Source: Deltaproteobacteria bacterium
Lineage (GTDB): Bacteria; Desulfobacterota; Binatia; UBA1149; CAYXZP01
NCBI GenBank assembly: GCA_046583365.1
Contig: JAYGCL010000079.1
Span: 17,508 to 81,507 of the forward strand
Length of the DNA stretch: 64,000 nucleotides
Direction of reading: 5' to 3'
The translations under genes were made by a program, and so were the position numbers. Numbering within the stretch: position 1 is the first letter of the stretch; each line of letters begins with the position of its first letter. Shown here one piece after another: positions 1 through 64,000 of the stretch. The notes under the pieces were generated by a model. That model did no database searches, was not told the origin of the DNA, and worked only from the letters and a program-made list of their open reading frames with translations.

Positions 1-94
1 CCATATGGCCACACGGTGGCCGTTGGTTGTGAGCAGGCTGCCAAGGGCAGTTCCCCAACTGCCCGCGCCAATGACGGCAGCTTTGCCCCTCACG

Positions 95-2557
95 CTAGTC
101 TCCGTCGATGGTCTCACTGTCGGCCACGTGGGCCACCGAGACCACCGCTTCGGGGCCCTCGTCCTTCCCCAACCTCACCAGGCGTACTCCCTGCGTATTA
201 CGGCCTATCACCCTCACGTCGGTAGCCGATATGCGTATCAATTTACCGCCATCAGTGACCAGCATCATCTCCTCTTCCGCGCTGACTATCTGGATCACAC
301 CCACGACCGGACCGGTCTTCCTGGTAATCTTCATGGTGATCACACCCTTGGCACCACGATGAACCAGGCGGTAGGAGGATATTTTGCTGCGTTTGCCAAA
401 GCCGTTGGCCGAAACCGTAAGGAGGGTGGCGCCGGGATCCACTATTTCCATCGACACCACCGAGTCGTCCCTGGCCAGGGCTGCCCCACGCACGCCGGCC
501 GCCGTACGGCCAATCGACCTGACCTCTGATTCTGCGAAGCGTACAAGCATGCCGCCGCGGGTGGACAGGGCGATTTGCCGGCTCCCATCGGTAAGGCCCA
601 CGCCTATTAACTCGTCACCGGGGGCCAGGTTGATAGCCTTGATGCCGGCCAGACGCGGCCTGGAGTAGTCGGCCAGGGGAGTTTTCTTAACCGTCCCGGC
701 AGCGGTGGCAAAAACCACAAAGCGCTCCTCACCACCAAACTCACGCACCGGCAGGAAGGCCGACACCTTCTCCCCCGGCCCCAACGCCAGAAGATTTACT
801 ATCGCCTTGCCACGGGCGGTACGGCTGGCCTGGGGCAATTCGTGAACCTTTTTCCAGTAGACCCGACCGGTGGTCGTAAAGAACAGGATGTAGGCATGGG
901 TCGAGGCCACAAACATATCGGCCACGAAGTCTTCACCCCGCGTTTTCGCGCCGATCCGTCCCTTGCCGCCACGCTTTTGTGCACGGTACTGGGAAGTAGG
1001 CGTGCGCTTTACGTAACCTTCGTGGGAAAACGTCACGACCATCTCCTCCTCGACAATCATGTCTTCGACATTGATCTCGGAGGTCGCGTCAACGATCTCG
1101 GTACGGCGCTCATCACCGTACTGCTCGATGAGGTTCTGTGTGTCCTGGCCTATGATCTTGAGAATTTCTTTTTCACTGGACAGAATTTTTTTGAGTCGCT
1201 TGATCAGCGCACTGACTTCTTTGTGCTCGCCAAGGATCTTGTCGCGTTCCAGGCCCGTAAGACGCTGCAAACGCATGTCGAGAATGGCTTGGGCTTGAGC
1301 TTCGGAAAGTTTGAACTTCGTTGTCAGTTCGGTCTTGGCCGCGGGGCCGTCTTTGGCTTTACGGATCAGTTTGATAACCGCGTCGAGATTGTCGAGCGCT
1401 ATCTTCAACCCTTCGAGAATGTGCAGCCGGGCCTCAGCCTTGCGCAAGTCGAAGGCGGTGGCACGGGTAATAATCTCCTTGCGGTGCTCTATGAAGCACT
1501 CAAGCATGGCTTTGAGGTTGAGAAGGCGGGGCCTGCCGTCGACCACGGCAAGCATAATCACCCCAAAGGATTCCTGCATGGGGGTGTACTTGAAAAGGTT
1601 GTTGAGTACGACTTCCGCTATGGCATCGCGTTTGAGTTCTATAACGATACGCATACCGCGACGGTCGGATTCATCGCGCAGGTCGGAAATACCCTCGAGA
1701 CGTTTTGCATGCACCAGATTGGCGATCTTCTCTATCAGTCTCGATTTGTTAACCTTGTAGGGGATTTCACTAACGATGATGCGAGCGCGGTTGGTCTTTT
1801 CGTTTTCCTCGATCTCGGCACGCGCGCGCATTCGCAGGATGCCGCGCCCCTGCGTGTAGGCCTGGGCAATGGGCGCACGGCCATAGATAAACCCGCCGGT
1901 GGGGAAATCCGGACCCTTGACCAACTTCATCAACTGTTTGATCGTGGTGTCAGGATTTTCAATCAGCGCGAGCACTGCACGCCCTATTTCAGTCAGATTG
2001 TGCGGTGGTATGTTGGTGGCCATGCCCACCGCGATCCCCGACGAACCGTTGATGAGCAGGTTGGGCAAGCGGGCCGGCAACACCGACGGTTCAACCGTGG
2101 AATCATCGTAGTTGGGGGAAAAGTCTACCGTCTCCTTTTCGATATCGGCAAGCATTTCTCCCGTCACCCGGGACATACGGATTTCGGTGTAACGCATTGC
2201 AGCGGCAGGGTCGCCATCGACGGAACCGAAGTTTCCCTGTCCGTCGATAAGCATGTAGCGAAGCGAAAAATCCTGGGCCATGCGCACGAGGGTGTCGTAG
2301 ACAGCCTGATCGCCGTGGGGATGGTACTTACCTATGACATCGCCGACCACACGGGCGGACTTCTTGTACGTTTTGTTCCACTGGTTCCCGAGGTCCTCCA
2401 TCGCGTAAAGCACCCGACGGTGTACAGGTTTCAGCCCGTCACGAGCGTCGGGCAAAGCACGGCCCACGATGACGCTCATCGCGTAGTCCATGTAGGACGT
2501 ACGCATCTCGTCTTCGATGCTTACGGGGATATTTCTCTGGTCGGGCTCAGACGCCAC
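95..2557 (-). CDS. gyrA: DNA gyrase subunit A
   Basis: 820 aa ORF. The N-terminus [31 protein letters not shown]...YHPHGD is the canonical GyrA active-site region with the QRDR, and the C-terminal repeat domain is present. Confidence 0.95.
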
Positions 2558-2559
2558 CG

Positions 2560-5085
<2,526 letters not shown>

Positions 5086-5255
5086 TTACCGGACCTTTTA
5101 TGTGGAGCCTGCAACAGCCCCCGGGGGAGCCATAAAGCTATCAAATTGGAACCTGTAAGTAAAGCAGCTAATGCCACTAAAACCCTTTAAATAAAAGGAT
5201 TTCTAGCACATCCGGGACATATTCCCGGCGACCCGAGGAAGCAGGTTCAGAGGCC

Positions 5256-6371
5256 CTATATGCGCATGGGCATGACGACGTAACGGTACCCTGGATCGTC
5301 CCCTCTGATCACCCCCGGACTCAGTTCGTCGCCGAGACCGATCTCAACCCTGGAACCTTCTGGAAGCACAGCTAAAACATCGAGGAAATAGCGGGCGTTG
5401 AACCCCACCTCTATCTCATCACCCTCATATTCCACCCCGACGTCTTCCCTGGCCTCTCCAACATCGGGGTTATTTGCGGAAATATTCATAGAACCAGCGT
5501 GCAGGGTAAGCCTTATGCCACGGGCTCTTTCACTGGATAAAATGGAAACACGGCGAATGGTCTGCAGCAATTCATCGCGCCCAACCCCCACAAGATTGGG
5601 GGTCTCTTTGGGCACTACCTGCCGATAGTCGGGAAAGGTTCCCTCAACCAGACGCATACTGAAAGTGCACGCAGACAATGAGAATGTGGCTTCGTTGCCG
5701 GCCACAGTGATGGTCACCTTCTCGGTTTCCTCGCCCAGCAGTTTGGCAACCTCAGAAAGACCCTTGCGCGGCATTATAATCCCCTCGGCCGGGGCCTCTC
5801 CCTTGATCTTTCTCTCCACTATAGCCAAGCGGTGCCCATCGGTGGCTACAGTTCTGAGGATGCCCTTCTTTTCACCACGTACCATATACACCCCGGCCAG
5901 GTTTGAGCGGGTGTCGTCTGAGGACACCGCAAATATTGTCTTACGTATGAGTTCGGCCAGGTCTCCAGGGTCAATTTCCATGGTACTGGTCTTCTCCCCG
6001 TTGTCTGGAGGTGTGGGCATCCCGGGGTGCTCGGCTGGATCCATACCGGTCAGCTTGAAGTTAGAACGACCATAGGAGACCTCGAGCCACTGGTTTTCCA
6101 TGGTCTGGATGGAAACCTCGTCACTGCCGGCTTCCCTTACGATCTCAAATAGCTTTCTGGAGGATACCGATGCGCGTCCTTCTTCCTGTACCTGGGCTTC
6201 ACACTTCTGTTTGAGCCCTATTTCCAGATCAGTGGCAATTATTTCCAGTTCTCCGTTACGGGCCTCCAACAGAAGGTTGGCAAGAACCGGCATCGAGTGG
6301 CGTTTGTCGACCACTCCCTGGGTGTGGGTGAGGATCTGGAGCAAGTTATCTTTATTGACTGTTATTTTCAT
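5256..6371 (-). CDS. dnaN: DNA polymerase III beta sliding clamp
   Basis: 371 aa, three-domain clamp. N-terminus MKITVNKDNLLQIL...PVLANLLLEA. Sits in the classical position between dnaA and gyrB. Confidence 0.93.
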   Translation of the reverse strand: MKITVNKDNLLQILTHTQGVVDKRHSMPVLANLLLEARNGELEIIATDLEIGLKQKCEAQVQEEGRASVSSRKLFEIVREAGSDEVSIQTMENQWLEVSYGRSNFKLTGMDPAEHPGMPTPPDNGEKTSTMEIDPGDLAELIRKTIFAVSSDDTRSNLAGVYMVRGEKKGILRTVATDGHRLAIVERKIKGEAPAEGIIMPRKGLSEVAKLLGEETEKVTITVAGNEATFSLSACTFSMRLVEGTFPDYRQVVPKETPNLVGVGRDELLQTIRRVSILSSERARGIRLTLHAGSMNISANNPDVGEAREDVGVEYEGDEIEVGFNARYFLDVLAVLPEGSRVEIGLGDELSPGVIRGDDPGYRYVVMPMRI

Positions 6372-6584
6372 GGGTACTTCCTATCAGTAATGTAATATCT
6401 TTCTGTTGTTTTTTTAAAGTGCACACATATGTGGATATCTATCCTAAGTTGCTGGAAAACTTATTTTTAATGCTTGTTTTGACCTGTGTGTTGGGTGTTT
6501 GCTGGCCTGCATATCTTTGTAGCAGGGCTCAGGCAAGGGTCGTTTTGTCCTCCTGACGGGGGTTTTGTGCAGGACTTATCCACA
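6372..6584. promoter_or_regulatory. Candidate oriC segment in the dnaA-dnaN intergenic region. A ~100-bp AT-rich stretch (~6380-6480, candidate DUE) is flanked by DnaA boxes TGTGGATAT (6430-6438, 8/9) and TTATCCACA (6576-6584, perfect, overlapping the dnaA stop).
   Basis: Seen directly: the stretch is about 30% GC in a roughly 66% GC window, and the boxes match the consensus TTATCCACA. Confidence 0.5.
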
Positions 6585-7967
6585 GCCCAGGGTTCGAGTG
6601 ACAGTTTCTAATACATTGCGGTAGTGGGGGTCTGCCCGCAGGCGTTTGTTGACGGCCTGGCAGGCGTGAACTACGGTGGAATGGTCGCGACCACCAAGAA
6701 AAGACCCAATGGCTGGGAATGAAGCCTCTGAGTGGTTACGCATGATGTACATGGCCAACTGCCTGGCCTCGGCTACCTTGCGGGTCCGACGGCGGGCCTG
6801 CAGTTCTCCGGGTTTAAGGCCGAAGTGCATGCTTACCCTGTTCTCGATTTCCTCCAGCGTGGGGGTTTCTGGACACTTCGCGCCCATGCTGTTGAGAAGT
6901 TCGGACGCCATGGATGTCGTTATTGCACACCGGTTTAAGGAGGCGAAGGCGCTTATGCGGGTCAGCGCACCTTCAAGGTCACGGATGTTTGAATCCACCC
7001 TGGAAGCTATCAATGTGGCGACGTCCATGGGCAGGTCGATACCCTCGTCACGGGCCCGGCGTTCGAGAATTGCCATGCGGGTTTCCACGTCCGGGTATTG
7101 GATATCAGCGACCAGACCCCACCCAAATCGGTTACACAGCCGTTCTTCCACTCCACGGATCTCGTTTGGGAACTTATCCGAGGTGAGAATGATCTGGCGG
7201 CCCCCCTGGTAGAGGCTGTTGAAGATATGAAAGAGTTCTTCCTGGGTCCTCTCCCTGCCGGCTATGAACTGTACGTCGTCGAGGATTAGCACGTCTATCC
7301 TGCGCATACGGTTCTTAAATTCCGGGGCCTTGTTGCGGGCCATGGCGTCGATCATCTGGTTGGTGAAAGTATCGGCGGTCAGAGAAAGCACACGGGTGGC
7401 CGGCGCGGCCTGTAAGATGGCATTGCCGATGGCATTGGCCAGGTGGGTTTTCCCTAGGCCGACGCCGCCAAAAAGGAAGAAAGGGTTGTAGAGGGTGCCC
7501 GGTTGTCCGGCCACAGCCATGGCTGCGGCTTTTGCAAACTGGTTACTCGCACCGACAACAAAGCTGTCAAAGTCGTAACGTTCGACCAGGCCGGAGTTCG
7601 AGAGTTGTCTACGGTGGGCCTCCTTTTGAGTCTTTAACAGATGGTCTGATTCATTGGGCTGGCCCTGTCCGTCCTGGTCTGAGAACAATTCTCCTTGCCG
7701 CGAGTGGTCCTGCCAGTTAAAGCGCAGGCGCGGTGTGTTGCCGGCCATGGCCCGCCAGGCGGCGACCAGGGTCTCGGTGTAGTGTTGTTCCACCCAGGAG
7801 GCGAACATGCGGTTCGGAACGCCGATCTCAAGCACCCCATCGCTGATGGAAAGGGGTTTCAGGGGTTTTACCCAGTTGTCGAAATCGCTGCTGCCAAGCT
7901 GCTGTCGAAGCGGCTCAACTGCCTGCTCCCACACCAGTTTCAGAGATTTTCCGGATCCTCTATCCAC
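6576..7967 (-). CDS. dnaA: Chromosomal replication initiator DnaA
   Basis: 463 aa. AAA+ Walker A GGVGLGKTHL, sensor motifs and a C-terminal HTH DNA-binding domain (AIGSFLGGRDHSTVVHACQ). Confidence 0.95.
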   Translation of the reverse strand: MDRGSGKSLKLVWEQAVEPLRQQLGSSDFDNWVKPLKPLSISDGVLEIGVPNRMFASWVEQHYTETLVAAWRAMAGNTPRLRFNWQDHSRQGELFSDQDGQGQPNESDHLLKTQKEAHRRQLSNSGLVERYDFDSFVVGASNQFAKAAAMAVAGQPGTLYNPFFLFGGVGLGKTHLANAIGNAILQAAPATRVLSLTADTFTNQMIDAMARNKAPEFKNRMRRIDVLILDDVQFIAGRERTQEELFHIFNSLYQGGRQIILTSDKFPNEIRGVEERLCNRFGWGLVADIQYPDVETRMAILERRARDEGIDLPMDVATLIASRVDSNIRDLEGALTRISAFASLNRCAITTSMASELLNSMGAKCPETPTLEEIENRVSMHFGLKPGELQARRRTRKVAEARQLAMYIMRNHSEASFPAIGSFLGGRDHSTVVHACQAVNKRLRADPHYRNVLETVTRTLGCG

Positions 7968-7994
7968 TTCCTGCCTGAGGGCTTAAGCACAGGG

Positions 7995-8014
7995 TTATCA
8001 ACAGTTGTGGATAA
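7995..8014. promoter_or_regulatory. Convergent pair of DnaA boxes upstream of dnaA: TTATCAACA (7995-8003, 8/9) and TGTGGATAA (8006-8014, perfect). Likely autoregulatory, or a second oriC half.
   Basis: Read directly in the sequence, 20-40 bp upstream of the dnaA start. Confidence 0.5.
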
Positions 8015-8192
8015 CCCGCCTGGTCCAGACCTGAGCCCTGGCCCACATGCTCCTGTGCCTCGTTCGGCGGAAATAGTGTGGGCGTGCGGACCTTGCAAGG
8101 AGCGGGGTGCGTAAGAGGGGATGCCGACGGTGGAGCAGAGGTTGCCACGGGCCTGCTACCTTGGTTTAGGTCGTTGGGCAAGGCTATTGGCG

Positions 8193-9473
8193 GTGGTGGA
8201 GACAAGGCAACAGGACAGGTCAGAGGCCCTTCACCGGGCCGCGCTCGCAGTGATACCCGGCGGCGTAAACTCGCCGGTCAGGTCATGGTCGGCAGTGGGG
8301 CTCAACCCCCGTTTTGTCGAGAGTGCACGGGGGACATCCATCCGGGATGCGGACGGCCATTCCTACACCGACTATGTAGCCTCGTTCGGCCCGCTTATCC
8401 TCGGCCACGCCGACCCCGTGGTGGTTGATGCCGTGGTGACTGCGGCCGCCAAGGGGACCAGTTACGGGGCCACCACGGCTGCTGAAGTCGAGTTGGCCGA
8501 GAGTCTGTGCCGGCGCTTTACCTCACTCGAGCGTATCCGCCTGGTCAATTCCGGAACCGAGGCAACCATGAGTGCCATACGGTTGGCCCGTGCCGCCACT
8601 GGCCGTGAGGGGATAGTAAAATTCGGCGGTTGTTACCACGGCCACGCCGATGGCCTTCTGGTGCGTGCCGGTTCGGGGGCCACTACCCTGGGGGTGCCCG
8701 ACAGTCCCGGCGTTCCCGCATCCTTTGCCGACCTGACCCGTGTGGCCAGATTTAACGACCTTGATTCCCTGGAGGCGGTTTGCGACAAGACCACCGCGGC
8801 AGTGATCGTTGAGCCGGTAGCCGGCAACATGGGAGTGGTGCCACCCCGGCCGGGTTTTCTTGAGGGCCTTTGCGAGATGGCCGCTGCAAGGGGTGCCCTG
8901 GTCATATTCGACGAGGTTATAAGCGGACTTCGACTGGGACCGGGAGGCTACCAGGGGCTTGCCGGTTTTACGCCCGACCTCACCTGTCTCGGCAAAATAA
9001 TCGGTGGGGGACTGCCGGTGGGCGCCTATGGCGGCCGCGCCGAGTTGATGGACATGCTGGCCCCGGTCGGCCCCGTCTACCAAGCCGGCACGCTCGCGGG
9101 CAACCCCCTGGCCGTGGCCGCCGGCTTGGCCACCCTCAGACGTCTGGACGAACTTGACCCCTACGACTGCCTCGAGGACCTGGGTGCTCGTCTCGAGGAC
9201 GGTATCCGCGCCGCGTTGGCCGACCGCGGCTGTGTGCAGAGGGTGGGCTCCATGCTCACCGTGTTTTTCGGACCCTCGCAGGTGACCAACTACGATGAGG
9301 CCACCACGGCCGACACCCAGCGCTTTGCGCGCTTCTTCCGTGCCGCCCTCGACCAGAGCCTGTGGATACCGCCCTCCCAGTTCGAGTCCTGGTTTGTGTC
9401 GGTGGTCCACAGCCAGGCCGACATCGATGCAACCGTGGAGGCGGTGGAAAGGGCCCTGCTGGCTTCGGACTAG
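8193..9473 (+). CDS. hemL: Glutamate-1-semialdehyde 2,1-aminomutase
   Basis: IPGGVNSPVRSW near the N-terminus and the PLP-lysine region DEVISGLRLGPGG...LTCLGKIIGGGLPVGAYGG. The track ORF starts at 8121, but alignment to HemL favours a GTG start at 8193 or 8196. Confidence 0.9.
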   Translation: MVETRQQDRSEALHRAALAVIPGGVNSPVRSWSAVGLNPRFVESARGTSIRDADGHSYTDYVASFGPLILGHADPVVVDAVVTAAAKGTSYGATTAAEVELAESLCRRFTSLERIRLVNSGTEATMSAIRLARAATGREGIVKFGGCYHGHADGLLVRAGSGATTLGVPDSPGVPASFADLTRVARFNDLDSLEAVCDKTTAAVIVEPVAGNMGVVPPRPGFLEGLCEMAAARGALVIFDEVISGLRLGPGGYQGLAGFTPDLTCLGKIIGGGLPVGAYGGRAELMDMLAPVGPVYQAGTLAGNPLAVAAGLATLRRLDELDPYDCLEDLGARLEDGIRAALADRGCVQRVGSMLTVFFGPSQVTNYDEATTADTQRFARFFRAALDQSLWIPPSQFESWFVSVVHSQADIDATVEAVERALLASD

Positions 9474-9477
9474 CCCG

Positions 9478-9684
9478 TTGGCGGAGGTTCCCAAAAACAA
9501 GACTTCCCAAGACCTGGGCCTGGCGTGGAGTTTTGGCTGGCCCATAGCCGCCGGTGCCATGGTCGGCTACTGGCTGGACGGCTACCTGTCGACCGCGCCC
9601 TGGCTGGCCCTTGTCTTTTCCCTGGCCGCCATGGTCATGGGGGTGGTCAGAATGCTCGCCTTACTGGATCGGGACAGGGATTGA
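9478..9684 (+). CDS. Putative AtpZ/AtpR-like small membrane protein of the F0 operon, possible TTG start
   Basis: The downstream part of ORF 9295..9684 after the hemL stop reads EVPKNKTSQDLGLAWSFGWPIAAGAMVGYWLDGYLST...LAAMVMGV. It has two TM helices and sits directly before atpI. Confidence 0.4.
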   Translation: MAEVPKNKTSQDLGLAWSFGWPIAAGAMVGYWLDGYLSTAPWLALVFSLAAMVMGVVRMLALLDRDRD

Positions 9685-10046
9685 AGCTCCGGCGGGTGGA
9701 AACGGGACGGGTGATCAGAACCAGCCTGCTGCTGCTGGCCCTGGCCGTGGTCGTAGCGGCGCTTTGCGGACTTGGCAGCCCCGCCAGCCTGGCCCTGGGC
9801 GGGGGCTTCATGGCCGCCGACGTCCATTTGATTCGTATCCTTGTTTCCCGATTAATTGGGCCCGGCACGAGTCGCATCTGGGTATTCCTGCTCCTCGGTC
9901 TTAAGTTTTTTCTGTTAATCGGTTTAGTGACGGGCATCATGTACCAGTGGCCAGTGGCCCCCTTGTCGTTCGCTTTCGGCGCGTCCATGTTGCCGTTGGC
10001 CGCGCTACTGGAGGCTACCTTGTTGGGCTCCGTCGTAGAGGTTTGA
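9681..10046 (+). CDS. atpI: ATP synthase protein I
   Basis: Hydrophobic ~120-aa product (LLLLALAVVVAAL...WVFLLLGLKFFLLIGLVTGIMY) immediately upstream of atpB. The start is uncertain (TTG 9681, or GTG 9696/9711). The upstream part of track ORF 9525..10046 is not coding-like. Confidence 0.5.
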   Translation: MKLRRVETGRVIRTSLLLLALAVVVAALCGLGSPASLALGGGFMAADVHLIRILVSRLIGPGTSRIWVFLLLGLKFFLLIGLVTGIMYQWPVAPLSFAFGASMLPLAALLEATLLGSVVEV

Positions 10047-10047
10047 G

Positions 10048-10782
10048 ATGACCCATCCGCTGCTCTGGGTAGAACACATTCCCGTCCTTGGTGCCTTGAC
10101 AGGGGAGGGTAAAATCCTGGCCACCCACACGGTCCACGCCACGCTGGTGATGCTCATTCTTGTGGCCTGTGCCTGGGTCGCCAATCGCCAGCTTATTACG
10201 GCCCGTGAGGCCGGTACCGCGCTGATTCCCGACCAGGGTTTGAGCATGCGCAACCTGGCTGAGTTGGTTGTGGGCGGCATAACAAACCTGTCAGACGGTG
10301 TGCTCGGTCGTGGTGGTCGCCCCTACGTCCCCCTGTTTGGCAGCTTTTTCATGTTCATACTGATCGCGAATCTGATGGGCCTGGTTCCGGGTTTCTCGCC
10401 GCCCACCAACGAGTTCAACATAACCTTTGCCCTCGGCATTGCCTCGTTTCTTGCCTACAACGGCATAGGCATTCGCACCCAGGGACTGGTCAATTACTTG
10501 AAACACTTTGTCGGCCCGATCTGGTGGCTTGGCATATTGATGGTGCCGTTGGAATTGATCGATAATCTGGTACGGCCGGTTTCTCTTTCCCTGCGACTCT
10601 TCGGCAACATGCTGGGTGATCACCTGGTGCTCGAAATTTTCACCGATCTTACCAAACTGATTGTGCCGGTTCTTTTCTATTTTCTGGGTTCATTCGTTTC
10701 GTTGATTCAGGCTTTCGTGTTCACCTTGCTGACAATCATTTATGTGCACCTGGCCGTAGGCCACAGCGAGGATCATCACTAG
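10048..10782 (+). CDS. atpB: F0F1 ATP synthase subunit a
   Basis: 244 aa with the conserved RLFGNMLGDHLV arginine motif and multiple TM helices. Confidence 0.9.
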   Translation: MTHPLLWVEHIPVLGALTGEGKILATHTVHATLVMLILVACAWVANRQLITAREAGTALIPDQGLSMRNLAELVVGGITNLSDGVLGRGGRPYVPLFGSFFMFILIANLMGLVPGFSPPTNEFNITFALGIASFLAYNGIGIRTQGLVNYLKHFVGPIWWLGILMVPLELIDNLVRPVSLSLRLFGNMLGDHLVLEIFTDLTKLIVPVLFYFLGSFVSLIQAFVFTLLTIIYVHLAVGHSEDHH

Positions 10783-10880
10783 GGGGACGCGATAGACACG
10801 GTGCCGTTTCGCTGTGGATTGTAGAGGACAGATGAGGCGTGGTGCGAAAAAGACACGGGACCGTCTAACAAGGAGAAAAC

Positions 10881-11210
10881 ATGAGAAAGATTAAAACGTT
10901 ATTGTATGTATTTGCGGCAGCCGTTGCTGCTACGCTTGGCGGTGCAAGTCCGGCTTTGGCTGCTGACGGGTACGGTGGTGGTGCGTCGGATGGAATGATT
11001 GCGATGGCTGCCGGTGTGGCCATGGCCGGTGCCGCCATTGGTGCGGGTCTGGGCCAGGGGCGGGCCGTTGCCGCGGCCATGGAATCAATCGGGCGTAACC
11101 CGAATGCGGCCGACCGTATTCAGACCCCGATGATTATCGGTATCGCTTTTATGGAAGCCCTGGCGATTTACGCCTTGGTTATCGCCTTCTTTTTGCAGGG
11201 CAAGATCTAG
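10881..11210 (+). CDS. atpE: F0F1 ATP synthase subunit c, with a 38-aa signal-peptide-like N-terminal extension
   Basis: The C-terminal 71 aa are a canonical c-subunit hairpin (GAGLGQGRA...RNP...[18 protein letters not shown]). A strong RBS AAGGAG lies 5 nt before the ATG at 10881. The extension [30 protein letters not shown] has n-, h- and AXA regions. Confidence 0.85.
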
Positions 11211-11269
11211 GTTTACAAGACAAGATCTCGGAAAAGGGGGCGGTTGCCAACAGCGGCCGTCCTCTTTTT

Positions 11270-11845
11270 TTATCCGGACCGTGGGTTCCCGGCTGCAATG
11301 ATGAGGCTGCGCGTGCTCAGTGTCTCGACGGTCGCTACGGCCTGGCCGAGCCTTTCCATTCCCTGATTTTCTTCGCGGTCGACCACCGTCACAACCAGAC
11401 TCACCTTGGCGCCGGCCTTTTCCACTTCCTCAATGGCGGTGAGCGTGGAACCGCCACTGGTGACCACGTCTTCGACCAGGGCGATACGAAGCGCGGGGTC
11501 GAAACGCCCCTCTATGAGGCTTTCGGTGCCGTGGTCTTTTGCCTGCCTGCGAACGAAAAAGCCGTCCAGCGGATAGTTGCGGCCGGCTGCCTCCACCAGT
11601 GCCGCGGTGAGCAGGGGTACGGCACCCACCGCCATACCCCCCACCAGCTGGATGCCATGGTGGACGAGGCGGTCGCATATAAGGCTGCCCAGAAGGCGGG
11701 CGCCGGGGGCCGTCATGACCGTCTGTTTGACGTCCACGTAAAAGTCGCTGCTGCGACCCGAGGCCAGACGGAAAGTGCCGCGGCGCCAGGACAACTCGGC
11801 AAGCATGGTGGCAAGTTCCGGGCTGTTGGGTGGCGACGGATTCAT
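11270..11845 (-). CDS. pyrE: Orotate phosphoribosyltransferase
   Basis: FRLASGRSSDFYVD and the PRPP-binding motif VALVEDVVTSGGS. Confidence 0.88.
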   Translation of the reverse strand: MNPSPPNSPELATMLAELSWRRGTFRLASGRSSDFYVDVKQTVMTAPGARLLGSLICDRLVHHGIQLVGGMAVGAVPLLTAALVEAAGRNYPLDGFFVRRQAKDHGTESLIEGRFDPALRIALVEDVVTSGGSTLTAIEEVEKAGAKVSLVVTVVDREENQGMERLGQAVATVETLSTRSLIIAAGNPRSG

Positions 11846-11890
11846 GGGTGAGGTTTTATACGATTTGGCGGGCGCCGTTAAAGGGCCGTG

Positions 11891-12772
11891 TCAGGCCAGT
11901 TCCAGAAAAGCCTTGAGATGGCCCATGAACTCATCGAAGCCGTCGTGGTGGGCCCAGTGCCCGGCCCCGGCGATCTCGGCATAGGTATAGTCGCTGAAGT
12001 GGGTGGTGCGGCCATCTTTTGTCGGGTCGGAGGCCCACGACTTGGCGCCGCGTATGAGCAGGACGGGGCAGGTTATACGCGCCCACAGGCCTTCGACGGC
12101 GTCGCGGTCGTAGCGCTGGGGCGGGAAGGCACGCACGTAGTTGTCAAACTTCCACGTATACGAACCGTCTTCGGTACGCATGGTGCCGTGAATGGTCAGG
12201 TGGTGTGCCATCGCCGCAGACAGATGGGGGTTGGCCTCGCGCATGCGTGTTTCGGCCTCTTCGAGTGAGTCGTAGTGGCGGGGGCGGCGGCTGGCACAAG
12301 CCTGCATGGTCTCCACCCACTCGGCCATTCTTTGTTCCACCGGCCGGTCGACCTCCATGTCGGGGGGGGGGCCGAGTCCCTCGATGGCCGTCACCCTGGT
12401 GACCGAGTCGGGGAAGATGCCGGTGTAGTGCAAGGCGATGGCACCGCCCAGGGAATGACCCACCAGCGTTGCCTGGCTTTTGCCGACGTGGCGCAGCAAC
12501 TGGGTCAGGTCGAGCAGGTACTCGGCCATGGCGTACTGGGAGCCGATGGCCCAGGTCGAATCACCGTGGCCGCGCAGGTCGGGGGCTATGACGTGGTAAT
12601 GGTCGGCCAGACCGGCGGCGACGAAATCCCAACTGCGGGCATGGTCACGGCTGCCGTGGACCAACACCAGCAGCGGCTTGTCCGGACTGCCATAGTCCAC
12701 ATAGCTGAGCCGCAGACGCTGGGAGAAAAACGTATGAGAGGTTGGTCCCGGGCCGTTGGTGTTGGCTGCCAT
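11891..12772 (-). CDS. Alpha/beta hydrolase fold protein
   Basis: LVLVHGSRDHARSWDFV...APDLRGHGDS and the nucleophile elbow GHSLGG. Confidence 0.75.
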   Translation of the reverse strand: MAANTNGPGPTSHTFFSQRLRLSYVDYGSPDKPLLVLVHGSRDHARSWDFVAAGLADHYHVIAPDLRGHGDSTWAIGSQYAMAEYLLDLTQLLRHVGKSQATLVGHSLGGAIALHYTGIFPDSVTRVTAIEGLGPPPDMEVDRPVEQRMAEWVETMQACASRRPRHYDSLEEAETRMREANPHLSAAMAHHLTIHGTMRTEDGSYTWKFDNYVRAFPPQRYDRDAVEGLWARITCPVLLIRGAKSWASDPTKDGRTTHFSDYTYAEIAGAGHWAHHDGFDEFMGHLKAFLELA

Positions 12773-12773
12773 G

Positions 12774-13916
12774 CTAGTGTTTCAGGATGTTGCGGGCGAT
12801 TATCACGCGTTGGATTTGTGAGGTTCCTTCGTAGATCTGGACGAGTTTGATATCGCGCATGAGCTTCTCCACGGGGTACTCTTTCATGTAGCCGTAGCCC
12901 CCGAATATCTGTACGGCGTTGGTGGCTATCTGCATGGCACGGTCGGCCGAGAAAGCCTTGGCATAACTGGAAACTATGGTGGAACGTTCGCCCTGGTCTA
13001 TGAGCCAGCCGGCCTTGTAGGTCAGCAGCTGCATTGCCTCCAACTCGATGGCCATGTCTGCAAGCATGAACTGTATGGCCTGGAAGTTGGCAATGGGCTG
13101 GCCGAACTGTTTACGTTCCAGTGCGTAAGCCTTTGACTCATCGAGTGCCCGCCGTGAAATCCCGCATCCGATGGCCCCGATCTGGGGACGTGAACGGTCG
13201 AAGGTCTCCATGGCGATTTTGAAGCCCTGGCCTTCTTCTCCGACCAGGGCTGTCCTGGGTACGCGAACCTCCTCCAGCACGATCTCACCCGTATCCGAGG
13301 CTCGCTGCCCCATCTTCCCTTTCATCTTGGTGGTTGTGATTCCGTCGCTGCCGGCGTCAACGATAAAACAGGATATGCCCTTGTGGCCGAGGGACTTGTC
13401 GTGGGTGGCAAATACCACAAACCAGTCGGCAACCGTTGCGTTGGTGATGAAGTGTTTGGTTCCGGAAATCACAAAGTCCTCGCCCTCGCTGCGGTAGCTT
13501 GTCGATATGCTGGCCGCGTCCGAGCCCGAACCGGGTTCGGTAAGGGCGTAGGCGGCAAAGCGACAGTCGGAAGTCAGGCGGACGAGATAGTTGAGTTTTT
13601 GTTCCGGGCTACCGGCAATGAGCAGCGGGGTGGCGGCAAGGCCGTTGGCCGCCACCGTGGTAGCCATACCGGCGCACCCATAGTTGAGTTCTTCGAGTAC
13701 CAGGATGGAGTCGAGAATGTTGAGTCCGAGGCCACCGTATTCTTCGGGTATTTCAAAATTGATCAAGCCTACTTCCCAGGCTTTGCGCATGATCTGGGCG
13801 GGAAACTCTTCGGCTTCGTCGTAGTGGGAGGCAAGCGGGATAATTTCCTTGCGTGTAAAGTCGCGGGCTGTTTTCCTGAGCTGTTCCTGCTCCGGGCTTA
13901 GTGTGAATCCGAACAT
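12774..13916 (-). CDS. Acyl-CoA dehydrogenase
   Basis: Four-helix C-terminal ACAD domain (QIFGGYGYMKEYPVEKLMRDIKLVQIYEGTSQIQR). The likely start is the internal Met MFGFTLSPEQEQL rather than 13976. Confidence 0.85.
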   Translation of the reverse strand: MFGFTLSPEQEQLRKTARDFTRKEIIPLASHYDEAEEFPAQIMRKAWEVGLINFEIPEEYGGLGLNILDSILVLEELNYGCAGMATTVAANGLAATPLLIAGSPEQKLNYLVRLTSDCRFAAYALTEPGSGSDAASISTSYRSEGEDFVISGTKHFITNATVADWFVVFATHDKSLGHKGISCFIVDAGSDGITTTKMKGKMGQRASDTGEIVLEEVRVPRTALVGEEGQGFKIAMETFDRSRPQIGAIGCGISRRALDESKAYALERKQFGQPIANFQAIQFMLADMAIELEAMQLLTYKAGWLIDQGERSTIVSSYAKAFSADRAMQIATNAVQIFGGYGYMKEYPVEKLMRDIKLVQIYEGTSQIQRVIIARNILKH

Positions 13917-14047
13917 GGGTAGAGATTTTACGGGCGGCGAGCAGGTATGAAAACCTAAACCGGGTGACATATCCAAAACGGCCGGATAAGAAGTCCATTA
14001 TTGCAGCCAGCAGCCCCAGTTTAGGGCCGCCGGCCGAGGAGGGGGAA

Positions 14048-16303
14048 ATGAGAGTTTTGAGGTTGTTTCACGGGAGTTTCCTGCCGGCGGCTGCCACCGT
14101 CGTTGCAACCGCCATGGCCCTGTCGGCCTGCAGCGGCCGCCACGAGGGCCCGGGCCAACCCAGTGCAGCCCGTCTTCCAGAGGCGGTTATCAGCGCCGCT
14201 GCCGCCCGCCAGGCCGGACACAACAAGCCGGGCAAACAGGTTCTTTTCGGCGACCTTCATGTCCACACCACTTTTTCCCCGGACGCATTCACCATGAGCC
14301 TCCCCCTGGTCAACGGGGAGGGTGCCCACCCCCCGGCAGATGCCTGTGACTTTGCCCGTTTCTGTTCGGGGCTGGATTTCTGGAGCATCAACGACCACGC
14401 CGCCGGCCTAACTCCCCGCCACTGGCGGGAGACGGTGGAATCGATTCGTCAGTGCAACAGCTTGGCCGGTGACGAAGAAAATCCTGATGTCGTTGCTTTT
14501 CTGGGTTGGGAATGGACTCAGGTAGGCCTCACCCGCGACGACCACTATGGCCACAAAAACGTCATTTTACGCTACACCGATGAAGAGCGTATTCCGGCCC
14601 GGCCCATAGCGGCACCGTCGCTGTTGTTGAGTGTCTTCAACCCCGATATTCCGTTGTGGCAGCAGGTGGGGATGATGCTCAAGGACTTCCCCGAGCGCCA
14701 GCGTTATTTTGATTTCAACTTTTACCAACGCGAGTTGGACGAGGCCCCACGTTGCGCCCAGGGCGTGGATAGCCGCGAGCTTCCCGTCGATTGCATGGAA
14801 ACGGCAGCCACGCCGGCCGAGCTGTTTGAAAAGCTCAACCAGTGGGGACACGAAGCCATCGTTATTCCGCATGGAACCACGTGGGGTCTTTACACCCCAC
14901 CGGGTACGGCGATCGACAAACAGTTGAACCTCGACCAACACGACCCCGCACGGCAGACTCTCTTCGAGATTTTTTCCGGCCACGGCAACTCCGAAGAGCA
15001 CCGCGCTTGGCGTGAGTTTGGAGTCGATACCCAAGGCAACCTCATCTGTCCGCAGCCCACAGACGATTACCTGCCCTGTTGTTGGCAAGCCGGTGAAATA
15101 ATCCGCGGCCGTTGCGGCCAGACCAGTGCCCAGGAGTGCGAACGACGGGTGATTGCAGCCCGCCGCGAGTACCTCAGCGCCGGCCAACAGGGCCATCTGA
15201 CCCTGCCCGGCGCCAAAGCTGTCGAATGGAAGGACTGTGGGCAGTGCCGGGATTGTTTCCAGCCCGCGTTCAACTACCGGCCGCGTAACTCGGCCCAGTA
15301 TGCAATGGCCCTTACCAATTTCGACGACCCGGCCAACCCGCTACGGTTCCGTTTTGGTTTTATGGCCTCAAGCGACAACCACACGGCCCGCCCCGGCACC
15401 GGCTACAAGGAGTACGACCGCTTACAGATGACCGAGGCCACGGGTCCCAAAGATGCGTTTTCCACCCGTGTGGCCGCCGGTCCGGACCCTCTGCCCACCG
15501 ACGAGGCGGTTCCTTTCGATTTTGAGGCCACCACCCCGGCGCTCGCACGTTTTTTTGAGGGTGAGAGGGGGACCTCGTTTTTCGTGACCGGTGGTCTGGT
15601 GGCCGTGCACGCCGAGGGCCGCAGTCGCGATTCAATTTGGGAAAGCCTGGAACGCCGTGAAATCTACGGTACCAGCGGAGACCGAATACTCTTGTGGTTC
15701 GACCTGTTGAACGCACCTACAGGAGTTGCGCCCATGGGCAGCGAGGTGGCGATGTCGGAGGCTCCGAGTTTCCAGGTGCGCGCGGTCGGAGCTTTCGAGC
15801 AGCTGCCCGGGTGTCCTGACCACAGCCTGTCGGCGCTGTCGCCGGCCAGACTCGCCCACGTCTGTCGCGGCGAGTGCTACAACCCTTCGCAAGAACGCTA
15901 CCGGATAACCCGTATCGAAGTGATTCGAATACGGCCCCAGCGCCATCCCGGTGAGGATATAACCGCGCTGATTGAAGACCCATGGTTGAGTTTGCCGTGC
16001 CAGGACAGTGGCGATGGTTGCGTGGTGGAATTTTCCGATCCGCAGTTTGACGCCTCAGCACGAGACACCGTTTACTATGTGCGAGCGGTTCAGGAGCCCA
16101 AGCCCATGGTCAATGCCGATGGCCTGCGTTGCACCTATGATGAGGCCGGCCGCTGTACGCAGATCAGTCCTTGTTACGACGGCTACAAAGATATTACGCC
16201 CGAAGACGATTGTATGGCCATGGATGAGCCCAGGGCCTGGTCTTCGCCCATCTATTTGAACGTAGCCCAAGTGTCCGGCGGCGCGGGAGATTCCGCCAAT
16301 TGA
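14048..16303 (+). CDS. Large secreted lipoprotein with a PHP-like metal-binding N-terminal motif (DUF3604-like)
   Basis: Lipobox signal MRVLRLF...AMALSAC, then VLFGDLHVHTTFSPDAF (PHP-type His motif). About 750 aa and Cys-rich, with no other recognisable domain. Confidence 0.5.
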   Translation: MRVLRLFHGSFLPAAATVVATAMALSACSGRHEGPGQPSAARLPEAVISAAAARQAGHNKPGKQVLFGDLHVHTTFSPDAFTMSLPLVNGEGAHPPADACDFARFCSGLDFWSINDHAAGLTPRHWRETVESIRQCNSLAGDEENPDVVAFLGWEWTQVGLTRDDHYGHKNVILRYTDEERIPARPIAAPSLLLSVFNPDIPLWQQVGMMLKDFPERQRYFDFNFYQRELDEAPRCAQGVDSRELPVDCMETAATPAELFEKLNQWGHEAIVIPHGTTWGLYTPPGTAIDKQLNLDQHDPARQTLFEIFSGHGNSEEHRAWREFGVDTQGNLICPQPTDDYLPCCWQAGEIIRGRCGQTSAQECERRVIAARREYLSAGQQGHLTLPGAKAVEWKDCGQCRDCFQPAFNYRPRNSAQYAMALTNFDDPANPLRFRFGFMASSDNHTARPGTGYKEYDRLQMTEATGPKDAFSTRVAAGPDPLPTDEAVPFDFEATTPALARFFEGERGTSFFVTGGLVAVHAEGRSRDSIWESLERREIYGTSGDRILLWFDLLNAPTGVAPMGSEVAMSEAPSFQVRAVGAFEQLPGCPDHSLSALSPARLAHVCRGECYNPSQERYRITRIEVIRIRPQRHPGEDITALIEDPWLSLPCQDSGDGCVVEFSDPQFDASARDTVYYVRAVQEPKPMVNADGLRCTYDEAGRCTQISPCYDGYKDITPEDDCMAMDEPRAWSSPIYLNVAQVSGGAGDSAN

Positions 16304-17148
16304 ACCGTAGCCCGGTGTTGCTGGCTGCCGGAGCCGCCCTTGGAATAGCAATGGCGGCGTCATCGTTGCTCGGCGACGGTGGTGGGCGTGGCAGGGACCT
16401 TGGTGCATCGACGGCCGCCATCGTAAACGGTGTGGCCATACCTCGCCAGGACGTTGAGAGTATTGCCGGTACGCAGCAAGCCGACCCCGAGCGCCGCCGT
16501 TTGATTCTGGAACGGCTGGTCGAAGAGGAACTGCTGGTCCAGCGTGGCATTGAACTCGGCCTGGCCTCCCGCGACCCGCGCGTGCGCAGCGATCTGGTGG
16601 CGGCGGTAACCGCCATGGTGATTGCAGAGTTTGTTGGGGCCAATCCCGATGACGAGGATCTTGGTGCTTTCTACCAGTCCAACCGTGATTTTTTTTCCAC
16701 CGCCCAGCGTATGAAGATACGCCGTCTTTTTTTTCGTGCGGGCAGTGGGCGCGACCGGCAGGCAGAGGCACGGGCGCAATTGGCCGCCTCGCGTTTACGT
16801 TCGGGACAACCCTTTGAAGAGGTGGAGGCAGAGTTGGCCGACCGGCCGGTGGTTGCCCTTCCCTGGGCCTGGTTACCGGCTTACAAACTCCAGGATTATC
16901 TTGGCCCCACAGCCACGCGTACGGCGCTTGGGCTCGAACCCGGGCAGGTGAGCGAGCCGTTGCGCTCGTCGGCGGGCTTTGAGGTGCTGGTCCTGGTGGC
17001 CCGCCGGGGTGGCGGCGACGCTGCTTTCGAGGAACTCAGGCCCCAGGTTTTAAGCGAGTACCGCCGGCGGGCAGGAGAAAGGGCACTGCGCGATTATATC
17101 GAGGAACTCAAAGGGCGGGCAGAACTTGTCCGCACCGACCAGCCTTGA
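16300..17148 (+). CDS. Parvulin-type peptidyl-prolyl cis-trans isomerase (SurA/PpiC-like)
   Basis: Signal peptide, SurA-N-like helical region, and a PpiC-like segment GQVSEPLRSSAGFEVLVLV. TTG start overlaps the previous stop (TTGA). Confidence 0.55.
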   Translation: MNRSPVLLAAGAALGIAMAASSLLGDGGGRGRDLGASTAAIVNGVAIPRQDVESIAGTQQADPERRRLILERLVEEELLVQRGIELGLASRDPRVRSDLVAAVTAMVIAEFVGANPDDEDLGAFYQSNRDFFSTAQRMKIRRLFFRAGSGRDRQAEARAQLAASRLRSGQPFEEVEAELADRPVVALPWAWLPAYKLQDYLGPTATRTALGLEPGQVSEPLRSSAGFEVLVLVARRGGGDAAFEELRPQVLSEYRRRAGERALRDYIEELKGRAELVRTDQP

Positions 17149-18344
17149 AGAGGTTTCTGCTCCTACTGGCCTGGTTGTTGCTGGCCTTGCCCGGCCCGGC
17201 CCAGGCTCACGAAAGGACTTACTCCTACTCAAATTGGACGGTTTCGGGGGACCAGGCCTTTGTCAGCGTCCGCGTGGCTGCACGAGATGCCGCCAGACTC
17301 TCCCTGGAGCGCTGGTCGGGGACCGGACAAAGCCAGAGCCAGGCGTTGGGGGCTTATCTTGCCGACAACCTCAAGCTGCTGGCTTCGGGCCGCCCCTGTC
17401 CCTTGGTCGGTGACCCGCGCGAACTGTCGGGAGAGAGAGCCTTCAGGGTCTACGAGTGGAAGCTCGACTGCGCTTCTTTACGGGGAGAGTTGGCCATCGG
17501 CAGCCGCCTGCTGCTGGACCTGGGCAGCCGTTCCTTGCACTTCGCACGCGTTCGCAACGGGCAGGGGACCTTCGAAAGGGTCTTGTCGAGAGACCGGCCA
17601 TTGTGGACGATTCCCGGCCCGGCCTCCACGCCCGGCCCCTGGCGTCTGGCCACCGACTACTTCGGTCTGGGTGTGGGGCATATTCTTGGCGGCTACGACC
17701 ATCTGGCATTTTTGCTCGCCCTGCTGCTGGTCGGCGGCAGCCTGGCACAGGCCGCCGCCGCGGTAACCGGCTTTACCGCCGGCCACAGTGTGACTCTGGC
17801 TCTTGCAACGTTGGGGTTGGTACGTCCACAAACCGCTTCGGTCGAAGCTCTCATTGCGCTGTCGATAGTGGTGGTGGCCGCCGAGAACCTCTGGCACTAC
17901 GGTGGTCGTTCCCGTGCCGTGCCGCTGGGGCTGGTGTGTGCCCTGTGCCTTCTTGCCGCCTCGGCTGTGGGCGGGTGGGGGCAGATAGCGGCCACGGCCC
18001 TGGCCGGCCTGGCTCTGTTTGTTGCCTGCTACTTCGCCCTGCTCCGGGTCGTTGTCCGGCCCCAGGCTCTGCGTTGGTGGGTGGCCCTGGTATTTGGTCT
18101 GGCCCATGGCTTTGGTTTTGCCGGTGCCCTGGCCGCCACCGGTCTGCCCACCGTCAGCCTGGGCTGGGCCCTGGCCGGTTTTAACCTCGGCGTGGAGGCC
18201 GTACAGCTGGTGGCCGCGGCCGCACTGTGGCCTTTGCTGGTGTGGATGGGCCGTCACCCACGGCTGCATCGGATGGTAGTGGAGTCGGGGTCGGTAGTGG
18301 TGCTGGCCGCCGGGGTGTTCTGGTTCGTTACGCGCAACTACTGA
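17145..18344 (+). CDS. HupE/UreJ-family membrane protein with N-terminal periplasmic domain
   Basis: Signal peptide, then a ~170-aa soluble region, then the HupE/UreJ_2-type helices GLGVGHILGGYDHLAFLLALLL and GFTAGHSVTLA. Confidence 0.6.
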   Translation: MKRFLLLLAWLLLALPGPAQAHERTYSYSNWTVSGDQAFVSVRVAARDAARLSLERWSGTGQSQSQALGAYLADNLKLLASGRPCPLVGDPRELSGERAFRVYEWKLDCASLRGELAIGSRLLLDLGSRSLHFARVRNGQGTFERVLSRDRPLWTIPGPASTPGPWRLATDYFGLGVGHILGGYDHLAFLLALLLVGGSLAQAAAAVTGFTAGHSVTLALATLGLVRPQTASVEALIALSIVVVAAENLWHYGGRSRAVPLGLVCALCLLAASAVGGWGQIAATALAGLALFVACYFALLRVVVRPQALRWWVALVFGLAHGFGFAGALAATGLPTVSLGWALAGFNLGVEAVQLVAAAALWPLLVWMGRHPRLHRMVVESGSVVVLAAGVFWFVTRNY

Positions 18345-18346
18345 GT

Positions 18347-19657
18347 TCAGGCCGCACGGGTACCGGTACTGCCTAAAAGAACGCGGGCAACACGGCGTCC
18401 TTCCATTTCGGTAACCCGTCCACGACGGTTGCCGATCACAAAAGCATCGCCCTCGCGGGGAATTTTGCCGAGTAGATTGGTGACATAACCGCCAACCGTG
18501 TCGGCGTCTATCTCGTGGTCCGAATCCAGTCCGAGTTCCCGGCACAGGTCATCGACCAGCAGCATGCCGTCGATCTGTACCCCGTCGTCCTCGTAGACGA
18601 TCTGCGGTCTTTCGTCGTCGTCGAACTCATCTTGTATTTCACCCACCAGTTCTTCGAGAACGTCCTCAAGGGTGACCAGGCCGGTGGGGACACCGTACTC
18701 ATCGACTACCACGGCCATGTGGGCCCGCTCTATCTGAAACAGACGTTGAAGTTCGTCTATGGGCTGGGACTCGGGGACGAACAACATGTCGTGTTGGATA
18801 AGGCGTAAGTCCTCGGAGGACTGTATGGTATTGGAGCGCCTGAAGAGGTCTTTTATGTGGACCATGCCCACCACGCTGTCCAAGTCCGACTCGCAGAGAG
18901 GATAACGGGTGTGGCCGCTCTCCATGATGATGGCCAGGTTTTCTTCCATCGTGCGCTCCAGGGAAACGTAGTCGATTTTGTCCCGTGGCATCATCACTTG
19001 CCGGGATGTGTGTTCGGCAAACTCGAATACGTTTTCAATCATCGCACGCATGACCCGGGGCAGGCGGCCTCGCGATGAAAGCTGCGACAGCACCATACGC
19101 AGCTCTTCCGAATCCATTGTCTCCTCGCTCTCCTTGGCCTTGTCCACGCCGAAGGTCCGCAGGATCAGGGAGGCTGAACCGCTCATCACGTTGAGGGCCG
19201 GCCGGGTCATGCGTGCGAACCCTCGCACCAGCGGCGCCGTCCACAGTGCTACGGCCTCGGTGCGGCGCAGGCCGAGAAATTTCGGGGCTAATTCGCCGGC
19301 GATGATCAGGACCGCAGTGATCATCGCGAAGGCCAGGCTGAAAGAAACCGTGTGTATGACGACGGCCGCCGTAATGCCGAGGGCACCGAGCAGGCCGGCT
19401 ATGACGGAGGCAAAGGCGGGCTCGCCCAGCCAGCCGATGGCCAGACTTACCGAGGTTATGGCCAGCTGGATGGCTGACAGGTGTGAGTCCAGGTCGCCGA
19501 GAACCCGGTCGAGGACGGTGGCACGGCGGTTGCCGGCCGCCACCAGGGTTTTGACGCGACTGCGCCGCACCGTGACGATTGAGTACTCGGCCGCCACGAA
19601 GCAGGCGTTTACTGCGACCAGCACGAGGACCAGCGCAAGCGCCGCACCACTGCTCAC
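18347..19657 (-). CDS. CNNM/CorC-family transporter (DUF21-CBS pair-CorC_HlyC)
   Basis: N-terminal 4-TM DUF21 (AEYSIVTVRRSRV), a CBS pair, and a C-terminal transporter-associated domain. Confidence 0.8.
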   Translation of the reverse strand: MSSGAALALVLVLVAVNACFVAAEYSIVTVRRSRVKTLVAAGNRRATVLDRVLGDLDSHLSAIQLAITSVSLAIGWLGEPAFASVIAGLLGALGITAAVVIHTVSFSLAFAMITAVLIIAGELAPKFLGLRRTEAVALWTAPLVRGFARMTRPALNVMSGSASLILRTFGVDKAKESEETMDSEELRMVLSQLSSRGRLPRVMRAMIENVFEFAEHTSRQVMMPRDKIDYVSLERTMEENLAIIMESGHTRYPLCESDLDSVVGMVHIKDLFRRSNTIQSSEDLRLIQHDMLFVPESQPIDELQRLFQIERAHMAVVVDEYGVPTGLVTLEDVLEELVGEIQDEFDDDERPQIVYEDDGVQIDGMLLVDDLCRELGLDSDHEIDADTVGGYVTNLLGKIPREGDAFVIGNRRGRVTEMEGRRVARVLLGSTGTRAA

Positions 19658-19816
19658 TTAAAAGTCACCGTACTGGGAAAATAGTCCTCCGGCCGGTTCG
19701 GCGATGGAGGTTCGTCGGGGTCGCTCATTGTGCGGCCCTATTAGAGCCTTATGTGGGGTTGGTTGCAAGGGCATGGCGCCGGACGGTGCAAGCTGTTAAA
19801 AATCGGTAACCGGCTT

Positions 19817-21007
19817 ATGGATTTTTCCTATACCCCCGAACAGGAGGCCTTTCGGGCCGAGTTGCGAGGCTGGCTTGACGCGCGCCGGCAGGCCCGGGCC
19901 ATTCCGCAAGGTGCTTCCACAGATCTCGACGAGTTCGTCAGCAACGGCCGGCGTTGGCAAAGAGAACTCCACGAGGGGGGCTGGTGCGGGGTACACTGGC
20001 CTGTCGAGTACGGCGGCCGTGGGACCGGCCTCATCGAACAGATTATTTTTCAGGAAGAGCTGGCCCGTGCCGCTTCACCCCAGTTGGTAAACCTCCTGGC
20101 CCTGAGCATGGTCGGCCCCCTTTTAATCGAACACGGTAGCCGGGCGCACAAGGAGCGTTACCTCAAAAAGATTCTTACGGCCGAAGAAATCTGGTGCCAG
20201 GGTTTCAGTGAGCCGGGGGCCGGCAGCGACCTGGCCTCGGTGTCTACTCGTGCAGTGGCCGATGGCGACACTTACAGGGTGAGCGGACAAAAGGTGTGGA
20301 CGAGTTTCGCCCAGTACGCCGACTTCTGCCTTCTGCTCGTGCGTACGGATACGCAGGCGGCCAAGCACCAGGGCCTCAGCATGTTGATTGTAGACATGCG
20401 CAGCCAGGGCGTGCAGACAAAACCGCTCAGACAGATGAACGGCGACAGCGAGTTCAACGAGGTTTTTTTCGATGGGGTGTCGGTTCCCCGCCGTAATTTA
20501 GTCGGGGAGGAAAACCAGGGGTGGTCGATGGCCTTGGCCATGCTCATGTACGAGCGCGCCACCTTGACCTTTCAACGCCAGCTCCAGTCGCGAGTGGCGT
20601 TGGAAGACCTGTTGCACTTCGCCCGCGAGTTTGCCCCTGGGGGCAAGACCGCCGCCAGTGACCCGCTTTTACGCCAACGCCTGGCCTGGGCCTACACGGA
20701 AAGCGAAGCGCTGAGGCTTACCTCGCTCCGTCACCTGACCAAACAACTCAAGGGCTCGCCCCCCGGTCCCGAGGGTTCCATGGATAAACTGTTCTGGAGT
20801 GAGATGTTCCAGCGCATGTTGGAAGTGGCTATGTCGGTGGCCGGCCCCTACTCCCAGCTCGCCGCCGGCGACCCCCATGCTCCTATGCAGGGGCACTGGC
20901 CGCATATGTATCTGTACTCACGTGGCCGCACGATTGCGGCAGGAAGCTCGGAAATTCAGCGTGGTATCATAGCCCAGCGCGTACTCGGTCTGCCCAAAGA
21001 CAGATAG
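19817..21007 (+). CDS. Acyl-CoA dehydrogenase family protein
   Basis: ACAD N-terminal, middle and C-terminal domains (GFSEPGAGSDLAS...YRVSGQKVWTS). The likely start is MDFSYTPEQEAF at 19817. Confidence 0.8.
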   Translation: MDFSYTPEQEAFRAELRGWLDARRQARAIPQGASTDLDEFVSNGRRWQRELHEGGWCGVHWPVEYGGRGTGLIEQIIFQEELARAASPQLVNLLALSMVGPLLIEHGSRAHKERYLKKILTAEEIWCQGFSEPGAGSDLASVSTRAVADGDTYRVSGQKVWTSFAQYADFCLLLVRTDTQAAKHQGLSMLIVDMRSQGVQTKPLRQMNGDSEFNEVFFDGVSVPRRNLVGEENQGWSMALAMLMYERATLTFQRQLQSRVALEDLLHFAREFAPGGKTAASDPLLRQRLAWAYTESEALRLTSLRHLTKQLKGSPPGPEGSMDKLFWSEMFQRMLEVAMSVAGPYSQLAAGDPHAPMQGHWPHMYLYSRGRTIAAGSSEIQRGIIAQRVLGLPKDR

Positions 21008-21029
21008 CCACGGGGCCAGGCGGTACGCT

Positions 21030-21518
21030 TCAGCTCGCTCGGAGTACTTTTCGTCTCTCGCGTTTGGCGTTGATGCTGTGGCGGCGTCCGTTGACGCGGC
21101 GGAAGGGGAAACGGTAAACTTGGCCGGACAGACCCTGGTCCTGGGTGCGGATGCGCCACTGGCTGAGCCCCCGGCGCAGGTATTCGGGCTCCATGTTGAG
21201 GGCCTGGCAAATACTGGCAAACGAAAACGGCCAGCTCATGTCGTTCGAGTCGAGCCACGCTTCCACGTCGGGTCCGTCCCCGTTGCGGCTGTCTTCAGAC
21301 TGCAGAAAATTTTTCTGGAATGAGGCAATGGCGTCTTCGAGAACGGCCAGCATGAGCCGTTTCTCCGGCACTAGGGTCGACTCTCCCACCTGCCGGTCAA
21401 AGAACTGCGAAGGGGTCATCGTGTCCGGTTCCACCATGGTGATGGCCGGATCTTCGACGCACACGGTGCGAGATTTGCGTTCCGGGCCAGTGTCGGTTGC
21501 TGGTGCTGCTTCGCTCAT
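21030..21518 (-). CDS. Hypothetical protein with basic C-terminus
   Basis: 162-aa ORF with coding-like composition and no confident family match. Sits between an ACAD gene and a MerR gene. Confidence 0.35.
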   Translation of the reverse strand: MSEAAPATDTGPERKSRTVCVEDPAITMVEPDTMTPSQFFDRQVGESTLVPEKRLMLAVLEDAIASFQKNFLQSEDSRNGDGPDVEAWLDSNDMSWPFSFASICQALNMEPEYLRRGLSQWRIRTQDQGLSGQVYRFPFRRVNGRRHSINAKRERRKVLRAS

Positions 21519-21545
21519 TTTGTTTCCCTTATTAGAGTTTGACCG

Positions 21546-22316
21546 TCAATCATGGGTTCCGGTTGCTTCGTGTTCGGACTCATCTCTGAGTTCCCCGATG
21601 GCCTGCAGAATAAGTTTGCGTCTGAGAAGAACTATGAGTTGTTCGACGAGTTTGATCCCGGCCTGGGCCATCTCGGCCACTTCGGCCGGGTCGAATTTGC
21701 CGGTGACGGCCCTGGTAAAGATCTTGAGTTCCTCTTTGGCCATCATCTTGATCGATCTGACGTACATCGGCATTGCACTGTGGGGGGGTACAACATCAGA
21801 ACCGAGGTTTGCTTCCTGCAGCAACCTGAAGGTCTCAAGTATCAGTACGTCGTCGCCTTCAAAGTACTCAACCCCGTTGCGTATGACGGGGGTCAGGACG
21901 TCGAGTTCAATGCAGTAATCGAGGTTCTCATCCGTGACCTGGTAGCGCGCGATGGCCTGCTGGCGGCTGACCGGTTTGTGGCCGGGAGAGTAGTGAATCT
22001 CTTCGTAAAGATTCCCCTCCAACCCCATCAGCGTATTAATTTCTCCTTGCGAGACGACGTTTTCGTCTCGGTCCAGGATTGTTTTTATGATGTCGAGAGG
22101 GAGAAAGCGCTTTCGCTGCAGTTCCTTGATTATGCGGATGCGGTCGACGAAGGAGCGGTCGTAGTAGGCCATGTTGCGGCCGGTTTTAAGCGTGGGCGCG
22201 GGCAGCAGGTCCTCGCGCATGTAGAATTTTATGGTGGCCGCCGATACGCCGGTCTCCCGGGCAAGGTCGGAAATCTTATAAAGCCCTTTGCGGGCGTTGT
22301 TGGTATCGGACGCCAT
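21546..22316 (-). CDS. MerR-family transcriptional regulator
   Basis: N-terminal MerR HTH (LYKISDLARETGVSAATIKFYMREDLLP) plus a C-terminal effector/dimerisation region. Confidence 0.75.
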   Translation of the reverse strand: MASDTNNARKGLYKISDLARETGVSAATIKFYMREDLLPAPTLKTGRNMAYYDRSFVDRIRIIKELQRKRFLPLDIIKTILDRDENVVSQGEINTLMGLEGNLYEEIHYSPGHKPVSRQQAIARYQVTDENLDYCIELDVLTPVIRNGVEYFEGDDVLILETFRLLQEANLGSDVVPPHSAMPMYVRSIKMMAKEELKIFTRAVTGKFDPAEVAEMAQAGIKLVEQLIVLLRRKLILQAIGELRDESEHEATGTHD

Positions 22317-22347
22317 GGTAAGTAGCTAGTACAACTATCTACTTACC
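22317..22347. promoter_or_regulatory. Perfect 9-bp inverted repeat GGTAAGTAG-N13-CTACTTACC abutting the merR start codon. Candidate MerR operator in the merR/glpD divergent promoter.
   Basis: Read directly. Dyad symmetry with a 13-bp spacer, located in the 146-bp divergent intergenic region. Confidence 0.45.
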
Positions 22348-22462
22348 CGTATGCTCCGGACGCTGTCAACAGTTTTTTGGTTTCCTCCCCATTTTTTCTC
22401 CACCTTCCGGTCTGGACAGTCCAAACACTTGATTTTCCAAGCTTTATTGACACAGCCCGAGG

Positions 22463-24130
22463 GTGGTATTAGGGCCACGGGGGATGGGTGGTTTTTCCGC
22501 AAGCAGCCGCAGGGGGGGGTTGGAAAGGGCGGCCGAGGGGGTGGCCGACCTGCTTGTGGTCGGTGCCGGCATCACCGGGGCCGGGGTAGCCCGTGAAGCG
22601 GCCTTGAGGGGATTGGCCATTGTTCTTCTGGACAAGGGGGATATTGGCGGGGGCACCAGCAGCCGTTCGTCCAAGCTCATCCATGGGGGCCTGCGCTACC
22701 TGGCCCAGGGTGAGGTGGGTCTGGTGCGTGAGGCGGCCCGTGAGCGTTCCGTGCTCCGGCGTATTGCCCCGCATCTGGCCAAGCCCGTGCCGGTACTTAT
22801 CCCGGCCGGGTCGAAAGCCGGGCGCATGCGTCTGGGCGCCGGCTTGTGGACTTTTGTAAAACTTGCCCCGGCCGGCTCGGGTGAGAGTTACCGTAGCCTG
22901 GATGCTGCCGAGACCTGTCAGGCCGAACCCCTCCTTAAAAAAGGCCGCCTGGCAGGTTCGGTGGCAATGACAGAGTACATTACCAGTGATGCCCGTCTGA
23001 CCTTGGAAACGGCCCGCTCGGCCGCCGTTGCCGGTGCGGTGGTGGCCAATTATGCCGAGGTGGTCGGGGTCGAGGAGGACAGCAGCGGATTCAGGGTGAC
23101 GGTAGAGGACCGCAGCGGGGGAGGCCGCCTGGTGATACGTTGCCGGGTCCTGGTCAATGCCGCCGGCCCATGGTTCGACCGGGTAAGGGCCCTGCTCGAT
23201 GACGGCCGACAGGCGGCGGCTAAGGGTATGGTACAACTCACCCGGGGTATCCACCTGGTTGTACCCCACCAGCGCCTGCCCCTTGGCCACATGGTCATTC
23301 TTCGGGCCGGCGACGGTCGTTCTACTTTTGCGATCCCGCGGCCCCCCTACACCTATATAGGCACCACTGACACGGCCTACGACGGGGCCCCCGAAGAGCC
23401 CGGGGTATCAACCGAGGATACCGCCTACCTGCTCGATTCGGTTTCGCTGGCCTTTGAAGATGCCCCTTCGGTTGCCGACGTGGTTGGGACCTGGTCAGGC
23501 GTGAGGCCCCTGCTACGGCAGGACGGTCGGCCCCCCCACGAGATATCCCGGCGCGATGAGATCGTCTGCGGTCCCGGGCCGGTTGTTTCGGTGGCCGGGG
23601 GGAAGCTGACAACTTACCGATGCATGGCGGTGAGGGTGATGGAAAAAGTTTTTGAGCTGCTGCACCGCAGCCCGGATGTTGATATCGATTCGGCGACGAT
23701 ACCGTTGGTCGGTGGTTCCCTGGCCGAACAACAGGCGGCCCGCCTCAAGGCCCCTGCTCTGGCCGACGAGGTCCTGGCCGACCGCCTGTGGTCGACCTAC
23801 GGGACCGAGGCACTGGGCATTGTCGAGCGCATCGCAAGCGCGCCGGCCGCGGGCGGGCCGGTCGGGGGTCTCAGCGAACTGACCCTGGCCGAAGTCGAGC
23901 ACGCCGTAGAAAGCGAGATGGTGATCACCCTCGACGACCTGTTGCGGCGCCGCTCGTCTGTTGCCATGTTCGATGGTGGCAGGGCGGCTGCGGCGGCCGT
24001 TGCGGTGGCCGCCTGCGTGGGCCGCCTGTGTGGCTGGTCGGACGGGCGCGTCCAGGCCGAAGCGGATACGGTCAGCCAACGCGCCATCGGTGAACTGGCC
24101 ACTGTGAAGAATACCGGCGAGTGCGGGTGA
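22463..24130 (+). CDS. glpD: FAD-dependent glycerol-3-phosphate dehydrogenase
   Basis: FAD fold DLLVVGAGITGAGVAREAALRG...SSRSSKLIHGGLRYL and a C-terminal GlpD-type domain. Confidence 0.8.
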   Translation: MVLGPRGMGGFSASSRRGGLERAAEGVADLLVVGAGITGAGVAREAALRGLAIVLLDKGDIGGGTSSRSSKLIHGGLRYLAQGEVGLVREAARERSVLRRIAPHLAKPVPVLIPAGSKAGRMRLGAGLWTFVKLAPAGSGESYRSLDAAETCQAEPLLKKGRLAGSVAMTEYITSDARLTLETARSAAVAGAVVANYAEVVGVEEDSSGFRVTVEDRSGGGRLVIRCRVLVNAAGPWFDRVRALLDDGRQAAAKGMVQLTRGIHLVVPHQRLPLGHMVILRAGDGRSTFAIPRPPYTYIGTTDTAYDGAPEEPGVSTEDTAYLLDSVSLAFEDAPSVADVVGTWSGVRPLLRQDGRPPHEISRRDEIVCGPGPVVSVAGGKLTTYRCMAVRVMEKVFELLHRSPDVDIDSATIPLVGGSLAEQQAARLKAPALADEVLADRLWSTYGTEALGIVERIASAPAAGGPVGGLSELTLAEVEHAVESEMVITLDDLLRRRSSVAMFDGGRAAAAAVAVAACVGRLCGWSDGRVQAEADTVSQRAIGELATVKNTGECG

Positions 24131-24136
24131 GTATAT

Positions 24137-25546
24137 ATGGGCGATAGTCTTGAAAGCCTGGAAAAACTGGTAAGCCGCAACGACAGCCTCGAACTGGTGA
24201 CCGAAGAAGCCGTCCGCGCCGAGTTGAGCCACGACAGTTGGATGCGCTCTCTCCTGCAACGGCGTGCCGGCCGCAGCGCCGCGATTGCCCGCGCGGTGGT
24301 AAGGCCTTCTACCACGGCCGACGTCTCGGCACTGCTCGAGTGGGCCGAGGCTTCACAAACGGCGGTAGTGCCCTACGGGCTGGGCTCGGGGGTATGCGGA
24401 GGTATCCTGGCCGGGGCCGATACCGTAGTCATCGACATGCGCAATATGGCCGCCATGGTGGATATAAACGAAGAGACTCTCAACGTAAGGGTACAGCCGG
24501 GTATGTGCGGTGCCGACTTTGAACGCGAACTGAACAGCCGTGGTCTCAGTATGGGCCACTTCCCCCAGTCCATAGGGGTTTCCAGCGTGGGCGGTTGGTG
24601 TGCCACGCGGGCCTCGGGGCAATTCTCGACCCGTTACGGAAATATCGAAGACATGATGGTAGGTTGTGAAGTGGTGTTGGCCGGCGGCAAAGTAGTGCGC
24701 ATGCCTGCGGCGCCGCGTTCCTCGACCGGCCCCGACCTCAAGGAACTATTCATGGGCAGCGAGGGGACCCTCGGCATTTTCACCGAACTCACCTTCCGCG
24801 TACACGAGTTGGCCGAGGAGTCGGCGGGTTGTTGCTACACGCTTGATTCGGTTGCTGCCGGTATCGAAGCCATGCGCCTGGTGATGAGGGCCGGCTGGCG
24901 GCCTGCGGCCATGCGACTCTATGATGCTACCGAGGCCGGCCGTCACTTTTCCATGGAAGGGGCTGAGGGACAGCCCGCTTTGCTCATAATCAGCGAGGGA
25001 CCGGCGGCTTTGGTGGAGTCCGAGGTGCGTACGGTCGGCGAGATTGTGGAAAAGGCCGGCGGGCGCAGCCGCGGCAGTGGCCCGGTGGAGAGTTGGCTGG
25101 AGCACCGCAACGAGGTTCCTTCTTTTGACGAACTTATAGACCGGGGCCTGGTGGTAGACACGATCGAAGTTGCAGTCGGCTGGGACCGTCTTGCCGGCCT
25201 TTTCGAAACAGCCATTGCCCGCGGTGCCGCCATAGAAGGGGTGATGGTCATGTCAGGCCACCTCTCCCACTGCTACGGAGACGGTGCCAATATCTATTTT
25301 ACTTTTGTCGGTACCCGCTCGGAGGCCGATGATGCCACCGCGCTTTACGACCGGGTCTGGGAGGCCACCATGGAGGCGACCCTTGAAGCGGGCGGTACCA
25401 TAGCCCACCACCACGGTATAGGCAGGGTGCGCAAGGACTGGTTGCGCCGGGAACTTGGCCCGGCCCATGAAGTCCTGCGCGCACTCAAGCGCACCCTGGA
25501 CCCCTCGGGCATTATGAACCCCGGGGTCTTAATGGACATGGACTGA
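24137..25546 (+). CDS. FAD-linked oxidase, alkyl-DHAP-synthase-like (AGPS-like)
   Basis: FAD_binding_4 domain (VVPYGLGSGVCGG). C-terminal HLSHCYGDGANIYFTF resembles the AGPS-type H-x-Y..GA.LYF motif rather than the HxxDGNxH of GlcD/Dld enzymes. Confidence 0.65.
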   Translation: MGDSLESLEKLVSRNDSLELVTEEAVRAELSHDSWMRSLLQRRAGRSAAIARAVVRPSTTADVSALLEWAEASQTAVVPYGLGSGVCGGILAGADTVVIDMRNMAAMVDINEETLNVRVQPGMCGADFERELNSRGLSMGHFPQSIGVSSVGGWCATRASGQFSTRYGNIEDMMVGCEVVLAGGKVVRMPAAPRSSTGPDLKELFMGSEGTLGIFTELTFRVHELAEESAGCCYTLDSVAAGIEAMRLVMRAGWRPAAMRLYDATEAGRHFSMEGAEGQPALLIISEGPAALVESEVRTVGEIVEKAGGRSRGSGPVESWLEHRNEVPSFDELIDRGLVVDTIEVAVGWDRLAGLFETAIARGAAIEGVMVMSGHLSHCYGDGANIYFTFVGTRSEADDATALYDRVWEATMEATLEAGGTIAHHHGIGRVRKDWLRRELGPAHEVLRALKRTLDPSGIMNPGVLMDMD

Positions 25547-25553
25547 AGCGGCC

Positions 25554-27014
25554 GTGGGCACACACGTGATGGGAATAGATGCCGGCACCACGGGGGTGCG
25601 GGCGTTGGTCTTTGATGAGACCGGGGGGGTCGTGGGCCGGGCCTACCGGGAACTGAAGGTGGATTTCCCACAGCCCGGCTGGGTGGAGCAGGATGCCGGC
25701 CTGGTGTGGTCGGCAACGCTGGAGGTGGCCCTTGCGGCCGTGTCCGAGGCCGGCCTTGTTCCCTCCGACCTTGGGGCCATAGGCATTGCCAACCAGCGCT
25801 CTTCCGTCGTGGCCTGGGACGGAGTTTCCCTGAGCCCGCTCTCTCCTCTGATCGCCTGGCAGGACCTGCGCACGCAAAACCGTTGCACGCAGTTGATGGC
25901 CGAGGGTTTTTACATCATTCCGATGCAGGCCGCCTCCAAGGCCGAATGGATCCTGGCCAATTGCCCGGCCGCTGCCACGGCTGCCAAGGCGGGCCATCTC
26001 CGCCTTGGCACGCCCAATAGCTGGTTGGCCGCGTGTTTAAGCGGCGGCGTCCACGCCTGTGACCACGCCAACGCCAGCACCACCGGCTTGTACGCCCATG
26101 TTGAGAGGGGTTGGGACGAGACTGTAATGCAGGCCTTGGGCCTGCAGCGGTCCTGGATGCCCGAACTGGTCGAGTCGAATACGGTTTTTGCCACCACGGC
26201 CGCCGACGTTTTCGGGGCCGAGGTGCCGCTGGCCTCTATGTGCGGTGACCAGCAGGCTTCGCTTTTTGGCCTGGGTTGCACCGAGGTGGGCCAGACCAAG
26301 TGTTCCTACGGTACCGCCGCGATGGTTGATTCCAATACCGGGTTTTCAATGACCGCGGCCGGTCCGGGCACCTACCCATTGGTGGCCTGGAGCTTTGACG
26401 GCCGCCCCACCTATTGCACCGAGGGCACGGTGGTTACGGCCGGAGCCGCCGTTCAGTGGTTGCGAGACGGACTCGGCTTGATCCAGCATGCCGCCGAAAC
26501 CTCCGCGCTGGCCCAGAGCATCAACGATGCCGGAGGAGTGTGGGCGGTGCCGGCACTGCAAGGGGTCGGCACCCCGATAATGGACCCATCCGCCCGGGCT
26601 ATGCTGGCCGGCCTGACGCGGGCCTCGGGCAAGGCCGAGGTCGTAAGGGCGGTGTTGGAGGGAATCGCCAACCGTGTAAGCGATGCGGCCGAGAGTCTGT
26701 GGTCGGAGAACGCGGGTCCGGCCGTATTGCGTGTCGATGGGGGCGCCAGCGCCAATGACTTTCTCATGCAACGCCAGGCCGACCTGCTCGGCATTGCCGT
26801 TGAGCGCGGGCGTGAGACCAATGGTGCCGCTTTGGGCGTGGCCGCCATGGCCGCGGCCGCTACCGGATTGTGGCAGGGCGATTGTTCGGGGGGAGCCTGG
26901 CAGCTTGAGCGTTGTTTTGAACCCTCAATCGACGAACAGCAAAGACAAGACGAACGTGGACTATGGGCCAAACGCCTGCAGGGGGCCGTGGCCCTGAGCC
27001 GCGTCGCAGACTGA
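25554..27014 (+). CDS. glpK: FGGY-family carbohydrate kinase, glycerol-kinase-like
   Basis: MGIDAGTTGVRALVFD, QPGWVEQDA, GIANQR, GDQQASLFG and VDGGASANDFLMQ parallel the GlpK motifs. Confidence 0.7.
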   Translation: MGTHVMGIDAGTTGVRALVFDETGGVVGRAYRELKVDFPQPGWVEQDAGLVWSATLEVALAAVSEAGLVPSDLGAIGIANQRSSVVAWDGVSLSPLSPLIAWQDLRTQNRCTQLMAEGFYIIPMQAASKAEWILANCPAAATAAKAGHLRLGTPNSWLAACLSGGVHACDHANASTTGLYAHVERGWDETVMQALGLQRSWMPELVESNTVFATTAADVFGAEVPLASMCGDQQASLFGLGCTEVGQTKCSYGTAAMVDSNTGFSMTAAGPGTYPLVAWSFDGRPTYCTEGTVVTAGAAVQWLRDGLGLIQHAAETSALAQSINDAGGVWAVPALQGVGTPIMDPSARAMLAGLTRASGKAEVVRAVLEGIANRVSDAAESLWSENAGPAVLRVDGGASANDFLMQRQADLLGIAVERGRETNGAALGVAAMAAAATGLWQGDCSGGAWQLERCFEPSIDEQQRQDERGLWAKRLQGAVALSRVAD

Positions 27015-27026
27015 CGGGCGAAGGGC

Positions 27027-27656
27027 GTGGGGTTTGAACTGGTCGTTTTTGACTGCGACGGAGTGCTGTTTGATTCCGACGGTGCCAATTGGGCCTTCTA
27101 TGATGAGATCATGAAGCGGGCCGGCCAGCCCCCCTTGCCGGAGACCGCCAGACCAGACGCCAGTGCCCTGGCCTCGGCCCAGCTGTTTCAGCGTTACTAC
27201 GGTGACGATCCCGAGTCTCTGGCCACCATTCGTGCCACGGCGCGGGCGACCGATTACGGTCCGTTCTTCTCCCTCATGAAACCACGCAGCGACCTGCGCC
27301 AGGTGATTGAGGGTCTCAGGGGCCGCTACCAAACGGCCATGGCCAGCAACCGCAGCCGCACGCTTGGCGGCGTGATAGAACATTTCGGGCTTGAGGGCCT
27401 GTTCGACCTTGTCGTCGGTGTGGCCGACGTCAAACATCCAAAGCCCGCCCCCGACATGCTGCTCGAATGCAGCCGTCGGCTGGGGGTGGACCCCGGCCGG
27501 GCGGTCTACGTGGGCGACCAGGAAAGCGACCGCCTGTCGGCCGCTGCCGCCGGCATGGTCTTTGTCGGCATCGGCGCTGCTGTGGCCGCCGCCGAGTTCA
27601 GGATCAACACCCTTGAGGAGCTGGAACCCCTGCTTGCGAGTATCGATTGCGCCTAG
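27027..27656 (+). CDS. HAD-superfamily hydrolase (phosphoglycolate/sugar-phosphate phosphatase-like)
   Basis: Motif I VVFDCDGVLFDS and motif IV VYVGDQESDRLSAAAAGMVFV. Confidence 0.7.
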   Translation: MGFELVVFDCDGVLFDSDGANWAFYDEIMKRAGQPPLPETARPDASALASAQLFQRYYGDDPESLATIRATARATDYGPFFSLMKPRSDLRQVIEGLRGRYQTAMASNRSRTLGGVIEHFGLEGLFDLVVGVADVKHPKPAPDMLLECSRRLGVDPGRAVYVGDQESDRLSAAAAGMVFVGIGAAVAAAEFRINTLEELEPLLASIDCA

Positions 27657-27686
27657 GCCGGAAAACGTGTTTGGAGGACGGCAAAC

Positions 27687-27949
27687 ATGAAGACAGTAAC
27701 GTATTATTTCGCTTACAATAGCCCCTATTCCTTTCTTGCCAATACCCGCTTGTTGGAACGGGAGTTGGAGCCGTGTGGTATCACCATAGACAGCCGCTGA
27801 CCTCTCAATGCGACCTCGATAGCGATGAGTTTTGCACGGCTATAGCGGCCGGCAGTCGCTACGATGAGGAGTTGCAACGGTGTAACCGGCAGGCCGAGGC
27901 CGATGGCGTTTTCGGGTTCCCGTTCTTTGTCTACTACGGGCGGCCATAG
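27687..27949 (+). pseudogene. Remnant of a DsbA-like 2-hydroxychromene-2-carboxylate isomerase family gene. The N-terminal 37 codons and the C-terminal ~45 codons are in different frames, and the central ~350 bp is missing.
   Basis: RBS GGAGG, then MKTVTYYFAYNSPYSFLANTRL (family N-terminal signature), then a TGA at 27798. A +2 frame continues ...AEADGVFGFPFFVYYGRP* (family C-terminal signature), ending at 27949. Confidence 0.5.
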
Positions 27950-27956
27950 AAGGAGT

Positions 27957-28334
27957 ATGATGAACGGAGCAAAGGAATTTCGCTGTGGTGTCGAGGCAAG
28001 AGACCTCGACCGGATGATGACTGCGTTTGCGGCAGAGGCCCGTCTGTTCAGCCCGGCCCATTGGAAACCGTTGGAAGGGAGAGAGGTCATCCAAGCGCTC
28101 CTTTCGGTACTGCTGCAGACCTTCGAGGACTTCGAGTACACCGATGAACTGACCTCCGCTGAAGGTACAACGGCCCTGATCTTCAGTGCCCGGGTCGGTA
28201 AGTTGGAACTTCAGGGCCTCGACCTTATACGTCTGTCCAGCGAAGGTTTGATAACTGAGTTCACCGTTATGGTGCGACCCTTCTCGGCCCTTGAGGCGTT
28301 GATGGCCAGGGTGACCGAAGGTCTGATGGCCTGA
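27957..28334 (+). CDS. SnoaL-like/NTF2-fold small protein
   Basis: About 125 aa from MMNGAKEF, preceded by RBS AAGGAG. The upstream part of track ORF 27864..28334 overlaps the pseudogene remnant. Confidence 0.45.
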   Translation: MMNGAKEFRCGVEARDLDRMMTAFAAEARLFSPAHWKPLEGREVIQALLSVLLQTFEDFEYTDELTSAEGTTALIFSARVGKLELQGLDLIRLSSEGLITEFTVMVRPFSALEALMARVTEGLMA

Positions 28335-28335
28335 C

Positions 28336-29334
28336 TCAGCCGGCCGCCGGGGCCAGCTGGTTGAGACGGTCGATGAGGGTGCGAAGGCGGCCGTAGCTTT
28401 CCATGTCGAAGTGCGTCGTCAGGCGGGTGAGTCCGTCGAGGGCCGGCTCGTCGAACTCTTCCTTGAAAACCCCTCGCTGTCGTATCGGTTGTCCGCCGAG
28501 GATGTCCGAGAACTCTTCGGACAGGCTCGCCAACGCGGTCTCCCCCAACTTTTGCGTGGTACGCAGGACCAGGCGGCGGCGGATCACGCGGGAAGAGTGG
28601 TAGCAGCGGTAGAAGTCGGTGATGTGTTGCACGGCTGTGTCGACGTTGTCGGTAATGGAGTAAAGGTTGAGGTCGGTGGGACTGATAAGGCCCCGGCCGA
28701 GGAGGTGGCGACGCACGTAGTCGTCCCAGCCCTGCCAGTAGTCTCCGCCGGGGATGTCGAGAAGGATTATGGGCATCAGTTGGGCCTTGCCGGTTTGCAC
28801 CAGGGTCAGCGTTTCAAAGCCTTCATCGTGGGTGCCGAAACCGCCGGGCAGAAGTACCACGGCCGAGGACTCTTTTAAGAAGAACAGTTTGCGGGTGAAG
28901 AAGTATTTAAAGTCCACCAGCTTGCGGTCTCCGCGGATCACCGGGTTGGCCACGTTCTCAAAGGGCAGTTTTATATTGACCCCGAAGCTGCGCTTGCGCC
29001 CGGCTCCCTGTTGGCAGGCCTCCATGATGCCGGGCCCGGCTCCGGTGATAACCATGAAGCCGGCATCGGCGATGCGCCGGGAAAAGTCGCGGGCCAGGTC
29101 ATAGATCGGCGTGTCGGGGCGAGTACGGGCCGAACCGAAGGTCGTTACCTTGCGCACCGAGGCGTAGGGACGAAAGCAGGCCAGGCCCCGGCGGATCTCG
29201 TCCATGGCCGACTCGATGAGTTTGAGGTCGGCCACCGCGATGCCGTCGTCGGCTAGGTTGAGGCAGGTCTGTATGAGCTTGGCCAGTAAGGGGCCGGTTC
29301 TGGGGTCGTCGATTTTGTCGGAAGGCTTGCCCAT
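28336..29334 (-). CDS. LOG-family protein, long form (TIGR00730 Rossmann fold with N-terminal extension)
   Basis: VTTFGSARTRPDTPIYDLARDFSRRIADAGFMVITGAGPGIMEA...LLPGGFGTHDEGFETLTLVQTGK. Confidence 0.7.
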   Translation of the reverse strand: MGKPSDKIDDPRTGPLLAKLIQTCLNLADDGIAVADLKLIESAMDEIRRGLACFRPYASVRKVTTFGSARTRPDTPIYDLARDFSRRIADAGFMVITGAGPGIMEACQQGAGRKRSFGVNIKLPFENVANPVIRGDRKLVDFKYFFTRKLFFLKESSAVVLLPGGFGTHDEGFETLTLVQTGKAQLMPIILLDIPGGDYWQGWDDYVRRHLLGRGLISPTDLNLYSITDNVDTAVQHITDFYRCYHSSRVIRRRLVLRTTQKLGETALASLSEEFSDILGGQPIRQRGVFKEEFDEPALDGLTRLTTHFDMESYGRLRTLIDRLNQLAPAAG

Positions 29335-29387
29335 AGGCTTCTGTCTTGCGTCGGCCGCCGGTCAGTGCAAGCCGCCGACCGCCGCTC

Positions 29388-30392
29388 TCAGTGGCCGTCG
29401 CGGTGTTGATTGATTTCGAGCAGTCGAAATTTCGCGCTGGGGGCGATGCCGTCACGGTCGTAGACTATCGCCTCAACGCCTGCCGCCTGGGCCACGGCCA
29501 GCCCCTTGCGGCCCGTGATCACCAGGGCCGTGGACCAGGCCTCGGCCACCGCGGCCCGTGGGGCCATTGCGGTGGCAAGGCGGGGGGGAAGAACCGGGCT
29601 TAAATTGAAAGGGTCAATGATGGGCCCAACCTCGGCTGCCGGTCCCAAGGCCTTTGAGGTTGAAAGGGCCGCGTCGTGCAGTTCGACTGCACCCAGGAGT
29701 TGCCCCGGTTGGATGCCGCCGAGGGCCACCCGCCAGGCTTTGTCCCCTCTGGTCCGCCCGAGGGCCATGTGGCTGGAACCGCCGAAGTCGGCAAAGGCCC
29801 CGCGTGCGCCTTTGGATTTTAAAAAATCCACGATCTTGTCCAGGGCCAGGCCTTTGCCTATGCCACCGGCGTCCAGACGGACCCCGGGCAGGAGGGAGGC
29901 TGTGGGACGGGCTCCCTTTGCGCCTTCGAGGGTAAGGGCGGTTTGCAGACTCAAGGCTCCGCGCAAGGCCGCGCGTTCGAGCGTGTGCAGGTCGGCGGCG
30001 GTTGGAGTTTTGTGTTGCCGCCATAAATCCACGGCTGGCCCCAGGGCCGGGTCAAAGGTGGCCTTGGTGGCTTGGGCCAGGTCTTTCATTGTCGCCAGGG
30101 CCCAGGCCAGGTCCGGGCTTATGGCTACGGCTCCACTGCCGGCCTTGAGGTTGAGCCGTTCCAGCTCCCCTTCGGGCCGCCAGGTGGTAAGCACGTCGTC
30201 CCAGTGCCGGGCGATTGCAATACAAGCCTGGGCCAGACGGTCGGCTTCCTCGCCGGTGGCGGCCACCACTTCGACTTGCAAGACGGTGCCCATGACGGCC
30301 GCCGCCGCCTTTGCCGAGGCAGCGCCGGCGGCTGTGGCCGGGGCCGCCAGGACAAACAGAAGAAATACCAGCGCCGGCAGCGCTCGCGTCAA
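29388..30392 (-). CDS. apbE: FAD:protein FMN transferase
   Basis: Signal peptide, and an ApbE fold with LDAGGIGKGLALDK and a C-terminal Mg/FAD-binding region. Confidence 0.8.
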   Translation of the reverse strand: MTRALPALVFLLFVLAAPATAAGAASAKAAAAVMGTVLQVEVVAATGEEADRLAQACIAIARHWDDVLTTWRPEGELERLNLKAGSGAVAISPDLAWALATMKDLAQATKATFDPALGPAVDLWRQHKTPTAADLHTLERAALRGALSLQTALTLEGAKGARPTASLLPGVRLDAGGIGKGLALDKIVDFLKSKGARGAFADFGGSSHMALGRTRGDKAWRVALGGIQPGQLLGAVELHDAALSTSKALGPAAEVGPIIDPFNLSPVLPPRLATAMAPRAAVAEAWSTALVITGRKGLAVAQAAGVEAIVYDRDGIAPSAKFRLLEINQHRDGH

Positions 30393-30395
30393 CTC

Positions 30396-30917
30396 TCAGT
30401 CCCCGTTCTCGCCGTTACTGTTGGACGGGCCGTAAGCGCTTGGCAGTTCGAAGAGCAGGGCCCGGGCCACCAGTATTACCAGGATGGCAATCACGCCCTG
30501 CAGGAGCAGGAACATGGAGATTTTCATCCAGGCAAACCCCGGATGCACAAAGCGTACGCCCCAGCCGGCCAACTCGCCGCCCATGCCGGCGCCGAAGGCA
30601 AGGGCGATACCCCAGGCCTTGATACGCATGGAAATCGGTACAAACAGGGTCAGGTGGGTGAGCGTAAGCAGCAGGATGCCCATGGCAAAACTGTGGAAGT
30701 GGAGCATTTCCAGCAGCCCGACAAAGCTGCGGGGCTGCAGGTAGAGTTCTTCGTTGCCGAGGTAATAGTCGATTACCGAAGCCGGGTTGAGGCTCATCTT
30801 TGAAAAGTAAAGACCGATGTTGGTCAGCCACAACACCACCGTGTAGGCCAGGAAACACCACACGATCATTTTGAGTAGACGGTTTTTGGTCCACTCTCCG
30901 GTTACTACGAAACGCAT
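30396..30917 (-). CDS. 4-TM integral membrane protein with conserved His in TM helices, possibly DUF4405/cytochrome-b-like
   Basis: Four predicted TM helices. Histidines sit inside hydrophobic segments (EMLHFHSFAMG, LTLTHLTLF). Lies between the FMN-binding gene and apbE. Confidence 0.5.
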   Translation of the reverse strand: MRFVVTGEWTKNRLLKMIVWCFLAYTVVLWLTNIGLYFSKMSLNPASVIDYYLGNEELYLQPRSFVGLLEMLHFHSFAMGILLLTLTHLTLFVPISMRIKAWGIALAFGAGMGGELAGWGVRFVHPGFAWMKISMFLLLQGVIAILVILVARALLFELPSAYGPSNSNGENGD

Positions 30918-30929
30918 GACTATAACGGC

Positions 30930-31493
30930 CTAATCGTTGTCGGTTGGGGAGGCGGCGATGACTTCTTCATAAACCGCCAGCGCGCGGCCCACGGCGGAGA
31001 CCACGGCCCGCGAACTCAACGTCGAGCCGGTTACGGCGGCCAGGTCGCGGCCTATACGCAGGCCACTGCCCAGGCGCTTGCCCTTGAGTTGCTCCAACCA
31101 ACGCGCGCTCGGCAAGTATTCCAACGGCTCGTAGAAGGCAAGGACGTACACGGCACGTACCCGCCCGTCCGGGGAGAGGACGGTCAGGAAAGCCTCGGGG
31201 AGGGTGCGTACGATGTGGGTGTCGAGCAAGGCATAGCCGAGGGGTTCGTCTTGTTTGTAGCCGCTGTAGACTTTTATCAGGTCCGAATCGAGTCTGGTTC
31301 TGGCCGCGGCCTCGATTCGTTGGTGCTGGTCGGGACTAAGAAACAGCGTTGTCGTCTCGGTACGGGTGGCCTCGGGAAAGGCCAGGGCCGGCACCTCATC
31401 AAGTGAGTAGAAAACCGTTGCCGCGGCTTGGCCCGGGCAGGCCAGGCCGCAGGCAACAACCAGAGTGAGGCAAGGTTTCAGGAATGCTGGCAT
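30930..31493 (-). CDS. FMN-binding domain lipoprotein, likely an ApbE flavinylation substrate
   Basis: Lipobox LVVAC, and FMN_bind flavinylation motif GRDLAAVTGSTLSSRAV near the C-terminus. Confidence 0.65.
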   Translation of the reverse strand: MPAFLKPCLTLVVACGLACPGQAAATVFYSLDEVPALAFPEATRTETTTLFLSPDQHQRIEAAARTRLDSDLIKVYSGYKQDEPLGYALLDTHIVRTLPEAFLTVLSPDGRVRAVYVLAFYEPLEYLPSARWLEQLKGKRLGSGLRIGRDLAAVTGSTLSSRAVVSAVGRALAVYEEVIAASPTDND

Positions 31494-31507
31494 CCCAGTC
31501 CAGTGGC

Positions 31508-32797
31508 CTAGAAGATGTAGCCGGCTCCCAGACGGACCTCGTCGGAGGGGTCGGCGCCGCTTTTGTCGCTCCAGTCACGGTAGTCGAGTTTCACGACTAC
31601 ATTGGGAATCGGCTTGTAGGTCAGGCCCACTTCGACCACAGAGCGGTCTTTGTCCTTGTTGGCCGTGTAGCCGGTGGGTACAGTGGCCTGGCTGTCCAGC
31701 GTGGAATAGCGGACCCAGGGGGCCAGGTACTGGCCGCTGTCGGCGGCCAGCAGGGGCATGACGTCGTAGGCCGCCTCCAGGTACCAACCGGTCATCTTCT
31801 CGGCCACCGACTTGCCGGTGTCGTCTTTGTATTTGGCCCGGCTCAAAATGTCGGCGTCGTCCAGGTCTACCGATATGCCCAGGGCTCTGAGCTCCAGGCC
31901 TTTGGACTTCCACTGGATGTGGCCTTCAAACATTTCCATCTTTGCATCCGGGCTGCCCAGGGCGCTGCCATTGTCGGCATCCGTCAGGGCTACGTCCTGG
32001 CCCTGGTCGCCCAGGTAGGCCGAGCCGCCAAGGCTCAGACCGGGGACCGGGGTGTAGTCGATGCGGGTTACCCAGGACCAGTCGTTGGACTTTTCCTTGG
32101 AGCCTTTCTGCCGTCCGCTACGGAGGTTGCTCTCGCTGAACTCGCTGCCCAGCAGGCTTGTCACCAGGTAGGAGCGGTAGCTGAGGCCGGCAAAGGGTTG
32201 GCCGAACAGCCCCACACCGTTGGCCTGCCAGGTGGACGGGATTAACTGTCTCTCCACCGTCGGCCTCATATTGCCGTGGTAGAAAGGCGGTTCGTGCATC
32301 TCGTTGATGAAACCGACCGGAACCAGCATAAGGCCGGCGCGGGCGTTTACGGCTTCGTTAAACATAAAATCCAGGTAGGCGAATTCCACCGACACCGTGC
32401 CGTTGTCGTCGGTGGCGTGCTCGAATTCGATTTCGCTGTTCATGATGATCCAGTCGTTAAATTTGTAACCGAAGTACAGGACAAAACGGTAGAAGTCGGT
32501 TATGTCGTCTTCGCCGGCATCCTCGTAGTTGGCGTAGTTGAACTCGCCGTAGCCGCCTATCGAGAGGCCCCGCTCTTTTGAGTAGACCTTGGATGCGGCC
32601 GGACCCATCCCGTAGGCGCTCTTGAGTTCCCTGGTTTCCGGCAGGACCTGGGCTTCTTTGAGGGTTGCCAACTCTCCGGCCAACACGTCGATGCGGCGTT
32701 CAAGCTCGTCGATTTTGCCGGCGCCGCTGGCCGCCGCCGGCCCGGCCAGCAAGGCCACGAGCAGGGCCAGGGCCAGGGCTTTGTTGTAAGCGTTCAT
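31508..32797 (-). CDS. Outer-membrane beta-barrel porin with N-terminal coiled-coil segment
   Basis: Signal peptide and a heptad-like ELERRIDVLAGELATLKEAQ. Alternating amphipathic strands, and a C-terminal ...GAGYIF aromatic terminus typical of OM barrels. Confidence 0.55.
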   Translation of the reverse strand: MNAYNKALALALLVALLAGPAAASGAGKIDELERRIDVLAGELATLKEAQVLPETRELKSAYGMGPAASKVYSKERGLSIGGYGEFNYANYEDAGEDDITDFYRFVLYFGYKFNDWIIMNSEIEFEHATDDNGTVSVEFAYLDFMFNEAVNARAGLMLVPVGFINEMHEPPFYHGNMRPTVERQLIPSTWQANGVGLFGQPFAGLSYRSYLVTSLLGSEFSESNLRSGRQKGSKEKSNDWSWVTRIDYTPVPGLSLGGSAYLGDQGQDVALTDADNGSALGSPDAKMEMFEGHIQWKSKGLELRALGISVDLDDADILSRAKYKDDTGKSVAEKMTGWYLEAAYDVMPLLAADSGQYLAPWVRYSTLDSQATVPTGYTANKDKDRSVVEVGLTYKPIPNVVVKLDYRDWSDKSGADPSDEVRLGAGYIF

Positions 32798-32833
32798 GCG
32801 TAAGGTTCTCCGTGGGTAGTTCCAGTCTTAGTT

Positions 32834-32855
32834 GATTTTGATTATGATTATCAAT
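32834..32855. promoter_or_regulatory. Fur-box-like hexamer repeat GATTTTGATTATGATTATCAAT in the porin/exbB divergent promoter
   Basis: Seen in the sequence. It is the reverse-complement form of the (GATAAT)n arrangement of the Fur consensus GATAATGATAATCATTATC, inside an AT-rich island between two divergently transcribed operons. Confidence 0.35.
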
Positions 32856-32949
32856 TTCGGTTACTGAGTCAATAAGGCTCCTCCCTCCCCTCCTTCCAGC
32901 CCCCTGTCCGGCTTGCATTGGAGCCGTGGCACGGAGTTTATAGCCGCCT

Positions 32950-33630
32950 GTGGGAGTGACGGAATTTTTCGACCAGTCAGGCCCTCTGGGCCTCGTTTTA
33001 CTGCTGCTGTCGGTGCTGGCCCTGGCCATCATCATTACCAAGACCCGTCATTTCGTCCGCCTGAGAGTGAGAAATCTGGCCTTTGGCGACCAGGCGCTTG
33101 CAGCTCTGGCCGGCGGCGACATTGACGGGGCCCGGACCCTCATGGCCGCCAGTCCCAACCCGGTTGCCCGGGTGATGGAGGCACTGGTGGAACACTACGC
33201 CACCGACGGCCAGGCCCTGGCGGGGGGAGACGCCGAAGTTGAGCGTCGGGGCGAGGCCGAACTGCGAGAGATGGAAACCTGGCTGCGTCCCCTGGCCACG
33301 GTTGCCCACCTGAGCCCGTTGGTGGGATTGCTGGGTACCGTGTTCGGCATGATCCGGGCCTTCATGGCCATAGAGGCGGCCGGCTCCCGTGTTGACCCCG
33401 GCCTGCTCGCCGGCGGCATCTGGGAGGCCCTGCTGACGACGGCTTTCGGCCTGGCCATTGCTATTCCCTCTCTGGCCGCCTTTCACTTCTTTGAGGGTGA
33501 GATAGAGCGGGTCCGTGCCGCCATGAAAGATGTAACGGTAAGACTCATGGCTGCCTGTGGGGTCGAACCTGCAAGTTCGGCTGCTTTTGCGACCCTGCCG
33601 GCGGCCGAACGTGAAGACTATGCGGTTTGA
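32950..33630 (+). CDS. exbB: MotA/TolQ/ExbB proton channel protein
   Basis: 3-TM topology with the conserved LGLLGTVFGMIRAF...AFGLAIAIP. Confidence 0.8.
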   Translation: MGVTEFFDQSGPLGLVLLLLSVLALAIIITKTRHFVRLRVRNLAFGDQALAALAGGDIDGARTLMAASPNPVARVMEALVEHYATDGQALAGGDAEVERRGEAELREMETWLRPLATVAHLSPLVGLLGTVFGMIRAFMAIEAAGSRVDPGLLAGGIWEALLTTAFGLAIAIPSLAAFHFFEGEIERVRAAMKDVTVRLMAACGVEPASSAAFATLPAAEREDYAV

Positions 33631-34018
33631 ACGCCGCGCCACCCCGGTTGCGCGGCTCAGTCTGGCTCCCCTGATAGACGTTGTTTTTCTATTGCTGATT
33701 TTTTTCATGTTGACCAGCAGCTTTCTGGAAACCCAGGCCATCGAATTTGACTTGCCCGCCTCGGCCACTGCCGAGGCGACCCGGCCGACGGACCTGGTGG
33801 TCTCGGTCAGCCGTGGGGGGGGATTTGGAATTGACGGTCGGCTTCTGGAGACCCCGGCCTTCAAAAAAGAGTTGGCCGCGCGCCTCGGCAGCAATGGTCC
33901 TGGCGTGCTCGTTCTAAGCGACCGCGATGTCAGTGTTGAGAGGGTGGTTGCCGTCATGGATATGGTCCGTCAGGCCGGTGGCCGGGAGGTTTCCCTGGCC
34001 ACCCGTCCAGCCAACTGA
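33620..34018 (+). CDS. exbD: Biopolymer transport protein ExbD/TolR
   Basis: LAPLIDVVFLLLIFFM TM helix with the conserved Asp, plus a periplasmic domain. Start moved to MRFERR. Confidence 0.8.
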   Translation: MRFERRATPVARLSLAPLIDVVFLLLIFFMLTSSFLETQAIEFDLPASATAEATRPTDLVVSVSRGGGFGIDGRLLETPAFKKELAARLGSNGPGVLVLSDRDVSVERVVAVMDMVRQAGGREVSLATRPAN

Positions 34019-34022
34019 ACCC

Positions 34023-34631
34023 ATGGCGCCCCCACGGCCGAGCTTTGCCCTTTCCCTGGCCCTGGCTGTAGCCGTTCATGTGGGGGCCTTTGCCTTTCTC
34101 ACCCCCGGCCCGAGCGACCTGCCGGCCTACCGGCCCAGCCCTCCGGTCGTTTTGAGAGGGGAACTTTCCCCCCGCGATTCGGCACCACCCCACCCCGACC
34201 CTGACCCTGCCAGCCTCGGGCAAAGCCAACCGCAGCGGGGCCGCGCCCGTACTACGGCGGCACAGGTGGCGGTGGCCCCGATGGCGGCGGTCCGCGAGCA
34301 CGGCTCCGGCGATGAGGCCCTCATCGGCTACCAGTCTCTGCTGGCAGCCTGGTTGGAACGTTACAAACGCTACCCCGCAGCTGCCCTGCGCCGCCGTATA
34401 GAGGGCCGGGGTCTGTTGCAGGTGAGCATAGACGGCCGCGGTAACCTTCGCAGCAGCCGCCTGCTCGAGGGGCTGTCCTCGCCTATTCTTGACCAGGCCG
34501 TCCTCGACCTGGCCCGCCGTGCTTCCCCCTTTCCACCCCCGCCGGCCGGGGATGGTCATTACGAGTTTACGGTGCCGGTTGAGTTTCGACTGGGCCGCTC
34601 TTTGCCGTCCCCGCCGCTTTCGTCGCGGTAG
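34023..34631 (+). CDS. tonB: TonB-family energy transducer
   Basis: N-terminal TM helix, Pro-rich spacer, and a TonB_C domain (YPAAALRRRIEGRGLLQVSIDGRGNL...LDQAVLDLA). Start moved to MAPPRPSF. Confidence 0.6.
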   Translation: MAPPRPSFALSLALAVAVHVGAFAFLTPGPSDLPAYRPSPPVVLRGELSPRDSAPPHPDPDPASLGQSQPQRGRARTTAAQVAVAPMAAVREHGSGDEALIGYQSLLAAWLERYKRYPAAALRRRIEGRGLLQVSIDGRGNLRSSRLLEGLSSPILDQAVLDLARRASPFPPPPAGDGHYEFTVPVEFRLGRSLPSPPLSSR

Positions 34632-35860
34632 GCTGAGGCCAGCAACTCTATGGGGTGGGTCACCTCGATGGCAAGGCCCTGGAGGGCAAAGGCCCTTTCC
34701 AATTGCAGCAGACAGCCGAGGTTGGCCACGGCCACGCTGCCGGCATCCTTGCCTTCGGCAAGACGGGCCTTGTCGGCTCCCAGACGTTCGGCCATGGCCG
34801 GGTGGTCGAGGTTATAACTGCCCGCGCTGCCACAACAGATCTGGTTGTCGCCCAGATCTTCCACCGCGCTCCCGGTTGCGGCCTCGACCAGGGCCCGTGG
34901 TGCCTGGCTTATCCCCTGGGCGTGTACGAGGTGACAGGCGTCGTGGTAGAGAACCGGCCCGTTGGTGTTGGCCAGGGGCCGGGGACGTTCGAAACCTTCT
35001 TCGAACAACAGTTCGCAAATGTCACGGGTCCTGGCCGACAGCGCCGCTGCTGCCGCCGAGAGTCCATCGTCAGGGTCATCGGCAAACAAGCGGTCGTAGT
35101 CCTTGAGCATGGCCCCACAGCCGGCGCTGGTACTGACAACGAAGTCGGCACCGCCCAGAACCTCGATGTTTTTGCGGGCCAGGGCTCGGGCTTCTTTTTT
35201 ACGGCCACCGTGAAGGGCCAGGGCCCCACAGCAGCCCTGGGCGGGAACTTCCAGGACATCAAAGCCGTTGCGGCGCAGTACCTCGACGGCCGCCTGGTTC
35301 GTCTGGGGGCGCAGCAGGGGGGCCACACAGCCCTCAAGCAAAACCACACGGGGGCGCTTGGCAGCCGTAGCCACAGGCCGGGCCGGCAGGGTTGGGGCCA
35401 GGTCGTTGCCGTTACGGGGCATCAGCGACAGCCCGGGCAGACGGCGGCGCAGGTGGCCCAGCCCCATGCGGTCCAGAGCGCGGGCCGTGGCCAGGGCCGC
35501 GGCCATGAGGGGGCGGTTGGTTGTTAGCACCAACACCAGGGTCTTCCATAGAGCCTTAAGAGGTCGGTGCCGGGGAGCGCTTATGAGGGGGCGGAAAGTT
35601 TCAATCCGCCGGCCGAAGTCCACTCCCGAAGGGCAGGCACTCTCGCAGGCCAGGCAACCGAGGCAGCCGTCGAGGTGGGCGGCCGCTTCATCATCGAGGG
35701 ACAACTGGCCGGCGGTGATCGCTTCCATCAGGTAGATGCGTCCCCGTGGCGAGTCGGCCTCGGTGCCCAGCTGTCTGTATGTGGGACAGTGGTCGAGGCA
35801 GAGTCCGCAGTGGACACAGGGCAGGCCGATGTCGGCCGGGTTGTCGATGGCCGGGTTCAC
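34559..35860 (-). CDS. glcF: Glycolate oxidase iron-sulfur subunit
   Basis: Two 4Fe-4S ferredoxin motifs (CVHCGLCLDHCP, CLGCLACESACP) and two CCG cysteine-rich domains. Confidence 0.8.
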   Translation of the reverse strand: MNPAIDNPADIGLPCVHCGLCLDHCPTYRQLGTEADSPRGRIYLMEAITAGQLSLDDEAAAHLDGCLGCLACESACPSGVDFGRRIETFRPLISAPRHRPLKALWKTLVLVLTTNRPLMAAALATARALDRMGLGHLRRRLPGLSLMPRNGNDLAPTLPARPVATAAKRPRVVLLEGCVAPLLRPQTNQAAVEVLRRNGFDVLEVPAQGCCGALALHGGRKKEARALARKNIEVLGGADFVVSTSAGCGAMLKDYDRLFADDPDDGLSAAAAALSARTRDICELLFEEGFERPRPLANTNGPVLYHDACHLVHAQGISQAPRALVEAATGSAVEDLGDNQICCGSAGSYNLDHPAMAERLGADKARLAEGKDAGSVAVANLGCLLQLERAFALQGLAIEVTHPIELLASAYRDESGGDGKERPSRNSTGTVNS

Positions 35861-37104
35861 AGTCCCCCTACAAACCTTCCCGGCGAGAGCACCCGGTCGG
35901 GGTCGAAACGCTCCTTGATGCGTTTCATAAGTTCAAAACCCTGGGGCCGTTGGTCCCACACCTGCAGCCCCTCCTTGACCTCGGCCGTGGCTCTTAGGAC
36001 CACCGCGCCGGTGGCAAAGCCGGTGGCAAGCCGGCGCAGGCCGTCGACAAGGTCGGCCGCGGCCTGGGTGTCGGTTGTCGAGATGCACAGCAAACCGCTG
36101 CCCAGATGTCCGCTTACCCTGAGGCCGCCCGGACTGTGGTGGCTTAAATGGTCAAGGACTTTGGCAGCAAAGGCCAGGGCCTGGGCCGGTTTCAAGGCGA
36201 CCTCTACGGCCAGGGTTTCCTCATCCATGGGGTGGACGGGAGAATGCCAGGGCTCGGTGGAAACAGAGACCTGGCGGCGACACAGGGAAGTGATGCCTTC
36301 GATCTGGTAATCGACCTCACTGCGGGTGCCTTCGACGCAGGCCAGCAGGGTCCAGGGCGTTTGCTGGGGGGTAACGGTAAAGTCCAGTGCGGCCAGGGGC
36401 AGTGATGAGGCGAAAACAGCCCGCCTGGCCTCTCCCAGTTCTTTGTCGCTGGGGAATTCACACACCACCGTGGCCCGGGTATGGGCCAGGGGGTGGGTGC
36501 GCAGGGTGACCTCGGTTATGACGGCGAGGGTACCCAGGGAACCGCAAAAAAGCCGCGGCAGGTCGTAGCCGGAAACGTTTTTTACAACCTTGCCCCCGCA
36601 GGCAAAATAGCGGCCGCTCCCGTCGACCACCCTCAACCCCAACACCATGTCGCGGCAGGCTCCAAAGCCGTAGGCCAGACCGCCACTGGCGCCCGTTGCC
36701 ACCAGGCCACCCAGGGTCGCACGTTCGGGGTGGGCCGGGTCCAGGGCCACCCTCTGACCGGTCTGTTCCAGGCTGCGGTTGAGACGGGCCAGGTTGACAC
36801 CGGCGCCTGCCGTCACCGTCAGGTCCTCGCTGCGTTGTTCGATGATATCGGCCATGCCGGTGGTTTGCAGACGCAGGTCGAAGGCTTCTGGTATCGCACC
36901 CGCACCGAGCTGGCTGCCCCCGCCGGTGGTAACAATGGCCAGGCGGTTTTCCCGGGCCGCCTGCACCACGGTAAGGACGTCTTCAAAAGTGCGGGCCGTG
37001 ATCACGTGGCCGGGGGTAATGCCGTCTATAGAGTCCTCGCTGCGTCCGCTGCGGGCCTGGCCGGGACCAAACGAAGCGGTTACGGCCGCTATGTCGTGGT
37101 CCAT
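35857..37104 (-). CDS. glcE: Glycolate oxidase FAD-binding subunit
   Basis: FAD_binding_4 domain. Translationally coupled between glcD and glcF. Confidence 0.75.
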   Translation of the reverse strand: MDHDIAAVTASFGPGQARSGRSEDSIDGITPGHVITARTFEDVLTVVQAARENRLAIVTTGGGSQLGAGAIPEAFDLRLQTTGMADIIEQRSEDLTVTAGAGVNLARLNRSLEQTGQRVALDPAHPERATLGGLVATGASGGLAYGFGACRDMVLGLRVVDGSGRYFACGGKVVKNVSGYDLPRLFCGSLGTLAVITEVTLRTHPLAHTRATVVCEFPSDKELGEARRAVFASSLPLAALDFTVTPQQTPWTLLACVEGTRSEVDYQIEGITSLCRRQVSVSTEPWHSPVHPMDEETLAVEVALKPAQALAFAAKVLDHLSHHSPGGLRVSGHLGSGLLCISTTDTQAAADLVDGLRRLATGFATGAVVLRATAEVKEGLQVWDQRPQGFELMKRIKERFDPDRVLSPGRFVGGL

Positions 37105-37107
37105 GCT

Positions 37108-38559
37108 CTAACCCCCTCCCCGCGGTCGTGGGCGCGTGACTTCCACACAAACACGGTTGTCGGGGAACACCTTGCCGGGGTTACAACGGCCGTCGGGGTT
37201 GAAGGCCTCTTTGACATCGGCCATAGCCTCGATGGCCTCATTGCTGAATGCCGCCGGCATGAGGTCGATCTTTTCAATGCCGATGCCGTGCTCGCCGGTT
37301 ACCGAGCCACCAAGTTCGAGACAGGCCTCGAGGATTTCCCTTCCGGCCGCCAGTACTCTTTTTATCTCTTCATCGTTCTTGTCGTCGTACAAAACCAGGG
37401 GGTGAATATTGCCATCCCCGGCGTGGGCCAGGGTTGCAATCTTCAAAGAGTATTTATCGGCCACCTGGGCAATTTTTTCGACGATGTCAGCCATGCGTGA
37501 ACGGGGTACCACCCCGTCCTGAGTACAATAGCTCGGGGCTAGGCGTCCCATCGCGCCGAAGGCCCGCTTGCGCGACTTCCACAGCAGTTGTCTTTCTTTC
37601 TCGTCGGCCATTCGTCTTACCTGGCTGGCACCGGCCCGGTGGCAGGCTTCTATTATACGGTCGCCGGCCTCGTCGAGACCGGCTTTGAGACCGTCGAGTT
37701 CGATGATCAGGACCGCGCCGGCCTCGCGGGGGAAACCAAAATGGTAGGCCTCCTCGACCGCCTCTATGACCATGGCGTCCATCATTTCCAGGGCCGCAGG
37801 AATGATACCGGCCGCGATGATGGCAGAAACAGCCCGGCTGGCTTCGACGACGGAGGGGAAAACGGCCAGCAGGGTGGACACCCCTTCGGGTTTTACCAGC
37901 AACCTCAAGGTGGCGGCCGTTATGATGCCGAAGGTACCCTCCGAACCCGTGGCCAGACCGGCCAGGTCGTAGCCCGTCCCGGTGGCCCCGCCGGCAGAAG
38001 CGGCGGCGGCGGGGCGGGTGAGGTTGACAACTTCGCCGTTGGCCAGAACCATTTCTATGGCCAGCAGATGGTTTACCGTCACCCCGTATTTCAAGGTATG
38101 GGGCCCCCCCGAGTTTTCTGCAATGTTGCCGCCTATCGTGCAGGCCGACTGGCTGGAAGGGTCGGGGGCATAATAGAGTCCGTGGGCAGAGACCTGGCGG
38201 CTCACTTCGAGGTTTACCACTCCGGCTTCAACTTCCACCGTGCGGTTTTCGACGTCGATCGAGCGGACCCGCTTCATGCGGCTGGTGCCTATCATCACCG
38301 GAATTTCCAGGGGCAGGCAGCCCCCCGAAACTCCGGTGCCGGCCCCGCGGGGGACAAAGGGCAAGTCGGCCTGGGCCAGTATGGCGAGTACGCGGCTCAC
38401 CTGTTGGGTAGAGTCCGGCAACAGCACCAGTTCGGGGCGGGCCCGCTCGAGCGTGTAGCCGTCGCACTCGTAGACCTTAAGAGCGGCCTGGCCGGTGACA
38501 AATCCCTCGCTGCCGACCACGTGTTTGAGGCGGCGTTTTATTCTTCCACTGAGAGGCAA
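37108..38559 (-). CDS. glcD: Glycolate oxidase subunit GlcD (FAD-linked oxidase)
   Basis: FAD_binding_4 domain, and the C-terminal HAGDGNIHPL motif typical of GlcD/D-lactate dehydrogenases. Confidence 0.85.
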   Translation of the reverse strand: MPLSGRIKRRLKHVVGSEGFVTGQAALKVYECDGYTLERARPELVLLPDSTQQVSRVLAILAQADLPFVPRGAGTGVSGGCLPLEIPVMIGTSRMKRVRSIDVENRTVEVEAGVVNLEVSRQVSAHGLYYAPDPSSQSACTIGGNIAENSGGPHTLKYGVTVNHLLAIEMVLANGEVVNLTRPAAAASAGGATGTGYDLAGLATGSEGTFGIITAATLRLLVKPEGVSTLLAVFPSVVEASRAVSAIIAAGIIPAALEMMDAMVIEAVEEAYHFGFPREAGAVLIIELDGLKAGLDEAGDRIIEACHRAGASQVRRMADEKERQLLWKSRKRAFGAMGRLAPSYCTQDGVVPRSRMADIVEKIAQVADKYSLKIATLAHAGDGNIHPLVLYDDKNDEEIKRVLAAGREILEACLELGGSVTGEHGIGIEKIDLMPAAFSNEAIEAMADVKEAFNPDGRCNPGKVFPDNRVCVEVTRPRPRGGG

Positions 38560-38653
38560 CGCCCCAAAGTATCATAGCTGGTGGCCCGAGGTGTCCCTGC
38601 GTAGGGTGGGAGATTGTTGTTTTTCCCGTTTCCAGGCCTTATTCACCCGCGCC

Positions 38654-39775
38654 ATGGATGTGGGCAAAAAAAGCAACGCTCTCCCCGAACGACTTTTGCT
38701 GGGGCCTGGCCCCTCGATGGTCCACCCCCGAGTACTGGCGGCCATGGCCCAGCCTCTGGTCGGCCACCTCGACCCCGTCTTTCTGGAAATCCTCGACGGT
38801 GTGCAGGAATCCCTCAGGGGACTGTTCAAAACCACCAATCCCATGACCCTGCCGATTTCGGGTACCGGGTCGGCCGGTATGGAGGCCTGCTTTGTCAACC
38901 TGGTCGAAGAGGGTGACGAGGTCGTGGTTGGTGTCAACGGGGTTTTCGGCACGCGTATGGCCGAGGTGGCAGAGCGTCTTGGAGCCCGCGTCACAAAAAT
39001 AGAAGCCGAGTGGGGACGGGTCATAGAGACAGAGAAAGTCGTCGAGGCGTTGTCGGCCTGTCGCCGCCCGGTCCTGCTGGCCCTGGTCCATGCCGAAACC
39101 TCGACCGGGGCCTGGCAGCCCCTGGAGGGTCTGGCCCGGCTGGCCCACGATGCCGGTGCTCTCTTTATGGTCGATGCCGTCACCTCTCTGGGCGGTTGTC
39201 CGGTGGAGGTAGACGGCTGGGGCATCGACGCCTGTTACAGTGGCACTCAAAAGTGCCTGAGCTGTCCACCTGGACTTTCTCCGGTGACGTTCAGTCCGCG
39301 GGCCATGGAGAAGGTCGCCGGGCGCAGGTCCAAACCGAGAAGTTGGTACCTCGACCTTGGCCTGATCGGCGGCTACTTCAGCGAGCAGCGGGTTTACCAC
39401 CATACGGCTCCGGTCTCGATGATCTATGCCCTGGCCGAAGCACTGGCCCTTGTCGAAGAGGAGGGTCTCGACCACCGTTTTGCCCGCCACAAACGCAACC
39501 ACGAGCTGTTACTCGAAAAAGTCGCCGGCCTTGGCCTGGTTGCGGCCGCCGAGCAGGGCCACCGTCTGTGGATGCTCAACAGCCTGCGCATTCCCGAGGG
39601 CATAGATGAGGCCGGCGTCCGTTCCCGCCTGCTCTCAAGGCATGGAATTGAGATAGGCCCCGGCCTGGGACCCCTGGCCGGCAAGATCTGGCGGGTGGGG
39701 CTGATGGGAGAATCCAGCCGTGCCGGCAACGTAGAGCGTCTGGTCGGCGCTCTGACCGAAGAGTTGGCACACTGA
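38654..39775 (+). CDS. Class-V aminotransferase (alanine-glyoxylate/serine-pyruvate aminotransferase)
   Basis: PLP lysine in SGTQKCL, and the GPGPS N-terminal motif. Start moved to MDVGKK at 38654. Divergent from glcDEF. Confidence 0.8.
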   Translation: MDVGKKSNALPERLLLGPGPSMVHPRVLAAMAQPLVGHLDPVFLEILDGVQESLRGLFKTTNPMTLPISGTGSAGMEACFVNLVEEGDEVVVGVNGVFGTRMAEVAERLGARVTKIEAEWGRVIETEKVVEALSACRRPVLLALVHAETSTGAWQPLEGLARLAHDAGALFMVDAVTSLGGCPVEVDGWGIDACYSGTQKCLSCPPGLSPVTFSPRAMEKVAGRRSKPRSWYLDLGLIGGYFSEQRVYHHTAPVSMIYALAEALALVEEEGLDHRFARHKRNHELLLEKVAGLGLVAAAEQGHRLWMLNSLRIPEGIDEAGVRSRLLSRHGIEIGPGLGPLAGKIWRVGLMGESSRAGNVERLVGALTEELAH

Positions 39776-39909
39776 GCGGCGAGGCCGGGTCACTTGCGCA
39801 CCGTTGTTGTTGACTCCGGCAAGGCCGGACTCACAATGACCGCCTCATTCCTTGACGGTGGGGTCGACGGTAAGCGGTGGTGGAGCGTGCAGGGGACTTA
39901 ACCCACTTT

Positions 39910-41178
39910 ATGCGGGCGGGACTGCTCTCGGTCCTGGTGTTTTGCCTTCCGGTTGTTGCGGGTTGCCACGGACTGCGCGTGGCCTTTTACAGACCTCCCA
40001 CCCCGCACTACCGCCAGCTTGCCAGTATTCCCATACGGGGTGACGATCTCGACATTGACAGCTTGCGTCGTGCCGCCGAGGCCAGCCTGCGTTACTTCGA
40101 GCGGGCCCCCGAACACCGCTCTTACGTTCTTGGCTACGACCGCTACAGCTCAGGACAGTTAAAACGCAGTGTCCTGTCTTTTCTCGACATCATAGAGACC
40201 ACTGCCCCCGCCCTCCTGCATGCGCGCCTGTCGCGCGAGTGCAGGGCCTATAGCCCGGCCACGCAGGTGCGATTTACCGCCTACTACGAGCCCGTGCTCG
40301 AGGCCCGTCGCAGCCGCGACGAACGTTTCCGCTACCCGATCTACCGGCGGCCGGGGGAATTGAAGTCCGTGCGTTTGCGACGTTTTTTCACCGGCGACAA
40401 TCGTCTCATAAACGGTTGGCTCAGCGGCAACGAACTGGTGCCTTATCTAAGCCGCCGCGACATAGACGGGGGCCGTCGCCTTGACGGCCGGCGTCTCGAA
40501 CTGGCCTGGGTGGACGACCCCGTGGCCTTGTACTTCCTTCACATCCAGGGCAGCGGCCGTTTGAATCTAGCGGATGGAACAACCGTAAGGATAAACTTCG
40601 CTGCCAGCAACGGCATGGCCTATACGAGCATAGGCCGCCACATGCTCAGCAGTGGTCTTATAAGGGCGGGTTCGGCGCCGGCCATTCGTGACTACCTCGC
40701 TGCCCACCCGGAAAGCCGCGATGACATCATGTTCAAAAACCAGCGCTATATTTTCTTTCGAGAAGTTGAGCTCGATGACAGGCAGGGTCCGCTTGGGTCT
40801 TTGGGCGTGCCGTTGGTGGCCGGGCGTTCGCTGGCCGTTGACACCAATTTTGTTCCCCCCGGGGTTGTCGCCCACATCAGTTCCGACAAGCCTCTCGTCG
40901 ATGGGGATGGAGGGGTCGTGTGGGAGCGCTTCTCCCGCTTTGCTTTCAGCCACGATTCCGGAGCCGCCATCAAGGGCCCCGGCCGTGTGGACGTGTACTG
41001 GGGGGAGGGCGAGGAGGCCGGCATGGCCGCCGGCTATCTGAACCGTAAGGGTAGCCTCACTCTGCTCGTTTGCGGTGTGGAACCGTCACCAGGCCGAATA
41101 GCCACCATCGACGGCAACCACCGTACCGGTTACGTAGGACGAAGATGGCGAGGCCAGGAACAGACAGGCCGTCTTTAA
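39910..41178 (+). CDS. mltA: Membrane-bound lytic murein transglycosylase A
   Basis: Lipobox VVAGC, then MltA and 3D domains (LYFLHIQGSGRL, D-x-G). Confidence 0.75.
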   Translation: MRAGLLSVLVFCLPVVAGCHGLRVAFYRPPTPHYRQLASIPIRGDDLDIDSLRRAAEASLRYFERAPEHRSYVLGYDRYSSGQLKRSVLSFLDIIETTAPALLHARLSRECRAYSPATQVRFTAYYEPVLEARRSRDERFRYPIYRRPGELKSVRLRRFFTGDNRLINGWLSGNELVPYLSRRDIDGGRRLDGRRLELAWVDDPVALYFLHIQGSGRLNLADGTTVRINFAASNGMAYTSIGRHMLSSGLIRAGSAPAIRDYLAAHPESRDDIMFKNQRYIFFREVELDDRQGPLGSLGVPLVAGRSLAVDTNFVPPGVVAHISSDKPLVDGDGGVVWERFSRFAFSHDSGAAIKGPGRVDVYWGEGEEAGMAAGYLNRKGSLTLLVCGVEPSPGRIATIDGNHRTGYVGRRWRGQEQTGRL

Positions 41179-41865
41179 CTCCCCCGCCTTGCCTATCCTT
41201 GCCATCGGGCAGGCCCGCCCCATGCTTTCCCTTATCCCTTCCTTGGCCAGGCTTGCCTCGGTCATCTCGGAGGCAAACCAGGCCGGTGCGATGGCGTTTA
41301 CGGTTATGCCGTCGCCGGCCCACTCAACGGCCAACTGCCGGGTCAGGTTTTCCACCCCGCCCTTGGCGGCGGCGTAGGCGGCGATTCTGAACAGAGAGCT
41401 TCCAAGGTGGCCGAAGATCGAGGCGATGTTGATAATACGCCCTTCTTTGCCACCCCGCATGGACTCGGCGCCAAGCAGGCAGCAGTGGAACAGAGCGCTC
41501 AGGTTAAGGTCCAGCGATGTCTGCCAGTCTTTGGGCCATTGGCGCTCGGCCGCCCCCGTGGGTGCCGTGCCGGCGTTGTTTACCAATGCATAGACAGGAC
41601 CAAGCCCGACCTCCACTTCCCTGAAGGCCCGTCGCCTGTCCTCTTCGTTGTTCAAGTCAACGGCTACAGGAAGGACCTCGGCCCCATACTCGGACCTCAG
41701 CTTGGCGGCCACTTCCTCAAGACGCTCACGGCGCCTGGCCATAAGGGCCACACGGGCGCCGGCAGCGGCCAGGGCTTCGGCAAACTCTACGCCGAGGCCT
41801 GCCGAGGCCCCGGTCACAACGGCGGTTCTGCCGTCGAAGCCGAAAAGTTCATTGAGGCCATTCAT
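41086..41865 (-). CDS. SDR-family oxidoreductase
   Basis: TAVVTGASAGLG cofactor motif, the NNAG motif, and the catalytic Y-x3-K (AAYAAAKGG). Confidence 0.75.
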   Translation of the reverse strand: MNGLNELFGFDGRTAVVTGASAGLGVEFAEALAAAGARVALMARRRERLEEVAAKLRSEYGAEVLPVAVDLNNEEDRRRAFREVEVGLGPVYALVNNAGTAPTGAAERQWPKDWQTSLDLNLSALFHCCLLGAESMRGGKEGRIINIASIFGHLGSSLFRIAAYAAAKGGVENLTRQLAVEWAGDGITVNAIAPAWFASEMTEASLAKEGIRESMGRACPMARIGKAGELKTACLFLASPSSSYVTGTVVAVDGGYSAW

Positions 41866-42410
41866 GATAGCAGTCCGGTCTCCCTCAGTGTTTCGATCGC
41901 CTGGTTGGGGTTGTCGCATACGGTAACCAGGCGGCGGTGGCCCGGGGTTATTTCCATGAAATTACTCAGTTGCTCTATGGCATCCTTCCAGGCCTGCCCG
42001 ACTACGATCAAGGGGCGTGCCGCTATCAATCCCATGTAGAGTTCGTTCCAGGCCAGCGCCACCTCCACCAGTGTGCCTATGCCGCCGCCGAGGGCCAAGA
42101 GGGCGTCGGAGCTGTGGATGAGATGTTTCAGCCTCTGGTAGAGATCGGTGCAGCAAACCTCTTCGCTCAAATAGGGGTTGGCCTCTCTGCCCGGAAAATT
42201 TTCCACGGTGTAGCCTATTACGCGGCCGCCGCTGTGGCTGGCCCCCCGGCTCACCGCTTCCATGACGCCGGCATAGCCACCGCAGGCCACGGTGGCGCCG
42301 GCATCGCCCAACAGGCGGCCGGTCAGCAGGGCCTGCCGGTAGAGGTCGCTGTCGGGCTTGCAGGCCGAACTGCCGTATACGGAAACCGTGGGTGCTGTTG
42401 GTGCTGCCAT
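41862..42410 (-). CDS. LOG-family protein (cytokinin riboside 5-prime-monophosphate phosphoribohydrolase-like)
   Basis: GGYAGVMEAVSRGA and the PGGIGTLVE-like segment ALGGGIGTLVEV. Confidence 0.7.
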   Translation of the reverse strand: MAAPTAPTVSVYGSSACKPDSDLYRQALLTGRLLGDAGATVACGGYAGVMEAVSRGASHSGGRVIGYTVENFPGREANPYLSEEVCCTDLYQRLKHLIHSSDALLALGGGIGTLVEVALAWNELYMGLIAARPLIVVGQAWKDAIEQLSNFMEITPGHRRLVTVCDNPNQAIETLRETGLLS

Positions 42411-42556
42411 GGACGGGCAAACTATCGCGCACGCGGCGTACTGTCACGGACCGGACCTGTCCCAGGTCGGCCAGGACTGCTTGCTTGGACTGCGGTCGGC
42501 TGCGACGATGGTCGGTGCGGGCAGTCCGGCCCGCGCCCCCGGAGAAGAGACCGTAG

Positions 42557-43414
42557 TTGCGATACACCGAGGCCGAAAGCCGGCGCGTTGAGGTAAACGG
42601 CGTTGTCCTTAATCTGACCGACTGGGGCGGGGCCGGCCGCGGGGTACTGTTTTCCCACGCCACCGGTTTTTTGGGTGCCGTGTGGGAGCCGGTCATAGCC
42701 GAGCTCCGCAGTGGTGGTTTTGGCGGCCGCATTCTCACCTACGACCAAAGGGGTCATGGACTGAGTTCCAAGCCCGATAGTGGTTACGATTGGAATACCT
42801 TTGTCCGGGACCTTGGAGCGCTCATGGAGGCCGAGGGGCTCGCCGGCCTGCTGGGGGTGGGACACTCGGCCGGGGCTACTACGGTGGCCTGCCTGGCTGC
42901 CGACCAGCCCGGCTGTTTCAGTCGCCTGCTCCTCATAGATCCTATTCTGTTCGACCCTGAAGAGATGGGGGCGGCCGGTGGGCAGTCCAATCCCCTGGCA
43001 GAGCGTGCGCGTACGCGCCGCATGGTGTGGGCTTCACGCGAAGAACTTTCCGCATCCTTTGGCAGCCGCCCTCCCTACGACAGTTGGGGTGCCGAGGCGT
43101 TGGCCGTCTACGTGGACTACGGCAGTTTTGAAAGGCCAGACGGTGAGGTCGAACTGCTATGCCCGGGCCGGATCGAAGCCCAGGTCTATGCCAATGCCGG
43201 CGGTCTGGACGGGTTTGCCCGCCTGGCCGGGGTTGCCGTGCCCACACTGATTGTGCGTGGCCGCGACAGTGACGCCTTTCCTGCCCAAAGGGCGGCCCGG
43301 ACGGTTGCCACTATCCCCGGGTCGCGCCTGGTGACGGTGGATGGCAGCCACTTTGTTGTCATGGAGAGGCCGGCAGAAATTGCACGCTTGGTCGTTGCCG
43401 AGGCCGAGTCTTAG
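42557..43414 (+). CDS. Alpha/beta hydrolase
   Basis: HG oxyanion motif (VLFSHATG), nucleophile elbow GHSAGA, and a C-terminal His. Confidence 0.7.
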   Translation: MRYTEAESRRVEVNGVVLNLTDWGGAGRGVLFSHATGFLGAVWEPVIAELRSGGFGGRILTYDQRGHGLSSKPDSGYDWNTFVRDLGALMEAEGLAGLLGVGHSAGATTVACLAADQPGCFSRLLLIDPILFDPEEMGAAGGQSNPLAERARTRRMVWASREELSASFGSRPPYDSWGAEALAVYVDYGSFERPDGEVELLCPGRIEAQVYANAGGLDGFARLAGVAVPTLIVRGRDSDAFPAQRAARTVATIPGSRLVTVDGSHFVVMERPAEIARLVVAEAES

Positions 43415-43429
43415 CGTTATACCCAACCC

Positions 43430-44131
43430 GTGACCACAGAGACCGGCAAGGTCAGAACCGTTTTAGCTTGGGGGGTGCATCTGTATACGGCGCTCGGGGC
43501 TCCGCTGGGAATGTTGGCTCTGGTCGCGGCCTTTGCCGGCGACTTTCGTCGTACCTTCATACTGTTGGCCATAACCGTGTGTATCGATGCCAGCGACGGA
43601 GCCCTTGCACGCTGGCTCGACGTAAAACGGGTCGTGCCCGGGGTTGATGGCGCACTGCTCGATTGCCTGGTCGATTACTTGAACTTCGTGGTGGTCCCGG
43701 TGGCGGTTCTCATGCAGCCGGGCATCCTGCCCGAGTTCGCCCAGCCCGCTGCGCTGTTGGTGCTTGTTGCCAGTGCCTATGGCTTTGCGCAGACCGAGGC
43801 CAAGGGCACCATCGAACCATACTTCCGTGGTTTCCCATCCTATTGGAACATTGTAGCATTCTACTTCGTTGTGCTTGAAACCTCGCCGGCGTTTAACCTG
43901 GCCACCATCCTCGTTCTTGTGGTGCTGGTATTTGTGCCCATACGCTGGCTCTACCCCAGCCGCATGGAGACCATGCGCGCCCCCACCATAATCCTGGGCC
44001 TGGTCTGGGGCGCGGTGGCCGTCGTTCTGATTGCCCGCCTACCCGATCCCTCACCGCGGCTGGGGCTCATATCGCTGTTCTTTCCCGTCTACTACACGGT
44101 GGGCTCGCTGGTCTATCATTTCCGCGACTGA
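43430..44131 (+). CDS. pcs: Phosphatidylcholine synthase (CDP-alcohol phosphatidyltransferase family)
   Basis: DASDGALAR...G...DCLVD motif. The protein parallels rhizobial Pcs over its whole length. Confidence 0.7.
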   Translation: MTTETGKVRTVLAWGVHLYTALGAPLGMLALVAAFAGDFRRTFILLAITVCIDASDGALARWLDVKRVVPGVDGALLDCLVDYLNFVVVPVAVLMQPGILPEFAQPAALLVLVASAYGFAQTEAKGTIEPYFRGFPSYWNIVAFYFVVLETSPAFNLATILVLVVLVFVPIRWLYPSRMETMRAPTIILGLVWGAVAVVLIARLPDPSPRLGLISLFFPVYYTVGSLVYHFRD

Positions 44132-44182
44132 CCGGGGCCGGGGTTGCCTAAGCTGGCCGCGGCGGTTACGAGCAGGCTTATG

Positions 44183-44962
44183 TGTGAACTTACCGACAGA
44201 GTAACCATTATCACCGGCGGAGCTTCCGGCATCGGGGCCGCGACGGCCAGGCATTTCTGCGCCAACGGTGCCCGAGTGGTCCTTGCCGACATACAGGACG
44301 GCCGCCCCCTGGCCACTGAGTTGGGGGCGACGTTTGTGGAAACCGATGTGACCGACCCCGCCGCGGTCGATGCTCTGGTCACCGAGACGGTCGCCTTGCA
44401 CGGCCGTCTTGACGTGTACTTCAACAACGCCGGTATTGAGTTGCACGGGCCGCTGGCGGCCACGGATCCCGAAGACCACCGCCGTGTGATCGATGTGAAC
44501 CTGAACGGTGTCTACTACGGCTTGCAGTCGGCCGTCCGCGCGATGCTGGAAAATCCCGGTCCGGTGCGTGGGTCCATCGTAAATACGGCCTCGGTGGCCG
44601 GACTCATGGGCTTTGCCATGATGTCTTCCTACAATGCCGCCAAGGGCGCGGTGGTGCTGATGACCAAGAACGCGGCGGTTGAGTACGCAGCCTTGGGTAT
44701 TCGTGTAAACGCCGTGTGCCCGGGGATAATACGCACCCCGATGGCCGAGGCCACGATAGCCGAGATCGGCGATGAGGATTATCTCGAAAAGATAGGTCGC
44801 AAGGCTCACCCCATGGGAAGGCTCGGGGAGGCAGAGGAAATAGCCAGAGTGGTAGGTTTTCTGGCCAGCGAGGAGGCGTCCTTCGTAACCGGTGTGGCCC
44901 TTCCCGTCGACGGTGGCATGACGGCGGGCGTTGTAACTACTGACCTTGGCGAGGAGAACTGA
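44183..44962 (+). CDS. SDR-family oxidoreductase
   Basis: TIITGGASGIGAA, NNAG, and Y-x3-K (SYNAAKGA). Confidence 0.75.
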   Translation, partial: CELTDRVTIITGGASGIGAATARHFCANGARVVLADIQDGRPLATELGATFVETDVTDPAAVDALVTETVALHGRLDVYFNNAGIELHGPLAATDPEDHRRVIDVNLNGVYYGLQSAVRAMLENPGPVRGSIVNTASVAGLMGFAMMSSYNAAKGAVVLMTKNAAVEYAALGIRVNAVCPGIIRTPMAEATIAEIGDEDYLEKIGRKAHPMGRLGEAEEIARVVGFLASEEASFVTGVALPVDGGMTAGVVTTDLGEEN

Positions 44963-44974
44963 GGGACTGCTACT

Positions 44975-45190
44975 GTGAGACGCAAGGCTCTTCGCTGGTT
45001 TCGCCTCATAGGCGGGACGCTGCTCATCATTGCAGGGATAATCGGTGGGTTTATACCCATCTTGCAGGGCTGGATGTTTGTGGTGGCCGGCCTGGCCTTG
45101 ATGGCGCCGGAAAGCAGCAAGGCCAGCAGGGCGCTTGAATGGGCAAAGTCGAAGTTGGCAAAGACCAGAGCAAAGGAGAACCGGGGATGA
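44975..45190 (+). CDS. Small 2-TM membrane protein
   Basis: 71 aa with two hydrophobic helices (LLIIAGIIGGFIPILQGWMFVVAGLAL). Confidence 0.35.
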   Translation: MRRKALRWFRLIGGTLLIIAGIIGGFIPILQGWMFVVAGLALMAPESSKASRALEWAKSKLAKTRAKENRG

Positions 45191-45501
45191 CGGACAAGGA
45201 CCGTTTTGGAGACAAGCTACGCGACAAGGAACGCGTCGAAGAAGACCGTTATTTTGCCGAACAGGACCGGGCAAAGTTGAAGGCCATAAAGGAGGGCGTC
45301 ACCGAGGAGCCCCACCTTGGGCTGTGTCCGCGTTGTGGCAAGGCCCTGGATGAGAAGGTCTACCTGGGGGTTGCCATCGACGAGTGTGCGGCCTGCGGGG
45401 GAATATGGTTGGACAAGGGAGAACTCGAAGCGGTCAACGAGCGCGCCGACGAAGGCTGGGTGAGCCGTTGGATTCGCAGTGTGCTCGGCGAAGAGACCTG
45501 A
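45187..45501 (+). CDS. TFIIB-type zinc-ribbon domain protein
   Basis: CPRCG...DECAACGGIWLDKGELE matches the zf-TFIIB pattern. Start moved to MTDKDRF. Confidence 0.5.
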   Translation: MTDKDRFGDKLRDKERVEEDRYFAEQDRAKLKAIKEGVTEEPHLGLCPRCGKALDEKVYLGVAIDECAACGGIWLDKGELEAVNERADEGWVSRWIRSVLGEET

Positions 45502-46101
45502 GTGTTCAGCGGAATCATCGAAGACCTGGGCTCGGTGGCCGCGGTGGAGCCCTTGCAGTCTGGTTCGCGGCTTACCATAAAGACGGCGCTTGAAGTCGGC
45601 GAGATCGGCTTGGGCGACAGCATTGCCGTAAACGGGGCCTGCATGACGGCGGTGGCCGTTGCAAGTAAGAGCGGCACTTTCGACGTCGACGTGTCGGCCG
45701 AATCTCTGAGGTGTACCACCCTGGGTCTTCTCAAGGCCGGCAGCCGGGTAAATCTCGAACGTTCCATACGCATGAGCGACCGTCTGGACGGCCACCTGGT
45801 CTCCGGACACGTGGACGGTACGGGTAGTCTGAGGGCAATAAAGTCCGAAGGGGAATCGTCGGTCTACTCGTTCGAAGTAGCGGCTGACCTTATGCGCTTG
45901 ATGGTGGAAAAGGGCTCGGTGGCCGTCGATGGAATAAGCCTTACCTGTTTTAACTGTAGCCGCAGCGGTTTTGATGTGGCCGTCATAGCGCATACCGCCT
46001 CCGTGACTACCCTTGGGCTGCTCACCGACGGAAACCCCGTGAACATTGAAAACGATTTGTTCGGCAAGTATGTGGCCAAGCTGGCCGGCCCGGCCGTCTA
46101 G
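45502..46101 (+). CDS. ribE: Riboflavin synthase
   Basis: MFSGIIEDLG...AVNGACMT and the duplicated lumazine-binding repeat. Confidence 0.85.
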   Translation: MFSGIIEDLGSVAAVEPLQSGSRLTIKTALEVGEIGLGDSIAVNGACMTAVAVASKSGTFDVDVSAESLRCTTLGLLKAGSRVNLERSIRMSDRLDGHLVSGHVDGTGSLRAIKSEGESSVYSFEVAADLMRLMVEKGSVAVDGISLTCFNCSRSGFDVAVIAHTASVTTLGLLTDGNPVNIENDLFGKYVAKLAGPAV

Positions 46102-47456
46102 CCGGTGGCACCACCGATGAGGTAGGGCAGCAACACGGCCATGGGGTCGACGTCGGAGTCCAGCTGTTTGCCGATTCCACTCAGCAGACCCATGACCCGC
46201 AGCACCAACAACAGGTCGGCGGAAGCCTCAACCAGCGGGTCCTTGCGCAGGGCGGTAAAGACTTCGTCGCCGATGCGCTCGACCATGGCCAGGTTGGCGT
46301 AGGCACGGCCGGTGGTGAATGCCTGGCCCAGGAAAACGTCGCCGATGAGGACCAGGGTTTCGTCTTTGCCGCTGCGGGTACGAAAGCCCAGGGCGCGAAA
46401 AGCCGAGGCCACCGCGGCGTTGTCACCCCTGGCTATGGCCGCGGCCAGAGTTATGACGGCGTTCCTGAGTTGGGCCGAGAATTCCTTGGCCAGGCCCAGG
46501 TCGACAATGGCCAGTACGGGTCCGGGCAGAACCAGGAGGTTGCCGGGGTGGGGGTCGCCGTGGAAGAAGCCATGTTCGAGAATCTGTCGGACATAGGCGC
46601 GAGTCAGCAGCGAGGCTATCTCGCGTTTGTCGATGCCTGCGTCTTCTAAAGCCTTTACATCGGTTATCTTGATGCCGTCCAGATAGGTCATGGTGAGAAC
46701 CGTGCGGCAGCTCAGCTCTTCAAACGGGGTGGGGAAGACCACGCTCGGGTCGTCGGCAAAATTGGCGATGAAGCGTCTGGCGTTGGCCGCCTCGTTGGTA
46801 AAATCCAATTCGAGAGGGATGAGTTCGACTATCTCCTTGAGAAAAAGCCTCAGGTCGAATCTTTTTTCGAGCTTGGCCAACAGGTTGATGAAGAAAGAAA
46901 AATTGGCCAGGTCGGTGGCGATGATCTTTTCGATGTTGGGGTACTGGACCTTTACGGCCACTTCGCGGCCATCGTCGAGGCGGGCCCGGTGTACCTGGGC
47001 CAGGGAAGCGGCCGCGATAGGGTGGGGGTCGATGTAGGCAAAGCAGCTGTCGAGACTACGGCCGAGTTGGTCTTCGATCCACGGTCCAATGGTTGAAAAG
47101 GGGCGTGGCGGGACACGGTCGTGGAGTTCGGAGAGAATCTCTACGTAGTCGGCCGGGAGTATGTCGGCACGGCTGCCGGCAAATTGGCAGGCTTTTATGA
47201 GCAGACCCTCCAGCCTTACGGCCGTATTTCTTATCAGCCGGGCGCTACGGTGGTGCTGGCGGTCCCAGTAGTCTTTGCGCGAGCTTGCACCCAGCAGCGC
47301 TCCCCAGGCCTGCAGTCCCTTGTACCCGACATATATGGCGACGACCATGTACGCCACCGAGGCGAAGCGGCCGATACGTACGGGCAAAGGTAGTGGGGTA
47401 GGACTTTCAGTCGTGGCCGGCGGCGTCACGTTCGAGTTGCTCGATGCGGTGCTCAA
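46098..47456 (-). CDS. ubiB: ABC1/UbiB-family atypical kinase
   Basis: AAASLAQVHRARLDDGREVAVKVQYP and the HGDPHPGNLLV motif. Confidence 0.8.
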   Translation of the reverse strand: MSTASSNSNVTPPATTESPTPLPLPVRIGRFASVAYMVVAIYVGYKGLQAWGALLGASSRKDYWDRQHHRSARLIRNTAVRLEGLLIKACQFAGSRADILPADYVEILSELHDRVPPRPFSTIGPWIEDQLGRSLDSCFAYIDPHPIAAASLAQVHRARLDDGREVAVKVQYPNIEKIIATDLANFSFFINLLAKLEKRFDLRLFLKEIVELIPLELDFTNEAANARRFIANFADDPSVVFPTPFEELSCRTVLTMTYLDGIKITDVKALEDAGIDKREIASLLTRAYVRQILEHGFFHGDPHPGNLLVLPGPVLAIVDLGLAKEFSAQLRNAVITLAAAIARGDNAAVASAFRALGFRTRSGKDETLVLIGDVFLGQAFTTGRAYANLAMVERIGDEVFTALRKDPLVEASADLLLVLRVMGLLSGIGKQLDSDVDPMAVLLPYLIGGATG

Positions 47457-47550
47457 GTTTTGCCGACGACGAGGTCAGACGCCAGGCGTAAAAAAAGATA
47501 AGCGTCCACACCACCGCATAAGCGGCACCCACATAAGCCAGGGGACTCAC
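47407..47550 (-). CDS. ccmD: Heme exporter protein D (not in ORF track)
   Basis: 47-aa ORF VSPLAYVGAAYAVVWTLIFFYAWRL...EHRIEQLERD with a single TM helix. Its GTG start overlaps the ccmC stop (GTGA). Confidence 0.45.
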   Translation of the reverse strand: MSPLAYVGAAYAVVWTLIFFYAWRLTSSSAKLEHRIEQLERDAAGHD

Positions 47551-48254
47551 CAGTTACCTCCCGCCCCGCCCACACTGCCGGCGGCCAGAATCTGAGTACG
47601 TTCTTCCAGCCTCAGCATTTTTACGCGCAGGGCCCAGAGCCACGCGAAGAGGAGTGAAAAAGCGACAAGGCATAGAATAAGGGTGGTTATCATAGCTGGA
47701 TCGTCGATGCCTCCTTCCCGATTGCGTACAACCTGTGGGTGGATGGTACGCCACAGCCTGGTTGCCAGCATGACCAATGGCACGTTGGCAGCTCCGACTA
47801 TGGCCAGGACGGCTGCAAAGCGCGGGGTCATGTCGTTGCCGCGGCCCATGGCGCGGAGCAGGAGATAGGTGGCAAACAGGAGCCACAGCACGAGGAAGGT
47901 GGTCAGACGGGTATCCCAGGTCCACCAGGTACCCCAGGCCGTACGAGCCCAGATGGAACCAGTGACCAGGACCATGGTGGCGAATATCATGCCCACCCCT
48001 ACGCCGGCGTGGGCGGCGTGGTCCCAGATAGAACGGTTGCTTTTCAGGAAAGCGATGCTCGACAGTCCGGCCACGGCAAAAGCCAGGAAACAAGTGGTGG
48101 CCGCCGGCATATGGTAGTAAAAAATTCTCTGGCTGAGCCCCAACCCCTTGTCCGTGGGCACCCACCAGAAAATCGCCCACAGGGTGACAAGCAGGAGGAC
48201 GAGAAGTATCGGTGGGCAGACCTTCAAAATAATTTTTTCTATGCGTTCGATCAT
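47547..48254 (-). CDS. ccmC: Heme exporter protein C
   Basis: WGTWWTWDTRLT tryptophan-rich (WWD) motif and conserved His residues. Start taken at MIERIEKI, which avoids an overlap with ccmB. Confidence 0.85.
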   Translation of the reverse strand: MIERIEKIILKVCPPILLVLLLVTLWAIFWWVPTDKGLGLSQRIFYYHMPAATTCFLAFAVAGLSSIAFLKSNRSIWDHAAHAGVGVGMIFATMVLVTGSIWARTAWGTWWTWDTRLTTFLVLWLLFATYLLLRAMGRGNDMTPRFAAVLAIVGAANVPLVMLATRLWRTIHPQVVRNREGGIDDPAMITTLILCLVAFSLLFAWLWALRVKMLRLEERTQILAAGSVGGAGGNW

Positions 48255-48267
48255 GGCAACCGTTTCC

Positions 48268-48927
48268 CTAATCGGTGGCGACAAACTCAAAAGCCAGCCA
48301 ACCCAGGACCAGGAAGAGTACGTCGAAGGCTACCAGTATATTCCCCCAGGCCCCCAGTAAGCCAAGCGGTTGCCCGGCCAACACCAGGGCGGTGGCTTTG
48401 ACGGCCGCTATGACGAGGGGGATTTCCAGGGGCAGCACGAGCAGGGGAAGCATGAGTTCTCGCGCTCTCGTCCCCAGGGCTGCCAGCGCAAACAGGGTGC
48501 CGGTGGCCGCCAGTCCAACCGAGCCGGCAAATAGTACGACGGCCAGCGCAGGGATGTTTTGCCAGGGGTCCAGTCCGAACATGAGCATGAAAACCGGCAG
48601 CAACATGGCTTCGAAGGTCAGTAAGAAGAGCAGGTTGACGCATAGCTTGGCCACAAACAGGGAACTACGGTCCAGCGGTGAGGCGAGCAGGGCCGACATG
48701 CAACCGTTTTCACGTTCGATGAGGAACGTACGGCTGACCCCCAGCATGGCCGACAAAACGATGGCGGCCCACAGCAGGCCGGGTGCAAGACGCCCCATGT
48801 TTTCGGCGGTAATGTCCAGGGCGAAGTTAAAGACCAACAGGATCAGTACCCCGAGTACAAAAAGCGAGAACACGGTCTCCTTGCTGCGGATTTCAAGCAG
48901 GAGGTCTTTTCGAATAAGGGCCAGCAT
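48268..48927 (-). CDS. ccmB: Heme exporter protein B
   Basis: 6-TM CcmB family (FLIERENGCMSALLASPL). Confidence 0.8.
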   Translation of the reverse strand: MLALIRKDLLLEIRSKETVFSLFVLGVLILLVFNFALDITAENMGRLAPGLLWAAIVLSAMLGVSRTFLIERENGCMSALLASPLDRSSLFVAKLCVNLLFLLTFEAMLLPVFMLMFGLDPWQNIPALAVVLFAGSVGLAATGTLFALAALGTRARELMLPLLVLPLEIPLVIAAVKATALVLAGQPLGLLGAWGNILVAFDVLFLVLGWLAFEFVATD

Positions 48928-48929
48928 AT

Positions 48930-49673
48930 CTACAACAGACCTGGGCGGATGCCGTTTTTTACCGCCTCGGAATAAATCGAAGTCATCTCGTCGGCCGTGG
49001 GCAGGCTCGGCCCGGAGCTCCAGGCCACGCGCCCACGGTGCAGGACGAAAGCGAGGTCGGATACGGCCAGGGCACGGGTGAAATCGTGGCTGGCCAATAC
49101 CATGGTGGTGCCCTCATCTTTGAGCTCGCCAAGCATGGCGGTAAGCGAAGCGGCGCCGTCCGGGTCGAGTCCGGTAAAGGGCTCATCGAGCAGTAGTAGC
49201 TCGGGGCGATGCAAGACCGCACGGGCCAACGATAGCCGTTGCAGCATGCCGCGGGAGTAGGTGCGTACGGGCCTTTGCGATACTTGCTCCAGTCCTACCC
49301 TGGATAGCATCGAGCTTACACGCCCGTTGCTGCCGTTGCCGAGACCGTAAAGATCGGCGTAGTAGTCGAGGTTCTCACGTGCGCTGAGGTCGGCGTAGAG
49401 CCAACACTCGTGGGCGAGCATGCCGATGCGGCGTCTGAGAGCGGCACTGGCGGGCAGACGTTGCCCGAAAATTTTAACGCTGCCACTGCTGGGCGTACAC
49501 AGGCCGGCCAGAATTTTAAGAAGGGTGGTTTTACCGGCGCCGTTGGAGCCGAAGATGGCGGCCGTTTGTCCGCGGGGTATTTCTAAACTGAGGCCGGACA
49601 GCGCAAACACACTACCGTAACGCCGCTCCAGTGCATTGGCCGTTACCGCCGCCTGTACGTCTAAGCCTGCCAT
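48930..49673 (-). CDS. ccmA: Cytochrome c biogenesis ABC transporter ATPase
   Basis: Walker A GSNGAGKTT, signature LSRGMLQRLSLA, and Walker B LLLLDEP. Confidence 0.8.
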   Translation of the reverse strand: MAGLDVQAAVTANALERRYGSVFALSGLSLEIPRGQTAAIFGSNGAGKTTLLKILAGLCTPSSGSVKIFGQRLPASAALRRRIGMLAHECWLYADLSARENLDYYADLYGLGNGSNGRVSSMLSRVGLEQVSQRPVRTYSRGMLQRLSLARAVLHRPELLLLDEPFTGLDPDGAASLTAMLGELKDEGTTMVLASHDFTRALAVSDLAFVLHRGRVAWSSGPSLPTADEMTSIYSEAVKNGIRPGLL

Positions 49674-50929
49674 CTGCGTCCTCTCTCTGTCAGCAGCCAG
49701 GCGGCGGCGTAGACCATGTGGTTTACCAGGGCTGCCGCCAACAGGAACAGGTCGAATCTGGCTACCAGAGCAGCCAGCAAGAGCCCGTAGGCGGTGCCCT
49801 CACGGTTGGCAAAGCGTGAGGCCGGGGGGTCGGGGGCCACCTGGTAGAGACGCCCGGCGGCGCGCAACGCCCACAGCCTCGCCAGTACCCTGCTGTGGGC
49901 CAGCCAGGCGCTGACGAGCAGGCCCACGGCGGCTACCGCGGCCGCCAGGGTCGTGCCGGTAGCCGTGGCCAGAGCCCAGAGCAAAGCCAGGTGTAGAATG
50001 ATGTCACTGGCAAAGTCGGCTTTTTCTCCTTGTGAACTGTCGCGAAGGGTGGCACGGGCCAACTGAGAGGCCACGCCGTCGAGCACCTGGGAAAAGAAGA
50101 ACGCCACGGCGCCGACCAGTCCGGCCATATAGCCGCCGCCGGCCAACACCCAGGCCGAGGCCAGGCCCAGGGCGACCTTTGCCGCGCATACGTGCATGGG
50201 AACCACGCGGGTGCCGGCAAGGCGGCGCGTTATCGGAATCGAGATGCGTTTTTGTACAAAACCAAGTTCGGGTCCGGCCGCGTTTGTATGCGTACGGCCG
50301 AAGAGTTTTGTTTCGGCGCGTTCGACCGCGACGTTGTCGCTCAGGCGGTGGCGTTGGCTTACATCCAACGTGAAAACAGCGGCTTCCCGTCCACACGCCC
50401 GGTTGATAATCTCGCCCGAGGCGTTGTCGGCCAGGTCGTCTATGAGGCGGCGTAGTTGTTTGACCGGGAGTCTGGCCAGGGGAGCCACCTCGCGGTTGCG
50501 TTCCTTGAAGCGGGCCACGGCCCGGCCGTCGGTTTCTTCGACGAACTCCATGGTGGCCCGCGGCGATATGTACCAGTCGGCGGCCACGACGAGGACCAGG
50601 TCGTCGTTGCCGCCGGCCTGGTCACCGAGAGTATCGGCGGGCATAGAGCGGGCCCGGCCGTCGAGTTCGCCGGCAATCTCGGCACCCAGGGCCCGCATGG
50701 AAGGCGGGAACAGCACCATGGGTTCCAGCCCCAGCTTGATGGCTGTGGCAACATGACGGCCCACGGCGGTCATGCCGCCAATGCGCGACACCGCGGTGCG
50801 TCCGGTTACGAGCAAGACGATGGGGTCTCGTCTGGCCCGTCCAAGGGGGGGGGGAAGTTCCACCTCTATCCTTATAACGACACCGCCTTCTAGTTTCGAC
50901 CCCGATTGCGCCGGCTTGTCCGCAACCAC
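49661..50929 (-). CDS. Bifunctional-like protein: N-terminal nucleotidyltransferase-like domain fused to a C-terminal CDP-alcohol phosphotransferase membrane domain (IPCT/DIPPS-like architecture)
   Basis: The N-terminal half has an LLVTG-RTAVSRIGG and LARLPV pattern like inositol-1-phosphate cytidylyltransferase. The C-terminal half has TM helices with VLDGVASQLARAT...GEKADFASD (a CDP-OH phosphotransferase-like motif). Confidence 0.5.
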   Translation of the reverse strand: MVADKPAQSGSKLEGGVVIRIEVELPPPLGRARRDPIVLLVTGRTAVSRIGGMTAVGRHVATAIKLGLEPMVLFPPSMRALGAEIAGELDGRARSMPADTLGDQAGGNDDLVLVVAADWYISPRATMEFVEETDGRAVARFKERNREVAPLARLPVKQLRRLIDDLADNASGEIINRACGREAAVFTLDVSQRHRLSDNVAVERAETKLFGRTHTNAAGPELGFVQKRISIPITRRLAGTRVVPMHVCAAKVALGLASAWVLAGGGYMAGLVGAVAFFFSQVLDGVASQLARATLRDSSQGEKADFASDIILHLALLWALATATGTTLAAAVAAVGLLVSAWLAHSRVLARLWALRAAGRLYQVAPDPPASRFANREGTAYGLLLAALVARFDLFLLAAALVNHMVYAAAWLLTERGRRWQA

Positions 50930-50967
50930 CTTGATACGGTCCGGCCAGTCTGAAAGTCTGCGGTCCC

Positions 50968-51975
50968 ATGCCGAGACTTCTTGCCAACTGGCGCGAAATT
51001 ATTGCCACCCAGAACCTGTCGGCCGGCCGTCAGATGGACGGCGTTTCCCGTTGGTTGCTCATCACTCGCGCCAGCGTGTTCCCCATGACCCTTATTTCCG
51101 GGCTCATAGGCGGTCTGCTGGCGGCCGGCCAACCCGACGTCGACGTGGACTGGGCAAGCTTTGCTCTGGCCCTGGCCGGGCTGCTGGTCGCGCATGCAGC
51201 CAACAACATGATCAACGACTACTTCGACCTCGAGGCCGGGGTCGACAGCCCCGGCTATACCAGGACTCTATACGCCCCGCACCCGATTCTATCCGGCCTG
51301 ATATCGCGCAAAGGTCTGTTGGCGGCCATTGCCGTTTTTAACGCAGTCAACCTGGCCATTCTCGTCTATCTCACGTCCCTGCGCGGTGCGGGCGTGGTGG
51401 CCTTTGCCCTTGCCGGCCTCGCGATCAGTGTCTTCTACGTGGCGCCGCCTCTGCGGCTCAAACACCATGGCTTCGGGGAGCCGGGGGTGGCGGTGGTGTG
51501 GGGGCCTTTGATGATAGGTGGCACTTACCTGGTTGCTACCGGCCAGATGCAGGCCTGGGTGGTAGCGGCCAGCCTGCCCTACGCAATGCTGGTCAGCTCG
51601 GTGCTGTTTGGCAAACACATAGACAAACTTGAGGCCGACCGCGACAAGGAGATCCACACCCTGCCGGTCCTCCTCGGCCACGACCGTGCCATTGCAGCCA
51701 CCCGGATCCTCATGATTGGCTTCTATGCCGCCGTTGCATTGCTGGTCGGTGCCGGGGTGTTCGGGGTGTGGACCTTGGTGGTTTTCTTTTCCCTGCCCCG
51801 CTTGCGCAGCACGCTTGAAACCTTGCGCCAACCCAAACCTGAGGTTGCCCCGGCCGGCTACCCCCTGTGGCCGCTCTGGTATGTCGCCTGGGCTTTTCGT
51901 TTGAACCGTCTGAGCGGGGGACTGTTGGTGGCCGGGCTGGCCGCGAACGTGTTCTACCCCCTTTACGTTTTTTAA
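50968..51975 (+). CDS. UbiA-family aromatic prenyltransferase (MenA-like)
   Basis: NNMINDYFDLEAGVD Asp-rich motif and about 8 TM helices. Confidence 0.7.
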   Translation: MPRLLANWREIIATQNLSAGRQMDGVSRWLLITRASVFPMTLISGLIGGLLAAGQPDVDVDWASFALALAGLLVAHAANNMINDYFDLEAGVDSPGYTRTLYAPHPILSGLISRKGLLAAIAVFNAVNLAILVYLTSLRGAGVVAFALAGLAISVFYVAPPLRLKHHGFGEPGVAVVWGPLMIGGTYLVATGQMQAWVVAASLPYAMLVSSVLFGKHIDKLEADRDKEIHTLPVLLGHDRAIAATRILMIGFYAAVALLVGAGVFGVWTLVVFFSLPRLRSTLETLRQPKPEVAPAGYPLWPLWYVAWAFRLNRLSGGLLVAGLAANVFYPLYVF

Positions 51976-52035
51976 ACGTTTTTGTTGCGTATATGTCCGG
52001 ACTCTAATCAAGTTGCCTGGAGGGAGAGCAAAACA

Positions 52036-53223
52036 GTGAAAGAAGCAGTCGTAGTATCCAGCGTTCGTACCGGATTGGCCAAGTCCTATCGTGGCGGGTT
52101 TAACAACACACGTCCCGACGACACCTGTAGCCTGGTCATAGACGAGGCCTTGAAGCGCGTCCCCGCGCTTGAGCGGTCGGAGGTGGAAGACGTGGTGATA
52201 GGCTGCGGATTTCCCGAAGGCCCCCAGGGTATGAACGTGGCGCGTGTGGCCGCCCTTGGCGCGGGCCTTCCCGAGACCGTAGCGGCGACCACCGTCAACC
52301 GTTTCTGTTCTTCCGGCCTTCAGGCCATCGCCATGGCGGCCCACCAGATTATCGCCGAGGGAGCCCAGGCCGCCATAGGTGGCGGCACCGAGTCCATCAC
52401 CATGGGGCAGGGGCAGATGAATGTGAACGGCATGATCAACGATAGCCTGCAAAAGAAATGGCCCGGCGTCTACATGGGCATGGGCGAGACGGCCGAGGTT
52501 GTGGCCGAGCGTTACGGTATTTCGCGCCAGGACCAGGACGAGTTCGGGTTGCGCAGCCAGCAACGCTACGCAGCCGCCGTTGACAGCGGCTACCTCGCCG
52601 ATGAGATCGTGCCGATGGAGGTCAAGTGGGCCAAAAAGGACCGCGCTACAGGCGAGACCTCTATAGTTGATCACGTTGTTGACAGTGATGAGTGCAACCG
52701 CCCCGATACAACCCTGGAAGGGTTGGCCTCGCTGGCCCCGGTGTTCAGGCCCGACGGTGGTACGGTGACCGCGGGCAACGCCAGTCAGATGAGCGATGGG
52801 GCCTCGGCCACCGTGCTGATGTCGAGCGCACGTGCGGGCCAGCTTGGTATTGAGCCGATGGGCGTATTCCGTGGTTTTGCGGTGGCTGGCTGCAAACCCG
52901 AGGAAATGGGCATAGGCCCGGTGTTTGCCATTCCCAAGTTGCTGGCGAGGCACGGGCTGAAAATTGAGGACATCGACATAGTCGAACTCAACGAGGCCTT
53001 CGCTTCTCAGGCCCTCTACTGCATGCGCAAACTCGGTATCAGCGACGAACAGGTAAACCCCAACGGTGGTTCCATCGCCATTGGCCATCCCTACGGGATG
53101 ACCGGCTCGCGCATGGTCGGACATCTTTTGCGAGAACTCGGCCGTCGCAAGCAACGCTACGGTATTGTGACCATGTGTATAGGCGGCGGCCAGGGCATGG
53201 CGGCCTTGTTCGAGGCCTGCTGA
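52036..53223 (+). CDS. Acetyl-CoA C-acyltransferase (thiolase)
   Basis: Active-site Cys in [12 protein letters not shown]-terminal [10 protein letters not shown] and CIGGGQG. GTG start at 52036 after RBS GGAGGGAG. Confidence 0.85.
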
Positions 53224-53258
53224 GCCAGCGGAGATAGGTGCTGTCGAGGCCTGGGGTT

Positions 53259-53885
53259 TCAGGCCGAAGGGGGGCGGCGTCCCGAGCTTTTGCCCGTCCC
53301 TTGGGCGGCCTCGTGCTCAAGCAGCCAGCGCTTTATGCCGATCCCGCCCGCGTAGCCGGTTAGCCGGCCGTCCGAGCCGATCACCCTGTGGCAGGGAACG
53401 ATGATGGGCAGAGGGTTGGCGGCCTGGGCGGCGCCAACCGCGCGCATGGCCCGTTCGCGTTGAATACGGCGGGCGATGTCCATGTAACTCCTGGTCTCTC
53501 CATAGGGGATTGTCGCTACTTCTCTCCACACGGCGGTTTGGAAAGCCGTGCCCATCAGATGAAGGGGGACGGAAAAGCGACGCCGCCGGGAAGAGAAATA
53601 CTCCTCAAACTCGCCGGCGGCCTGTTTCAGCAGAGGGCTGATACCCTGGCGGTGTTCGCAATCGGGAAAGTGCAAAGCCAACCACACGTCAAGGTGTGTG
53701 GTGGCTCCCTTGCCAGGTAACTCCACCCTCACCAGACCGCGCGAGGTGGCTGCCAGGTGCAGCCGGCCTATGGGAGAGGCAAGGGGCAGGACTAAAATGG
53801 TCCGGTTCTTCTCAACTTCCGGCTTTGCTCTTTTAGCGCCCGCTGCCACAGGCTCGGCTATACGCCCATTGCCAGACACCCGCAA
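53259..53885 (-). CDS. ogt: Methylated-DNA-protein-cysteine methyltransferase
   Basis: IPCHRVIGSDGRLTGYAGG active-site motif. The N-terminal extent is uncertain. Confidence 0.75.
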   Translation of the reverse strand: MRVSGNGRIAEPVAAGAKRAKPEVEKNRTILVLPLASPIGRLHLAATSRGLVRVELPGKGATTHLDVWLALHFPDCEHRQGISPLLKQAAGEFEEYFSSRRRRFSVPLHLMGTAFQTAVWREVATIPYGETRSYMDIARRIQRERAMRAVGAAQAANPLPIIVPCHRVIGSDGRLTGYAGGIGIKRWLLEHEAAQGTGKSSGRRPPSA

Positions 53886-53947
53886 AGTGCTGTGGCCACC
53901 GGTACGCCAAAGGTGCGCGACCTGGTGCTGTCAGCTACAACATAGGG

Positions 53948-54385
53948 GTGGGTGCGGATAGCCAGAGCGGGGGCCGGCGTTGTGTGGCGGTAGTGGGGAC
54001 GCAGAGCCCCCAGCGCAGCCTGACGCTTGAGTCCCTGTTGCGCAGCTGTATCGAGGAGCACGGTTGGGGCCAGCGGCTCAGCGTTGTGGGTGCCGGACTG
54101 GGCCCGGGGGCCGGTGACGCCGGCGGCAGAACCTGTACAGACCTTGAAGAGAGCCCCGAATTGCTCGAGTCGGTCGACCTGATTCTGGTGGGAGACCCCG
54201 AGCAGGCCGACTACCTGCTCGAATGGCCGCAGGCCGAGGGCAAGGATATCGTGGCCATTGGCGAGGGCGGCGGGGGGGAGTCGGACCACGGAATTCTGTA
54301 CGACCCGCAGTCGTCGGATGAAGAGTTTGTAGAGGCTGCCCGTCGGGCTATGTCCGACGTGTTGCGGCGGGTGATATCGGCTTAG
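53948..54385 (+). CDS. Hypothetical protein, possible Rossmann-like/CoA-binding-type fold
   Basis: Alternating beta-alpha pattern (VAVVGTQSP...VVGAG...DLILVGDPEQA...DIVAIGEG). No confident family assignment. Confidence 0.3.
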   Translation: MGADSQSGGRRCVAVVGTQSPQRSLTLESLLRSCIEEHGWGQRLSVVGAGLGPGAGDAGGRTCTDLEESPELLESVDLILVGDPEQADYLLEWPQAEGKDIVAIGEGGGGESDHGILYDPQSSDEEFVEAARRAMSDVLRRVISA

Positions 54386-54388
54386 GGG

Positions 54389-54847
54389 TCAGACCTCAAT
54401 AAGGCGAAACCCGACTTCGGCCTTGAGTTTGTCTATAAATGCGTCTTCGGTGGCAAAGCGCAAAAGGGAGCGGCGTCTTTTTTCCATCACTACGACTGCG
54501 GGTCTCTGCGTGCTGAGAGCCTCGGCCGTTTGCTGTGCGTAGTCCCCACGCCGTACTTCCGAGCTGACCGTGACCCCTTGGCGCTGCGCTTCACTGAGGA
54601 TATCCTGGGCCTGGTCGAGGGCCAGTTGCTCATGCCTTTTGTAAAGCGAGTCGAGAAACCCTTCCGACGGTCGTGTCCCGATCTGGCCGGAATCGGCGAA
54701 CTGTTCGGCTACTCTGCGGGGGATGGCACGGTCGAGAACCGAGAGGATTACGAGTTCCTGGGCGGAGGACTTGGCCGTTGCGATGGCTTCCTTTATCACT
54801 GCCCTGTGCAAGCGTACGCTGCTGAGAATCAGCACCACCGAGGCCAT
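54389..54847 (-). CDS. Universal stress protein-like
   Basis: The N-terminal beta-alpha pattern VVLILSSVRLHRAVIKEAIATAK...LVILSVLD resembles the Usp fold. The C-terminus is less canonical. Confidence 0.4.
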   Translation of the reverse strand: MASVVLILSSVRLHRAVIKEAIATAKSSAQELVILSVLDRAIPRRVAEQFADSGQIGTRPSEGFLDSLYKRHEQLALDQAQDILSEAQRQGVTVSSEVRRGDYAQQTAEALSTQRPAVVVMEKRRRSLLRFATEDAFIDKLKAEVGFRLIEV

Positions 54848-54901
54848 GGGCCGAACCTATCACCTCACAAGCCCGGACGGCAATCGGGGGGGACGAGAAG
54901 G

Positions 54902-55747
54902 TGGGGGATCGCCCTCGGGTTTGCCATTCTATTGCAGTTTGGACCTTGCTTTGCGGCAACCGCCGTTGCCGAGGTCGAGGAGTGGGAACTGGCGCAAATA
55001 CCCGAACCCTCAGGGGTCGTCTACCACCCCATCCGCAACACCCTCTTTGTGGTAGGCGACGAGGGGCATATAGCCGAGGTCTCGATTTCCGGGGACTTGC
55101 TGAAATCGAAAAATATAGGCGGTGATCTCGAAGCCGTGACCTGTGATCCCGTCAGCGGACTCATCTACACTGTTCGCGAAGGACACGAGACGATTTTTGA
55201 AATACGTCCGGATGATTTCAAGATCCTGCGTCGTTTTACTATCGACCGCAGCTATGCCGGCAACGCAAATTTTCTTGAGCGGGGTGGCGACGGCATAGAG
55301 GGGCTCACCTTCAAGCCCGAGGCCGACCACGCCGAGGGCGGACGCTTTTTCGTCGTCAATCAGAACGACCCGCCTCTGCTGCTGGAAATTTCGGTCCCCA
55401 TACGCAGTTCCAAAGAGCGCTTTGAGATTGCCGAAATCGTTGGGGTCGCAAAAACCGGGTCTGGACCACTGTCGGGACTGTTCTGGGATGAGGAAACCAA
55501 CGTCTTCCTGGTCCTGTCATCGTTGTGGCGCTCGGTATACATTCTCGATGCCGGGCTTGGCTATCGTCGAACGGTCAAGGTCCCCGGTATCATGCTGGAG
55601 GGTATTACGCGGCTTCCCGACGGCTCCATAGTCATGGCCCAGGACACCGGCGGGCTGATACGATGGACGCCACCTGCAAACCCGTTCATGATCGCGGATG
55701 AAGATGAGCAAGAAGGCCGGCAGGAAAAACGCCAGGGCGAAGACTGA
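54902..55747 (+). CDS. SdiA-regulated/YjiK-like beta-propeller protein. The start codon is unresolved: there is no canonical in-frame start, and a G7 tract lies immediately upstream.
   Basis: Signal-like RRWGIALGFAILLQFGPCFAATAVA, then IPEPSGVVYHPIRNTLFVVGDEG (SdiA-regulated family signature), then repeated DGIEGLTF-type blades. Confidence 0.5.
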   Translation, partial: WGIALGFAILLQFGPCFAATAVAEVEEWELAQIPEPSGVVYHPIRNTLFVVGDEGHIAEVSISGDLLKSKNIGGDLEAVTCDPVSGLIYTVREGHETIFEIRPDDFKILRRFTIDRSYAGNANFLERGGDGIEGLTFKPEADHAEGGRFFVVNQNDPPLLLEISVPIRSSKERFEIAEIVGVAKTGSGPLSGLFWDEETNVFLVLSSLWRSVYILDAGLGYRRTVKVPGIMLEGITRLPDGSIVMAQDTGGLIRWTPPANPFMIADEDEQEGRQEKRQGED

Positions 55748-57164
55748 CACGGGTAAGGGCGGCCACCGGTTGGCTGTTGTCGTCCTGGCCGCTGGCCTCG
55801 GCAAGCGCATGCGCTCGCAGCGTGCCAAGGTTTTGCACGAGATTGCCGGGCGTCCCCTGCTCTCCCACGTTCTGTCGGCCGTAGGCCGCCTGTCCACCGA
55901 GCGTTGTGTGACGGTGGTGGGTTACCAGGCCGACCAGGTCGGCGCCCTGGCTGCCGAGCATGGGACCATCTGTGCATTGCAGTCGGAACAACTCGGTACC
56001 GGCCATGCCGTAGCGCAGGCCAGGTCGGCGCTTGGCAGGTTTCGTGGCGACTTGCTGGTGCTGGTGGGCGATGCTCCGCTGATAACCACCTCTACTTTGC
56101 GTATGCTTGTTTCCGGCCACCGCCGGCGTGGGGCCCTGGCAACCGTACTGACAACATTTGCGGAAAACCCGGACGGCTACGGTCGCATAGTACGCGACGA
56201 TGAAGGGGGCATAAGGATCGTCGAGCACCGCGACGCCAGCCGCACGCAACGGGAGATCGATGAGGTCAATACCGGCATTTATTGTTTCGATTCGACTTTT
56301 CTATTCCGGTCCCTCGCCTCCCTGGACCGCGACAACGTCCAGGGAGAGTATTATCTCACCGATGTCATGGCCGCGGCCTCGCACCGAGGCAAGGCCGGGT
56401 CGGTGGTTGTAGAGGATGAATGCGAGGCCCTGGGTGTGGACTCACGTCTGGGACTTGCCCGTGCCGAAGCGTTGATGCAGGAGCGTTTGATTCTGGGGTG
56501 GATGGAAAAGGGAGTGACCTTTCTCGACCCTTCTTCAGTATATCTGTCGGCCGATACCACAATAGGACGCGACGCCAGGGTAGGGCCGGGTCTGAGGACC
56601 CGGGGGGCCACGAAAATCGGCCGCGGGGTGGTCATAGACGGCAACGCCTATCTGGCCGATACCAGTGTGGGCTCCGGCAGCCACGTGCGTTGGGGAGTGG
56701 TGGCCGATGGTGCCCGCATCGGCCGCAACGCGAGGGTAGGTCCGTACAGCCATCTGCGGCCCGAGGCCGACCTCGGAGACGAGGTCCATGTCGGCAATTT
56801 TGTCGAAATTAAAAATTCCACAATCGGACGGGGTTCCAAGGCTAACCACCTCGCTTATATAGGGGATGCCAGTGTTGGCCGTGGTGTAAACGTCGGTGCC
56901 GGCACCATAACGTGCAACTACGATGGTTTTGCCAAGCACCGCACGGTCATCGAAGACGGTGTGCAGATTGGCAGTGACACCCAGCTTGTCGCCCCAGTTC
57001 GCCTTGGCCGTGGCAGCTATGTGGCCGCCGGTTCCACGGTGACTTCGGATGTGGAAGCCGATGCCCTGGTCTTTAACGATAAGCGGCAGCGGGTACGTCC
57101 GGGTTGGGCCCGCCGTTTCCGCCAACGGGCCGGCGGCACCGACGCCAAGGGAAAGAAAAAGTAG
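55698..57164 (+). CDS. glmU: Bifunctional UDP-N-acetylglucosamine pyrophosphorylase/glucosamine-1-phosphate N-acetyltransferase
   Basis: N-terminal LAAGLGKRM nucleotidyltransferase motif and C-terminal left-handed beta-helix hexapeptide repeats. The real start is probably downstream of 55698. Confidence 0.85.
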   Translation: MKMSKKAGRKNARAKTDTGKGGHRLAVVVLAAGLGKRMRSQRAKVLHEIAGRPLLSHVLSAVGRLSTERCVTVVGYQADQVGALAAEHGTICALQSEQLGTGHAVAQARSALGRFRGDLLVLVGDAPLITTSTLRMLVSGHRRRGALATVLTTFAENPDGYGRIVRDDEGGIRIVEHRDASRTQREIDEVNTGIYCFDSTFLFRSLASLDRDNVQGEYYLTDVMAAASHRGKAGSVVVEDECEALGVDSRLGLARAEALMQERLILGWMEKGVTFLDPSSVYLSADTTIGRDARVGPGLRTRGATKIGRGVVIDGNAYLADTSVGSGSHVRWGVVADGARIGRNARVGPYSHLRPEADLGDEVHVGNFVEIKNSTIGRGSKANHLAYIGDASVGRGVNVGAGTITCNYDGFAKHRTVIEDGVQIGSDTQLVAPVRLGRGSYVAAGSTVTSDVEADALVFNDKRQRVRPGWARRFRQRAGGTDAKGKKK

Positions 57165-57167
57165 GCT

Positions 57168-58997
57168 ATGTGCGGTATCGTTGGTTACGTGGGCCATCGT
57201 CATGCCGCCGGTGTCCTGCTGTCGGGACTGAGAAAACTTGAGTACCGTGGCTACGATTCGGCCGGCGTGGCCACGGTGTGCGATGACGACATCGACGTGC
57301 GTCGTGCCGTCGGCAAACTCGACAACCTCCAGGCGGTGCTTGCCGAGAACCCGATCGGCGGAACCATCGGTATAGGCCATACCCGTTGGGCAACCCACGG
57401 CCGCCCATCCGAACAGAACGCCCACCCCCACCGTTCCGGCGATGTGGTGATTATCCACAATGGCATCATAGAAAATTACGTTGCCCTGCGTGAGCAGTTG
57501 GTCGCCGAGGGCAGAGAGATAGCCTCGGAGACCGATACCGAGGTGATTTCCCACTTGATTGACCGTGAGATGACCAACGGCCGCGATATTTTTGAGGCTA
57601 CCACGGCCGCTATCGTATATCTGGAGGGTTCTTTTGCACTGGTCTCCATGTCGAGCCGTGAGCCCGGACGCCTGGTGGCGGCCAAGAATGCGACACCGGT
57701 AGTCATAGGGGTGGGCGATGGAGAAAATTTTGTCGCTTCCGACATCCCGGCGGTTCTGGAATACACCCGCGACGTACTCTTTCTCGAAGACGGGGAAATA
57801 GCCGACATCGACCGGAGTGGGATAAGGATTTCAACGTTCGCAGGCCAGCAGGTTTCAAGGAAACCCAAACGCATCACATGGGACCCTATCACCGCTCAAA
57901 AGGGCGGCTACAAACACTTCCTCATAAAGGAAATCCACGAACAACCGCAGGCCGTTATCGATACTATGCGGGGCCGGATTGCACAGGACACGGGTGATGT
58001 GCTGCTCCCCGAACTGGAGGCTCTGGGCGACAGGCTCGACCGCATCAAGAGGGCCACGATTGTCGCCTGTGGAACTGCCTGGCACGCCGCTCTGGTCGGC
58101 AAGTTCATACTAGAACGTTTCGCCCGCATACCCACAGAGGTCGACTACGGCAGCGAGTTCCGCTACCGCGACCCGCTGGTAGACGATGAGACCCTTATCA
58201 TCGCGGTTTCTCAGTCGGGGGAAACGGCCGATACTCTGGCTCCCCTGCAGCAGGCCCAGGACAAGGGCGCCCTGGTGGTTTCGATCTGTAACGTTGTCGA
58301 CTCTTCTATCGCCCGTAAGTCGGATGCGGTTATCTATACTCATGCCGGTCCGGAAATCAGCGTGGCCAGCACCAAGGCTTTCACCACTCAACTGACCGCT
58401 CTTTACCTTGTCGGCTTGTTTCTCGGCCGCCGCTTCGGAGGCATCAACGAAAGGCTGGAATCCGAGTGCATACAGGCGCTGGTGGAGATGCCCAGCTTGA
58501 TGCAGCAAACCCTGTCTTGTGAGAGCCATGTAGCCAGGGCCGCACGGCGTTACGCGTCCTCGTCTGACGTTCTCTATATTGGCCGCGGCATCAACTACCC
58601 GATTGCCCTGGAGGGAGCGCTCAAACTCAAGGAGGTCTCCTATATACACGCCGAAGGTTATCCGGCCGGCGAAATGAAGCACGGACCCATAGCACTTATA
58701 GACGACAAGATGCCGGTGGTGGTCTTAATCCCCCGTGACGAGGTTTACAGCAAAACACTGAGCAACCTGCGCGAGGTGGAGTCCAGGGGAGGACGCATCA
58801 TAGCCTTGACCGACAAGGCCGATGACGAACTCACCAGCATAGCCGAGACCATCATCGAGGTGCCGACGACCAGTACCAGCCTCATGCCGGTGTTACTCGC
58901 TCTTCCCCTGCAACTGTTGGCCTACCACATCGCCGTAGAGCGCGGCACCGATATCGACCAACCCCGCAACCTGGCCAAGAGCGTAACCGTCGAGTAG
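57168..58997 (+). CDS. glmS: Glutamine-fructose-6-phosphate aminotransferase
   Basis: MCGIVGYVG Ntn-glutaminase start, two SIS domains, and the C-terminal ...KSVTVE. Confidence 0.92.
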   Translation: MCGIVGYVGHRHAAGVLLSGLRKLEYRGYDSAGVATVCDDDIDVRRAVGKLDNLQAVLAENPIGGTIGIGHTRWATHGRPSEQNAHPHRSGDVVIIHNGIIENYVALREQLVAEGREIASETDTEVISHLIDREMTNGRDIFEATTAAIVYLEGSFALVSMSSREPGRLVAAKNATPVVIGVGDGENFVASDIPAVLEYTRDVLFLEDGEIADIDRSGIRISTFAGQQVSRKPKRITWDPITAQKGGYKHFLIKEIHEQPQAVIDTMRGRIAQDTGDVLLPELEALGDRLDRIKRATIVACGTAWHAALVGKFILERFARIPTEVDYGSEFRYRDPLVDDETLIIAVSQSGETADTLAPLQQAQDKGALVVSICNVVDSSIARKSDAVIYTHAGPEISVASTKAFTTQLTALYLVGLFLGRRFGGINERLESECIQALVEMPSLMQQTLSCESHVARAARRYASSSDVLYIGRGINYPIALEGALKLKEVSYIHAEGYPAGEMKHGPIALIDDKMPVVVLIPRDEVYSKTLSNLREVESRGGRIIALTDKADDELTSIAETIIEVPTTSTSLMPVLLALPLQLLAYHIAVERGTDIDQPRNLAKSVTVE

Positions 58998-59001
58998 TAC
59001 C

Positions 59002-60159
59002 GTGTTTACACAGATGCCACCGGGGACCCTCCCCTCCAGCCAGACTGCGATATCCCCCGTAGAGGAGATCATCGAGGAACTGAGGGTGGGCCGTATGGTC
59101 ATCCTCATGGACGATGAGGATCGCGAGAACGAGGGCGACGTGGTGGTGGCGGCGGAAAAAGTCACCGTCGACCAGATCAATTTCATGCTCAAGCATGCCC
59201 GCGGTCTCATCTGCATGCCGATGTCGGAAGAGCGCCTCAAGGCGTTGGGCCTGCGCATGATGGTGGCCGAGAATACGTCTCCCCTGGGGACCGCGTTTAC
59301 CGTATCGATAGATGCGGTGGCCTGCCAGGGCACCGGCATGTCGGCCAGGGACCGCACCACAACCATACGTACGGCGGCTGGCGACGATGCTGCCGCCAGG
59401 GATTTTGTCGTTCCCGGACACGTTTTTCCCCTGCGCGCCCGCGACGGCGGGGTGTTGGTAAGGACGGGACAGACCGAGGGGACTGTAGACCTTTGCCGCT
59501 TGGCCGGGTTGAAGTCGGCCGGGGTTATTTGCGAGATTTTGAACGAGGACGGGACAATGGCCCGTCTTCCGGAAATCGTCAGGTTCGCCGGCCTTCACGG
59601 CCTCAAGATTGGAACGGTTGCCGATATTATCCAGCACCGCCTTGAAAACGAGTCTCACGTCAGCTGTGTCGCCACGGCGAGGTTGCCGACGAAATTCGGC
59701 GGCGATTTCACAGTTCACATCTACCATTCGAGCGTCGAAGAAGGCGAGCACACGGTGTTGGTAAAGGGCGAGATCGACCCCGACCGTCCGGTGCTCGTTC
59801 GTGCCCATGCCGAGTATCTTCCCGGCGACGTGTTTGCCTATACCCACAGAAACACGCGCGGGGTGCTGCACTCGGCCATGAGGATGATTGCCGAGGAAGG
59901 CGCGGGTGTGATTCTCTACGTGCGCCGCCGTGGGCGTGGTGCCGAGATTCTGGCCGAGGACACTGATGCGCCGGCCAGCACCAACCCTGCGGCCCGGCTC
60001 GCCAACTTCAAGGATTACGGTATCGGTGCCCAGATTCTGCGTGACCTTGGTGTACGCAAAATCCGCCTGCTCACGAACTCCCCGCCGCGTTTTGCCAACA
60101 TCGGGGGCTATGGCCTTGAGGTTGTCGAGGTTGTGGCCGTAGAACCTATCGATACGTAA
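59002..60159 (+). CDS. ribBA: RibBA-like protein: DHBP synthase domain fused to a GTP cyclohydrolase II-like domain that lacks the zinc-binding cysteines
   Basis: RibB half has RENEGDVVVAAE and PGHVFPLRA, but TGQTEG where characterised enzymes have GHTE. In the RibA half, RAHAEYLPGD and AYTHRNTRG replace the Cys-containing SEC-LTGD and LRCDCG motifs. Confidence 0.75.
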   Translation: MFTQMPPGTLPSSQTAISPVEEIIEELRVGRMVILMDDEDRENEGDVVVAAEKVTVDQINFMLKHARGLICMPMSEERLKALGLRMMVAENTSPLGTAFTVSIDAVACQGTGMSARDRTTTIRTAAGDDAAARDFVVPGHVFPLRARDGGVLVRTGQTEGTVDLCRLAGLKSAGVICEILNEDGTMARLPEIVRFAGLHGLKIGTVADIIQHRLENESHVSCVATARLPTKFGGDFTVHIYHSSVEEGEHTVLVKGEIDPDRPVLVRAHAEYLPGDVFAYTHRNTRGVLHSAMRMIAEEGAGVILYVRRRGRGAEILAEDTDAPASTNPAARLANFKDYGIGAQILRDLGVRKIRLLTNSPPRFANIGGYGLEVVEVVAVEPIDT

Positions 60160-60715
60160 CTACGAGGTAGTGGGTGTTGAGCCCCGAATTGGCCTCGGCC
60201 CAGAGGCCGGCGTGCGATATGTGGCGCAGACGGTAACCGAGGGACCAACGGTGGGGGTCGGCGGCGCCAAAAGTCACGCCCCCGCCTATCTGGTCGCTGA
60301 ACAGGATTCGCGAGCCGAGGTTGTAGCCACGCAGGTCCGAGTAGGCCAGACCCACGCCGCCTTCCACGAAGGGACGAATGCTGCGGTCTCTAAAGCCCTC
60401 GACCCTGACCATGGGAACCACCGAGAACTCCACGGTTTCGGTATCCTTGGTGGTAAAGCCCAACAGGGGTTCGACCACCAGGGACAGGTCGAGGCCGTAG
60501 GGTTCGGTTGCCCGCTCGACCGCGGCCGGGGGTTGGAAGGAGAAACGCCAGCCGATGGCGTAGGTGACCAGGTTGCGGCCGCCCTGCTTGTGGGAGTAGC
60601 CCACGGCCAATATGGGTCCGTTGGTTCGGGCCTGGTCGACGGTTTGGGTCTGGCCGACGGCTGGCAGCAGGAGCAGGGCCAGGACCAGCAGAGCTTTGGC
60701 TGTGAGTGTATCCAT
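60146..60715 (-). CDS. PagL-like outer-membrane acyloxyacyl hydrolase/lipid A deacylase family protein
   Basis: Signal peptide, small beta-barrel, and a C-terminal RHISHAG...SGLN resembling the PagL His/Ser catalytic region. Confidence 0.5.
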   Translation of the reverse strand: MDTLTAKALLVLALLLLPAVGQTQTVDQARTNGPILAVGYSHKQGGRNLVTYAIGWRFSFQPPAAVERATEPYGLDLSLVVEPLLGFTTKDTETVEFSVVPMVRVEGFRDRSIRPFVEGGVGLAYSDLRGYNLGSRILFSDQIGGGVTFGAADPHRWSLGYRLRHISHAGLWAEANSGLNTHYLVVTYR

Positions 60716-60800
60716 CGCGCTGGTGCTTAGCCGTCGGCCGGGGCACTGGCAAACGGGCTACTCGCAAATCCGACCGGGCTCGGCTAGCGTCCGAACTGCT

Positions 60801-62576
60801 GTGTTTTTAATCCCTGGCCGTTGGACCAAGGCGGTTCTTGCCGGTGCGGCCGTATTCGCTGCGGTCACGCTCGTGGGCGCCCTGCCGACCAGTGCGGCCG
60901 ATGAGCCCGTGGTTGCACGCGTTCGGGTACTACCGGCTACGGTGGCCGGGGGCGATGCCGCCGCGGTCACCGTCGAGATCGAGATCGCCGAGGGTTGGCA
61001 CATCAACAGCAGCCAGCCGGGGCCGGAGTTTCTCATCCCCACCCGTTTGGACTTCGAACTGCCCCCCGGTTTCACCGCCGGCCAGACAGTTTACCCCGGT
61101 GCCGTCAGCCGCCGTCTCAAGGTGGCCGGCAACCGTGAGTTCAACTTCTACGAGGGTAAAATCCTGCTCAGTACCCAACTGCGCTATGCACCGGTCGACG
61201 ACCGCAAAGGCGACGGTCCCGGACGACCGCTGGCGGTGCTCAGTTACCAGGCTTGTAGCGATACGCTATGCCTGAGGCCGGCCAGCATGAGGCTTGCCCT
61301 GGACCTGGAGTTTGCGTCGGCCGCCGCCACCACCCCGCCCCGAGCCGGACCCGGCCAGGATTCGGCGGGGGCGATTGCGCGGATGGTTGGTGGCGGTCTG
61401 TGGGTGGTGATTCCGGGCATGCTGCTTTTCGGACTGGCTCTGAATCTCACCCCCTGCGTGTATCCTCTTATCTCGGTGACGGTGGCCTATTTCGGCCGCC
61501 AGGCCGGGGGCAGTCCCCGCCGCCGTTTAGTCCTGGCCCTGGCCTACAGCCTGGGAATAGCGGTGACATTTTCTGCCCTTGGGGTCAGTGCGGCGCTGTC
61601 GGGATCCTTCTTCGGCAAGGCCCTGGCCAACCCTATGGTGTTGGTGGGGGTGGCCGCCTTGATGGTGGCCCTTGCCCTGTCCTGTTTCGGCCTCTACCAG
61701 ATCCGTGTTCCCGAGGTCGTCAATTCACGACTGGGGCGGGCCGCCGGTGGCGTCTTCGGCTCCCTGTTCATGGGCATGACCATGGGCGTGGTGGCCGCAC
61801 CTTGCGTGGGACCGGTGGTGGTCGGTTTGCTGATGTTTGTAGGCAGCCGCGGTGACGTGGGGCTTGGGCTGGGTCTGTTCTTTCTGTTGGCGCTCGGGCT
61901 GGGCCTGCCCTACGTGGTCCTGGCCATGGCCGCCGGTTCTCTGGACCGCCTGCCTCGGGCCGGCGACTGGCTGCAGTGGACCGAACACCTGTTCGGTTGT
62001 GTACTGTTGGCGGCGGCTCTGTATTTCGTGGGTCCCCTTCTCCCCGACAAGCTCAGTGGTGTAGCGATGCCGGTCTATCTGGCTCTGGCGGTGTTATACT
62101 TGGCCTTTTTCGACCCCGTCGGACGTCGGCACCGGGTTTTCCGCCTCCTGAGGGCGGTGGCCGGGACCGCCGCCCTGGCGGCGATTGCGGTCGTATACAT
62201 CCCTCAATCCGGGTCCCATGGGGCCCTTTCCTGGCAGCCTTTCTCCGATGAGGCCCTGGCCGTGGCCAAGGCCAGTGGCCGGCCTTTTGTTATCGAGTTC
62301 GGGGCCGATTGGTGTCTGCCCTGCAAGGAGATGGAAGAGCGGACCTTTACCGACCCCGCCGTCCTCGGGCAGGCCCAGGGGGTATTGTTCATAGAGGTGG
62401 ACATGACGACCTCTACAGGCTACACGGACCTTGTCTTGAAACGCTTCGACGTGCTCGGAGCGCCTACCACCCTGTTTTTCGATTCCGATGGCAAAGAGGC
62501 CGCCAGAAGGATAGGCTTTATAGGTCCGCAAGACTTTCGCGACCTGCTCGTAGAGACAACACGTGTCGGCGGATAG
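60801..62576 (+). CDS. dsbD: Thiol:disulfide interchange protein DsbD
   Basis: N-terminal DsbD-alpha-like domain, a central CcdA-like TM domain, and a C-terminal thioredoxin with WCLPC. GTG start at 60801 gives a signal peptide and removes the overlap with the PagL-like gene. Confidence 0.75.
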   Translation: MFLIPGRWTKAVLAGAAVFAAVTLVGALPTSAADEPVVARVRVLPATVAGGDAAAVTVEIEIAEGWHINSSQPGPEFLIPTRLDFELPPGFTAGQTVYPGAVSRRLKVAGNREFNFYEGKILLSTQLRYAPVDDRKGDGPGRPLAVLSYQACSDTLCLRPASMRLALDLEFASAAATTPPRAGPGQDSAGAIARMVGGGLWVVIPGMLLFGLALNLTPCVYPLISVTVAYFGRQAGGSPRRRLVLALAYSLGIAVTFSALGVSAALSGSFFGKALANPMVLVGVAALMVALALSCFGLYQIRVPEVVNSRLGRAAGGVFGSLFMGMTMGVVAAPCVGPVVVGLLMFVGSRGDVGLGLGLFFLLALGLGLPYVVLAMAAGSLDRLPRAGDWLQWTEHLFGCVLLAAALYFVGPLLPDKLSGVAMPVYLALAVLYLAFFDPVGRRHRVFRLLRAVAGTAALAAIAVVYIPQSGSHGALSWQPFSDEALAVAKASGRPFVIEFGADWCLPCKEMEERTFTDPAVLGQAQGVLFIEVDMTTSTGYTDLVLKRFDVLGAPTTLFFDSDGKEAARRIGFIGPQDFRDLLVETTRVGG

Positions 62577-62615
62577 CCGCGACGGCGCTTCCACTTTCAA
62601 CCCAGGAGTATTGCA

Positions 62616-63848
62616 ATCAAATTCAGTGAGTTAGATTTACCCGAATCCGTAAGACGGGGCATAGAGGCTGTCGGCTTTGTCGAGTGTACGCCTATTCAGG
62701 CCGAGACTCTGCCGCTGGCGCTCGTCGGCCGTAGCGTGGCCGGTCAAGCCCAGACTGGCACCGGCAAGACAGCGGCCTTTCTGATCGCCTCGTTTTCACG
62801 CCTGCTCGAGTTGCCCAAGCCTAAGATCCAGCGTCCGGTTTGCCCGCGCATGCTGGTGGTTGCCCCCACCCGCGAACTGGCCATACAGATCCGCGAGGAG
62901 GCCGACCTGCTCGGACGATTCACCGGGCTCTCCATGCACGCCGTCTACGGTGGCGTTGACTACGACAAACAGAGGGATCGTTTTAACAAACCCGTCGACG
63001 TGCTCATCGGCACCCCCGGACGGCTGATCGATTATTTCAAACAAAGGGTCTTTACGCTTAAAGACACAGAGATAGTCATCATCGACGAGGCCGACCGCAT
63101 GTTCGACATGGGCTTCATCGACGACATCCGCTACCTGCTTCGCAAGATGTCCAAACCATCGCAGCGGCAGTCCTTCCTGTGGTCGGCCACGCTCAGCCAG
63201 AGGGTTATGGAGTTGGCCTTCGAGCATCTGGGCGAAGTCGAGCGCATAGCCATCGACTCAGAAAACATAACCGCTGCCAATATAGATGCGCGAGTCTACC
63301 ATGTGGGGCAGGAAGACAAGTTTCCTCTTCTGCTCGGTATACTGAAGCGGGAAGCCCCCACCCGGTGTCTCATTTTTGTTAACATGCGCATTGAGGCCGC
63401 GAGGGTAAGTGAGAGGCTTGAGGGCGAAGGCTACCAGGTCGGTAAACTGGCCGGCGATATGGACCAGAAGAAGCGCCTTAAATTACTGTCGGGTTTCAAG
63501 GAAGGCCGCATAGGCATTATGGTTGCCACCGATGTCGCTTCGCGGGGCCTCCACATCGACGATGTGAGCCACGTCATAAACTATGATCTCCCCCAGGATC
63601 CTGAAGACTATGTCCACCGTATCGGGCGGACGGCACGGGCCGGGGCTTCGGGCAAAGCGCTGTCGTTGGCCTGTGAAAAATACGTGTACTCGCTGGAGGC
63701 CATAGAGGAGTTTATAGGCGGGCGTATTCCGTTTGAGTTTGCCTCCGACGATATGCTCGTAAAGCCGCGTACCTCCCGCTACCGACGCCGCAGTCGGCCG
63801 CCGGCAAGGGGGGGGGGACGGGGGCGCAGTCGGGCTTCGGCGTCCTGA
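62616..63848 (+). CDS. rhlB: DEAD-box ATP-dependent RNA helicase (RhlB-like) with RGG-rich tail. The 5-prime boundary is approximate: no canonical start codon is available.
   Basis: Q-motif region FVECTPIQAETLP, AQTGTGKT, DEAD (IIDEADRM), SAT, HRIGRTARAG, and an arginine/glycine-rich C-terminus. The reading frame is open back to the dsbD stop. Confidence 0.8.
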   Translation: MKFSELDLPESVRRGIEAVGFVECTPIQAETLPLALVGRSVAGQAQTGTGKTAAFLIASFSRLLELPKPKIQRPVCPRMLVVAPTRELAIQIREEADLLGRFTGLSMHAVYGGVDYDKQRDRFNKPVDVLIGTPGRLIDYFKQRVFTLKDTEIVIIDEADRMFDMGFIDDIRYLLRKMSKPSQRQSFLWSATLSQRVMELAFEHLGEVERIAIDSENITAANIDARVYHVGQEDKFPLLLGILKREAPTRCLIFVNMRIEAARVSERLEGEGYQVGKLAGDMDQKKRLKLLSGFKEGRIGIMVATDVASRGLHIDDVSHVINYDLPQDPEDYVHRIGRTARAGASGKALSLACEKYVYSLEAIEEFIGGRIPFEFASDDMLVKPRTSRYRRRSRPPARGGGRGRSRASAS

Positions 63849-63855
63849 CAATCTG

Positions 63856-64000
63856 ATGGCACTGGCCGCCACACTGGCCTGCCTGTCTCTTTACTGGCTG
63901 GGGTACCGTTTTTACGCCACTTACATTTGCCGACGCGTCTACTCCTTGTCACCCGTGGCCGTTACCCCGGCCCACGCTCTGCGCGACGATGTCGACTATC
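63856..64000 (+). CDS. cstA: Carbon starvation protein A, N-terminal fragment (runs off window)
   Basis: MALAATLACLSLYWLGYRFYATYICRRVYSL...PAHALRDDVDY matches the CstA N-terminus. Confidence 0.5.
   Translation, partial: MALAATLACLSLYWLGYRFYATYICRRVYSLSPVAVTPAHALRDDVDY

What the first reader, a model, noticed from the sequence alone, without database searches (positions are those of the whole stretch)
29388..32949. Fur-box-linked operon: coiled-coil porin, FMN-binding lipoprotein, His-rich 4-TM protein and ApbE, back-to-back with exbB-exbD-tonB
Four minus-strand genes have 3-14 bp gaps: an OM beta-barrel porin with an N-terminal coiled coil, a lipoprotein with an FMN_bind flavinylation motif (TGSTLS), a 4-TM protein with intramembrane histidines, and a periplasmic ApbE FAD:protein FMN transferase. 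Their promoter is an AT-rich island with a Fur-box-like repeat, shared divergently with exbB-exbD-tonB. ApbE flavinylates FMN_bind proteins (established). The combination of a heme-b-like membrane partner, a dedicated porin and a TonB system suggests an iron-regulated extracytoplasmic flavin electron-transfer module, for example a ferric or siderophore reductase at the envelope. This architecture is not a characterised system.
Basis: partly seen in the sequence, partly recalled or inferred. Interest (0 to 1): 0.8.

Follow-up and report, generated by a model that had tools for sequence, protein, structure and literature searches.

The report
Fur-regulated periplasmic flavin iron-reductase cassette
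A four-gene operon (outer-membrane porin, secreted FMN-carrying protein, small uncharacterised membrane protein, flavin-attaching enzyme ApbE) sits behind a conserved Fur box in several uncultured bacterial phyla, and most likely is an undescribed variant of the flavin-based systems that reduce iron in the periplasm for uptake.

Summary
Four minus-strand genes with 14, 12 and 3 bp gaps encode a 16-strand porin with an N-terminal coiled coil, an RnfG-like FMN_bind protein carrying TGST, a 173-aa 4-TM protein and a secreted ApbE. They lie behind the window's only strong Fur box, shared with divergent exbB-exbD-tonB.

Comparative evidence is strong. In 53 genome loci from about seven phyla, the FMN protein adjoins the 4-TM gene in 49/49 evaluable cases. 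ApbE is present in 45/49 and the porin is adjacent in 31/48. A delta-type Fur box lies at the operon's 5' end in about 35 of 47 loci. Fur genes, a cytochrome c::FTR1 permease, ferritin-like genes and a 4-TM::DtxR_C::FeoA fusion recur beside the cassette.

Three points need correcting. The FMN protein is a secreted soluble protein, not a family-wide lipoprotein. The TonB genes are neighbours only in close relatives. Haem binding by the 4-TM protein is unproven.

The 4-TM protein belongs to Pfam PF27139 (Aq_1264_TM), matches no known cytochrome or transporter family, and keeps E70, H73, H75 and H88 on TM2. Natural tandem fusions split these residues between the two halves, which points to a dimer-interface cofactor or metal site.

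Best reading: an iron-starvation-induced reductive iron-uptake module, a new variant of a known kind.

The parts
31508..32797 (-). First gene of the operon: outer-membrane 16-strand porin (429 aa). It has a signal peptide, a short periplasmic coiled coil (residues 28-50, DNA 32648-32716) and a lumen-facing invariant Glu triad E122/E124/E126 plus H127.
   Evidence: ORF. Pfam gives only sub-threshold Porin_O_P (16.6 bits against 20.9). AF2 pLDDT 81 with 16 main strands. Foldseek to OmpM1/OmpC/OmpF at E about 1e-14. Invariant residues from the 36-sequence alignment A2. Heptad spacing.
30930..31493 (-). Secreted RnfG/NqrC-like FMN_bind protein (187 aa). The predicted flavinylation site is T158 in TGST (DNA 31020-31031).
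   Evidence: Pfam FMN_bind at 23.2 bits (cut-off 22), matched by 28/36 homologues. The family profile hits RnfG chain 9eri_G at E 4.5e-11 with ITGSTLS aligned to ITGSTIT. G-[SA]-[TS] is kept in all homologues. The AxA signal-peptidase I site is conserved and there is no conserved Cys.
30396..30917 (-). 4-TM inner-membrane protein (173 aa) of Pfam PF27139 (Aq_1264_TM). The conserved TM2 signature is E70-x2-H73-x-H75-x12-H88 (DNA 30654-30710). Proposed role: membrane redox or cofactor partner of the FMN protein.
   Evidence: 1139 homologues, all carrying precomputed PF27139 and none with a functional name. No hit in the local Pfam copy or in PDB sequences. AF2 four-helix bundle, pLDDT 81.7. Conservation figures. 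Tandem-fusion complementarity. Motif translation.
29388..30392 (-). Secreted ApbE-family FAD:protein FMN transferase (334 aa), last gene of the cassette.
   Evidence: Pfam ApbE at 141.8 bits. The N-terminal hydrophobic signal sequence is visible. Conserved immediately downstream of the 4-TM gene in 41/49 loci and present elsewhere in the locus in 4 more.
32833..32859 (.). Fur box: the hexamer array GATTTT GATTAT GATTAT CAATTT. The best 15-mer is TGATTATGATTATCA at 32839-32853.
   Evidence: Searches show it is unique in the window. Orthologous sites lie at the operon's 5' end in about 35 of 47 related loci. The consensus matches the delta-proteobacterial FUR box of PMC545781.
32844..32872 (-). 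Sigma-70-like promoter of the porin operon (TTGACT, 17 nt spacer, AATCAT). The -10 hexamer lies inside the Fur box.
   Evidence: This is a consensus match only.
32950..33630 (+). exbB, divergent from the cassette. Its start is about 90-115 bp from the Fur box.
   Evidence: Pfam MotA_ExbB at 97 bits. Divergent exbB-exbD occurs in only 6/53 related loci.
33620..34018 (+). exbD. The likely start is the ATG at 33620; the mechanical ORF begins at 33557.
   Evidence: Pfam ExbD at 93 bits. Translation.
34023..34631 (+). tonB. The likely start is the ATG at 34023; the mechanical ORF begins at 33927.
   Evidence: Pfam TonB_C at 51.8 bits. Translation.

Best explanation
This is an iron-starvation-induced, Fur-repressed cassette for reductive handling of iron in the periplasm.

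Proposed steps:
1. When iron is scarce, Fur leaves the box that overlaps the -10 element, and the four genes are transcribed.
2. The trimeric 16-strand porin, whose lumen carries conserved Glu and His residues, lets small iron species cross the outer membrane.
3. ApbE, in the periplasm, uses FAD to attach FMN covalently to Thr158 of the secreted RnfG-like protein.
4. The 4-TM protein (Aq_1264_TM family), probably as a homodimer, binds a redox cofactor at a TM2-TM2' interface site. That site is built from E70/H73 of one protomer and H75 of the other, with H88 near the cytoplasmic face. The cofactor could be haem b or a non-haem metal.
5. The 4-TM protein passes electrons from the membrane or cytoplasmic pool to the periplasmic FMN.
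6. The reduced flavoprotein reduces Fe(III), free or chelated, to Fe(II).
7. Fe(II) enters the cell by an unlinked transporter. In a sister version of the operon it enters by a cytochrome c::FTR1 permease that replaces the porin.

The adjacent exbB-exbD-tonB genes share the Fur-controlled intergenic region but are not a conserved part of the module.

What is shown: the gene content, the conservation of the cassette and of the Fur box, the family assignments of ApbE, FMN_bind and the porin fold, and the conserved residues.

What is inferred: flavinylation, the direction of electron flow, the cofactor and oligomeric state of the 4-TM protein, the porin's substrate, and ferric reduction itself.
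For: Cassette conservation in 53 genome loci (Binatia, Myxococcota, Bdellovibrionota, Entotheonella, Wallbacteria, Krumholzibacteriia, Cloacimonadota):
- The FMN protein is adjacent in 49/49 evaluable loci.
- ApbE is present in 45/49.
- The porin is adjacent in 31/48.
- The same order is kept in more distant loci L055-L064, including tandem and fused forms.

Link to iron:
- The best Fur-box match of each 16-kb locus usually lies at the operon's 5' end. About 35 of 47 loci score at least 11/14, against 0.04 expected per zone.
- Fur-family genes scoring best as Fur proper sit next to the cassette in the Binatia subclade and in L057, L063 and L064.
- An 812-867 aa di-haem cytochrome c::FTR1 permease replaces the porin in 7 loci.
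- A ferritin-like gene follows ApbE in several loci.
- A 4-TM::Fe_dep_repr_C::FeoA fusion exists.
- FeoB or a TonB-dependent receptor lies nearby in some loci.

Flavinylation: the FMN protein aligns with RnfG across the flavinylated Thr, and the acceptor residue is conserved. TM4::ApbE fusions exist.

Membrane partner: the 4-TM protein is the only inner-membrane protein that always accompanies the FMN protein. Published flavinylated systems always pair the flavoprotein with a transmembrane electron-transfer protein (PMC8238504). FezC is a precedent for haem sites formed by homodimerisation (PMC10979944). The tandem 8-TM forms keep E70+H73 only in the N half and H75+H88 only in the C half, which fits one asymmetric interface site. 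Cytoplasmic-type domains fused to the C-terminus fix the topology as N-in/C-in, which places E70/H73/H75 near the periplasm.
Against: - No experiment exists on any member of this cassette.
- The 4-TM protein has no detectable relationship to PepSY-like, MsrQ-like, DUF4405 or b-type cytochrome families. Its fold matches only generic four-helix bundles. The cytochrome b matches are non-significant, with E 0.44 or higher.
- All conserved His lie on one helix. In the tandem forms H88 has no His partner, so a classical di-haem bis-His conduit is unlikely.
- The E70/H73/H75 set resembles a 2-His-1-carboxylate metal site. Fusion to a cytosolic metal-sensing domain is more typical of transporters.
- No cytoplasmic electron donor and no inner-membrane iron transporter is encoded in the window's cassette.
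- Fur-like boxes were not found in the Bdellovibrionota and Krumholzibacteriia loci.
- A homodimer could not be modelled with the tools available.
Confidence: 0.5

Rival explanations
1. The 4-TM protein is itself the inner-membrane Fe(II) (or other divalent metal) permease. E70/H73 of one protomer and H75 of the other form a 2-His-1-carboxylate entry site, and H88 is a second station toward the cytoplasm. The porin, flavoprotein and permease would then form a complete uptake route, with the flavoprotein reduced by an unlinked donor.
For: - The conserved Glu and His residues line one helix from the periplasmic to the cytoplasmic side.
- E70 is as conserved as the His residues and is retained together with H73 in the tandem N halves.
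- A natural fusion to the DtxR metal-binding domain plus a FeoA domain, and another to PilZ, resemble allosteric control of transporters.
- No other inner-membrane iron transporter is encoded in most cassettes.
Against: - It leaves the flavoprotein with no electron source in a cassette that is otherwise self-contained.
- In 7 loci the trio sits next to an FTR1 permease, which would be redundant.
- There is no similarity to any known metal transporter family.
- All known ApbE-dependent systems include a transmembrane electron carrier (PMC8238504).
Confidence: 0.2
2. Electrons flow the other way. The module is an electron sink for oxidase-dependent Fe(II) uptake, in the way FtrD or cupredoxin are proposed to serve FTR1 systems. 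Electrons taken from periplasmic Fe(II) would pass through FMN and the 4-TM protein to the quinone pool.
For: - The cassette is associated with cytochrome c::FTR1 fusions.
- P19/FTR1 clusters containing FMN-binding genes are documented (PMC8238504, section read).
- The acidic porin lumen suggests a preference for cations such as Fe(II).
Against: - By general knowledge, flavin midpoint potentials are usually far below those of Fe(III)/Fe(II) at neutral pH and of c-type cytochromes, so the transfer would be uphill.
- Most cassettes, including the window's, have no FTR1 partner.
Confidence: 0.1
3. The 4-TM protein is an accessory of ApbE rather than a redox partner. It could be a small dimeric exporter that supplies FAD to the periplasm for flavinylation, or a membrane anchor for ApbE.
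For: - The natural fusions are to ApbE, not to the flavoprotein.
- Flavin transporters do co-occur with apbE in other clusters (PMC10979944).
- Four TM helices plus a membrane-embedded acidic residue recall small dimeric exporters. This is a resemblance recalled from general knowledge and was not tested.
Against: - The 4-TM gene is adjacent to the flavoprotein gene in 49/49 loci, even where ApbE is encoded elsewhere or is not seen (L031-34, L039, L044, L047).
- Conserved intramembrane His triplets are not a known feature of flavin exporters.
- No similarity to any exporter family was found.
Confidence: 0.08
4. The cassette is not about iron. The palindrome is bound by another Fur-family regulator (PerR, Zur or Mur), and the module repairs or detoxifies something in the periplasm, as MsrPQ does.
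For: Fur-family boxes resemble each other. The adjacent regulators score below the NCBIfam equivalog cut-offs, and PerR models also match them.
Against: - The regulators score highest against three Fur-proper models: 121, 108 and 107 bits, against 89 for PerR and 46 for Zur.
- The box matches the delta-proteobacterial FUR consensus found upstream of feoAB and fur genes.
- The recurring neighbours are FTR1, ferritin-like, FeoB, DtxR_C/FeoA and a TonB-dependent receptor.
Confidence: 0.05

Closest known systems
PepSY-like / DUF2271 / DUF4198 / ApbE clusters (Meheust et al. 2021, PMC8238504; FoxB-type di-haem siderophore reductases)
   Same: They are Fur-repressed Gram-negative clusters. They combine a periplasmic ApbE-flavinylated protein, ApbE and a small transmembrane electron carrier, and are proposed to reduce iron for assimilation. 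Some lie next to TonB-related genes.
   Different: - The flavinylated protein here is an RnfG-like FMN_bind domain, not DUF2271.
- The membrane protein is PF27139 with four TM helices and its conserved His all on one helix, not PepSY_TM. No Pfam match was found even at E up to 10.
- A dedicated porin heads the operon, and there is no DUF4198.
DUF4405 cytochromes and ferrosome FezC (Huang et al. 2024, PMC10979944)
   Same: They are membrane proteins found by co-localisation with apbE and recognised by conserved intramembrane His residues. FezC builds its haem sites by homodimerisation. They are linked to iron redox cycling.
   Different: - No sequence relationship was detected.
- DUF4405 has six TM helices and four central His, whereas this family has four TM helices and E-x2-H-x-H-x12-H on a single helix.
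- Haem binding has been shown for DUF4405 and FezC but is untested here.
RnfG / NqrC subunits of Rnf and Na+-NQR
   Same: The FMN_bind fold is shared, and the flavinylation motif aligns residue for residue (ITGSTLS against ITGSTIT of 9eri_G). Both are matured by ApbE.
   Different: - There are no Rnf or Nqr partner subunits.
- The protein is secreted with a cleavable signal peptide rather than anchored in a six-subunit complex.
- It scores far below the RnfG NCBIfam cut-offs (19 bits against 102).
Fur-regulated hypothetical porin 'psp' of Geobacter metallireducens and Desulfuromonas (Rodionov et al. 2004, PMC545781)
   Same: It is a predicted porin weakly similar to phosphate-selective porin PF07396, preceded by delta-type FUR boxes. 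Its homologues are reported only in Aquifex and uncultured bacteria, and it was proposed to carry ferrous iron. The 4-TM family here is named after the Aquifex gene aq_1264.
   Different: I could not compare the sequences directly, so identity of the two families is a lead and not a test. That paper did not report the linked FMN_bind, 4-TM and ApbE genes.
P19/FTR1 (FtrABCD-type) iron uptake clusters with FMN-binding genes (PMC8238504)
   Same: An FMN-binding flavinylated protein is genomically linked to an FTR1 permease. The same link appears in the sister version of this cassette (7 loci).
   Different: The window's own operon has no P19 and no FTR1. Where FTR1 occurs here it is fused to a di-haem cytochrome c.
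Listeria flavin-based extracellular electron transfer (PplA, FmnB, Ndh2, EetA/B)
   Same: A secreted FMN_bind protein is flavinylated by an ApbE homologue and can reduce ferric iron outside the cytoplasm.
   Different: The Listeria system is Gram-positive, respiratory rather than Fur-controlled, and uses a dedicated NADH dehydrogenase and a quinone. It has no porin and no PF27139 protein. This comparison rests on general knowledge and PMC8238504.

Membership tests
ApbE-flavinylated FMN_bind proteins (NqrC/RnfG/PplA type) | FMN_bind domain (PF04205) | tested here: met
   23.2 bits against a cut-off of 22. 28/36 homologues match, best E 4e-10. The family profile hits RnfG 9eri_G at E 4.5e-11.
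ApbE-flavinylated FMN_bind proteins (NqrC/RnfG/PplA type) | Acceptor Thr/Ser in a [S/T]G[A/S][S/T]-type motif, conserved and aligned with a known flavinylated Thr | tested here: met
   TGST at residues 155-158. G-[SA]-[TS]-[LM]-[ST] is present in every homologue. The motif aligns with ITGSTIT of RnfG. The first position of the motif is variable (T/A/S/V/L/M).
ApbE-flavinylated FMN_bind proteins (NqrC/RnfG/PplA type) | Extracytosolic location | tested here: met
   A hydrophobic signal peptide ending in a conserved AxA precedes a conserved mature N-terminus. This is by sequence inspection only; no signal-peptide predictor was available.
ApbE-flavinylated FMN_bind proteins (NqrC/RnfG/PplA type) | Covalently bound FMN | not testable with these tools
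   Needs co-expression with ApbE and a UV-fluorescence gel or mass spectrometry.
ApbE FAD:protein FMN transferase | ApbE domain (PF02424) over its full length | tested here: met
   141.8 bits, profile positions 1-265 of 266. The E. coli-type equivalog NF007774 is not reached (60 bits against 498), so this is family-level membership only.
Fur regulon | Fur-box match in the promoter, above chance | tested here: met
   Two overlapping 16/19 matches, unique in the 64 kb. One 14/15 match to TGAWAATNATTWTCA. With up to three mismatches there are 8 hits against 1.6 expected, and 0/100 shuffles reach 8. The box overlaps the -10 hexamer.
Fur regulon | Site conserved upstream of orthologous operons | tested here: met
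   A score of at least 11/14 at the operon's 5' end in about 35 of 47 loci, usually the best site in the 16-kb locus. Chance expectation is 0.04 per 450-bp zone. No such site was found in the Bdellovibrionota and Krumholzibacteriia loci.
Fur regulon | Fur binding and iron-dependent repression | not testable with these tools
   Needs EMSA or footprinting and expression data.
[quoted passage not shown] | Sequence membership in PF03929/PF16357, PF01794 or PF14358 | tested here: not met
   No Pfam hit for the window protein or for seven distant homologues at E up to 10, apart from noise. No PDB sequence hit.
[quoted passage not shown] | Pairs of conserved intramembrane His placed to ligate haem b | tested here: inconclusive
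   H73, H75 and H88 are conserved (87-93%) but all lie on TM2. The tandem forms keep H73 in one half and H75+H88 in the other. At most one bis-His site across a dimer interface is possible. No multimer model could be made.
[quoted passage not shown] | Co-localisation with apbE and a flavinylation substrate | tested here: met
   FMN protein adjacent in 49/49 loci and ApbE in 45/49. TM4::ApbE fusions exist.
[quoted passage not shown] | Haem binding | not testable with these tools
   Needs purification and spectroscopy.
Pfam PF27139 (Aq_1264_TM) | Match to the family model | tested here: met
   The precomputed PF27139 assignment is carried by every close and distant homologue returned. The model is absent from the local Pfam copy, so the window protein itself was not scored directly; it is 99% identical to P0001.
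Phosphate-selective porin O/P (PF07396) and 16-strand general porins | Match to the PF07396 model | tested here: not met
   16.6 bits against a cut-off of 20.9.
Phosphate-selective porin O/P (PF07396) and 16-strand general porins | 16-strand beta-barrel porin fold | tested here: met
   The AF2 model has 16 main strands. Foldseek probability is 1.00 to OmpM1, OmpC and OmpF, with TM-score 0.65-0.73 normalised to the target.
TonB-dependent transporter | Plug domain plus 22-strand barrel | tested here: not met
   No Plug or TonB_dep_Rec hit and a 16-strand barrel. No TonB-box-like motif was seen on reading the N-terminal sequence. The porin is therefore not an evident TonB client.
ExbB-ExbD-TonB energiser | MotA_ExbB, ExbD and TonB_C domains in three consecutive genes | tested here: met
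   97, 93 and 52 bits respectively.

The most novel reading that the evidence does not exclude
PF27139 (Aq_1264_TM) would define a new, minimal class of transmembrane redox protein. It would be a 4-TM homodimer carrying a cofactor at an asymmetric TM2-TM2' interface site: E70/H73 from one protomer, H75 from the other, and H88 toward the cytoplasm. It would feed electrons to a secreted RnfG-like flavoprotein. Together with a dedicated cation-selective porin, this would be a self-contained, siderophore-independent, Fur-controlled reductive iron-uptake pathway. It would be widespread in phyla that are almost entirely uncultured (Binatota, Dadabacteria, Tectomicrobia, Wallbacteria, Bdellovibrionota and others).
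Probability: 0.35. Interest if true: 0.8.

Novelty: new variant of a known kind. Interest (0 to 1): 0.64.

Why it matters
Flavinylated extracytosolic electron-transfer systems are a recognised route to iron reduction and assimilation. Every described system relies on one of a handful of membrane electron carriers: NapH-like, MsrQ-like, PepSY-like, DsbD, Nqr/Rnf-like and DUF4405.

This cassette uses a different membrane protein family that has never been studied. It has more than 1,100 homologues, nearly all from uncultured bacteria, and it is paired with its own porin and placed under Fur control.

If the model is right, it adds a new carrier class. It gives a function to a Pfam family that has only a placeholder name. 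It also explains a Fur-regulated porin that was predicted in 2004 and never followed up.

It would further suggest how abundant soil and marine lineages such as Binatia obtain iron without siderophore receptors. The tandem-fusion pattern supplies a ready mutagenesis map (E70, H73, H75, H88).

Tried and rejected
- Pfam and NCBIfam scans of the 4-TM protein and seven distant homologues, at E up to 10, found nothing.
- A profile search of PDB sequences found nothing.
- The AlphaFold-database fold library was not available. Model coordinates are not exposed, so I could not check which way the His side chains point and could not model a homodimer.
- I looked for cultured hosts through cluster names and a profile search with distant members. 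Every hit is from a MAG or metagenome. A literature search for aq_1264 found nothing.
- I considered whether the porin is the flavinylated outer-membrane protein DUF3570. There is no Pfam hit and, on reading the sequence, no [S/T]GA[S/T] motif, so I rejected this.
- I considered the porin as a TonB-dependent transporter and rejected it, because it has no Plug domain and 16 strands.
- I considered a porin-flavoprotein complex analogous to MtrAB. I judged it unlikely, because a 16-strand barrel is too narrow to hold a 17-kDa domain. This is inference only.
- The lipoprotein label for the FMN protein is rejected at family level.
- My crude GC3-based gene caller mis-called the exbB-tonB region as antisense ORFs. 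Pfam supports the plus-strand genes.

Full report
**What is in the window.** Four ORFs lie head to tail on the minus strand. They are a 429-aa protein (31508-32797), a 187-aa protein (30930-31493), a 173-aa protein (30396-30917) and a 334-aa protein (29388-30392). The gaps between them are 14, 12 and 3 bp.

Pfam assigns the last protein to ApbE (141.8 bits) and the second to FMN_bind (23.2 bits, just above the cut-off of 22). The first protein has only sub-threshold Porin_O_P and inverse-autotransporter hits, and the third has none.

On the plus strand, 152 bp away, lie exbB (MotA_ExbB, 97 bits), exbD (93 bits) and tonB (TonB_C, 52 bits). Their likely true starts are 32950, 33620 and 34023.

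The flanking genes are housekeeping: a LOG-family protein, a HAD hydrolase and glycerol kinase on one side, and glycolate-oxidase-like GlcDEF genes on the other. The window begins with gyrA-gyrB-dnaN-dnaA, so it lies near the chromosomal origin. An identical porin is on record from a MAG labelled Deltaproteobacteria bacterium.

**The Fur box.** The intergenic region contains GATTTT GATTAT GATTAT CAATTT. It gives two overlapping 16/19 matches to the E. coli Fur consensus, and these are the only matches of 14 or more in the 64 kb.

TGATTATGATTATCA at 32839-32853 is the only match with at most one mismatch to TGAWAATNATTWTCA. With up to three mismatches the window has 8 hits against 1.6 expected, and none of 100 shuffles reaches 8. 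The box contains the -10 hexamer of the only sigma-70-like site for the porin operon, which is the classical arrangement for repression.

**The cassette is conserved across phyla.** A scan of one genome per species found 53 loci that encode a relative of the 173-aa protein. All are MAGs, from Binatia, Myxococcota or 'Deltaproteobacteria', Bdellovibrionota, Entotheonella, Wallbacteria, Krumholzibacteriia and Cloacimonadota.

I searched these loci with tblastn using the window's proteins:
- The FMN protein lies immediately upstream of the 4-TM gene in 49/49 evaluable loci.
- ApbE lies immediately downstream in 41/49, and elsewhere in the locus (as the first gene) in 4 more.
- The porin lies immediately upstream in 31/48 and elsewhere in the locus in 4.
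- exbB-exbD is divergent in only the six closest relatives.

More distant members keep the same order. These include a marine Thermodesulfobacteriota MAG, a Dadabacteria MAG, tandem 8-TM forms and a TM4::ApbE fusion.

**Iron control holds up under footprinting.** I scanned each locus for the delta-proteobacterial FUR palindrome TGAAAATNATTTTCA, which is the consensus published in PMC545781. A site matching at least 11 of 14 positions lies at the 5' end of the operon in about 35 of 47 evaluable loci. It is usually the best site in the whole 16 kb. The background rate predicts 0.04 such sites per 450-bp zone. The Bdellovibrionota and Krumholzibacteriia loci lack a recognisable site.

Independent iron links recur beside the cassette:
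- A Fur-family gene lies directly upstream in a Binatia subclade and in three unrelated loci. It scores best against three Fur-proper models (121, 108 and 107 bits), ahead of PerR (89 bits).
- In seven loci the porin is replaced by an 812-867 aa protein. That protein carries two CxxCH cytochrome c domains fused to an FTR1/EfeU permease with REGFE and REGVE motifs.
- A ferritin-like gene follows ApbE in several loci.
- One homologue of the 4-TM protein is fused at its C-terminus to the DtxR metal-binding/dimerisation domain and a FeoA domain, and is followed by a Fur gene.
- FeoB or a TonB-dependent receptor lies nearby in other loci.

**The flavoprotein.** A profile of 36 homologues matches RnfG of a solved Rnf complex (9eri_G, E 4.5e-11). 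ITGSTLS aligns to ITGSTIT, which is the Thr-containing flavinylation motif. The G-[SA]-[TS] core is present in every homologue, and 28/36 homologues pass Pfam FMN_bind.

The signal peptides end in AxA just before a conserved (T/K)VF(Y/H) N-terminus, and no Cys is conserved there. The family is therefore secreted and soluble, and the two Cys residues in the window's signal peptide are incidental.

**The porin.** AlphaFold2 with a 36-sequence alignment gives pLDDT 81. The model has a signal helix, a helix at residues 26-50, a disordered linker and 16 main strands. The helix has hydrophobic residues at positions 29, 32, 36, 39, 43 and 46, which is a heptad a/d pattern.

Foldseek places the model with trimeric 16-strand porins. 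The top match is Veillonella OmpM1, followed by OmpC and OmpF. From general knowledge, OmpM1 also carries a periplasmic coiled-coil stalk.

The invariant residues include E122, E124 and E126, which alternate with hydrophobic residues on strand 117-127 and so face the lumen. H127 is also invariant, as are N165, H168, E169, R178 and E182 in the long loop 159-190. I infer a cation- or metal-selective pore.

Rodionov et al. described a Fur-regulated hypothetical porin 'psp' that is weakly similar to PF07396. They reported homologues only in Aquifex and uncultured bacteria, and proposed ferrous iron transport. This is very probably the same family, but I could not compare the sequences directly.

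**The 4-TM protein.** It has 1139 homologues at E up to 1e-3 in the 90% clusters and 333 in the 50% representatives. All carry the precomputed Pfam assignment PF27139, 'Aq_1264_TM'. None has a functional name, and all named sources are MAGs. No paper mentions aq_1264.

Across 60 diverse cluster representatives, the conserved polar residues are E70 (90%), H73 (87%), H75 (92%) and H88 (93%), all on TM2. H125 is kept in only 32%.

C-terminal fusions to DtxR_C/FeoA and PilZ, which are cytoplasmic domain types, imply an N-in/C-in topology. So does the fusion to ApbE through an extra hydrophobic segment. This topology puts E70, H73 and H75 near the periplasmic face and H88 near the cytoplasmic face.

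The most informative pattern comes from 13 natural tandem (8-TM) proteins:
- The N half keeps H73 in 13/13 and E/D70 in 12/13. It never keeps H75 or H88.
- The C half keeps H75 and H88 in 13/13 each. It keeps H73 in only 2/13.

This complementary loss is what one expects if the single-domain protein works as a homodimer. The essential site would be asymmetric and lie at the interface, with E70/H73 from one protomer and H75 from the other. H88 would be needed only once.

**How it most likely works.** Every characterised or predicted ApbE-dependent system couples the extracytosolic flavoprotein to a transmembrane electron carrier (PMC8238504). Several such systems are Fur-regulated and implicated in iron reduction.

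Here the only inner-membrane protein that always accompanies the flavoprotein is the PF27139 protein. The trio of FMN protein, 4-TM protein and ApbE behaves as a module that pairs either with a porin or with a cytochrome c::FTR1 permease.

I therefore propose that the 4-TM dimer is the electron-input component. Its cofactor would be haem b ligated by H73 and H75', or a non-haem metal held by E70, H73 and H75'. H88 might serve a quinol or second-cofactor site. FezC gives a precedent for haem sites formed by homodimerisation. The reduced flavoprotein would then reduce Fe(III) that has entered through the porin.

I put this at about 0.5. The more general statement, that this is a Fur-controlled, flavinylation-dependent iron-acquisition cassette, I would put near 0.85.

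The main rival, at about 0.2, is that the 4-TM protein is itself an Fe(II) permease. The Glu/His ladder and the fusion to a metal-sensing domain favour this rival. The missing electron source and the co-occurrence with FTR1 argue against it.

Weaker rivals are reversed electron flow (an electron sink for oxidase-dependent uptake), an ApbE accessory or FAD exporter, and control by a Fur paralogue.

**TonB.** The exbB-exbD-tonB genes share the Fur-controlled intergenic region. That fits the common iron regulation of these genes, as known in other bacteria. They are linked to the cassette only in the closest relatives (6/53 loci). The porin is not a TonB-dependent transporter. I treat these genes as co-regulated neighbours and not as part of the module.

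**Novelty.** The kind of system is known: a flavinylated periplasmic redox system for iron assimilation. The porin had probably been predicted as Fur-regulated. The combination is new. So is the use of PF27139 as the membrane partner. Neither appears among the five classes of PMC8238504 nor with DUF4405 in PMC10979944, which has no mention of a porin. I rate it a new variant of a known kind.

Noticed in passing
window 95-7967 (minus strand): gyrA, gyrB, dnaN and dnaA lie in a row (Pfam), so the window sits at the chromosomal replication origin region. oriC itself was not looked for.
   Followed up: partly
proteins P0151, P0162, P0169, P0173, P0178, P0185, P0190, P0198, P0202, P0244, P0246, P0261, P0265; loci L058:2075-2995 and L059:883-1878: These are natural tandem duplications (8 TM) of the Aq_1264_TM domain with complementary loss of conserved residues. 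The N half keeps E70+H73 and the C half keeps H75+H88. They lie in the same FMN_bind/ApbE context.
   Followed up: yes
L057:1477-2730 (protein P0156); L061:138-947 (P0144): The 4-TM domain is fused at its C-terminus to the DtxR-type metal-binding/dimerisation domain plus a FeoA domain, without the DNA-binding HTH, and is followed by a Fur gene. Another member is fused to PilZ. These suggest post-translational control by cytosolic metal or c-di-GMP.
   Followed up: partly
L007:4819-7422, L011:1073-3595 and the equivalents in L006, L008, L014, L027, L054: An 812-867 aa fusion of two cytochrome c domains with an FTR1/EfeU iron permease heads the operon in place of the porin. It has a Fur gene and a Fur box just upstream. 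I did not find this fusion discussed in the papers I read.
   Followed up: partly
L019, L025, L029 (just after ApbE); L032:15959-16477: A ferritin-like (Dps/bacterioferritin-like) gene recurs downstream of the cassette.
   Followed up: partly
window 28336-29334 (minus strand): A LOG/TIGR00730-family gene lies 53 bp downstream of apbE on the same strand. It is conserved there only in 8 close relatives, at variable distance. Co-transcription with the cassette is possible but was not examined.
   Followed up: no
L063:1-3718: In one distant locus, a TonB-dependent receptor, a Fur gene and a second, divergent porin that does pass Pfam Porin_O_P lie directly upstream of the porin / FMN protein / 4-TM genes.
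   Followed up: no
L002:6544-7326 and L004:6469-6879: Small conserved ORFs with no Pfam match lie between the Fur gene and the cassette in some Binatia loci: a 260-aa protein, and a 115-207 aa family that precedes the Fur gene. Their function is unknown.
   Followed up: no
window 32998-34559 (minus strand): Long antisense ORFs of 319 and 201 aa with high GC3 overlap exbB-exbD-tonB and fooled a simple GC3-based gene caller. Pfam supports only the plus-strand genes, so this is a caution for automated annotation of this high-GC genome.
   Followed up: yes

Follow-up and report, generated by a model that had tools for sequence, protein, structure and literature searches.

Described systems related to the locus analysed here include: (i) the Fur regulon of delta-proteobacteria, for which a dFUR box of the form wTGAAAATnATTTTCAw is reported (Rodionov et al. 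2004, PMC545781), (ii) a porin, 'psp', which is weakly similar to PF07396, has Aquifex homologues and is a predicted Fur target in Geobacter and Desulfuromonas (PMC545781), (iii) flavinylation-linked membrane cytochromes b (PepSY, MsrQ, DUF4405 and FezC), which have links to iron assimilation and Fur (PMC8238504, PMC11334425), and (iv) ApbE-associated iron-reductase clusters (PepSY-like), for which Fur repression has precedent (Meheust et al. 2021, PMC8238504). A literature search returned nothing specific on the four-gene module described below or on a Fur regulon of Binatota, the phylum in which UBA1149, HRBin30 and UTPRO1 are orders (PMC8262859). The flavin-based iron-uptake module that appears to be under control at this locus is probably undescribed.

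The window, i.e., the whole 64-kb stretch of DNA that was analysed, includes a hexamer repeat in the spacer between a minus-strand operon (porin, FMN_bind, Aq_1264_TM and ApbE) and a plus-strand exbB-exbD-tonB cluster (Table 1). This repeat is very likely the Fur operator of the minus-strand operon, as judged by its match to known operators and its conservation in related genomes. The original prediction had read the repeat as GATTTTGATTATGATTATCAAT at 32834-32855, and the letters of the window at these positions are exactly those. The complete element extends further, to 32858, and consists of GATTTT, GATTAT and GATTAT followed by C and AATTTC. The spacer that hosts it is 152 bp long (32798-32949) and separates the ATG of the porin-like gene from the GTG of exbB. 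It had been described as an AT-rich intergenic region of 150 bp between divergent operons; the divergent arrangement and the length hold to within 2 bp, while the AT-richness is limited to the immediate surroundings of the element. The GC content is 0.44 at 32800-32899 and 0.57 in the exbB-side half (32850-32949), compared to 0.61 for the window. A pyrimidine tract (32878-32905; G-rich when read on the minus strand) separates the two putative promoters and is not conserved in the related loci L001 and L002. No Rfam family of structured RNA reaches threshold anywhere in the window.

Table 1. Coordinates of the predicted operator, promoter elements and genes on both sides of the divergent spacer.
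Feature	Position	Strand	Remarks
Fur operator (predicted)	32834-32858	.	four GATwwT-type hexamers, equivalent to two overlapping 19-bp boxes with a 6-bp shift
Core 17-mer	32838-32854		TTGATTATGATTATCAA
7-1-7 unit	32839-32853		TGATTAT-g-ATTATCA
-35 of putative porin promoter	32867-32872	-	TTGACT; consensus scan
-10 of putative porin promoter	32844-32849	-	AATCAT; consensus scan; 17-bp spacing; at the centre of the Fur box and of the 7-1-7 unit
exbB promoter-like layout	32913-32942	+	TTGCAT (32913-32918), 18 nt, TTTATA (32937-32942), 7 nt, GTG
exbB	32950-33630	+	MotA_ExbB, E 8e-28; GTG start
exbD	33557-34018	+	ExbD, E 2e-26; coordinates of the ORF
tonB	33927-34631	+	TonB_C, E 1e-13; coordinates of the ORF
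porin	31508-32797	-	first gene of the operon; Porin_O_P, E 0.005, below cut-off
FMN_bind protein	30930-31493	-	E 1e-4; secreted, possibly lipidated
Aq_1264_TM (PF27139)	30396-30917	-	173 aa; four-helix membrane protein
ApbE flavin transferase	29388-30392	-	E 4e-41; last conserved gene of the module
LOG/lysine-decarboxylase-like gene	28336-29334	-	53 bp downstream of the ApbE gene

The element is the single outstanding match in the window under each of three independent descriptions of a Fur site: the E. coli consensus, a matrix of published sites and a matrix of the lineage itself. The consensus GATAATGATAATCATTATC is matched twice on the minus strand, at 32834-32852 and 32840-32858, with 16 of 19 positions agreeing in each box and a displacement of 6 bp; when up to three mismatches are allowed, no further match is found in the window and none in 100 dinucleotide shuffles. 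Scoring with Fur matrices of the relevant taxa, the check proposed with the original prediction, places the element above background. The matrix built from 54 published Fur sites of Geobacter, Desulfuromonas and Desulfovibrio (PMC545781, Table 3) gives 24.6 bits for the core 17-mer, compared to a training median of 22.0 and to maxima in 200 Markov-shuffled windows that average 12.9 and reach 19.8 at most. The lineage matrix gives 28.1 and 24.9 bits for the two boxes, within its training range of 21.9-32.2, and the next best match in the window scores 18.5. The next-best candidates, at 18-19 bits, were judged to be probably due to chance: 6355-6371, where the match covers the start codon of dnaN at the AT-rich dnaA-dnaN spacer, and 1308-1326, which falls within gyrA. 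These genes belong to a row of gyrA, gyrB, dnaN and dnaA on the minus strand (95-7967) that is probably the replication origin region, with a DnaA-box-like ATATCCACA in the AT-rich dnaA-dnaN spacer (6372-6575).

The lineage matrix derives from loci that were collected by a porin-alignment scan of species-representative genomes. The scan yielded 80 loci, 30 of high GC content and about 50 from Methylococcales; the high-GC loci are MAGs labelled Binatia, UBP10, HR30, UTPRO1, Myxococcales or Deltaproteobacteria. Gibbs sampling was run without a Fur prior on 31 high-GC upstream regions that did not include the window, and it returned ATTTTGAnAATCATTTTCA as the motif of highest information (19.6 bits), present in about 22 of the 31 regions. 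By its pattern, ATTTTGAnAATCATTTTCA is the delta-proteobacterial Fur box wTGAAAATnATTTTCAw. With a matrix built from 19 of these de novo sites, the high-GC loci (370 kb in all) contain 34 clusters that score 20 bits or more; 23 of them lie within the 3% of sequence directly upstream of the porin, an enrichment that is partly circular as most of these 23 sites are also in the training set. A further five of the 34 clusters lie between fur and ApbE in loci ordered fur, ApbE, porin, FMN_bind and membrane protein. As the porin-proximal sites largely trained the matrix, cleaner tests are provided by the window, by loci outside the training set and by the matrix of published sites. In all, the motif precedes the module in about 25 related Binatota-like genomes, with or without an adjoining exbB.

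The untrained loci place the motif at genes of iron metabolism. In L081, one site of 28.5 bits lies immediately before FMN_bind, Aq_1264_TM and ApbE, and a FUR gene is located 6.5 kb upstream. In L082 and L083, sites of 24-32 bits precede bfd-ferritin, a cytochrome c-FTR1 fusion that follows fur, and the porin, and no other site above 22 bits is found in these two loci. The gene order in both (L082 10001-16195; L083 4116-10902) is bfd, ferritin, fur, cytochrome c-FTR1 fusion, porin, FMN_bind, Aq_1264_TM and ApbE, and the fusion joins two cytochrome c domains to an FTR1 iron permease. Sites of the lineage type also precede ferritin in L009 and both feoB and ferritin in L042, two loci whose porin-upstream sites are in the training set and which are, therefore, less independent. 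Lineage sites of 21-32 bits are also seen at L008 (~9340), L012 (~6964) and L057 (~3021), where they adjoin genes of no obvious iron role (rhomboid, bestrophin-like) or unannotated ORFs.

The Methylococcales loci (L016-L080) have a different upstream palindrome, GCAAATnAnAATCATTTGC, which occurs in 37 of 45 upstream regions and in 7 of 1509 control windows, a very large contrast for a pattern that was derived from the same set in which it was counted. The palindrome occupies positions of roughly -171 to -234 relative to the start of the porin gene and appears to be a Fur-like palindrome of the gamma type, unlike the Binatota-type motif. The module is testable in cultured Methylobacter, since orthologues of Methylococcales carry GCAAATnAnAATCATTTGC.

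A consensus scan of the spacer finds one sigma-70-like promoter, TTGACT-17-AATCAT, which is directed toward the porin operon and agrees with the consensus at 9 of its 12 positions, the -10 being weak. Its layout implies a transcription start near 32837 and a leader of about 40 nt. In eight of nine divergent spacers (the window and its eight closest loci), a TTGAC(A/T) element precedes the box centre by 21-31 bp; L013 has none. The predicted box over the putative -10 is the classical geometry of occlusion. Because the motif is conserved before the module and recurs at iron genes and at fur, Fur repression of the porin/flavoprotein operon is well supported as a prediction. In the proposed switch, two Fe(II)-Fur dimers would occupy the overlapping 19-bp boxes when iron is sufficient, and the bound Fur would cover the -10 and the start site and keep RNA polymerase out; under iron scarcity, Fur would be released and the operon transcribed. 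The porin may then let iron species into the periplasm, where the protein carrying FMN, covalently attached by ApbE, may alter the redox state of the iron. The flavoprotein would receive its electrons via the small membrane protein with its conserved histidines, and this step would precede an inner-membrane iron permease.

The gene calls on which the original prediction was built (porin, FMN, ApbE and exbB-exbD-tonB) stand up to Pfam comparison, the porin match being weak and below threshold. The porin has a signal peptide and is modelled with an N-terminal helix and a 16-strand barrel similar to OmpC/OmpF without a plug (model pLDDT 72.8); Foldseek relates the model to OmpC, OmpF and OmpM1 (E 1e-13 to 1e-15). 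The protein is 100% identical to the database entry VCA74_08300, from a MAG labelled 'Deltaproteobacteria bacterium', and belongs to a family of thousands of members, many labelled Candidatus Binatia; an exact-sequence look-up of the porin gave no match, the identical entry being a cluster representative. Judged by its nearest homologues, the window probably comes from a Binatota-like lineage. The FMN_bind protein has a signal or lipoprotein-like N-terminus and an ApbE flavinylation motif, TGST, at about residues 156-159, and the motif [ST]G[AS]T is retained in all FMN_bind orthologues. Thus, the locus pairs an ApbE with a secreted substrate that has a flavinylation motif (TGST/SGAT), as is expected of ApbE-dependent extracytosolic flavinylation. 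Elsewhere in the window, ribBA, of riboflavin synthesis, and a gene for a DsbD-type thiol:disulfide transporter (59002-60159 and 60612-62576) are loosely relevant to periplasmic flavin and redox, and no Fur site is found near them.

The third gene, Aq_1264_TM, is the most conserved of the module, with 63-71% identity in most Binatota-type loci, 49-55% in loci led by fur-ApbE and 44-53% in Methylococcales. Residues H73, H75 and H88 are invariant and H125 is nearly so. Aq_1264_TM has no Pfam match (E <=0.01) to PepSY, MsrQ, NapH, DsbD, NqrB/RnfD-like or DUF4405 families. H73 and H88 lie on the same helix with a separation of 15 residues, so the protein may bind haem as a homodimer in the manner of FezC; a small haem-binding electron conduit is a possible function. 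The gaps among the four module genes are 3-14 bp, and the genes are therefore very probably on one transcript. The LOG-family gene is possibly co-transcribed with them here; in other loci it is unlinked to the module. The block of porin, FMN_bind and the 173-aa protein is kept in nearly all loci, and ApbE follows in most Binatota-type loci. Analogy with the flavinylation-linked cytochromes b and the gene context (FTR1, feoB, ferritin and fur) point to the module as, most likely, a periplasmic flavin-based system of iron redox and uptake. A more specific proposal is made tentatively: the module (dedicated porin, covalently flavinylated periplasmic protein, Aq_1264_TM and ApbE), which is common to Binatota and Methylococcales and in many cases linked to fur and a cytochrome c-FTR1 permease, would be an uncharacterised iron-acquisition module, and Aq_1264_TM would be a membrane cytochrome b of a new type, which would pass electrons to the periplasmic flavoprotein for the redox processing of iron.

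On the other side of the spacer, the genuine start codons of exbD and tonB probably lie downstream of where their ORFs open. The tonB ORF converges on a glycolate-oxidase-like glcD/glcE/glcF operon (34559-38559, minus strand), and its 3' end (34631) overlaps that of the glcF-like ORF (34559) by about 70 bp; a plus-strand ORF of 290 aa in this operon (34655-35527) is a shadow of the glcF-like gene. Seven of the eight relatives with a divergent spacer keep the TTGCAT/TTTATA layout ahead of exbB, and L013 has a related variant. The layout suggests that exbB has a promoter of its own and a very short leader or none at all, i.e., a leaderless or near-leaderless mRNA; the layout is regarded as a candidate because the consensus scan did not report it. 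A plus-strand promoter overlapping the box was sought and set aside, as the scan returned none and the -35 candidates are poor by eye. A sigma-54 promoter for exbB was likewise rejected: TGGCACG at 32927-32933 resembles a -24 element, but no -12 GC follows and the sequence is absent in L001 and L002. Neither this locus nor the set of large ORFs tested yields a TonB-dependent receptor, and one may lie elsewhere in the genome.

Operators of the Fur family look alike, those of the paralogues included, and the site could in principle serve another member of the family (Zur, PerR, Mur or Irr-like), or an unrelated protein that binds TGA-N9-TCA, with a signal other than iron. The window has no fur gene within its 64 kb, whereas Fur homologues are abundant in the lineage. 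Genes for fur lie beside the orthologous module in L046, L049, L052, L071, L074, L082 and L083 as well as at the distance noted above in L081. The Fur of L081 retrieves about 2,600 homologues, several of them on contigs equal in length to contigs with porin or Aq_1264_TM hits; same-contig linkage to the module is confirmed only in L081-L083, and the locus-tag prefix VCA74 is not among the 120 homologues listed. The Fur-family proteins that adjoin the module score best against Fur equivalogs (1e-33), ahead of PerR (1e-23) and Zur (1e-16); all of these scores are below the curated cut-offs, which leaves some room for a paralogue. In Bacillus subtilis, the half-site distinguishes the regulators, with TGAT for Fur, TTAT for PerR and TCGT for Zur. 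The half-sites of the window are TGAT...ATCA, the Fur form, rather than those of PerR or Zur. A regulator other than Fur is rendered quite improbable by these half-sites, by the best match of the adjacent regulators to Fur and, in the same lineage, by the occurrence of the motif before the feoB, ferritin, bfd and FTR1 genes, all of which are iron-specific. Still less probable, to the point of being hardly credible, is that the repeat is a chance or structural feature of an AT-rich promoter (a slippage repeat or an UP-like element) with no dedicated regulator. Slippage can yield hexamer repeats and GC-rich genomes do have locally AT-rich promoters; however, shuffled sequence has no comparable match, the motif recurs before unrelated iron genes, and the orthologous sites vary in their letters while their palindromic consensus and their placement with respect to the -35 are preserved. 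The site scores, the iron genes that the motif precedes and the neighbouring regulators that match Fur best together identify the motif as the putative iron-responsive Fur operator of the lineage. The designation of the repeat as a Fur box in the original prediction is thus strongly supported by the matrix scores, by conservation before orthologous operons and by the occurrence of the motif at feoB/ferritin/bfd/FTR1 and fur in relatives.

Given Fur as the regulator, the extent of its control at the spacer is a separate matter. The original prediction placed both divergent operons in the iron regulon, a view that is retained for the porin operon, where the box overlies the -10 and follows the module into loci without exbB, and is not borne out for exbB, as the box lies off the promoter layout of that gene. 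One Fur operator serving both operons, with exbB-exbD-tonB iron-repressed via the same site, is unlikely here, even though many bacteria have TonB systems under Fur, one example being a Desulfovibrio pqqL/foxR cluster with exbB-exbD-tonB (PMC545781). Eight related loci likewise have exbB divergent from the porin operon, and the distance from the box centre to the exbB start codon is constrained to 85-109 bp in all nine divergent spacers, both of which are as expected of a shared operator. Among the 80 loci, however, the divergent exbB-exbD-tonB is found only in these eight closest ones, and the box accompanies the porin/FMN_bind module in loci without exbB; thus, the presence of the box needs no appeal to exbB. 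The position of the box in the nine divergent spacers is also unfavourable: as seen from exbB it lies past the porin -35, and 53-77 bp separate it from the conserved TTGCAT element. These spacers have no second site of at least 8 bits, and the scan returns no plus-strand promoter over the box. With this geometry, and with the box occurring where no exbB is near, Fur control of exbB is possible but unsupported.

A Fur operator is in itself textbook regulation, and the value of this one is as an anchor. It gives Binatota, an uncultured phylum, a first predicted Fur motif that can be tested, and it assigns a role in iron limitation to a conserved, unstudied four-gene module shared by Binatota and cultivable methanotrophs (Methylobacter and relatives). 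It also sets right what would be easy to assume, namely, that the TonB system next to it is under the same site.

Compared to Fur-controlled TonB-ExbB-ExbD systems, the locus has all three domains directly beside a Fur box; by contrast with those systems, the box does not overlap the exbB promoter-like layout, and no TonB-dependent receptor is found in the locus. The classical Fur box of E. coli and Bacillus, GATAATGATAATCATTATC, is shared at 16 of 19 positions twice over, with the -10 overlap that is the usual geometry of repression, and the 7-1-7 unit of the window differs from the ideal TGATAATnATTATCA at one of 14 positions. The middles of the hexamers in the window are TT or TA and not AA as in the classical box, and the lineage consensus TGAAAAT/ATTTTCA is the better fit. 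The likeness to delta-proteobacterial Fur boxes is closer, as these have the same 17-bp palindrome: the D. vulgaris gdp site TTGAAAATCATAATCAA, when reverse-complemented, departs from the core TTGATTATGATTATCAA at a single position. Desulfovibrio Fur sites can similarly consist of two overlapping boxes shifted by 6 bp (PMC545781), and delta-proteobacterial boxes have the promoter-proximal placement that is seen in the window. Unlike the species of that study, the host here appears to be a Binatota-like uncultured lineage, and the flavinylation genes of the operon are outside its coverage (PMC545781).

The controlled genes have counterparts as well. Like psp of Geobacter metallireducens and Desulfuromonas, the porin of the window is weakly similar to PF07396 and has an upstream Fur box; psp has Aquifex homologues, and the family next to the window porin is named after Aquifex aq_1264. 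The porin may belong to the psp family. With the ApbE iron-reductase clusters, the operon has in common an ApbE, a secreted [ST]G[AS]T flavoprotein, a small histidine-bearing membrane protein and linkage to iron genes. It differs from these clusters in its membrane partner, PF27139, which by sequence belongs to none of their described classes, and in the dedicated porin that leads the operon.

Follow-up and report, generated by a model that had tools for sequence, protein, structure and literature searches.

An AF2299-like membrane protein with a degenerate CDP-alcohol phosphotransferase signature is encoded next to ccmABCD and may be a repurposed partner of heme export

The window analyzed here, a 64,000-nucleotide stretch of DNA, contains a co-oriented string of genes that begins with gene X, continues through ccmA, ccmB, ccmC, and a ccmD-like gene, and ends with a ubiB gene; a UbiA prenyltransferase gene diverges from X (Table 1). 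Read from its first possible start, the X open reading frame (ORF) occupies positions 49661..50929 (−) and encodes 422 aa. The real start is placed at the GTG at 50863 on three grounds: the N termini of homologues, the 400-aa length of the deposited protein P0001, and an AAGGA box that lies 5 nt upstream of this codon. The numbers of individual residues given below (R372, D309, and others) follow the 422-aa ORF. The GC3 of 0.75 and the existence of full-length homologues at 34 to 56% identity (24 protein clusters in one search, with further members from other searches) indicate that X is a real gene. Synonymous sites are saturated at the 35 to 55% protein identity of the X family.

Table 1. 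Features of the X-ccm region, in window coordinates.
Feature	Coordinates	Strand	Basis
Gene X, AF2299/IPCT-DIPPS-like two-domain membrane protein with degenerate signatures, 400 aa	49661..50863	−	ORF, homologue N termini, RBS, fold matches
Cytosolic N-domain, nucleotidyltransferase (IspD/GlmU-like) fold, best-conserved part of the X family	50285..50824	−	predicted fold
LVTGRTAV, strand-1 loop in place of the GxG(T/S)R...K nucleotidyltransferase signature	50789..50812	−	translation
Juxtamembrane helix and six-helix CDP-alcohol phosphotransferase-like membrane domain	49664..50284	−	
PMHVC at the P(D/N)xx(T/S) position, D/N replaced by Met	50186..50200	−	translation
Degenerate CDP-AP signature DGVASQLARATLRDSSQGEKADFASD: D2 to Ala, G1 to Ser; D1, A-R, G2, D3, and D4 kept	50003..50080	−	translation, family tables
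13-nt overlap: X TAG stop (49661–49663) inside ccmA, ccmA ATG at 49673	49661..49673	−	sequence
ccmA, ABC ATPase	48930..49673	−	Pfam ABC_tran 5e-34
ccmB, heme exporter permease	48268..48927	−	Pfam CcmB 3.7e-27
ccmC, WWD-domain heme-handling protein, 235 aa, WGTWWTWD motif	47547..48254	−	Cytochrom_C_asm 9e-28, TIGR01191 125 bits
ccmD-like 47-aa single-helix protein	47407..47550	−	translation
UbiB/ABC1 atypical kinase	46098..47429	−	Pfam ABC1 1e-74
X/UbiA divergent intergenic region, 104 bp	50864..50967	.	coordinates
Divergent MenA/UBIAD1-like UbiA prenyltransferase	50968..51975	+	Pfam UbiA 1e-26

The coordinates confirm the 13-nt overlap of X with the ccmA start and the divergent arrangement of X and the UbiA gene, both noted in a preliminary description of this locus. 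X is invariably the leading gene of the ccmABCD operon and is translationally coupled to ccmA. In every locus that reaches past the X stop, ccmA, ccmB, and ccmC follow directly, and the X-ccmA-ccmB-ccmC order was also found in four loci reached independently via CcmC homologues. Wherever genes were called in orthologous loci, the X-ccmA junction is an overlap or a gap of ~60 nt or less; it stays tight down to ~35% identity, while the UbiA, UbiB, and patatin neighbors vary. In most orthologous loci with called genes, the ccmD position is filled by an ORF of 44 to 81 aa, though L029 has no such call, and UbiB, whose presence is variable, closes the string in about two thirds of the loci. Conservation of gene order in every locus examined thus supports the earlier proposal that X is co-transcribed with the cytochrome c maturation genes. 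The X family is small, and all its members come from MAGs that have this synteny; several of the MAGs are labeled Binatia.

The ccmA product scored 131.6 bits against TIGR01189, which is exactly the cutoff of that model; its top NCBIfam model was drrA, at a score below the drrA cutoff. A pathway for a teichoic-acid-like CDP-glycerol polymer with an ABC-2 exporter, considered in view of the DrrA match, was rejected because ccmB, ccmC (with its WWD domain), and ccmD are genuine.

The range of the preliminary description, 49661-51975, takes in the UbiA gene as well as X. The MenA-like prenyltransferase named there was confirmed: the best solved relative of the UbiA protein is UBIAD1 (5e-11). All NCBIfam models scored under their cutoffs. 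When positions 47300-51200 were scanned, no sigma-70-like promoter site was found between X and the UbiA gene; matches resembling terminators lie inside genes and are not credible. Across the orthologous loci, UbiA often neighbors X but does not do so everywhere. The UbiA gene does not adjoin X in L008/L018, L016, L022, and L038, lies ~1.7 kb away in L020, and was not detected in the L023 or L049 loci. A role of X tied to UbiA, be it in archaeal-type ether lipid synthesis or in quinone or lipid modification, was therefore down-weighted, and the earlier suggestion of a lipid or quinone modification now looks weak.

The AF2 model of X (pLDDT 85.5) predicts the six-helix membrane fold with a juxtamembrane helix that is found in class I CDP-alcohol phosphotransferases (CDP-APs; PF01066), preceded by a domain with the nucleotidyltransferase fold that IPCT/DIPPS requires. 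The best whole-chain structural matches were IPCT-DIPPS (4mnd, the top Foldseek match at 3e-11) and AF2299. The previously proposed order of a nucleotidyltransferase half followed by a CDP-alcohol phosphotransferase half is thus real at the fold level, and sequence comparison detects the membrane half only. The top NCBIfam match, IPCT/DIPPS NF041135, is partial (32.1 bits versus a cutoff of 580 bits, residues 225-344 only) and falls in the membrane half; the N-terminal half received no HMM assignment. Neither X nor P0027 matched any Pfam family at E ≤ 0.1, and the nine outside relatives that were scanned all match PF01066. When a profile of X was searched against the PDB, AF2299 (4.7e-10) ranked above IPCT-DIPPS (4.3e-6), and PIP synthases came next; the N-domain had no match even at E ≤ 10, including any solved IPCT.

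The LARLPV and degenerate GxGTRL-like (LVTGRTAV) stretches pointed out earlier are both present in the X translation. Inspection of the catalytic residues of the nucleotidyltransferase half showed that GxG(T/S)R...K is absent: LVTGRTAV is followed by SRIGG, with no Lys-bearing loop. The L, V, G, R, and A residues of LVTGRTAV are invariant across the family, and many invariant Arg, Thr, and Asp residues lie around this loop. Aligned by hhalign with a small set of GlmU sequences, the N-domain gave no significant match (probability 1.3%), so that the gaps placed at GKRM and at the Lys are only suggestive.

A profile search with X returned 4115 relatives at E ≤ 0.001, and most of the best 150 are ~400 aa long. 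The two-domain architecture, earlier described as unexpected, is therefore common among the nearest relatives; in the nine scanned outside relatives, too, an N-terminal half without Pfam annotation precedes a canonical CDP-AP domain. The nearest outside relatives (among them P0041, P0043, P0059, and P0070; E values of 1e-32 to 1e-22) are uncharacterized, and in several ~400-aa proteins of this kind the match to X extends through the N-domain. GxGxR near the N terminus was found in only 1 of 97 of them. They differ from X in the membrane half: among 114 outside relatives with 300 aa or more, 110 have the full CDP-AP signature, in contrast to 0 of 33 X-family members. The two canonical relatives whose context was inspected are, unlike X, not located beside ccm genes. 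X has diverged from within a large clade of two-domain proteins that are ~400 aa long and have a canonical membrane half.

Archaeoglobus fulgidus AF2299 (PDB 4o6m/4o6n/4q7c) is a CDP-alcohol phosphotransferase with the same domain order as X and a conserved AE..L linker helix. Its N-domain is described only as cytidylyltransferase-like (PMC4634129); a signature-less domain of this type is homologous across the AF2299-like clade, and X conforms to this pattern. However, AF2299 contains the full DGCDGEIAR...G...D...D and binds CDP, CMP, and CDP-glycerol, while X has DGVASQLAR and lacks P(D/N). The solved AF2299 chains are also shorter (~330 to 340 residues modeled versus 400 in X), the protein is archaeal, and no ccm link for it was found in the literature retrieved.

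The canonical class I signature, D1xxD2G1xxAR...G2xxxD3xxxD4, comprises eight conserved residues (PMC4634129; also PMC8727905), and P(D/N)xx(T/S) on helix 1 is the cytosine-contacting motif (PMC4634129). In the X protein of the window, the signature starts as DGVASQLAR and continues as G...D...D, with D309 as D4. D2 is missing in all 36 distinct variants of the family (and in 25 of 25 members tabulated), and D1 is Gly in 7 of the 36. G1 and G2 are each retained in roughly half of the variants, and a whole subclade, found in the same place in the operon, has lost all four of D1, D2, G1, and G2. None of the 25 members has the cytosine-contacting D/N, and about half have Ser at the T/S position. 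Other positions are preserved: the signature Arg is present in 36 of 36 variants, D3 is Asp or Glu in essentially all variants, D4 is Asp or Glu in every variant that covers the column, and strongly conserved polar residues (R372, R376, D393, H404, and Y407) are found in helices 5 and 6. Columns conserved at 90% or more make up 31% of the N-domain but 12% of the TM2-TM3 signature region, which is the least conserved part of X. The pattern is inverted relative to what is expected for the signature region of an enzyme, and the donor and metal site has decayed in the X family.

The likeness to IPCT/DIPPS put forward in the preliminary description therefore needs to be divided: the architecture stands, as judged by the 4mnd and AF2299 structural matches, but the definition does not. 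Like X, IPCT/DIPPS (AF0263, 4mnd, NF041135) has a nucleotidyltransferase-fold domain in front of a CDP-AP domain of six helices, yet it is an active cytidylyltransferase making CDP-inositol and has a complete DGCDGEIAR...G...D...D (PMC8727905), and X lacks both signatures. We consider it very improbable that X works as a true bifunctional IPCT/DIPPS, or as an archaetidylinositol/PIP-type synthase, and makes di-myo-inositol phosphate or an inositol lipid. Such an enzyme would account for the top NCBIfam and Foldseek matches; it is difficult to reconcile with a score so far under the model cutoff or with the N-domain and membrane signatures just described. No myo-inositol-1-phosphate synthase, a genomic companion of IPCT/DIPPS, was seen among the ~45 ORFs of the window scanned with Pfam. 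No evidence was found for di-myo-inositol phosphate or another compatible solute, products suggested earlier. A routine PgsA-type phosphatidylglycerophosphate synthase was rejected as well, since X had no match to TIGR00560 or PRK10832 and the ranking of solved relatives points elsewhere. Because catalytic signatures are missing in both halves, X is most probably neither of these enzymes.

The explanation that we tentatively prefer, while allowing that it may well be wrong, is that X is a repurposed, non-canonical inner-membrane protein of the AF2299 type that serves as a lineage-specific partner of CcmABCD heme export. Such a protein would no longer perform canonical CTP-dependent activation followed by CDP-alcohol transfer, and its synthesis would keep pace with that of CcmA. 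The Arg-rich cytosolic domain and the retained pocket of X may serve to hold an anionic ligand or as a docking site for the transporter, and its role at CcmABCD could be structural, regulatory, or substrate-presenting. Retention of the signature Arg, D3, and D4 (the catalytic base) in nearly all members argues against repurposing, being untypical of a fully dead enzyme. Moreover, no Ccm step that we know of calls for such a partner, whether in the cytosol or in the membrane.

The same residues favor a serious rival, which we regard as possible although doubtful: X may still be an enzyme, a non-canonical phosphotransferase acting through D3, D4, the signature Arg, and the Arg/His/Tyr pocket of helices 5 and 6. 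It could use one metal or a different activated donor. The N-domain has many invariant Arg, Thr, and Asp residues and might use its own TGRTA/Arg-rich site to bind a nucleotide or activate it. The reaction would yield a phospho-alcohol, head group, or modified lipid, whether or not this is used in cytochrome c maturation. In yeast Cpt1, the D113A substitution (equivalent to D2) left activity at the wild-type level (Williams & McMaster 1998, cited in PMC8727905), so that the loss of D2 seen in the X protein of the window need not by itself abolish catalysis. In contrast, G1 and G2 are essential in Cpt1 (PMC8727905) and unconserved in the X family. The subclade devoid of D1, D2, G1, and G2, the consistently missing cytosine contact, the weak conservation of the signature region, and the lack of GxGxR...K also argue against an active transferase. 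An unlikely alternative is that X has no tie to cytochrome c maturation and is a lineage-specific lipid or envelope protein kept in place by ancestral gene order near the replication origin. The flanks are largely syntenic, with genes for thiolase, YkuD, Ogt, GlmU, and GlmS on one side and riboflavin synthase, a Zn-ribbon protein, and ClpB on the other. All members thus seem to come from one lineage, and the X-ccm adjacency therefore in part reflects phylogenetic inertia, which also counts against the preferred explanation. However, other genes of the block do shift: UbiA is lost or displaced, UbiB is variable, and patatin or PNPOx is inserted, with the X-ccmA junction remaining tight throughout.

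X is co-oriented and translationally coupled with the genuine ccmA, ccmB, ccmC, and ccmD of a System I locus. The retrieved abstracts that describe System I name CcmA-H or CcmA-I only, and in a full-text literature search linking CDP-alcohol with Ccm the sole match concerns mitochondrial ancestry. Since the lineage that has X always produces it together with CcmA, and X is absent from these descriptions, it is a candidate extra System I component. A more specific form of the preferred reading, which we judge rather unlikely, is that X is an unrecognized cytoplasm-facing part of System I (“CcmABCD+X”), an enzyme-derived pseudo-transferase that gates, regulates, or feeds heme or a required lipid or cofactor to CcmAB/CcmC. 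The Arg-rich nucleotidyltransferase-fold domain and the retained acceptor-side pocket would then act from the cytoplasmic side. To our knowledge, the mechanism by which heme reaches CcmABCD from that side is still open.

The practical value of the finding is modest; the host organisms are uncultured, and all evidence on X is genomic and from structural prediction. Whether or not X acts with CcmABCD, its family is a clear example from nature of the CDP-alcohol phosphotransferase scaffold persisting under selection after the loss of metal-binding aspartates. It is relevant to the questions of which signature residues are truly indispensable and how non-catalytic parts arise from membrane enzymes.

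The interval given in the preliminary description comprises two genes, X (a two-domain membrane protein heading ccmABCD) and a UbiA-family prenyltransferase gene 104 bp away. The start of X was placed at the GTG at 50863, yielding 400 aa, because homologue N termini, the 400-aa deposited protein record P0001 and an AAGGA box 5 nt upstream agree. The TAG stop of X falls within ccmA, which starts with an ATG at 49673, and the 13-nt overlap noted earlier is borne out, as is the overall arrangement of X, downstream ccm genes and a divergent UbiA gene. The UbiA-gene product is closest to UBIAD1 among solved structures (5e-11); all NCBIfam MenA-type models scored under their own cutoffs. For the CcmA ATPase, the top model was DrrA (174.7 bits, under the DrrA cutoff), the ccmA equivalog score was exactly at cutoff (131.6 bits), and a C-terminal extension runs ~50 aa past the end of the ccmA model.

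Features of the window, with X and its neighbors
Feature	Position	Strand	Remarks
gyrA	95-2557	-	in row with gyrB, dnaN and dnaA (95..7967)
gyrB	2560-5064	-	same row
dnaN	5256-6371	-	same row
dnaA	6576-7967	-	same row
Glycerol utilization cluster	22463..27656	+	GlpD-type glycerol-3-phosphate dehydrogenase, FAD-linked oxidase, FGGY (glycerol) kinase, HAD phosphatase
LOG/SLOG-cluster-4 ("possible lysine decarboxylase") paralogue	28336..29334	-	one of two
ORF, 429 aa	31508..32797	-	coding-type GC3; no Pfam family at thresholds used
ORF, 287 aa	38639..39502	-	coding-type GC3; no Pfam family at thresholds used
LOG/SLOG-cluster-4 paralogue	41862..42410	-	second of two
ORF, 233 aa	43430..44131	+	coding-type GC3; no Pfam family at thresholds used
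Riboflavin synthase (Lum_binding)	45502..46101	+	adjoins ubiB
UbiB/ABC1 kinase gene		same as X	after ccmD-like ORF
ccmD-like ORF, 47 aa	47407..47550	-	downstream of X
ccmC	47547..48254	-	downstream of X; WGTWWTWD motif
ccmB	48268..48927	-	downstream of X
ccmA	48930..49673	-	downstream of X
X, longest ORF	49661..50929	-	ORF scan
UbiA-family prenyltransferase	50968..51975	opposite to X	Pfam UbiA 1e-26
RibBA fusion	59002..60159	+	after glmS
DsbD-type thiol:disulfide interchange protein	60612..62576	+	DsbD_N, DsbD_TM, thioredoxin domains

Sequence methods detected the membrane half of X only. No Pfam family matched X, and the NCBIfam IPCT/DIPPS equivalog reached 32 bits (residues 225-344) against a cutoff of 580. 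A profile of the X family (X and its homologues) matched AF2299, the two-domain CDP-alcohol phosphotransferase of Archaeoglobus fulgidus (4.7e-10), IPCT-DIPPS (4.3e-6) and PIP synthases (~1e-3), always on the membrane domain. An AlphaFold2 model built from 25 homologues was confident (pLDDT 85.5, pTM 0.79). The leading whole-chain Foldseek matches were IPCT-DIPPS (4mnd, 3e-11) and AF2299 (7e-10), followed, for the N-terminal half, by the nucleotidyltransferases IspD, GlmU and RmlA (~3e-4). Structural comparison scored 21.3 for the AF2299 N-domain/PIP-synthase fusion (5d92_D), 19.2 for 4mnd, 16.7 for Mycobacterium tuberculosis PIP synthase (6h5a) and 14.8 for IspD (164 residues aligned). By these matches, the proposed order, a nucleotidyltransferase half followed by a CDP-alcohol phosphotransferase membrane half, is right at fold level. 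Neither refuting outcome named in the preliminary description applies: the nucleotidyltransferase fold is present in the N-terminal half, and X is not a routine PgsA-type enzyme.

The CDP-alcohol phosphotransferase signature consists of eight conserved residues, D1xxD2G1xxAR...G2xxxD3xxxD4, with D1 to D3 as metal ligands and D4 as catalytic base, and contact with the cytosine ring is made by a P(D/N)xx(T/S) motif (PMC4634129; PMC8727905). In the window's X, the signature reads DGVASQLARATLRDSSQGEKADFASD, with D2 replaced by Ala and G1 by Ser, and PMHVC occupies the cytosine-motif position. Neither Asp at D2 nor the D/N of the cytosine motif occurs in any of 25 homologues. Among 36 distinct X-family variants recovered from all loci, D1 is Asp in 28, Gly in 7 and Glu in 1; D2 is never Asp; about half keep each of G1 and G2; the Arg is kept in 36/36; and D3 and D4 are essentially all Asp or Glu. 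D1, D2, G1 and G2 are lost together in a deeper, 35-40% identical subclade (loci L007, L026-L028 and L044-L050). In several of its members, helix 4 is followed by an insertion that reaches ~30 aa at most, and several of its loci have a patatin-like lipase between thiolase and UbiA. The complete signature is present in 110 of the 114 nearest relatives outside the family, compared with 0/33 inside.

In the N-domain, an invariant LVTGRTAV stands where GxG(T/S)R...K is expected, and a forced, nonsignificant profile alignment with GlmU leaves gaps at the Arg and the Lys loop. The wider clade shares this absence: GxGxR occurs near the N terminus in only 1/97 outside relatives. The finding is consistent with the literature, which calls the N-domains of AF2299 and DIPPS "cytidylyltransferase-like" (PMC4634129).

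An exhaustive profile search recovered true members at E <= 1e-89, forming about ten 50%-identity clusters, and, beyond a large E-value gap, 4115 relatives (E<=0.001). Lengths near 400 aa prevail among the best 150; in several relatives the match to the X profile extends from N-domain through C terminus, and 9/9 scanned have a canonical PF01066 domain after a Pfam-unannotated N-terminal half. The two-domain layout is therefore common and not, as had been thought, unexpected. The unusual feature is the degenerate active site of the X clade. At least 90% conservation is seen in 31% of N-domain columns (mean pairwise identity 0.555), 14% of membrane-half columns (0.457) and 12% of columns in the helix 2-3 signature region; conservation is thus inverted relative to what is expected for the signature region of an enzyme. 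The helix 5-6 polar residues R372, R376, D393, H404 and Y407 (422-aa ORF numbering) are conserved in both subclades.

The X family was seen in uncultured MAGs only, in one conserved chromosomal block common to all. Organism labels include Binatia, Myxococcales, Deltaproteobacteria, Proteobacteria, Dadabacteria, Hyphomicrobiaceae and Limnocylindrales, with divergent ones at L008/L018, L012, L015, L027, L029 and others; most are probably placeholder or misbinned taxonomy. In loci drawn from protein look-ups and from genome and metagenome collections, X is followed directly by ccmA-ccmB-ccmC wherever the contig extends past its stop, and no counter-example was found among these. Four further loci, reached independently from CcmC homologues (61-65% identity), all have a Pfam-less gene of 403-431 aa in the X slot; the three translated and aligned were 35-40% identical to X. 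Between X and ccmA, every locus shows either an overlap or at most ~60 nt of spacing, which supports the cotranscription suggested by the overlap in the window. The divergent UbiA gene is no constant partner: it does not adjoin X in L008/L018, L016, L022 and L038, lies ~1.7 kb away in L020 and was not detected in the L023 or L049 loci. UbiB follows ccmD in about two-thirds of loci, and some loci contain an inserted gene for a patatin or PNPOx.

Two canonical outside relatives have unrelated contexts. In L024 (366..2574), one directly follows an LPG_synthase_TM (flippase-like) gene, and in L025 the other has a gene for PEP mutase ~2.4 kb away, a hint of lipid–head group or phosphonate roles for the wider clade.

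With gyrA, gyrB, dnaN and dnaA in a row, the window begins beside a probable chromosomal replication origin. The DsbD-type gene lies ~11 kb from ccmABCD; proteins of the DsbD family provide the reductant used in cytochrome c maturation. Scanning of window ORFs revealed no ccmE, ccmF or ccmH among those covered. Riboflavin genes occur on both sides of the region, and the riboflavin synthase/Zn-ribbon pair beside the ccm string is kept in most of the orthologous loci that extend far enough downstream.

X is thus a real, conserved gene that shares the architecture of AF2299 and IPCT-DIPPS, has incomplete signatures in both halves and is invariably coupled to ccmABCD in an operon. A genuine IPCT/DIPPS making di-myo-inositol phosphate is very unlikely. 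Same-slot orthologues can do without as many as four of the eight signature residues, two of the three metal ligands among them; the shared function is therefore probably independent of canonical Mg-dependent CDP-alcohol transfer. The main rival, an atypical yet active phosphotransferase, is only somewhat less likely than the reading favored below. Three points speak for it: the family retains D3, D4 and the signature Arg, the window's copy has lost D2 and G1 only, and the D113A mutant of yeast Cpt1 (the D2 equivalent) is reported to have wild-type activity (PMC8727905). Purely historical adjacency of X and the ccm genes is less likely still; in its favor, synteny is common to all loci, which thus appear to come from one lineage.

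The most economical reading, which we favor tentatively, is that X is a repurposed scaffold working with the heme-export complex, in which an anionic ligand or a partner protein would be bound by the conserved Arg-rich cytosolic domain together with the pocket of helices 5-6. Support for these readings comes from genomic context and prediction in uncultured organisms. No X-like component figures in the published Ccm descriptions retrieved by our literature search. Overall, X belongs to a divergent subfamily within the two-domain CDP-alcohol phosphotransferases of AF2299 type; its signatures are degenerate, and it is fixed as the first gene of a ccmABCD operon. X is a candidate extra component of System I that lends itself to testing, and its family offers a natural example of metal-site decay in CDP-alcohol phosphotransferases.

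What the first reader, a model, noticed from the sequence alone, without database searches (positions are those of the whole stretch)
59002..60159. RibBA-like protein with substitutions at catalytic positions in both halves
The GTP cyclohydrolase II-like half has none of the three zinc-ligand cysteines of characterised RibA. The context reads RAHAEYLPGD...AYTHRNTRG, and the GTP-binding loop is divergent. In the DHBP-synthase half, the position aligned to the catalytic His of the GHTE motif is Gln (TGQTEG). The gene follows glmU-glmS with a 4-bp gap. It may be a DHBP synthase with a regulatory pseudo-GCHII domain, or a repurposed enzyme. A separate functional GCHII should then exist elsewhere.
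Basis: partly seen in the sequence, partly recalled or inferred. Interest (0 to 1): 0.55.

Follow-up and report, generated by a model that had tools for sequence, protein, structure and literature searches.

The report
RibBX-type DHBP synthase, dead cyclohydrolase domain
This gene most likely encodes a working riboflavin-pathway enzyme (DHBP synthase) fused to a conserved but catalytically dead GTP cyclohydrolase II-like domain, an arrangement already known as RibBX, and its unusual His-to-Gln change is the normal residue in many bacteria, so the finding is mostly ordinary.

Summary
ORF 59002-60159 (+) is DHBP synthase plus a GTP cyclohydrolase II (GCHII)-like domain. All three zinc cysteines are replaced (Tyr272, Arg283, Thr285). 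Ring-opening Tyr105 is deleted. The DHBPS Mg-ligand His (E. coli His153) is Gln157.

Neither change is a one-off. All 120 closest homologs, mostly labelled Binatia or Deltaproteobacteria, share both. The Gln is not a sign of inactivation. 51 species-representative genomes carry GQTE RibBA with intact GCHII next to ribD, ribE or ribH.

The dead domain is under the same purifying selection as the catalytic half (dN/dS 0.077 vs 0.084). That fits RibBX: an active RibB fused to a non-catalytic, possibly regulatory X domain (Brutinel 2013; PDB 6mnz).

This lineage looks like an independent derivative of a Gln-type RibBA. The gene is stand-alone, not in a rib operon. A stand-alone ribE lies 13 kb upstream. 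The glmU-glmS adjacency is not conserved in orientation.

NCBI already names the identical protein DHBP synthase. The source of GCHII activity in these genomes could not be established.

The parts
59002..60159 (+). RibBX-like gene (385 aa from GTG 59002; alternative ATG start at 59014 gives the 381-aa NCBI protein MFP6627067.1)
   Evidence: ORF. Pfam two-domain hit. 100% identity to P0271 (MFP6627067.1). The relative L091 has ATG at the position matching 59002.
59062..59634 (+). DHBP synthase (RibB) domain, residues 21-211. All checked catalytic and metal-site residues are conserved except His153 to Gln.
   Evidence: PF00926 E 1.6e-81. TIGR00506 scores 231.7, above its cutoff of 177.45. DDEDRENEGD loop, Cys67, His136, Arg150, Thr154, Glu155 and Glu174 equivalents are conserved. 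The model matches RibB structures with TM about 0.8.
59470..59472 (+). Gln157 codon (CAG) at the Mg-ligand His position (E. coli His153, V. cholerae His154)
   Evidence: Sequence and alignments. All 120 homologs have Gln. The same GQTE occurs in 51 operon-encoded RibBA with intact GCHII.
59668..60135 (+). GCHII-derived 'X' domain, residues 223-378. Catalytically degenerate but conserved.
   Evidence: PF00925 E 2.5e-42. TIGR00505 scores 93.7, below its cutoff of 205.85. dN/dS is 0.077 versus 0.084 for the DHBPS half. Mean identity to the query is 74% in both halves.
59800..59862 (+). Former zinc-binding motif (CX2GX7CXC in RibA), now RAHAEYLPGDVFAYTHRNTRG. Cys54 to Tyr272, Cys65 to Arg283, Cys67 to Thr285.
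   Evidence: Alignments. Tyr and Thr are invariant in the 105 near-full-length family members tabulated. This segment has low confidence in the AF2 model.
55698..58997 (+). glmU (55698-57164) and glmS (57168-58997), immediately upstream. Syntenic neighbours, not a conserved operon with the gene.
   Evidence: Pfam. Same order in the 96% relative L091. Inverted, with YkuD intervening, in Binatia L002/L003.
45502..46101 (+). Stand-alone riboflavin synthase (ribE), 13 kb upstream. It shows that a riboflavin-pathway gene is present and that rib genes are dispersed here.
   Evidence: tblastn. Two Lum_binding repeats, E 4.9e-45. Conserved context in relatives.
60146..60715 (-). PagL-like lipid A deacylase gene, convergent, overlapping the 3' end by 14 bp. 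A conserved downstream neighbour.
   Evidence: Pfam PagL E 2.5e-22. The same neighbour is present in L002, L003, L089-L092.

Best explanation
The gene encodes a RibBX-type protein. The N-terminal domain is an active Mg-dependent DHBP synthase, converting ribulose 5-phosphate to DHBP and formate for riboflavin synthesis. Its Mg ligand is the Gln157 amide oxygen instead of the usual His imidazole. The C-terminal domain descends from GTP cyclohydrolase II. It has lost the zinc site and the ring-opening Tyr, so it cannot make the pyrimidine precursor. It is retained under strong selection as a non-catalytic structural or regulatory partner of the RibB domain. GCHII activity must then come from another gene.

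Shown: domain identity, loss of the Zn ligands and Tyr105, family-wide conservation, purifying selection on both halves, Gln as the normal residue of operon-encoded RibBA, and ribE in the same genome.

Inferred: DHBPS activity, absence of GCHII activity, a regulatory role of the X domain, and a separate ribA.
For: (1) The ribB equivalog-domain model passes its cutoff, while ribA and all bifunctional RibBA models fail. NCBI's pipeline names the identical protein plain DHBP synthase.

(2) Every DHBPS active-site residue checked is conserved family-wide except His153 to Gln.

(3) Gln is compatible with function. 51 of 56 sampled Gln-type RibBA with an intact GCHII signature lie beside ribD, ribE or ribH, with only one RibB-like gene per locus. 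Of the loci retrieved only through a pattern that does not include the Gln, 26 are Gln and 20 are His.

(4) Loss of any one Zn cysteine abolishes Zn binding and GCHII function (Kaiser 2002, cited in PMC10366380). Here all three are gone, together with Tyr105.

(5) The X half is as constrained as the catalytic half: dN/dS 0.077 vs 0.084, and identity 74% vs 74%.

(6) The model matches Mtb RibA2 and A. baumannii RibBX over both domains.

(7) In characterised RibBX proteins the X domain lacks the same residues, RibB activity is kept, and X modulates RibB (PMC10012899).

(8) ribE is in the window and on the same contigs in at least 10 relatives, so the lineage has riboflavin-pathway genes and needs a DHBPS.
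Against: No enzyme with Gln at this position has, to my knowledge, been assayed, so activity of Gln-type DHBPS rests on genomic context. V. cholerae His154 is a direct Mg ligand and His154Ala is reported inactive (PMC9305975, PMC5228156).

The gene is not in a rib operon and has no FMN riboswitch. I could not show that these genomes have a separate ribA, or that they lack a second canonical RibBA. So sole-DHBPS status and the source of GCHII are both unproven.

Some family members (L011, L012, P0071) also replace DHBPS His136 with Tyr. That could indicate relaxed or altered catalysis in part of the family.
Confidence: 0.75

Rival explanations
1. It is a neofunctionalised paralog. The protein is an extra copy alongside a canonical RibBA or RibB plus RibA elsewhere in the genome. 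It has acquired a different job. The DHBPS-like half might act on another sugar phosphate. The X domain might bind or hydrolyse GTP (GTP to GMP plus PPi) as a sensor coupling the two precursor branches.
For: The gene is stand-alone, outside any rib operon. The X domain keeps positions that align to conserved RibA residues: Arg49, His51, Glu53, Arg90, Asp129, Thr149, Asn150 and a basic residue at 128 and 154; Arg128 contacts the alpha-phosphate of the GTP analogue, and assigning the others to nucleotide binding is my inference. It is still 45-49% identical to true GCHII. Zn is not needed for pyrophosphate release by GCHII (Kaiser 2002 via PMC10366380). His136 to Tyr occurs in some members.
Against: The DHBPS active site is otherwise untouched and matches operon-encoded enzymes. 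No canonical ribB or ribBA was seen in the window or in any fetched Binatia locus. rib genes are dispersed in this lineage anyway, since ribE is alone. So being stand-alone says little.
Confidence: 0.15
2. It is a still-bifunctional RibBA. The C-terminal domain performs GTP ring opening with a different metal site built from the family-invariant His269, Glu271, Tyr272, Asn284 and Thr285.
For: These residues are invariant or nearly so across the family. No other GCHII was found in the sequence available to me.
Against: All three Zn ligands and the Tyr that positions the attacking water are absent. Single Cys mutants of E. coli RibA are already inactive. The ribA equivalog model scores 93.7 against a cutoff of 205.85. 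Characterised proteins with the same losses (RibBX, AtRIBA2) lack GCHII activity.
Confidence: 0.05
3. It is a decaying or non-functional gene (a pseudoenzyme in both halves), or the substitutions are sequencing or assembly errors.
For: Residues regarded as catalytic are substituted in both halves.
Against: The substitutions are identical in 120 homologs from many independent assemblies. dN/dS is about 0.08 in both halves. The reading frame is intact and the identical protein was recovered from several metagenomes.
Confidence: 0.02

Closest known systems
RibBX of Shewanella oneidensis, Aeromonas salmonicida, Bradyrhizobium and Acinetobacter baumannii (PDB 6mnz)
   Same: Two-domain architecture: DHBP synthase plus a GCHII-homologous C-terminal domain that lacks the zinc-binding and ring-opening residues. 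It is expected to keep RibB activity only. The model superposes on 6mnz over both domains (literature).
   Different: Characterised RibBX keep GHTE (6mnz alignment) and sit inside the ribD-ribE-ribBX-ribH operon. This protein has GQTE and is stand-alone. Its X domain is much closer to real GCHII (110 bits to Mtb RibA2, 71 to E. coli RibA) than to the 6mnz X domain (52 bits), suggesting independent degeneration. It scores below the cutoffs of PRK12485 and PRK14019, which I recall as the RibBX-type models.
Operon-encoded Gln-type bifunctional RibBA of Desulfobacterota, Myxococcota and Nitrospirota (for example loci L013, L024, L032, L056, L066)
   Same: Identical GGVLVR(T/A/S)GQTE motif. The DHBPS half is 61-63% identical and the C-terminal half 45-49% identical. 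This is the probable ancestral type.
   Different: Those proteins keep CX2GX7CXC, Gln70, Glu92, Arg94, Tyr105 and Arg128, and lie next to ribD, ribE or ribH. The window protein has lost the Zn site and Tyr105 and is not in an operon.
Mycobacterium tuberculosis RibA2 (Rv1415, PDB 4i14)
   Same: Best sequence match (309 bits) and best structural match (TMt 0.83) over both domains.
   Different: RibA2 is a true bifunctional enzyme with GHTE and all three Zn cysteines.
Arabidopsis thaliana RIBA2
   Same: A RibBA homolog that lacks zinc-binding residues, was shown to have lost GCHII activity and keeps DHBPS activity (PMC3509567).
   Different: It is a eukaryotic, plastid-targeted paralog that coexists with a bifunctional RIBA1. 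It has a C-terminal deletion, not a conserved X domain.

Membership tests
RibBX (DHBP synthase fused to a degenerate GCHII-like X domain) | N-terminal domain is a DHBP synthase with a complete active site | tested here: met
   PF00926 E 1.6e-81. TIGR00506 scores 231.7 against a cutoff of 177.45. All checked catalytic positions are conserved except His153 to Gln. That Gln is also the residue of operon-encoded RibBA with intact GCHII.
RibBX (DHBP synthase fused to a degenerate GCHII-like X domain) | C-terminal domain is homologous to GTP cyclohydrolase II | tested here: met
   PF00925 E 2.5e-42. 110 bits to the Mtb RibA2 GCHII half. Fold match to 4i14, 6mnz and 2bz0.
RibBX (DHBP synthase fused to a degenerate GCHII-like X domain) | X domain lacks the zinc-binding cysteines and the ring-opening residue | tested here: met
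   Cys54 to Tyr, Cys65 to Arg, Cys67 to Thr, and Tyr105 deleted. The Cys replacements are family-wide; the Tyr105 deletion holds in the ~380-aa group.
RibBX (DHBP synthase fused to a degenerate GCHII-like X domain) | Has RibB activity and no RibA activity (complementation or assay) | not testable with these tools
   This needs complementation of E. coli ribB and ribA mutants or enzyme assays.
RibBX (DHBP synthase fused to a degenerate GCHII-like X domain) | A separate ribA supplies GCHII in the same genome | tested here: inconclusive
   No second RibA-like gene is in the 64-kb window or in fetched relatives' flanks. Whole genomes could not be searched.
RibBX (DHBP synthase fused to a degenerate GCHII-like X domain) | Typical (not strictly defining) location inside the rib operon | tested here: not met
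   No ribD, ribE or ribH within 10 kb in the window or in L001-L004 and L009-L012. ribE is 13 kb away and alone.
RibBX sequence families in NCBIfam (PRK12485, PRK14019; identified as RibBX-type from my recollection of their CDD names) | Score at or above the curated cutoff | tested here: not met
   PRK14019 scores 436.4 against a cutoff of 513. PRK12485 scores 322.5 against a cutoff of 693.
Bifunctional RibBA (DHBPS / GCHII) | Intact CX2GX7CXC zinc site plus Tyr105 and Arg128 in the GCHII half | tested here: not met
   All three Cys are replaced, Tyr105 is absent and Arg128 is Lys. All RibBA equivalog models score below cutoff.
GTP cyclohydrolase II (RibA, TIGR00505) | Equivalog-domain score at or above cutoff | tested here: not met
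   93.7 bits against a cutoff of 205.85.

The most novel reading that the evidence does not exclude
The Binatia-type X domain may not be an inert scaffold. It may be a zinc-free GTP-binding module. It keeps the positions aligned to conserved RibA residues (Arg49, His51, Glu53, Arg90, Asp129, Thr149, Asn150, and a basic residue at 128 and 154), while losing only the ring-opening machinery. It could sense GTP, or hydrolyse it to GMP plus PPi, to match DHBP output to the purine branch. Separately, the Gln-for-His Mg ligand, shared with a large block of Desulfobacterota, Myxococcota and Nitrospirota RibBA, could make DHBPS insensitive to low pH and to inhibitory zinc mis-metallation. That would be a natural test of the proposed role of His154 in the enzyme's pH dependence.
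Probability: 0.2. Interest if true: 0.5.

Novelty: new member of a known kind. Interest (0 to 1): 0.27.

Why it matters
For annotation, genes like this should be called DHBP synthase (RibBX-type) and not bifunctional RibBA. Riboflavin pathway reconstructions for Binatia-like genomes must look for GCHII elsewhere.

For enzymology, the survey shows that the Mg-ligand His of DHBP synthase is naturally replaced by Gln in many operon-encoded RibBA proteins. The papers I read treat that His as the metal ligand and speculate that it underlies the pH dependence (PMC9305975). Gln-type enzymes therefore offer a ready-made test of that idea and of metal selectivity.

For evolution, loss of GCHII catalysis within RibBA fusions appears to have happened many times, with the dead domain kept under selection. 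This supports the view that the X domain has a real, still undefined role.

Tried and rejected
1. Sequencing error or singleton for Gln or the Cys losses. Rejected: all 120 homologs share them.

2. Pseudogene or decaying domain. Rejected: dN/dS is about 0.08 in both halves.

3. Functional coupling to glmU-glmS. Rejected: the orientation is not conserved and the pair is absent in the 410-aa subgroup.

4. FMN riboswitch as a functional marker. No Rfam hit in the window or in 8 related loci, so this is uninformative.

5. Membership in the classical RibBX sequence families. Scores are below cutoff, and the X domain is closer to real GCHII than to the 6mnz X domain.

6. Attempts to show a canonical RibBA or RibA in the same genomes all failed to locate a GCHII source:
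- The organisms of the closest intact-Cys representatives were not Binatia.
- ribE neighbourhoods on long contigs had no other rib genes.

7. My early statement that the window has no other rib gene was wrong. ribE at 45502-46101 had been hidden under a longer antisense ORF.

8. The primary RibBX paper (Brutinel 2013) and the V. cholerae DHBPS structure paper (Islam 2015) are not held. Their content is cited second-hand.

9. The NJ tree of representatives is poorly resolved. The counts of about 17 changes at the His153 position and about 31 intact/degenerate changes are rough indications only.

Full report
**What is there.** ORF 59002-60159 (+) encodes 385 aa from a GTG start. Pfam finds a DHBP synthase domain (residues 21-211, E 1.6e-81) followed by a GTP cyclohydrolase II domain (223-378, E 2.5e-42). 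Against NCBIfam, only the ribB equivalog-domain model passes its curated cutoff (TIGR00506, 231.7 vs 177.45). The ribA model fails (93.7 vs 205.85), and so do all six bifunctional RibBA-type equivalog models listed (best PRK14019, 436 vs 513). The protein is 100% identical to NCBI MFP6627067.1, which is called from the ATG at 59014. [quoted passage not shown] In the 96%-identical relative L091 the codon matching 59002 is ATG, so the longer start is plausible.

**Checking the observation.** HMMER alignments to Mtb RibA2 (4i14) and E. coli RibA (2bz0) put Tyr272, Arg283 and Thr285 at the three zinc ligands Cys54, Cys65 and Cys67. They put a deletion at the ring-opening Tyr105 and Lys337 at Arg128. 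In the DHBPS half, Gln157 (CAG, 59470-59472) aligns with the His of GHTE in every solved DHBPS. That His (V. cholerae His154) is a direct ligand of the catalytic Mg2+. It has been proposed to underlie the enzyme's pH dependence, and His154Ala is described as inactive (PMC9305975 and PMC5228156). glmU and glmS are upstream, with a 4-bp gap to the GTG.

**Is it a one-off?** No. All 120 best database homologs (60-96% identity) have Gln at the His153 position and Tyr / (Arg, Gly or Ser) / Thr at the cysteine positions. Every other DHBPS catalytic position checked is conserved: the DDEDRENEGD loop, Cys67, His136, Arg150, Thr154, Glu155 and Glu174.
- There are two subgroups. One is about 380 aa (Tyr105 deleted, Lys at 128) and includes the window. 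The other is about 410 aa (Arg at 128) and is found on complete 4-5 Mb (one 9-Mb) circular contigs.
- Named members are 'Candidatus Binatia', 'Deltaproteobacteria' or 'Myxococcales' MAGs.
- DnaK from a 410-aa-group genome is 87-88% identical to Binatia MAG proteins.
- On the available labels the family is therefore mainly a Binatia-related (Binatota) trait.

**Is the Gln a defect?** This is the main correction to the finding. In a search of one representative per 50%-identity cluster, the 153 scored sequences (149 of the 150 listed representatives plus the query and three family members added by hand) split as follows:

| His153 position | GCHII cysteines | Count |
|---|---|---|
| His | degenerate | 79 |
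| His | all three present | 33 |
| Gln | degenerate | 27 |
| Gln | all three present | 12 |

- One Gln-type representative with an intact GCHII signature (P0142) lies directly after ribE.
- A scan of species-representative genomes returned 80 loci. I classified each RibBA-like gene and looked for ribD, ribE and ribH with tblastn.
- 51 loci have a Gln-type RibBA with the full GCHII signature (CCC, Gln70, Glu92, Arg94, Tyr105, Arg128) next to rib genes, mostly as ribD-ribE-ribBA-ribH. They come from Geobacter, Desulfuromonas, Smithella, Syntrophales, Desulfobulbus, Desulfovibrio, Desulfarculus, Myxococcales, Nitrospirota and others.
- Each of those loci has only one RibB-like gene.
- The motif context is unambiguous: PGH(V/I)FPLRA..GGVLVR(T/A/S)GQTE.
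- One of the two search patterns contained the Gln, which biases the sample. Among the loci found only through the neutral pattern D[YF]GIGAQI, 26 are Gln and 20 are His.

Gln is therefore the ordinary residue of the main riboflavin-operon enzyme in a large block of bacteria, and it cannot be read as inactivation. Chemically, an amide oxygen is a reasonable ligand for Mg2+. That last step is my inference. I know of no assayed Gln-type enzyme.

**Is the GCHII-like half dead, and is it decaying?** Loss of any single cysteine of the CX2GX7CXC motif abolishes zinc binding and GCHII function, although pyrophosphate release does not need zinc (Kaiser 2002 as cited in PMC10366380). Here all three are gone, along with Tyr105. 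Canonical GCHII activity is therefore very unlikely. The domain is not decaying, though.
- Mean identity to the query is 74% in both halves within the 380-aa group, and 68% vs 61% in the 410-aa group.
- For the unsaturated pair (window vs L091, dS about 0.2), dN/dS is 0.084 for the DHBPS half and 0.077 for the X half.
- Family-invariant motifs include R.HAEY.PGDVF, NT, GAQIL, LTN.P.R and GYGLE, and STNP is nearly invariant.
- Positions aligned to RibA Arg49, His51, Glu53, Arg90, Asp129, Thr149 and Asn150 are kept, and positions 128 and 154 stay basic.
- An AlphaFold model (mean pLDDT 75.7) keeps both domain cores. Confidence is low in the former zinc loop (270-282), in the former Tyr105 region (311-329), and also in the mobile DHBPS loop (144-155) and the N-terminus (1-12).
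- The model matches Mtb RibA2 (TM 0.83 normalised to the target) and 6mnz, 'RibBX, a two domain DHBP synthase from A. baumannii'.

**Comparison with what is known.** The architecture and the pattern of losses are those of RibBX. RibBX is a functional RibB fused to an X domain that lacks the zinc-binding and ring-opening residues. It has no GCHII activity but modulates RibB, and ribA is encoded elsewhere (Brutinel 2013 and Nouwen 2021 as summarised in PMC10012899). Arabidopsis RIBA2 is a eukaryotic parallel (PMC3509567). This protein differs from characterised RibBX in four ways:
- It has GQTE, whereas 6mnz has GHTE.
- Its X domain is much closer to real GCHII than to the 6mnz X domain: 110 bits to Mtb RibA2 and 71 to E. 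coli RibA, against 52 to 6mnz.
- Its halves are 61-63% and 45-49% identical to operon-encoded Gln-type RibBA.
- It is not in a rib operon.

Together with the interleaving of intact and degenerate forms on a crude tree, this points to an independent degeneration of a Gln-type RibBA. That makes it another member of the RibBX grade, not a member of the proteobacterial RibBX sequence families.

**Genomic context.**
- The closest relative (a TARA marine metagenome) keeps glmU-glmS-gene-PagL.
- In Binatia L002/L003 the same neighbours are present, but glmS-glmU are inverted and a YkuD gene lies directly upstream.
- In the 410-aa subgroup the gene sits between a small unknown ORF and hsp33. The glmS adjacency is therefore local synteny, not a functional unit.
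- The window does contain one more riboflavin gene. A stand-alone riboflavin synthase (ribE) lies at 45502-46101 (+). It was first missed because a longer antisense ORF covers it.
- Its context is conserved in relatives.
- ribE is also alone in more distant members. Rib genes are thus dispersed in this lineage, so being stand-alone is not evidence against a housekeeping riboflavin role.
- No FMN riboswitch or any other Rfam family was found in the window or in eight related loci.

**What remains open.** I could not determine where GCHII activity comes from in these genomes, or whether a second DHBPS exists. This is the decisive missing piece, and the computation is listed under next steps. The His136-to-Tyr change in some members (L011, L012, P0071; also P0242, which keeps an intact GCHII) is unexplained.

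**Verdict.** The suggestion that the Gln marks a catalytic defect or repurposing is not supported. The gene is already in public databases, named as a DHBP synthase. Interest is modest. The most useful by-product is the documentation that Gln naturally replaces the Mg-ligand His in many operon-encoded DHBP synthases.

Noticed in passing
window 45502-46101 (+), with 45139-45501 (+) and 44975-45190 (+): A stand-alone riboflavin synthase gene (ribE) is hidden under a longer spurious antisense ORF (45217-45993). It is immediately preceded by a small Zn-ribbon (PF13453) protein and a PGPGW membrane protein. This trio is conserved in close relatives and in L098.
   Followed up: yes
window 29388-30392 (-) and 30930-31493 (-): An ApbE-family protein lies near a protein with an FMN_bind domain, suggesting a locus involving an FMN-binding protein. 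It is unrelated to the finding apart from the flavin theme.
   Followed up: no
window 34559-38559 (-) and 22463-27656 (+): One cluster holds two FAD-linked oxidase subunits plus an Fe-S/CCG subunit, which looks like GlcDEF glycolate oxidase. A separate cluster holds an FAD-dependent (glycerol-3-phosphate-type) oxidoreductase, another FAD-linked oxidase, an FGGY sugar kinase and a HAD phosphatase.
   Followed up: no
L011 and L012 (Binataceae and palsa 'Deltaproteobacteria' MAGs); proteins P0071 and P0242: The second DHBPS histidine (E. coli His136) is replaced by Tyr in some family members. It is also Tyr in one Gln-type RibBA with an intact GCHII signature (P0242). The significance is unknown.
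   Followed up: partly
representative proteins P0125, P0148, P0150, P0153: Some RibBA-like proteins keep all three zinc cysteines but have lost other GCHII residues (His51, Glu53, Gln70, Glu92, Tyr105). These look like intermediate or alternative routes of degeneration. P0153 is from the cultured Rubrobacter xylanophilus (WP_011563375.1) and has GQTE.
   Followed up: partly
window 60146-60159: The 3' end of the gene overlaps the convergent PagL-like gene by 14 bp. The same tail-to-tail overlap is present in close relatives (L089, L090, L091, L092).
   Followed up: partly
L009; proteins P0051 and P0275: Public taxonomic labels of some family members look wrong for this lineage. Examples are 'uncultured Enterobacteriaceae bacterium' and 'Candidatus Limnocylindrales bacterium'. 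Both carry proteins 60-73% identical to Binatia ones, suggesting mis-binning or mislabelling.
   Followed up: no
L097 10702-11469 (+): In one distant relative, ribE is followed by a ferredoxin-dependent bilin reductase (PF05996) gene, an unusual neighbour for a non-phototroph lineage.
   Followed up: no
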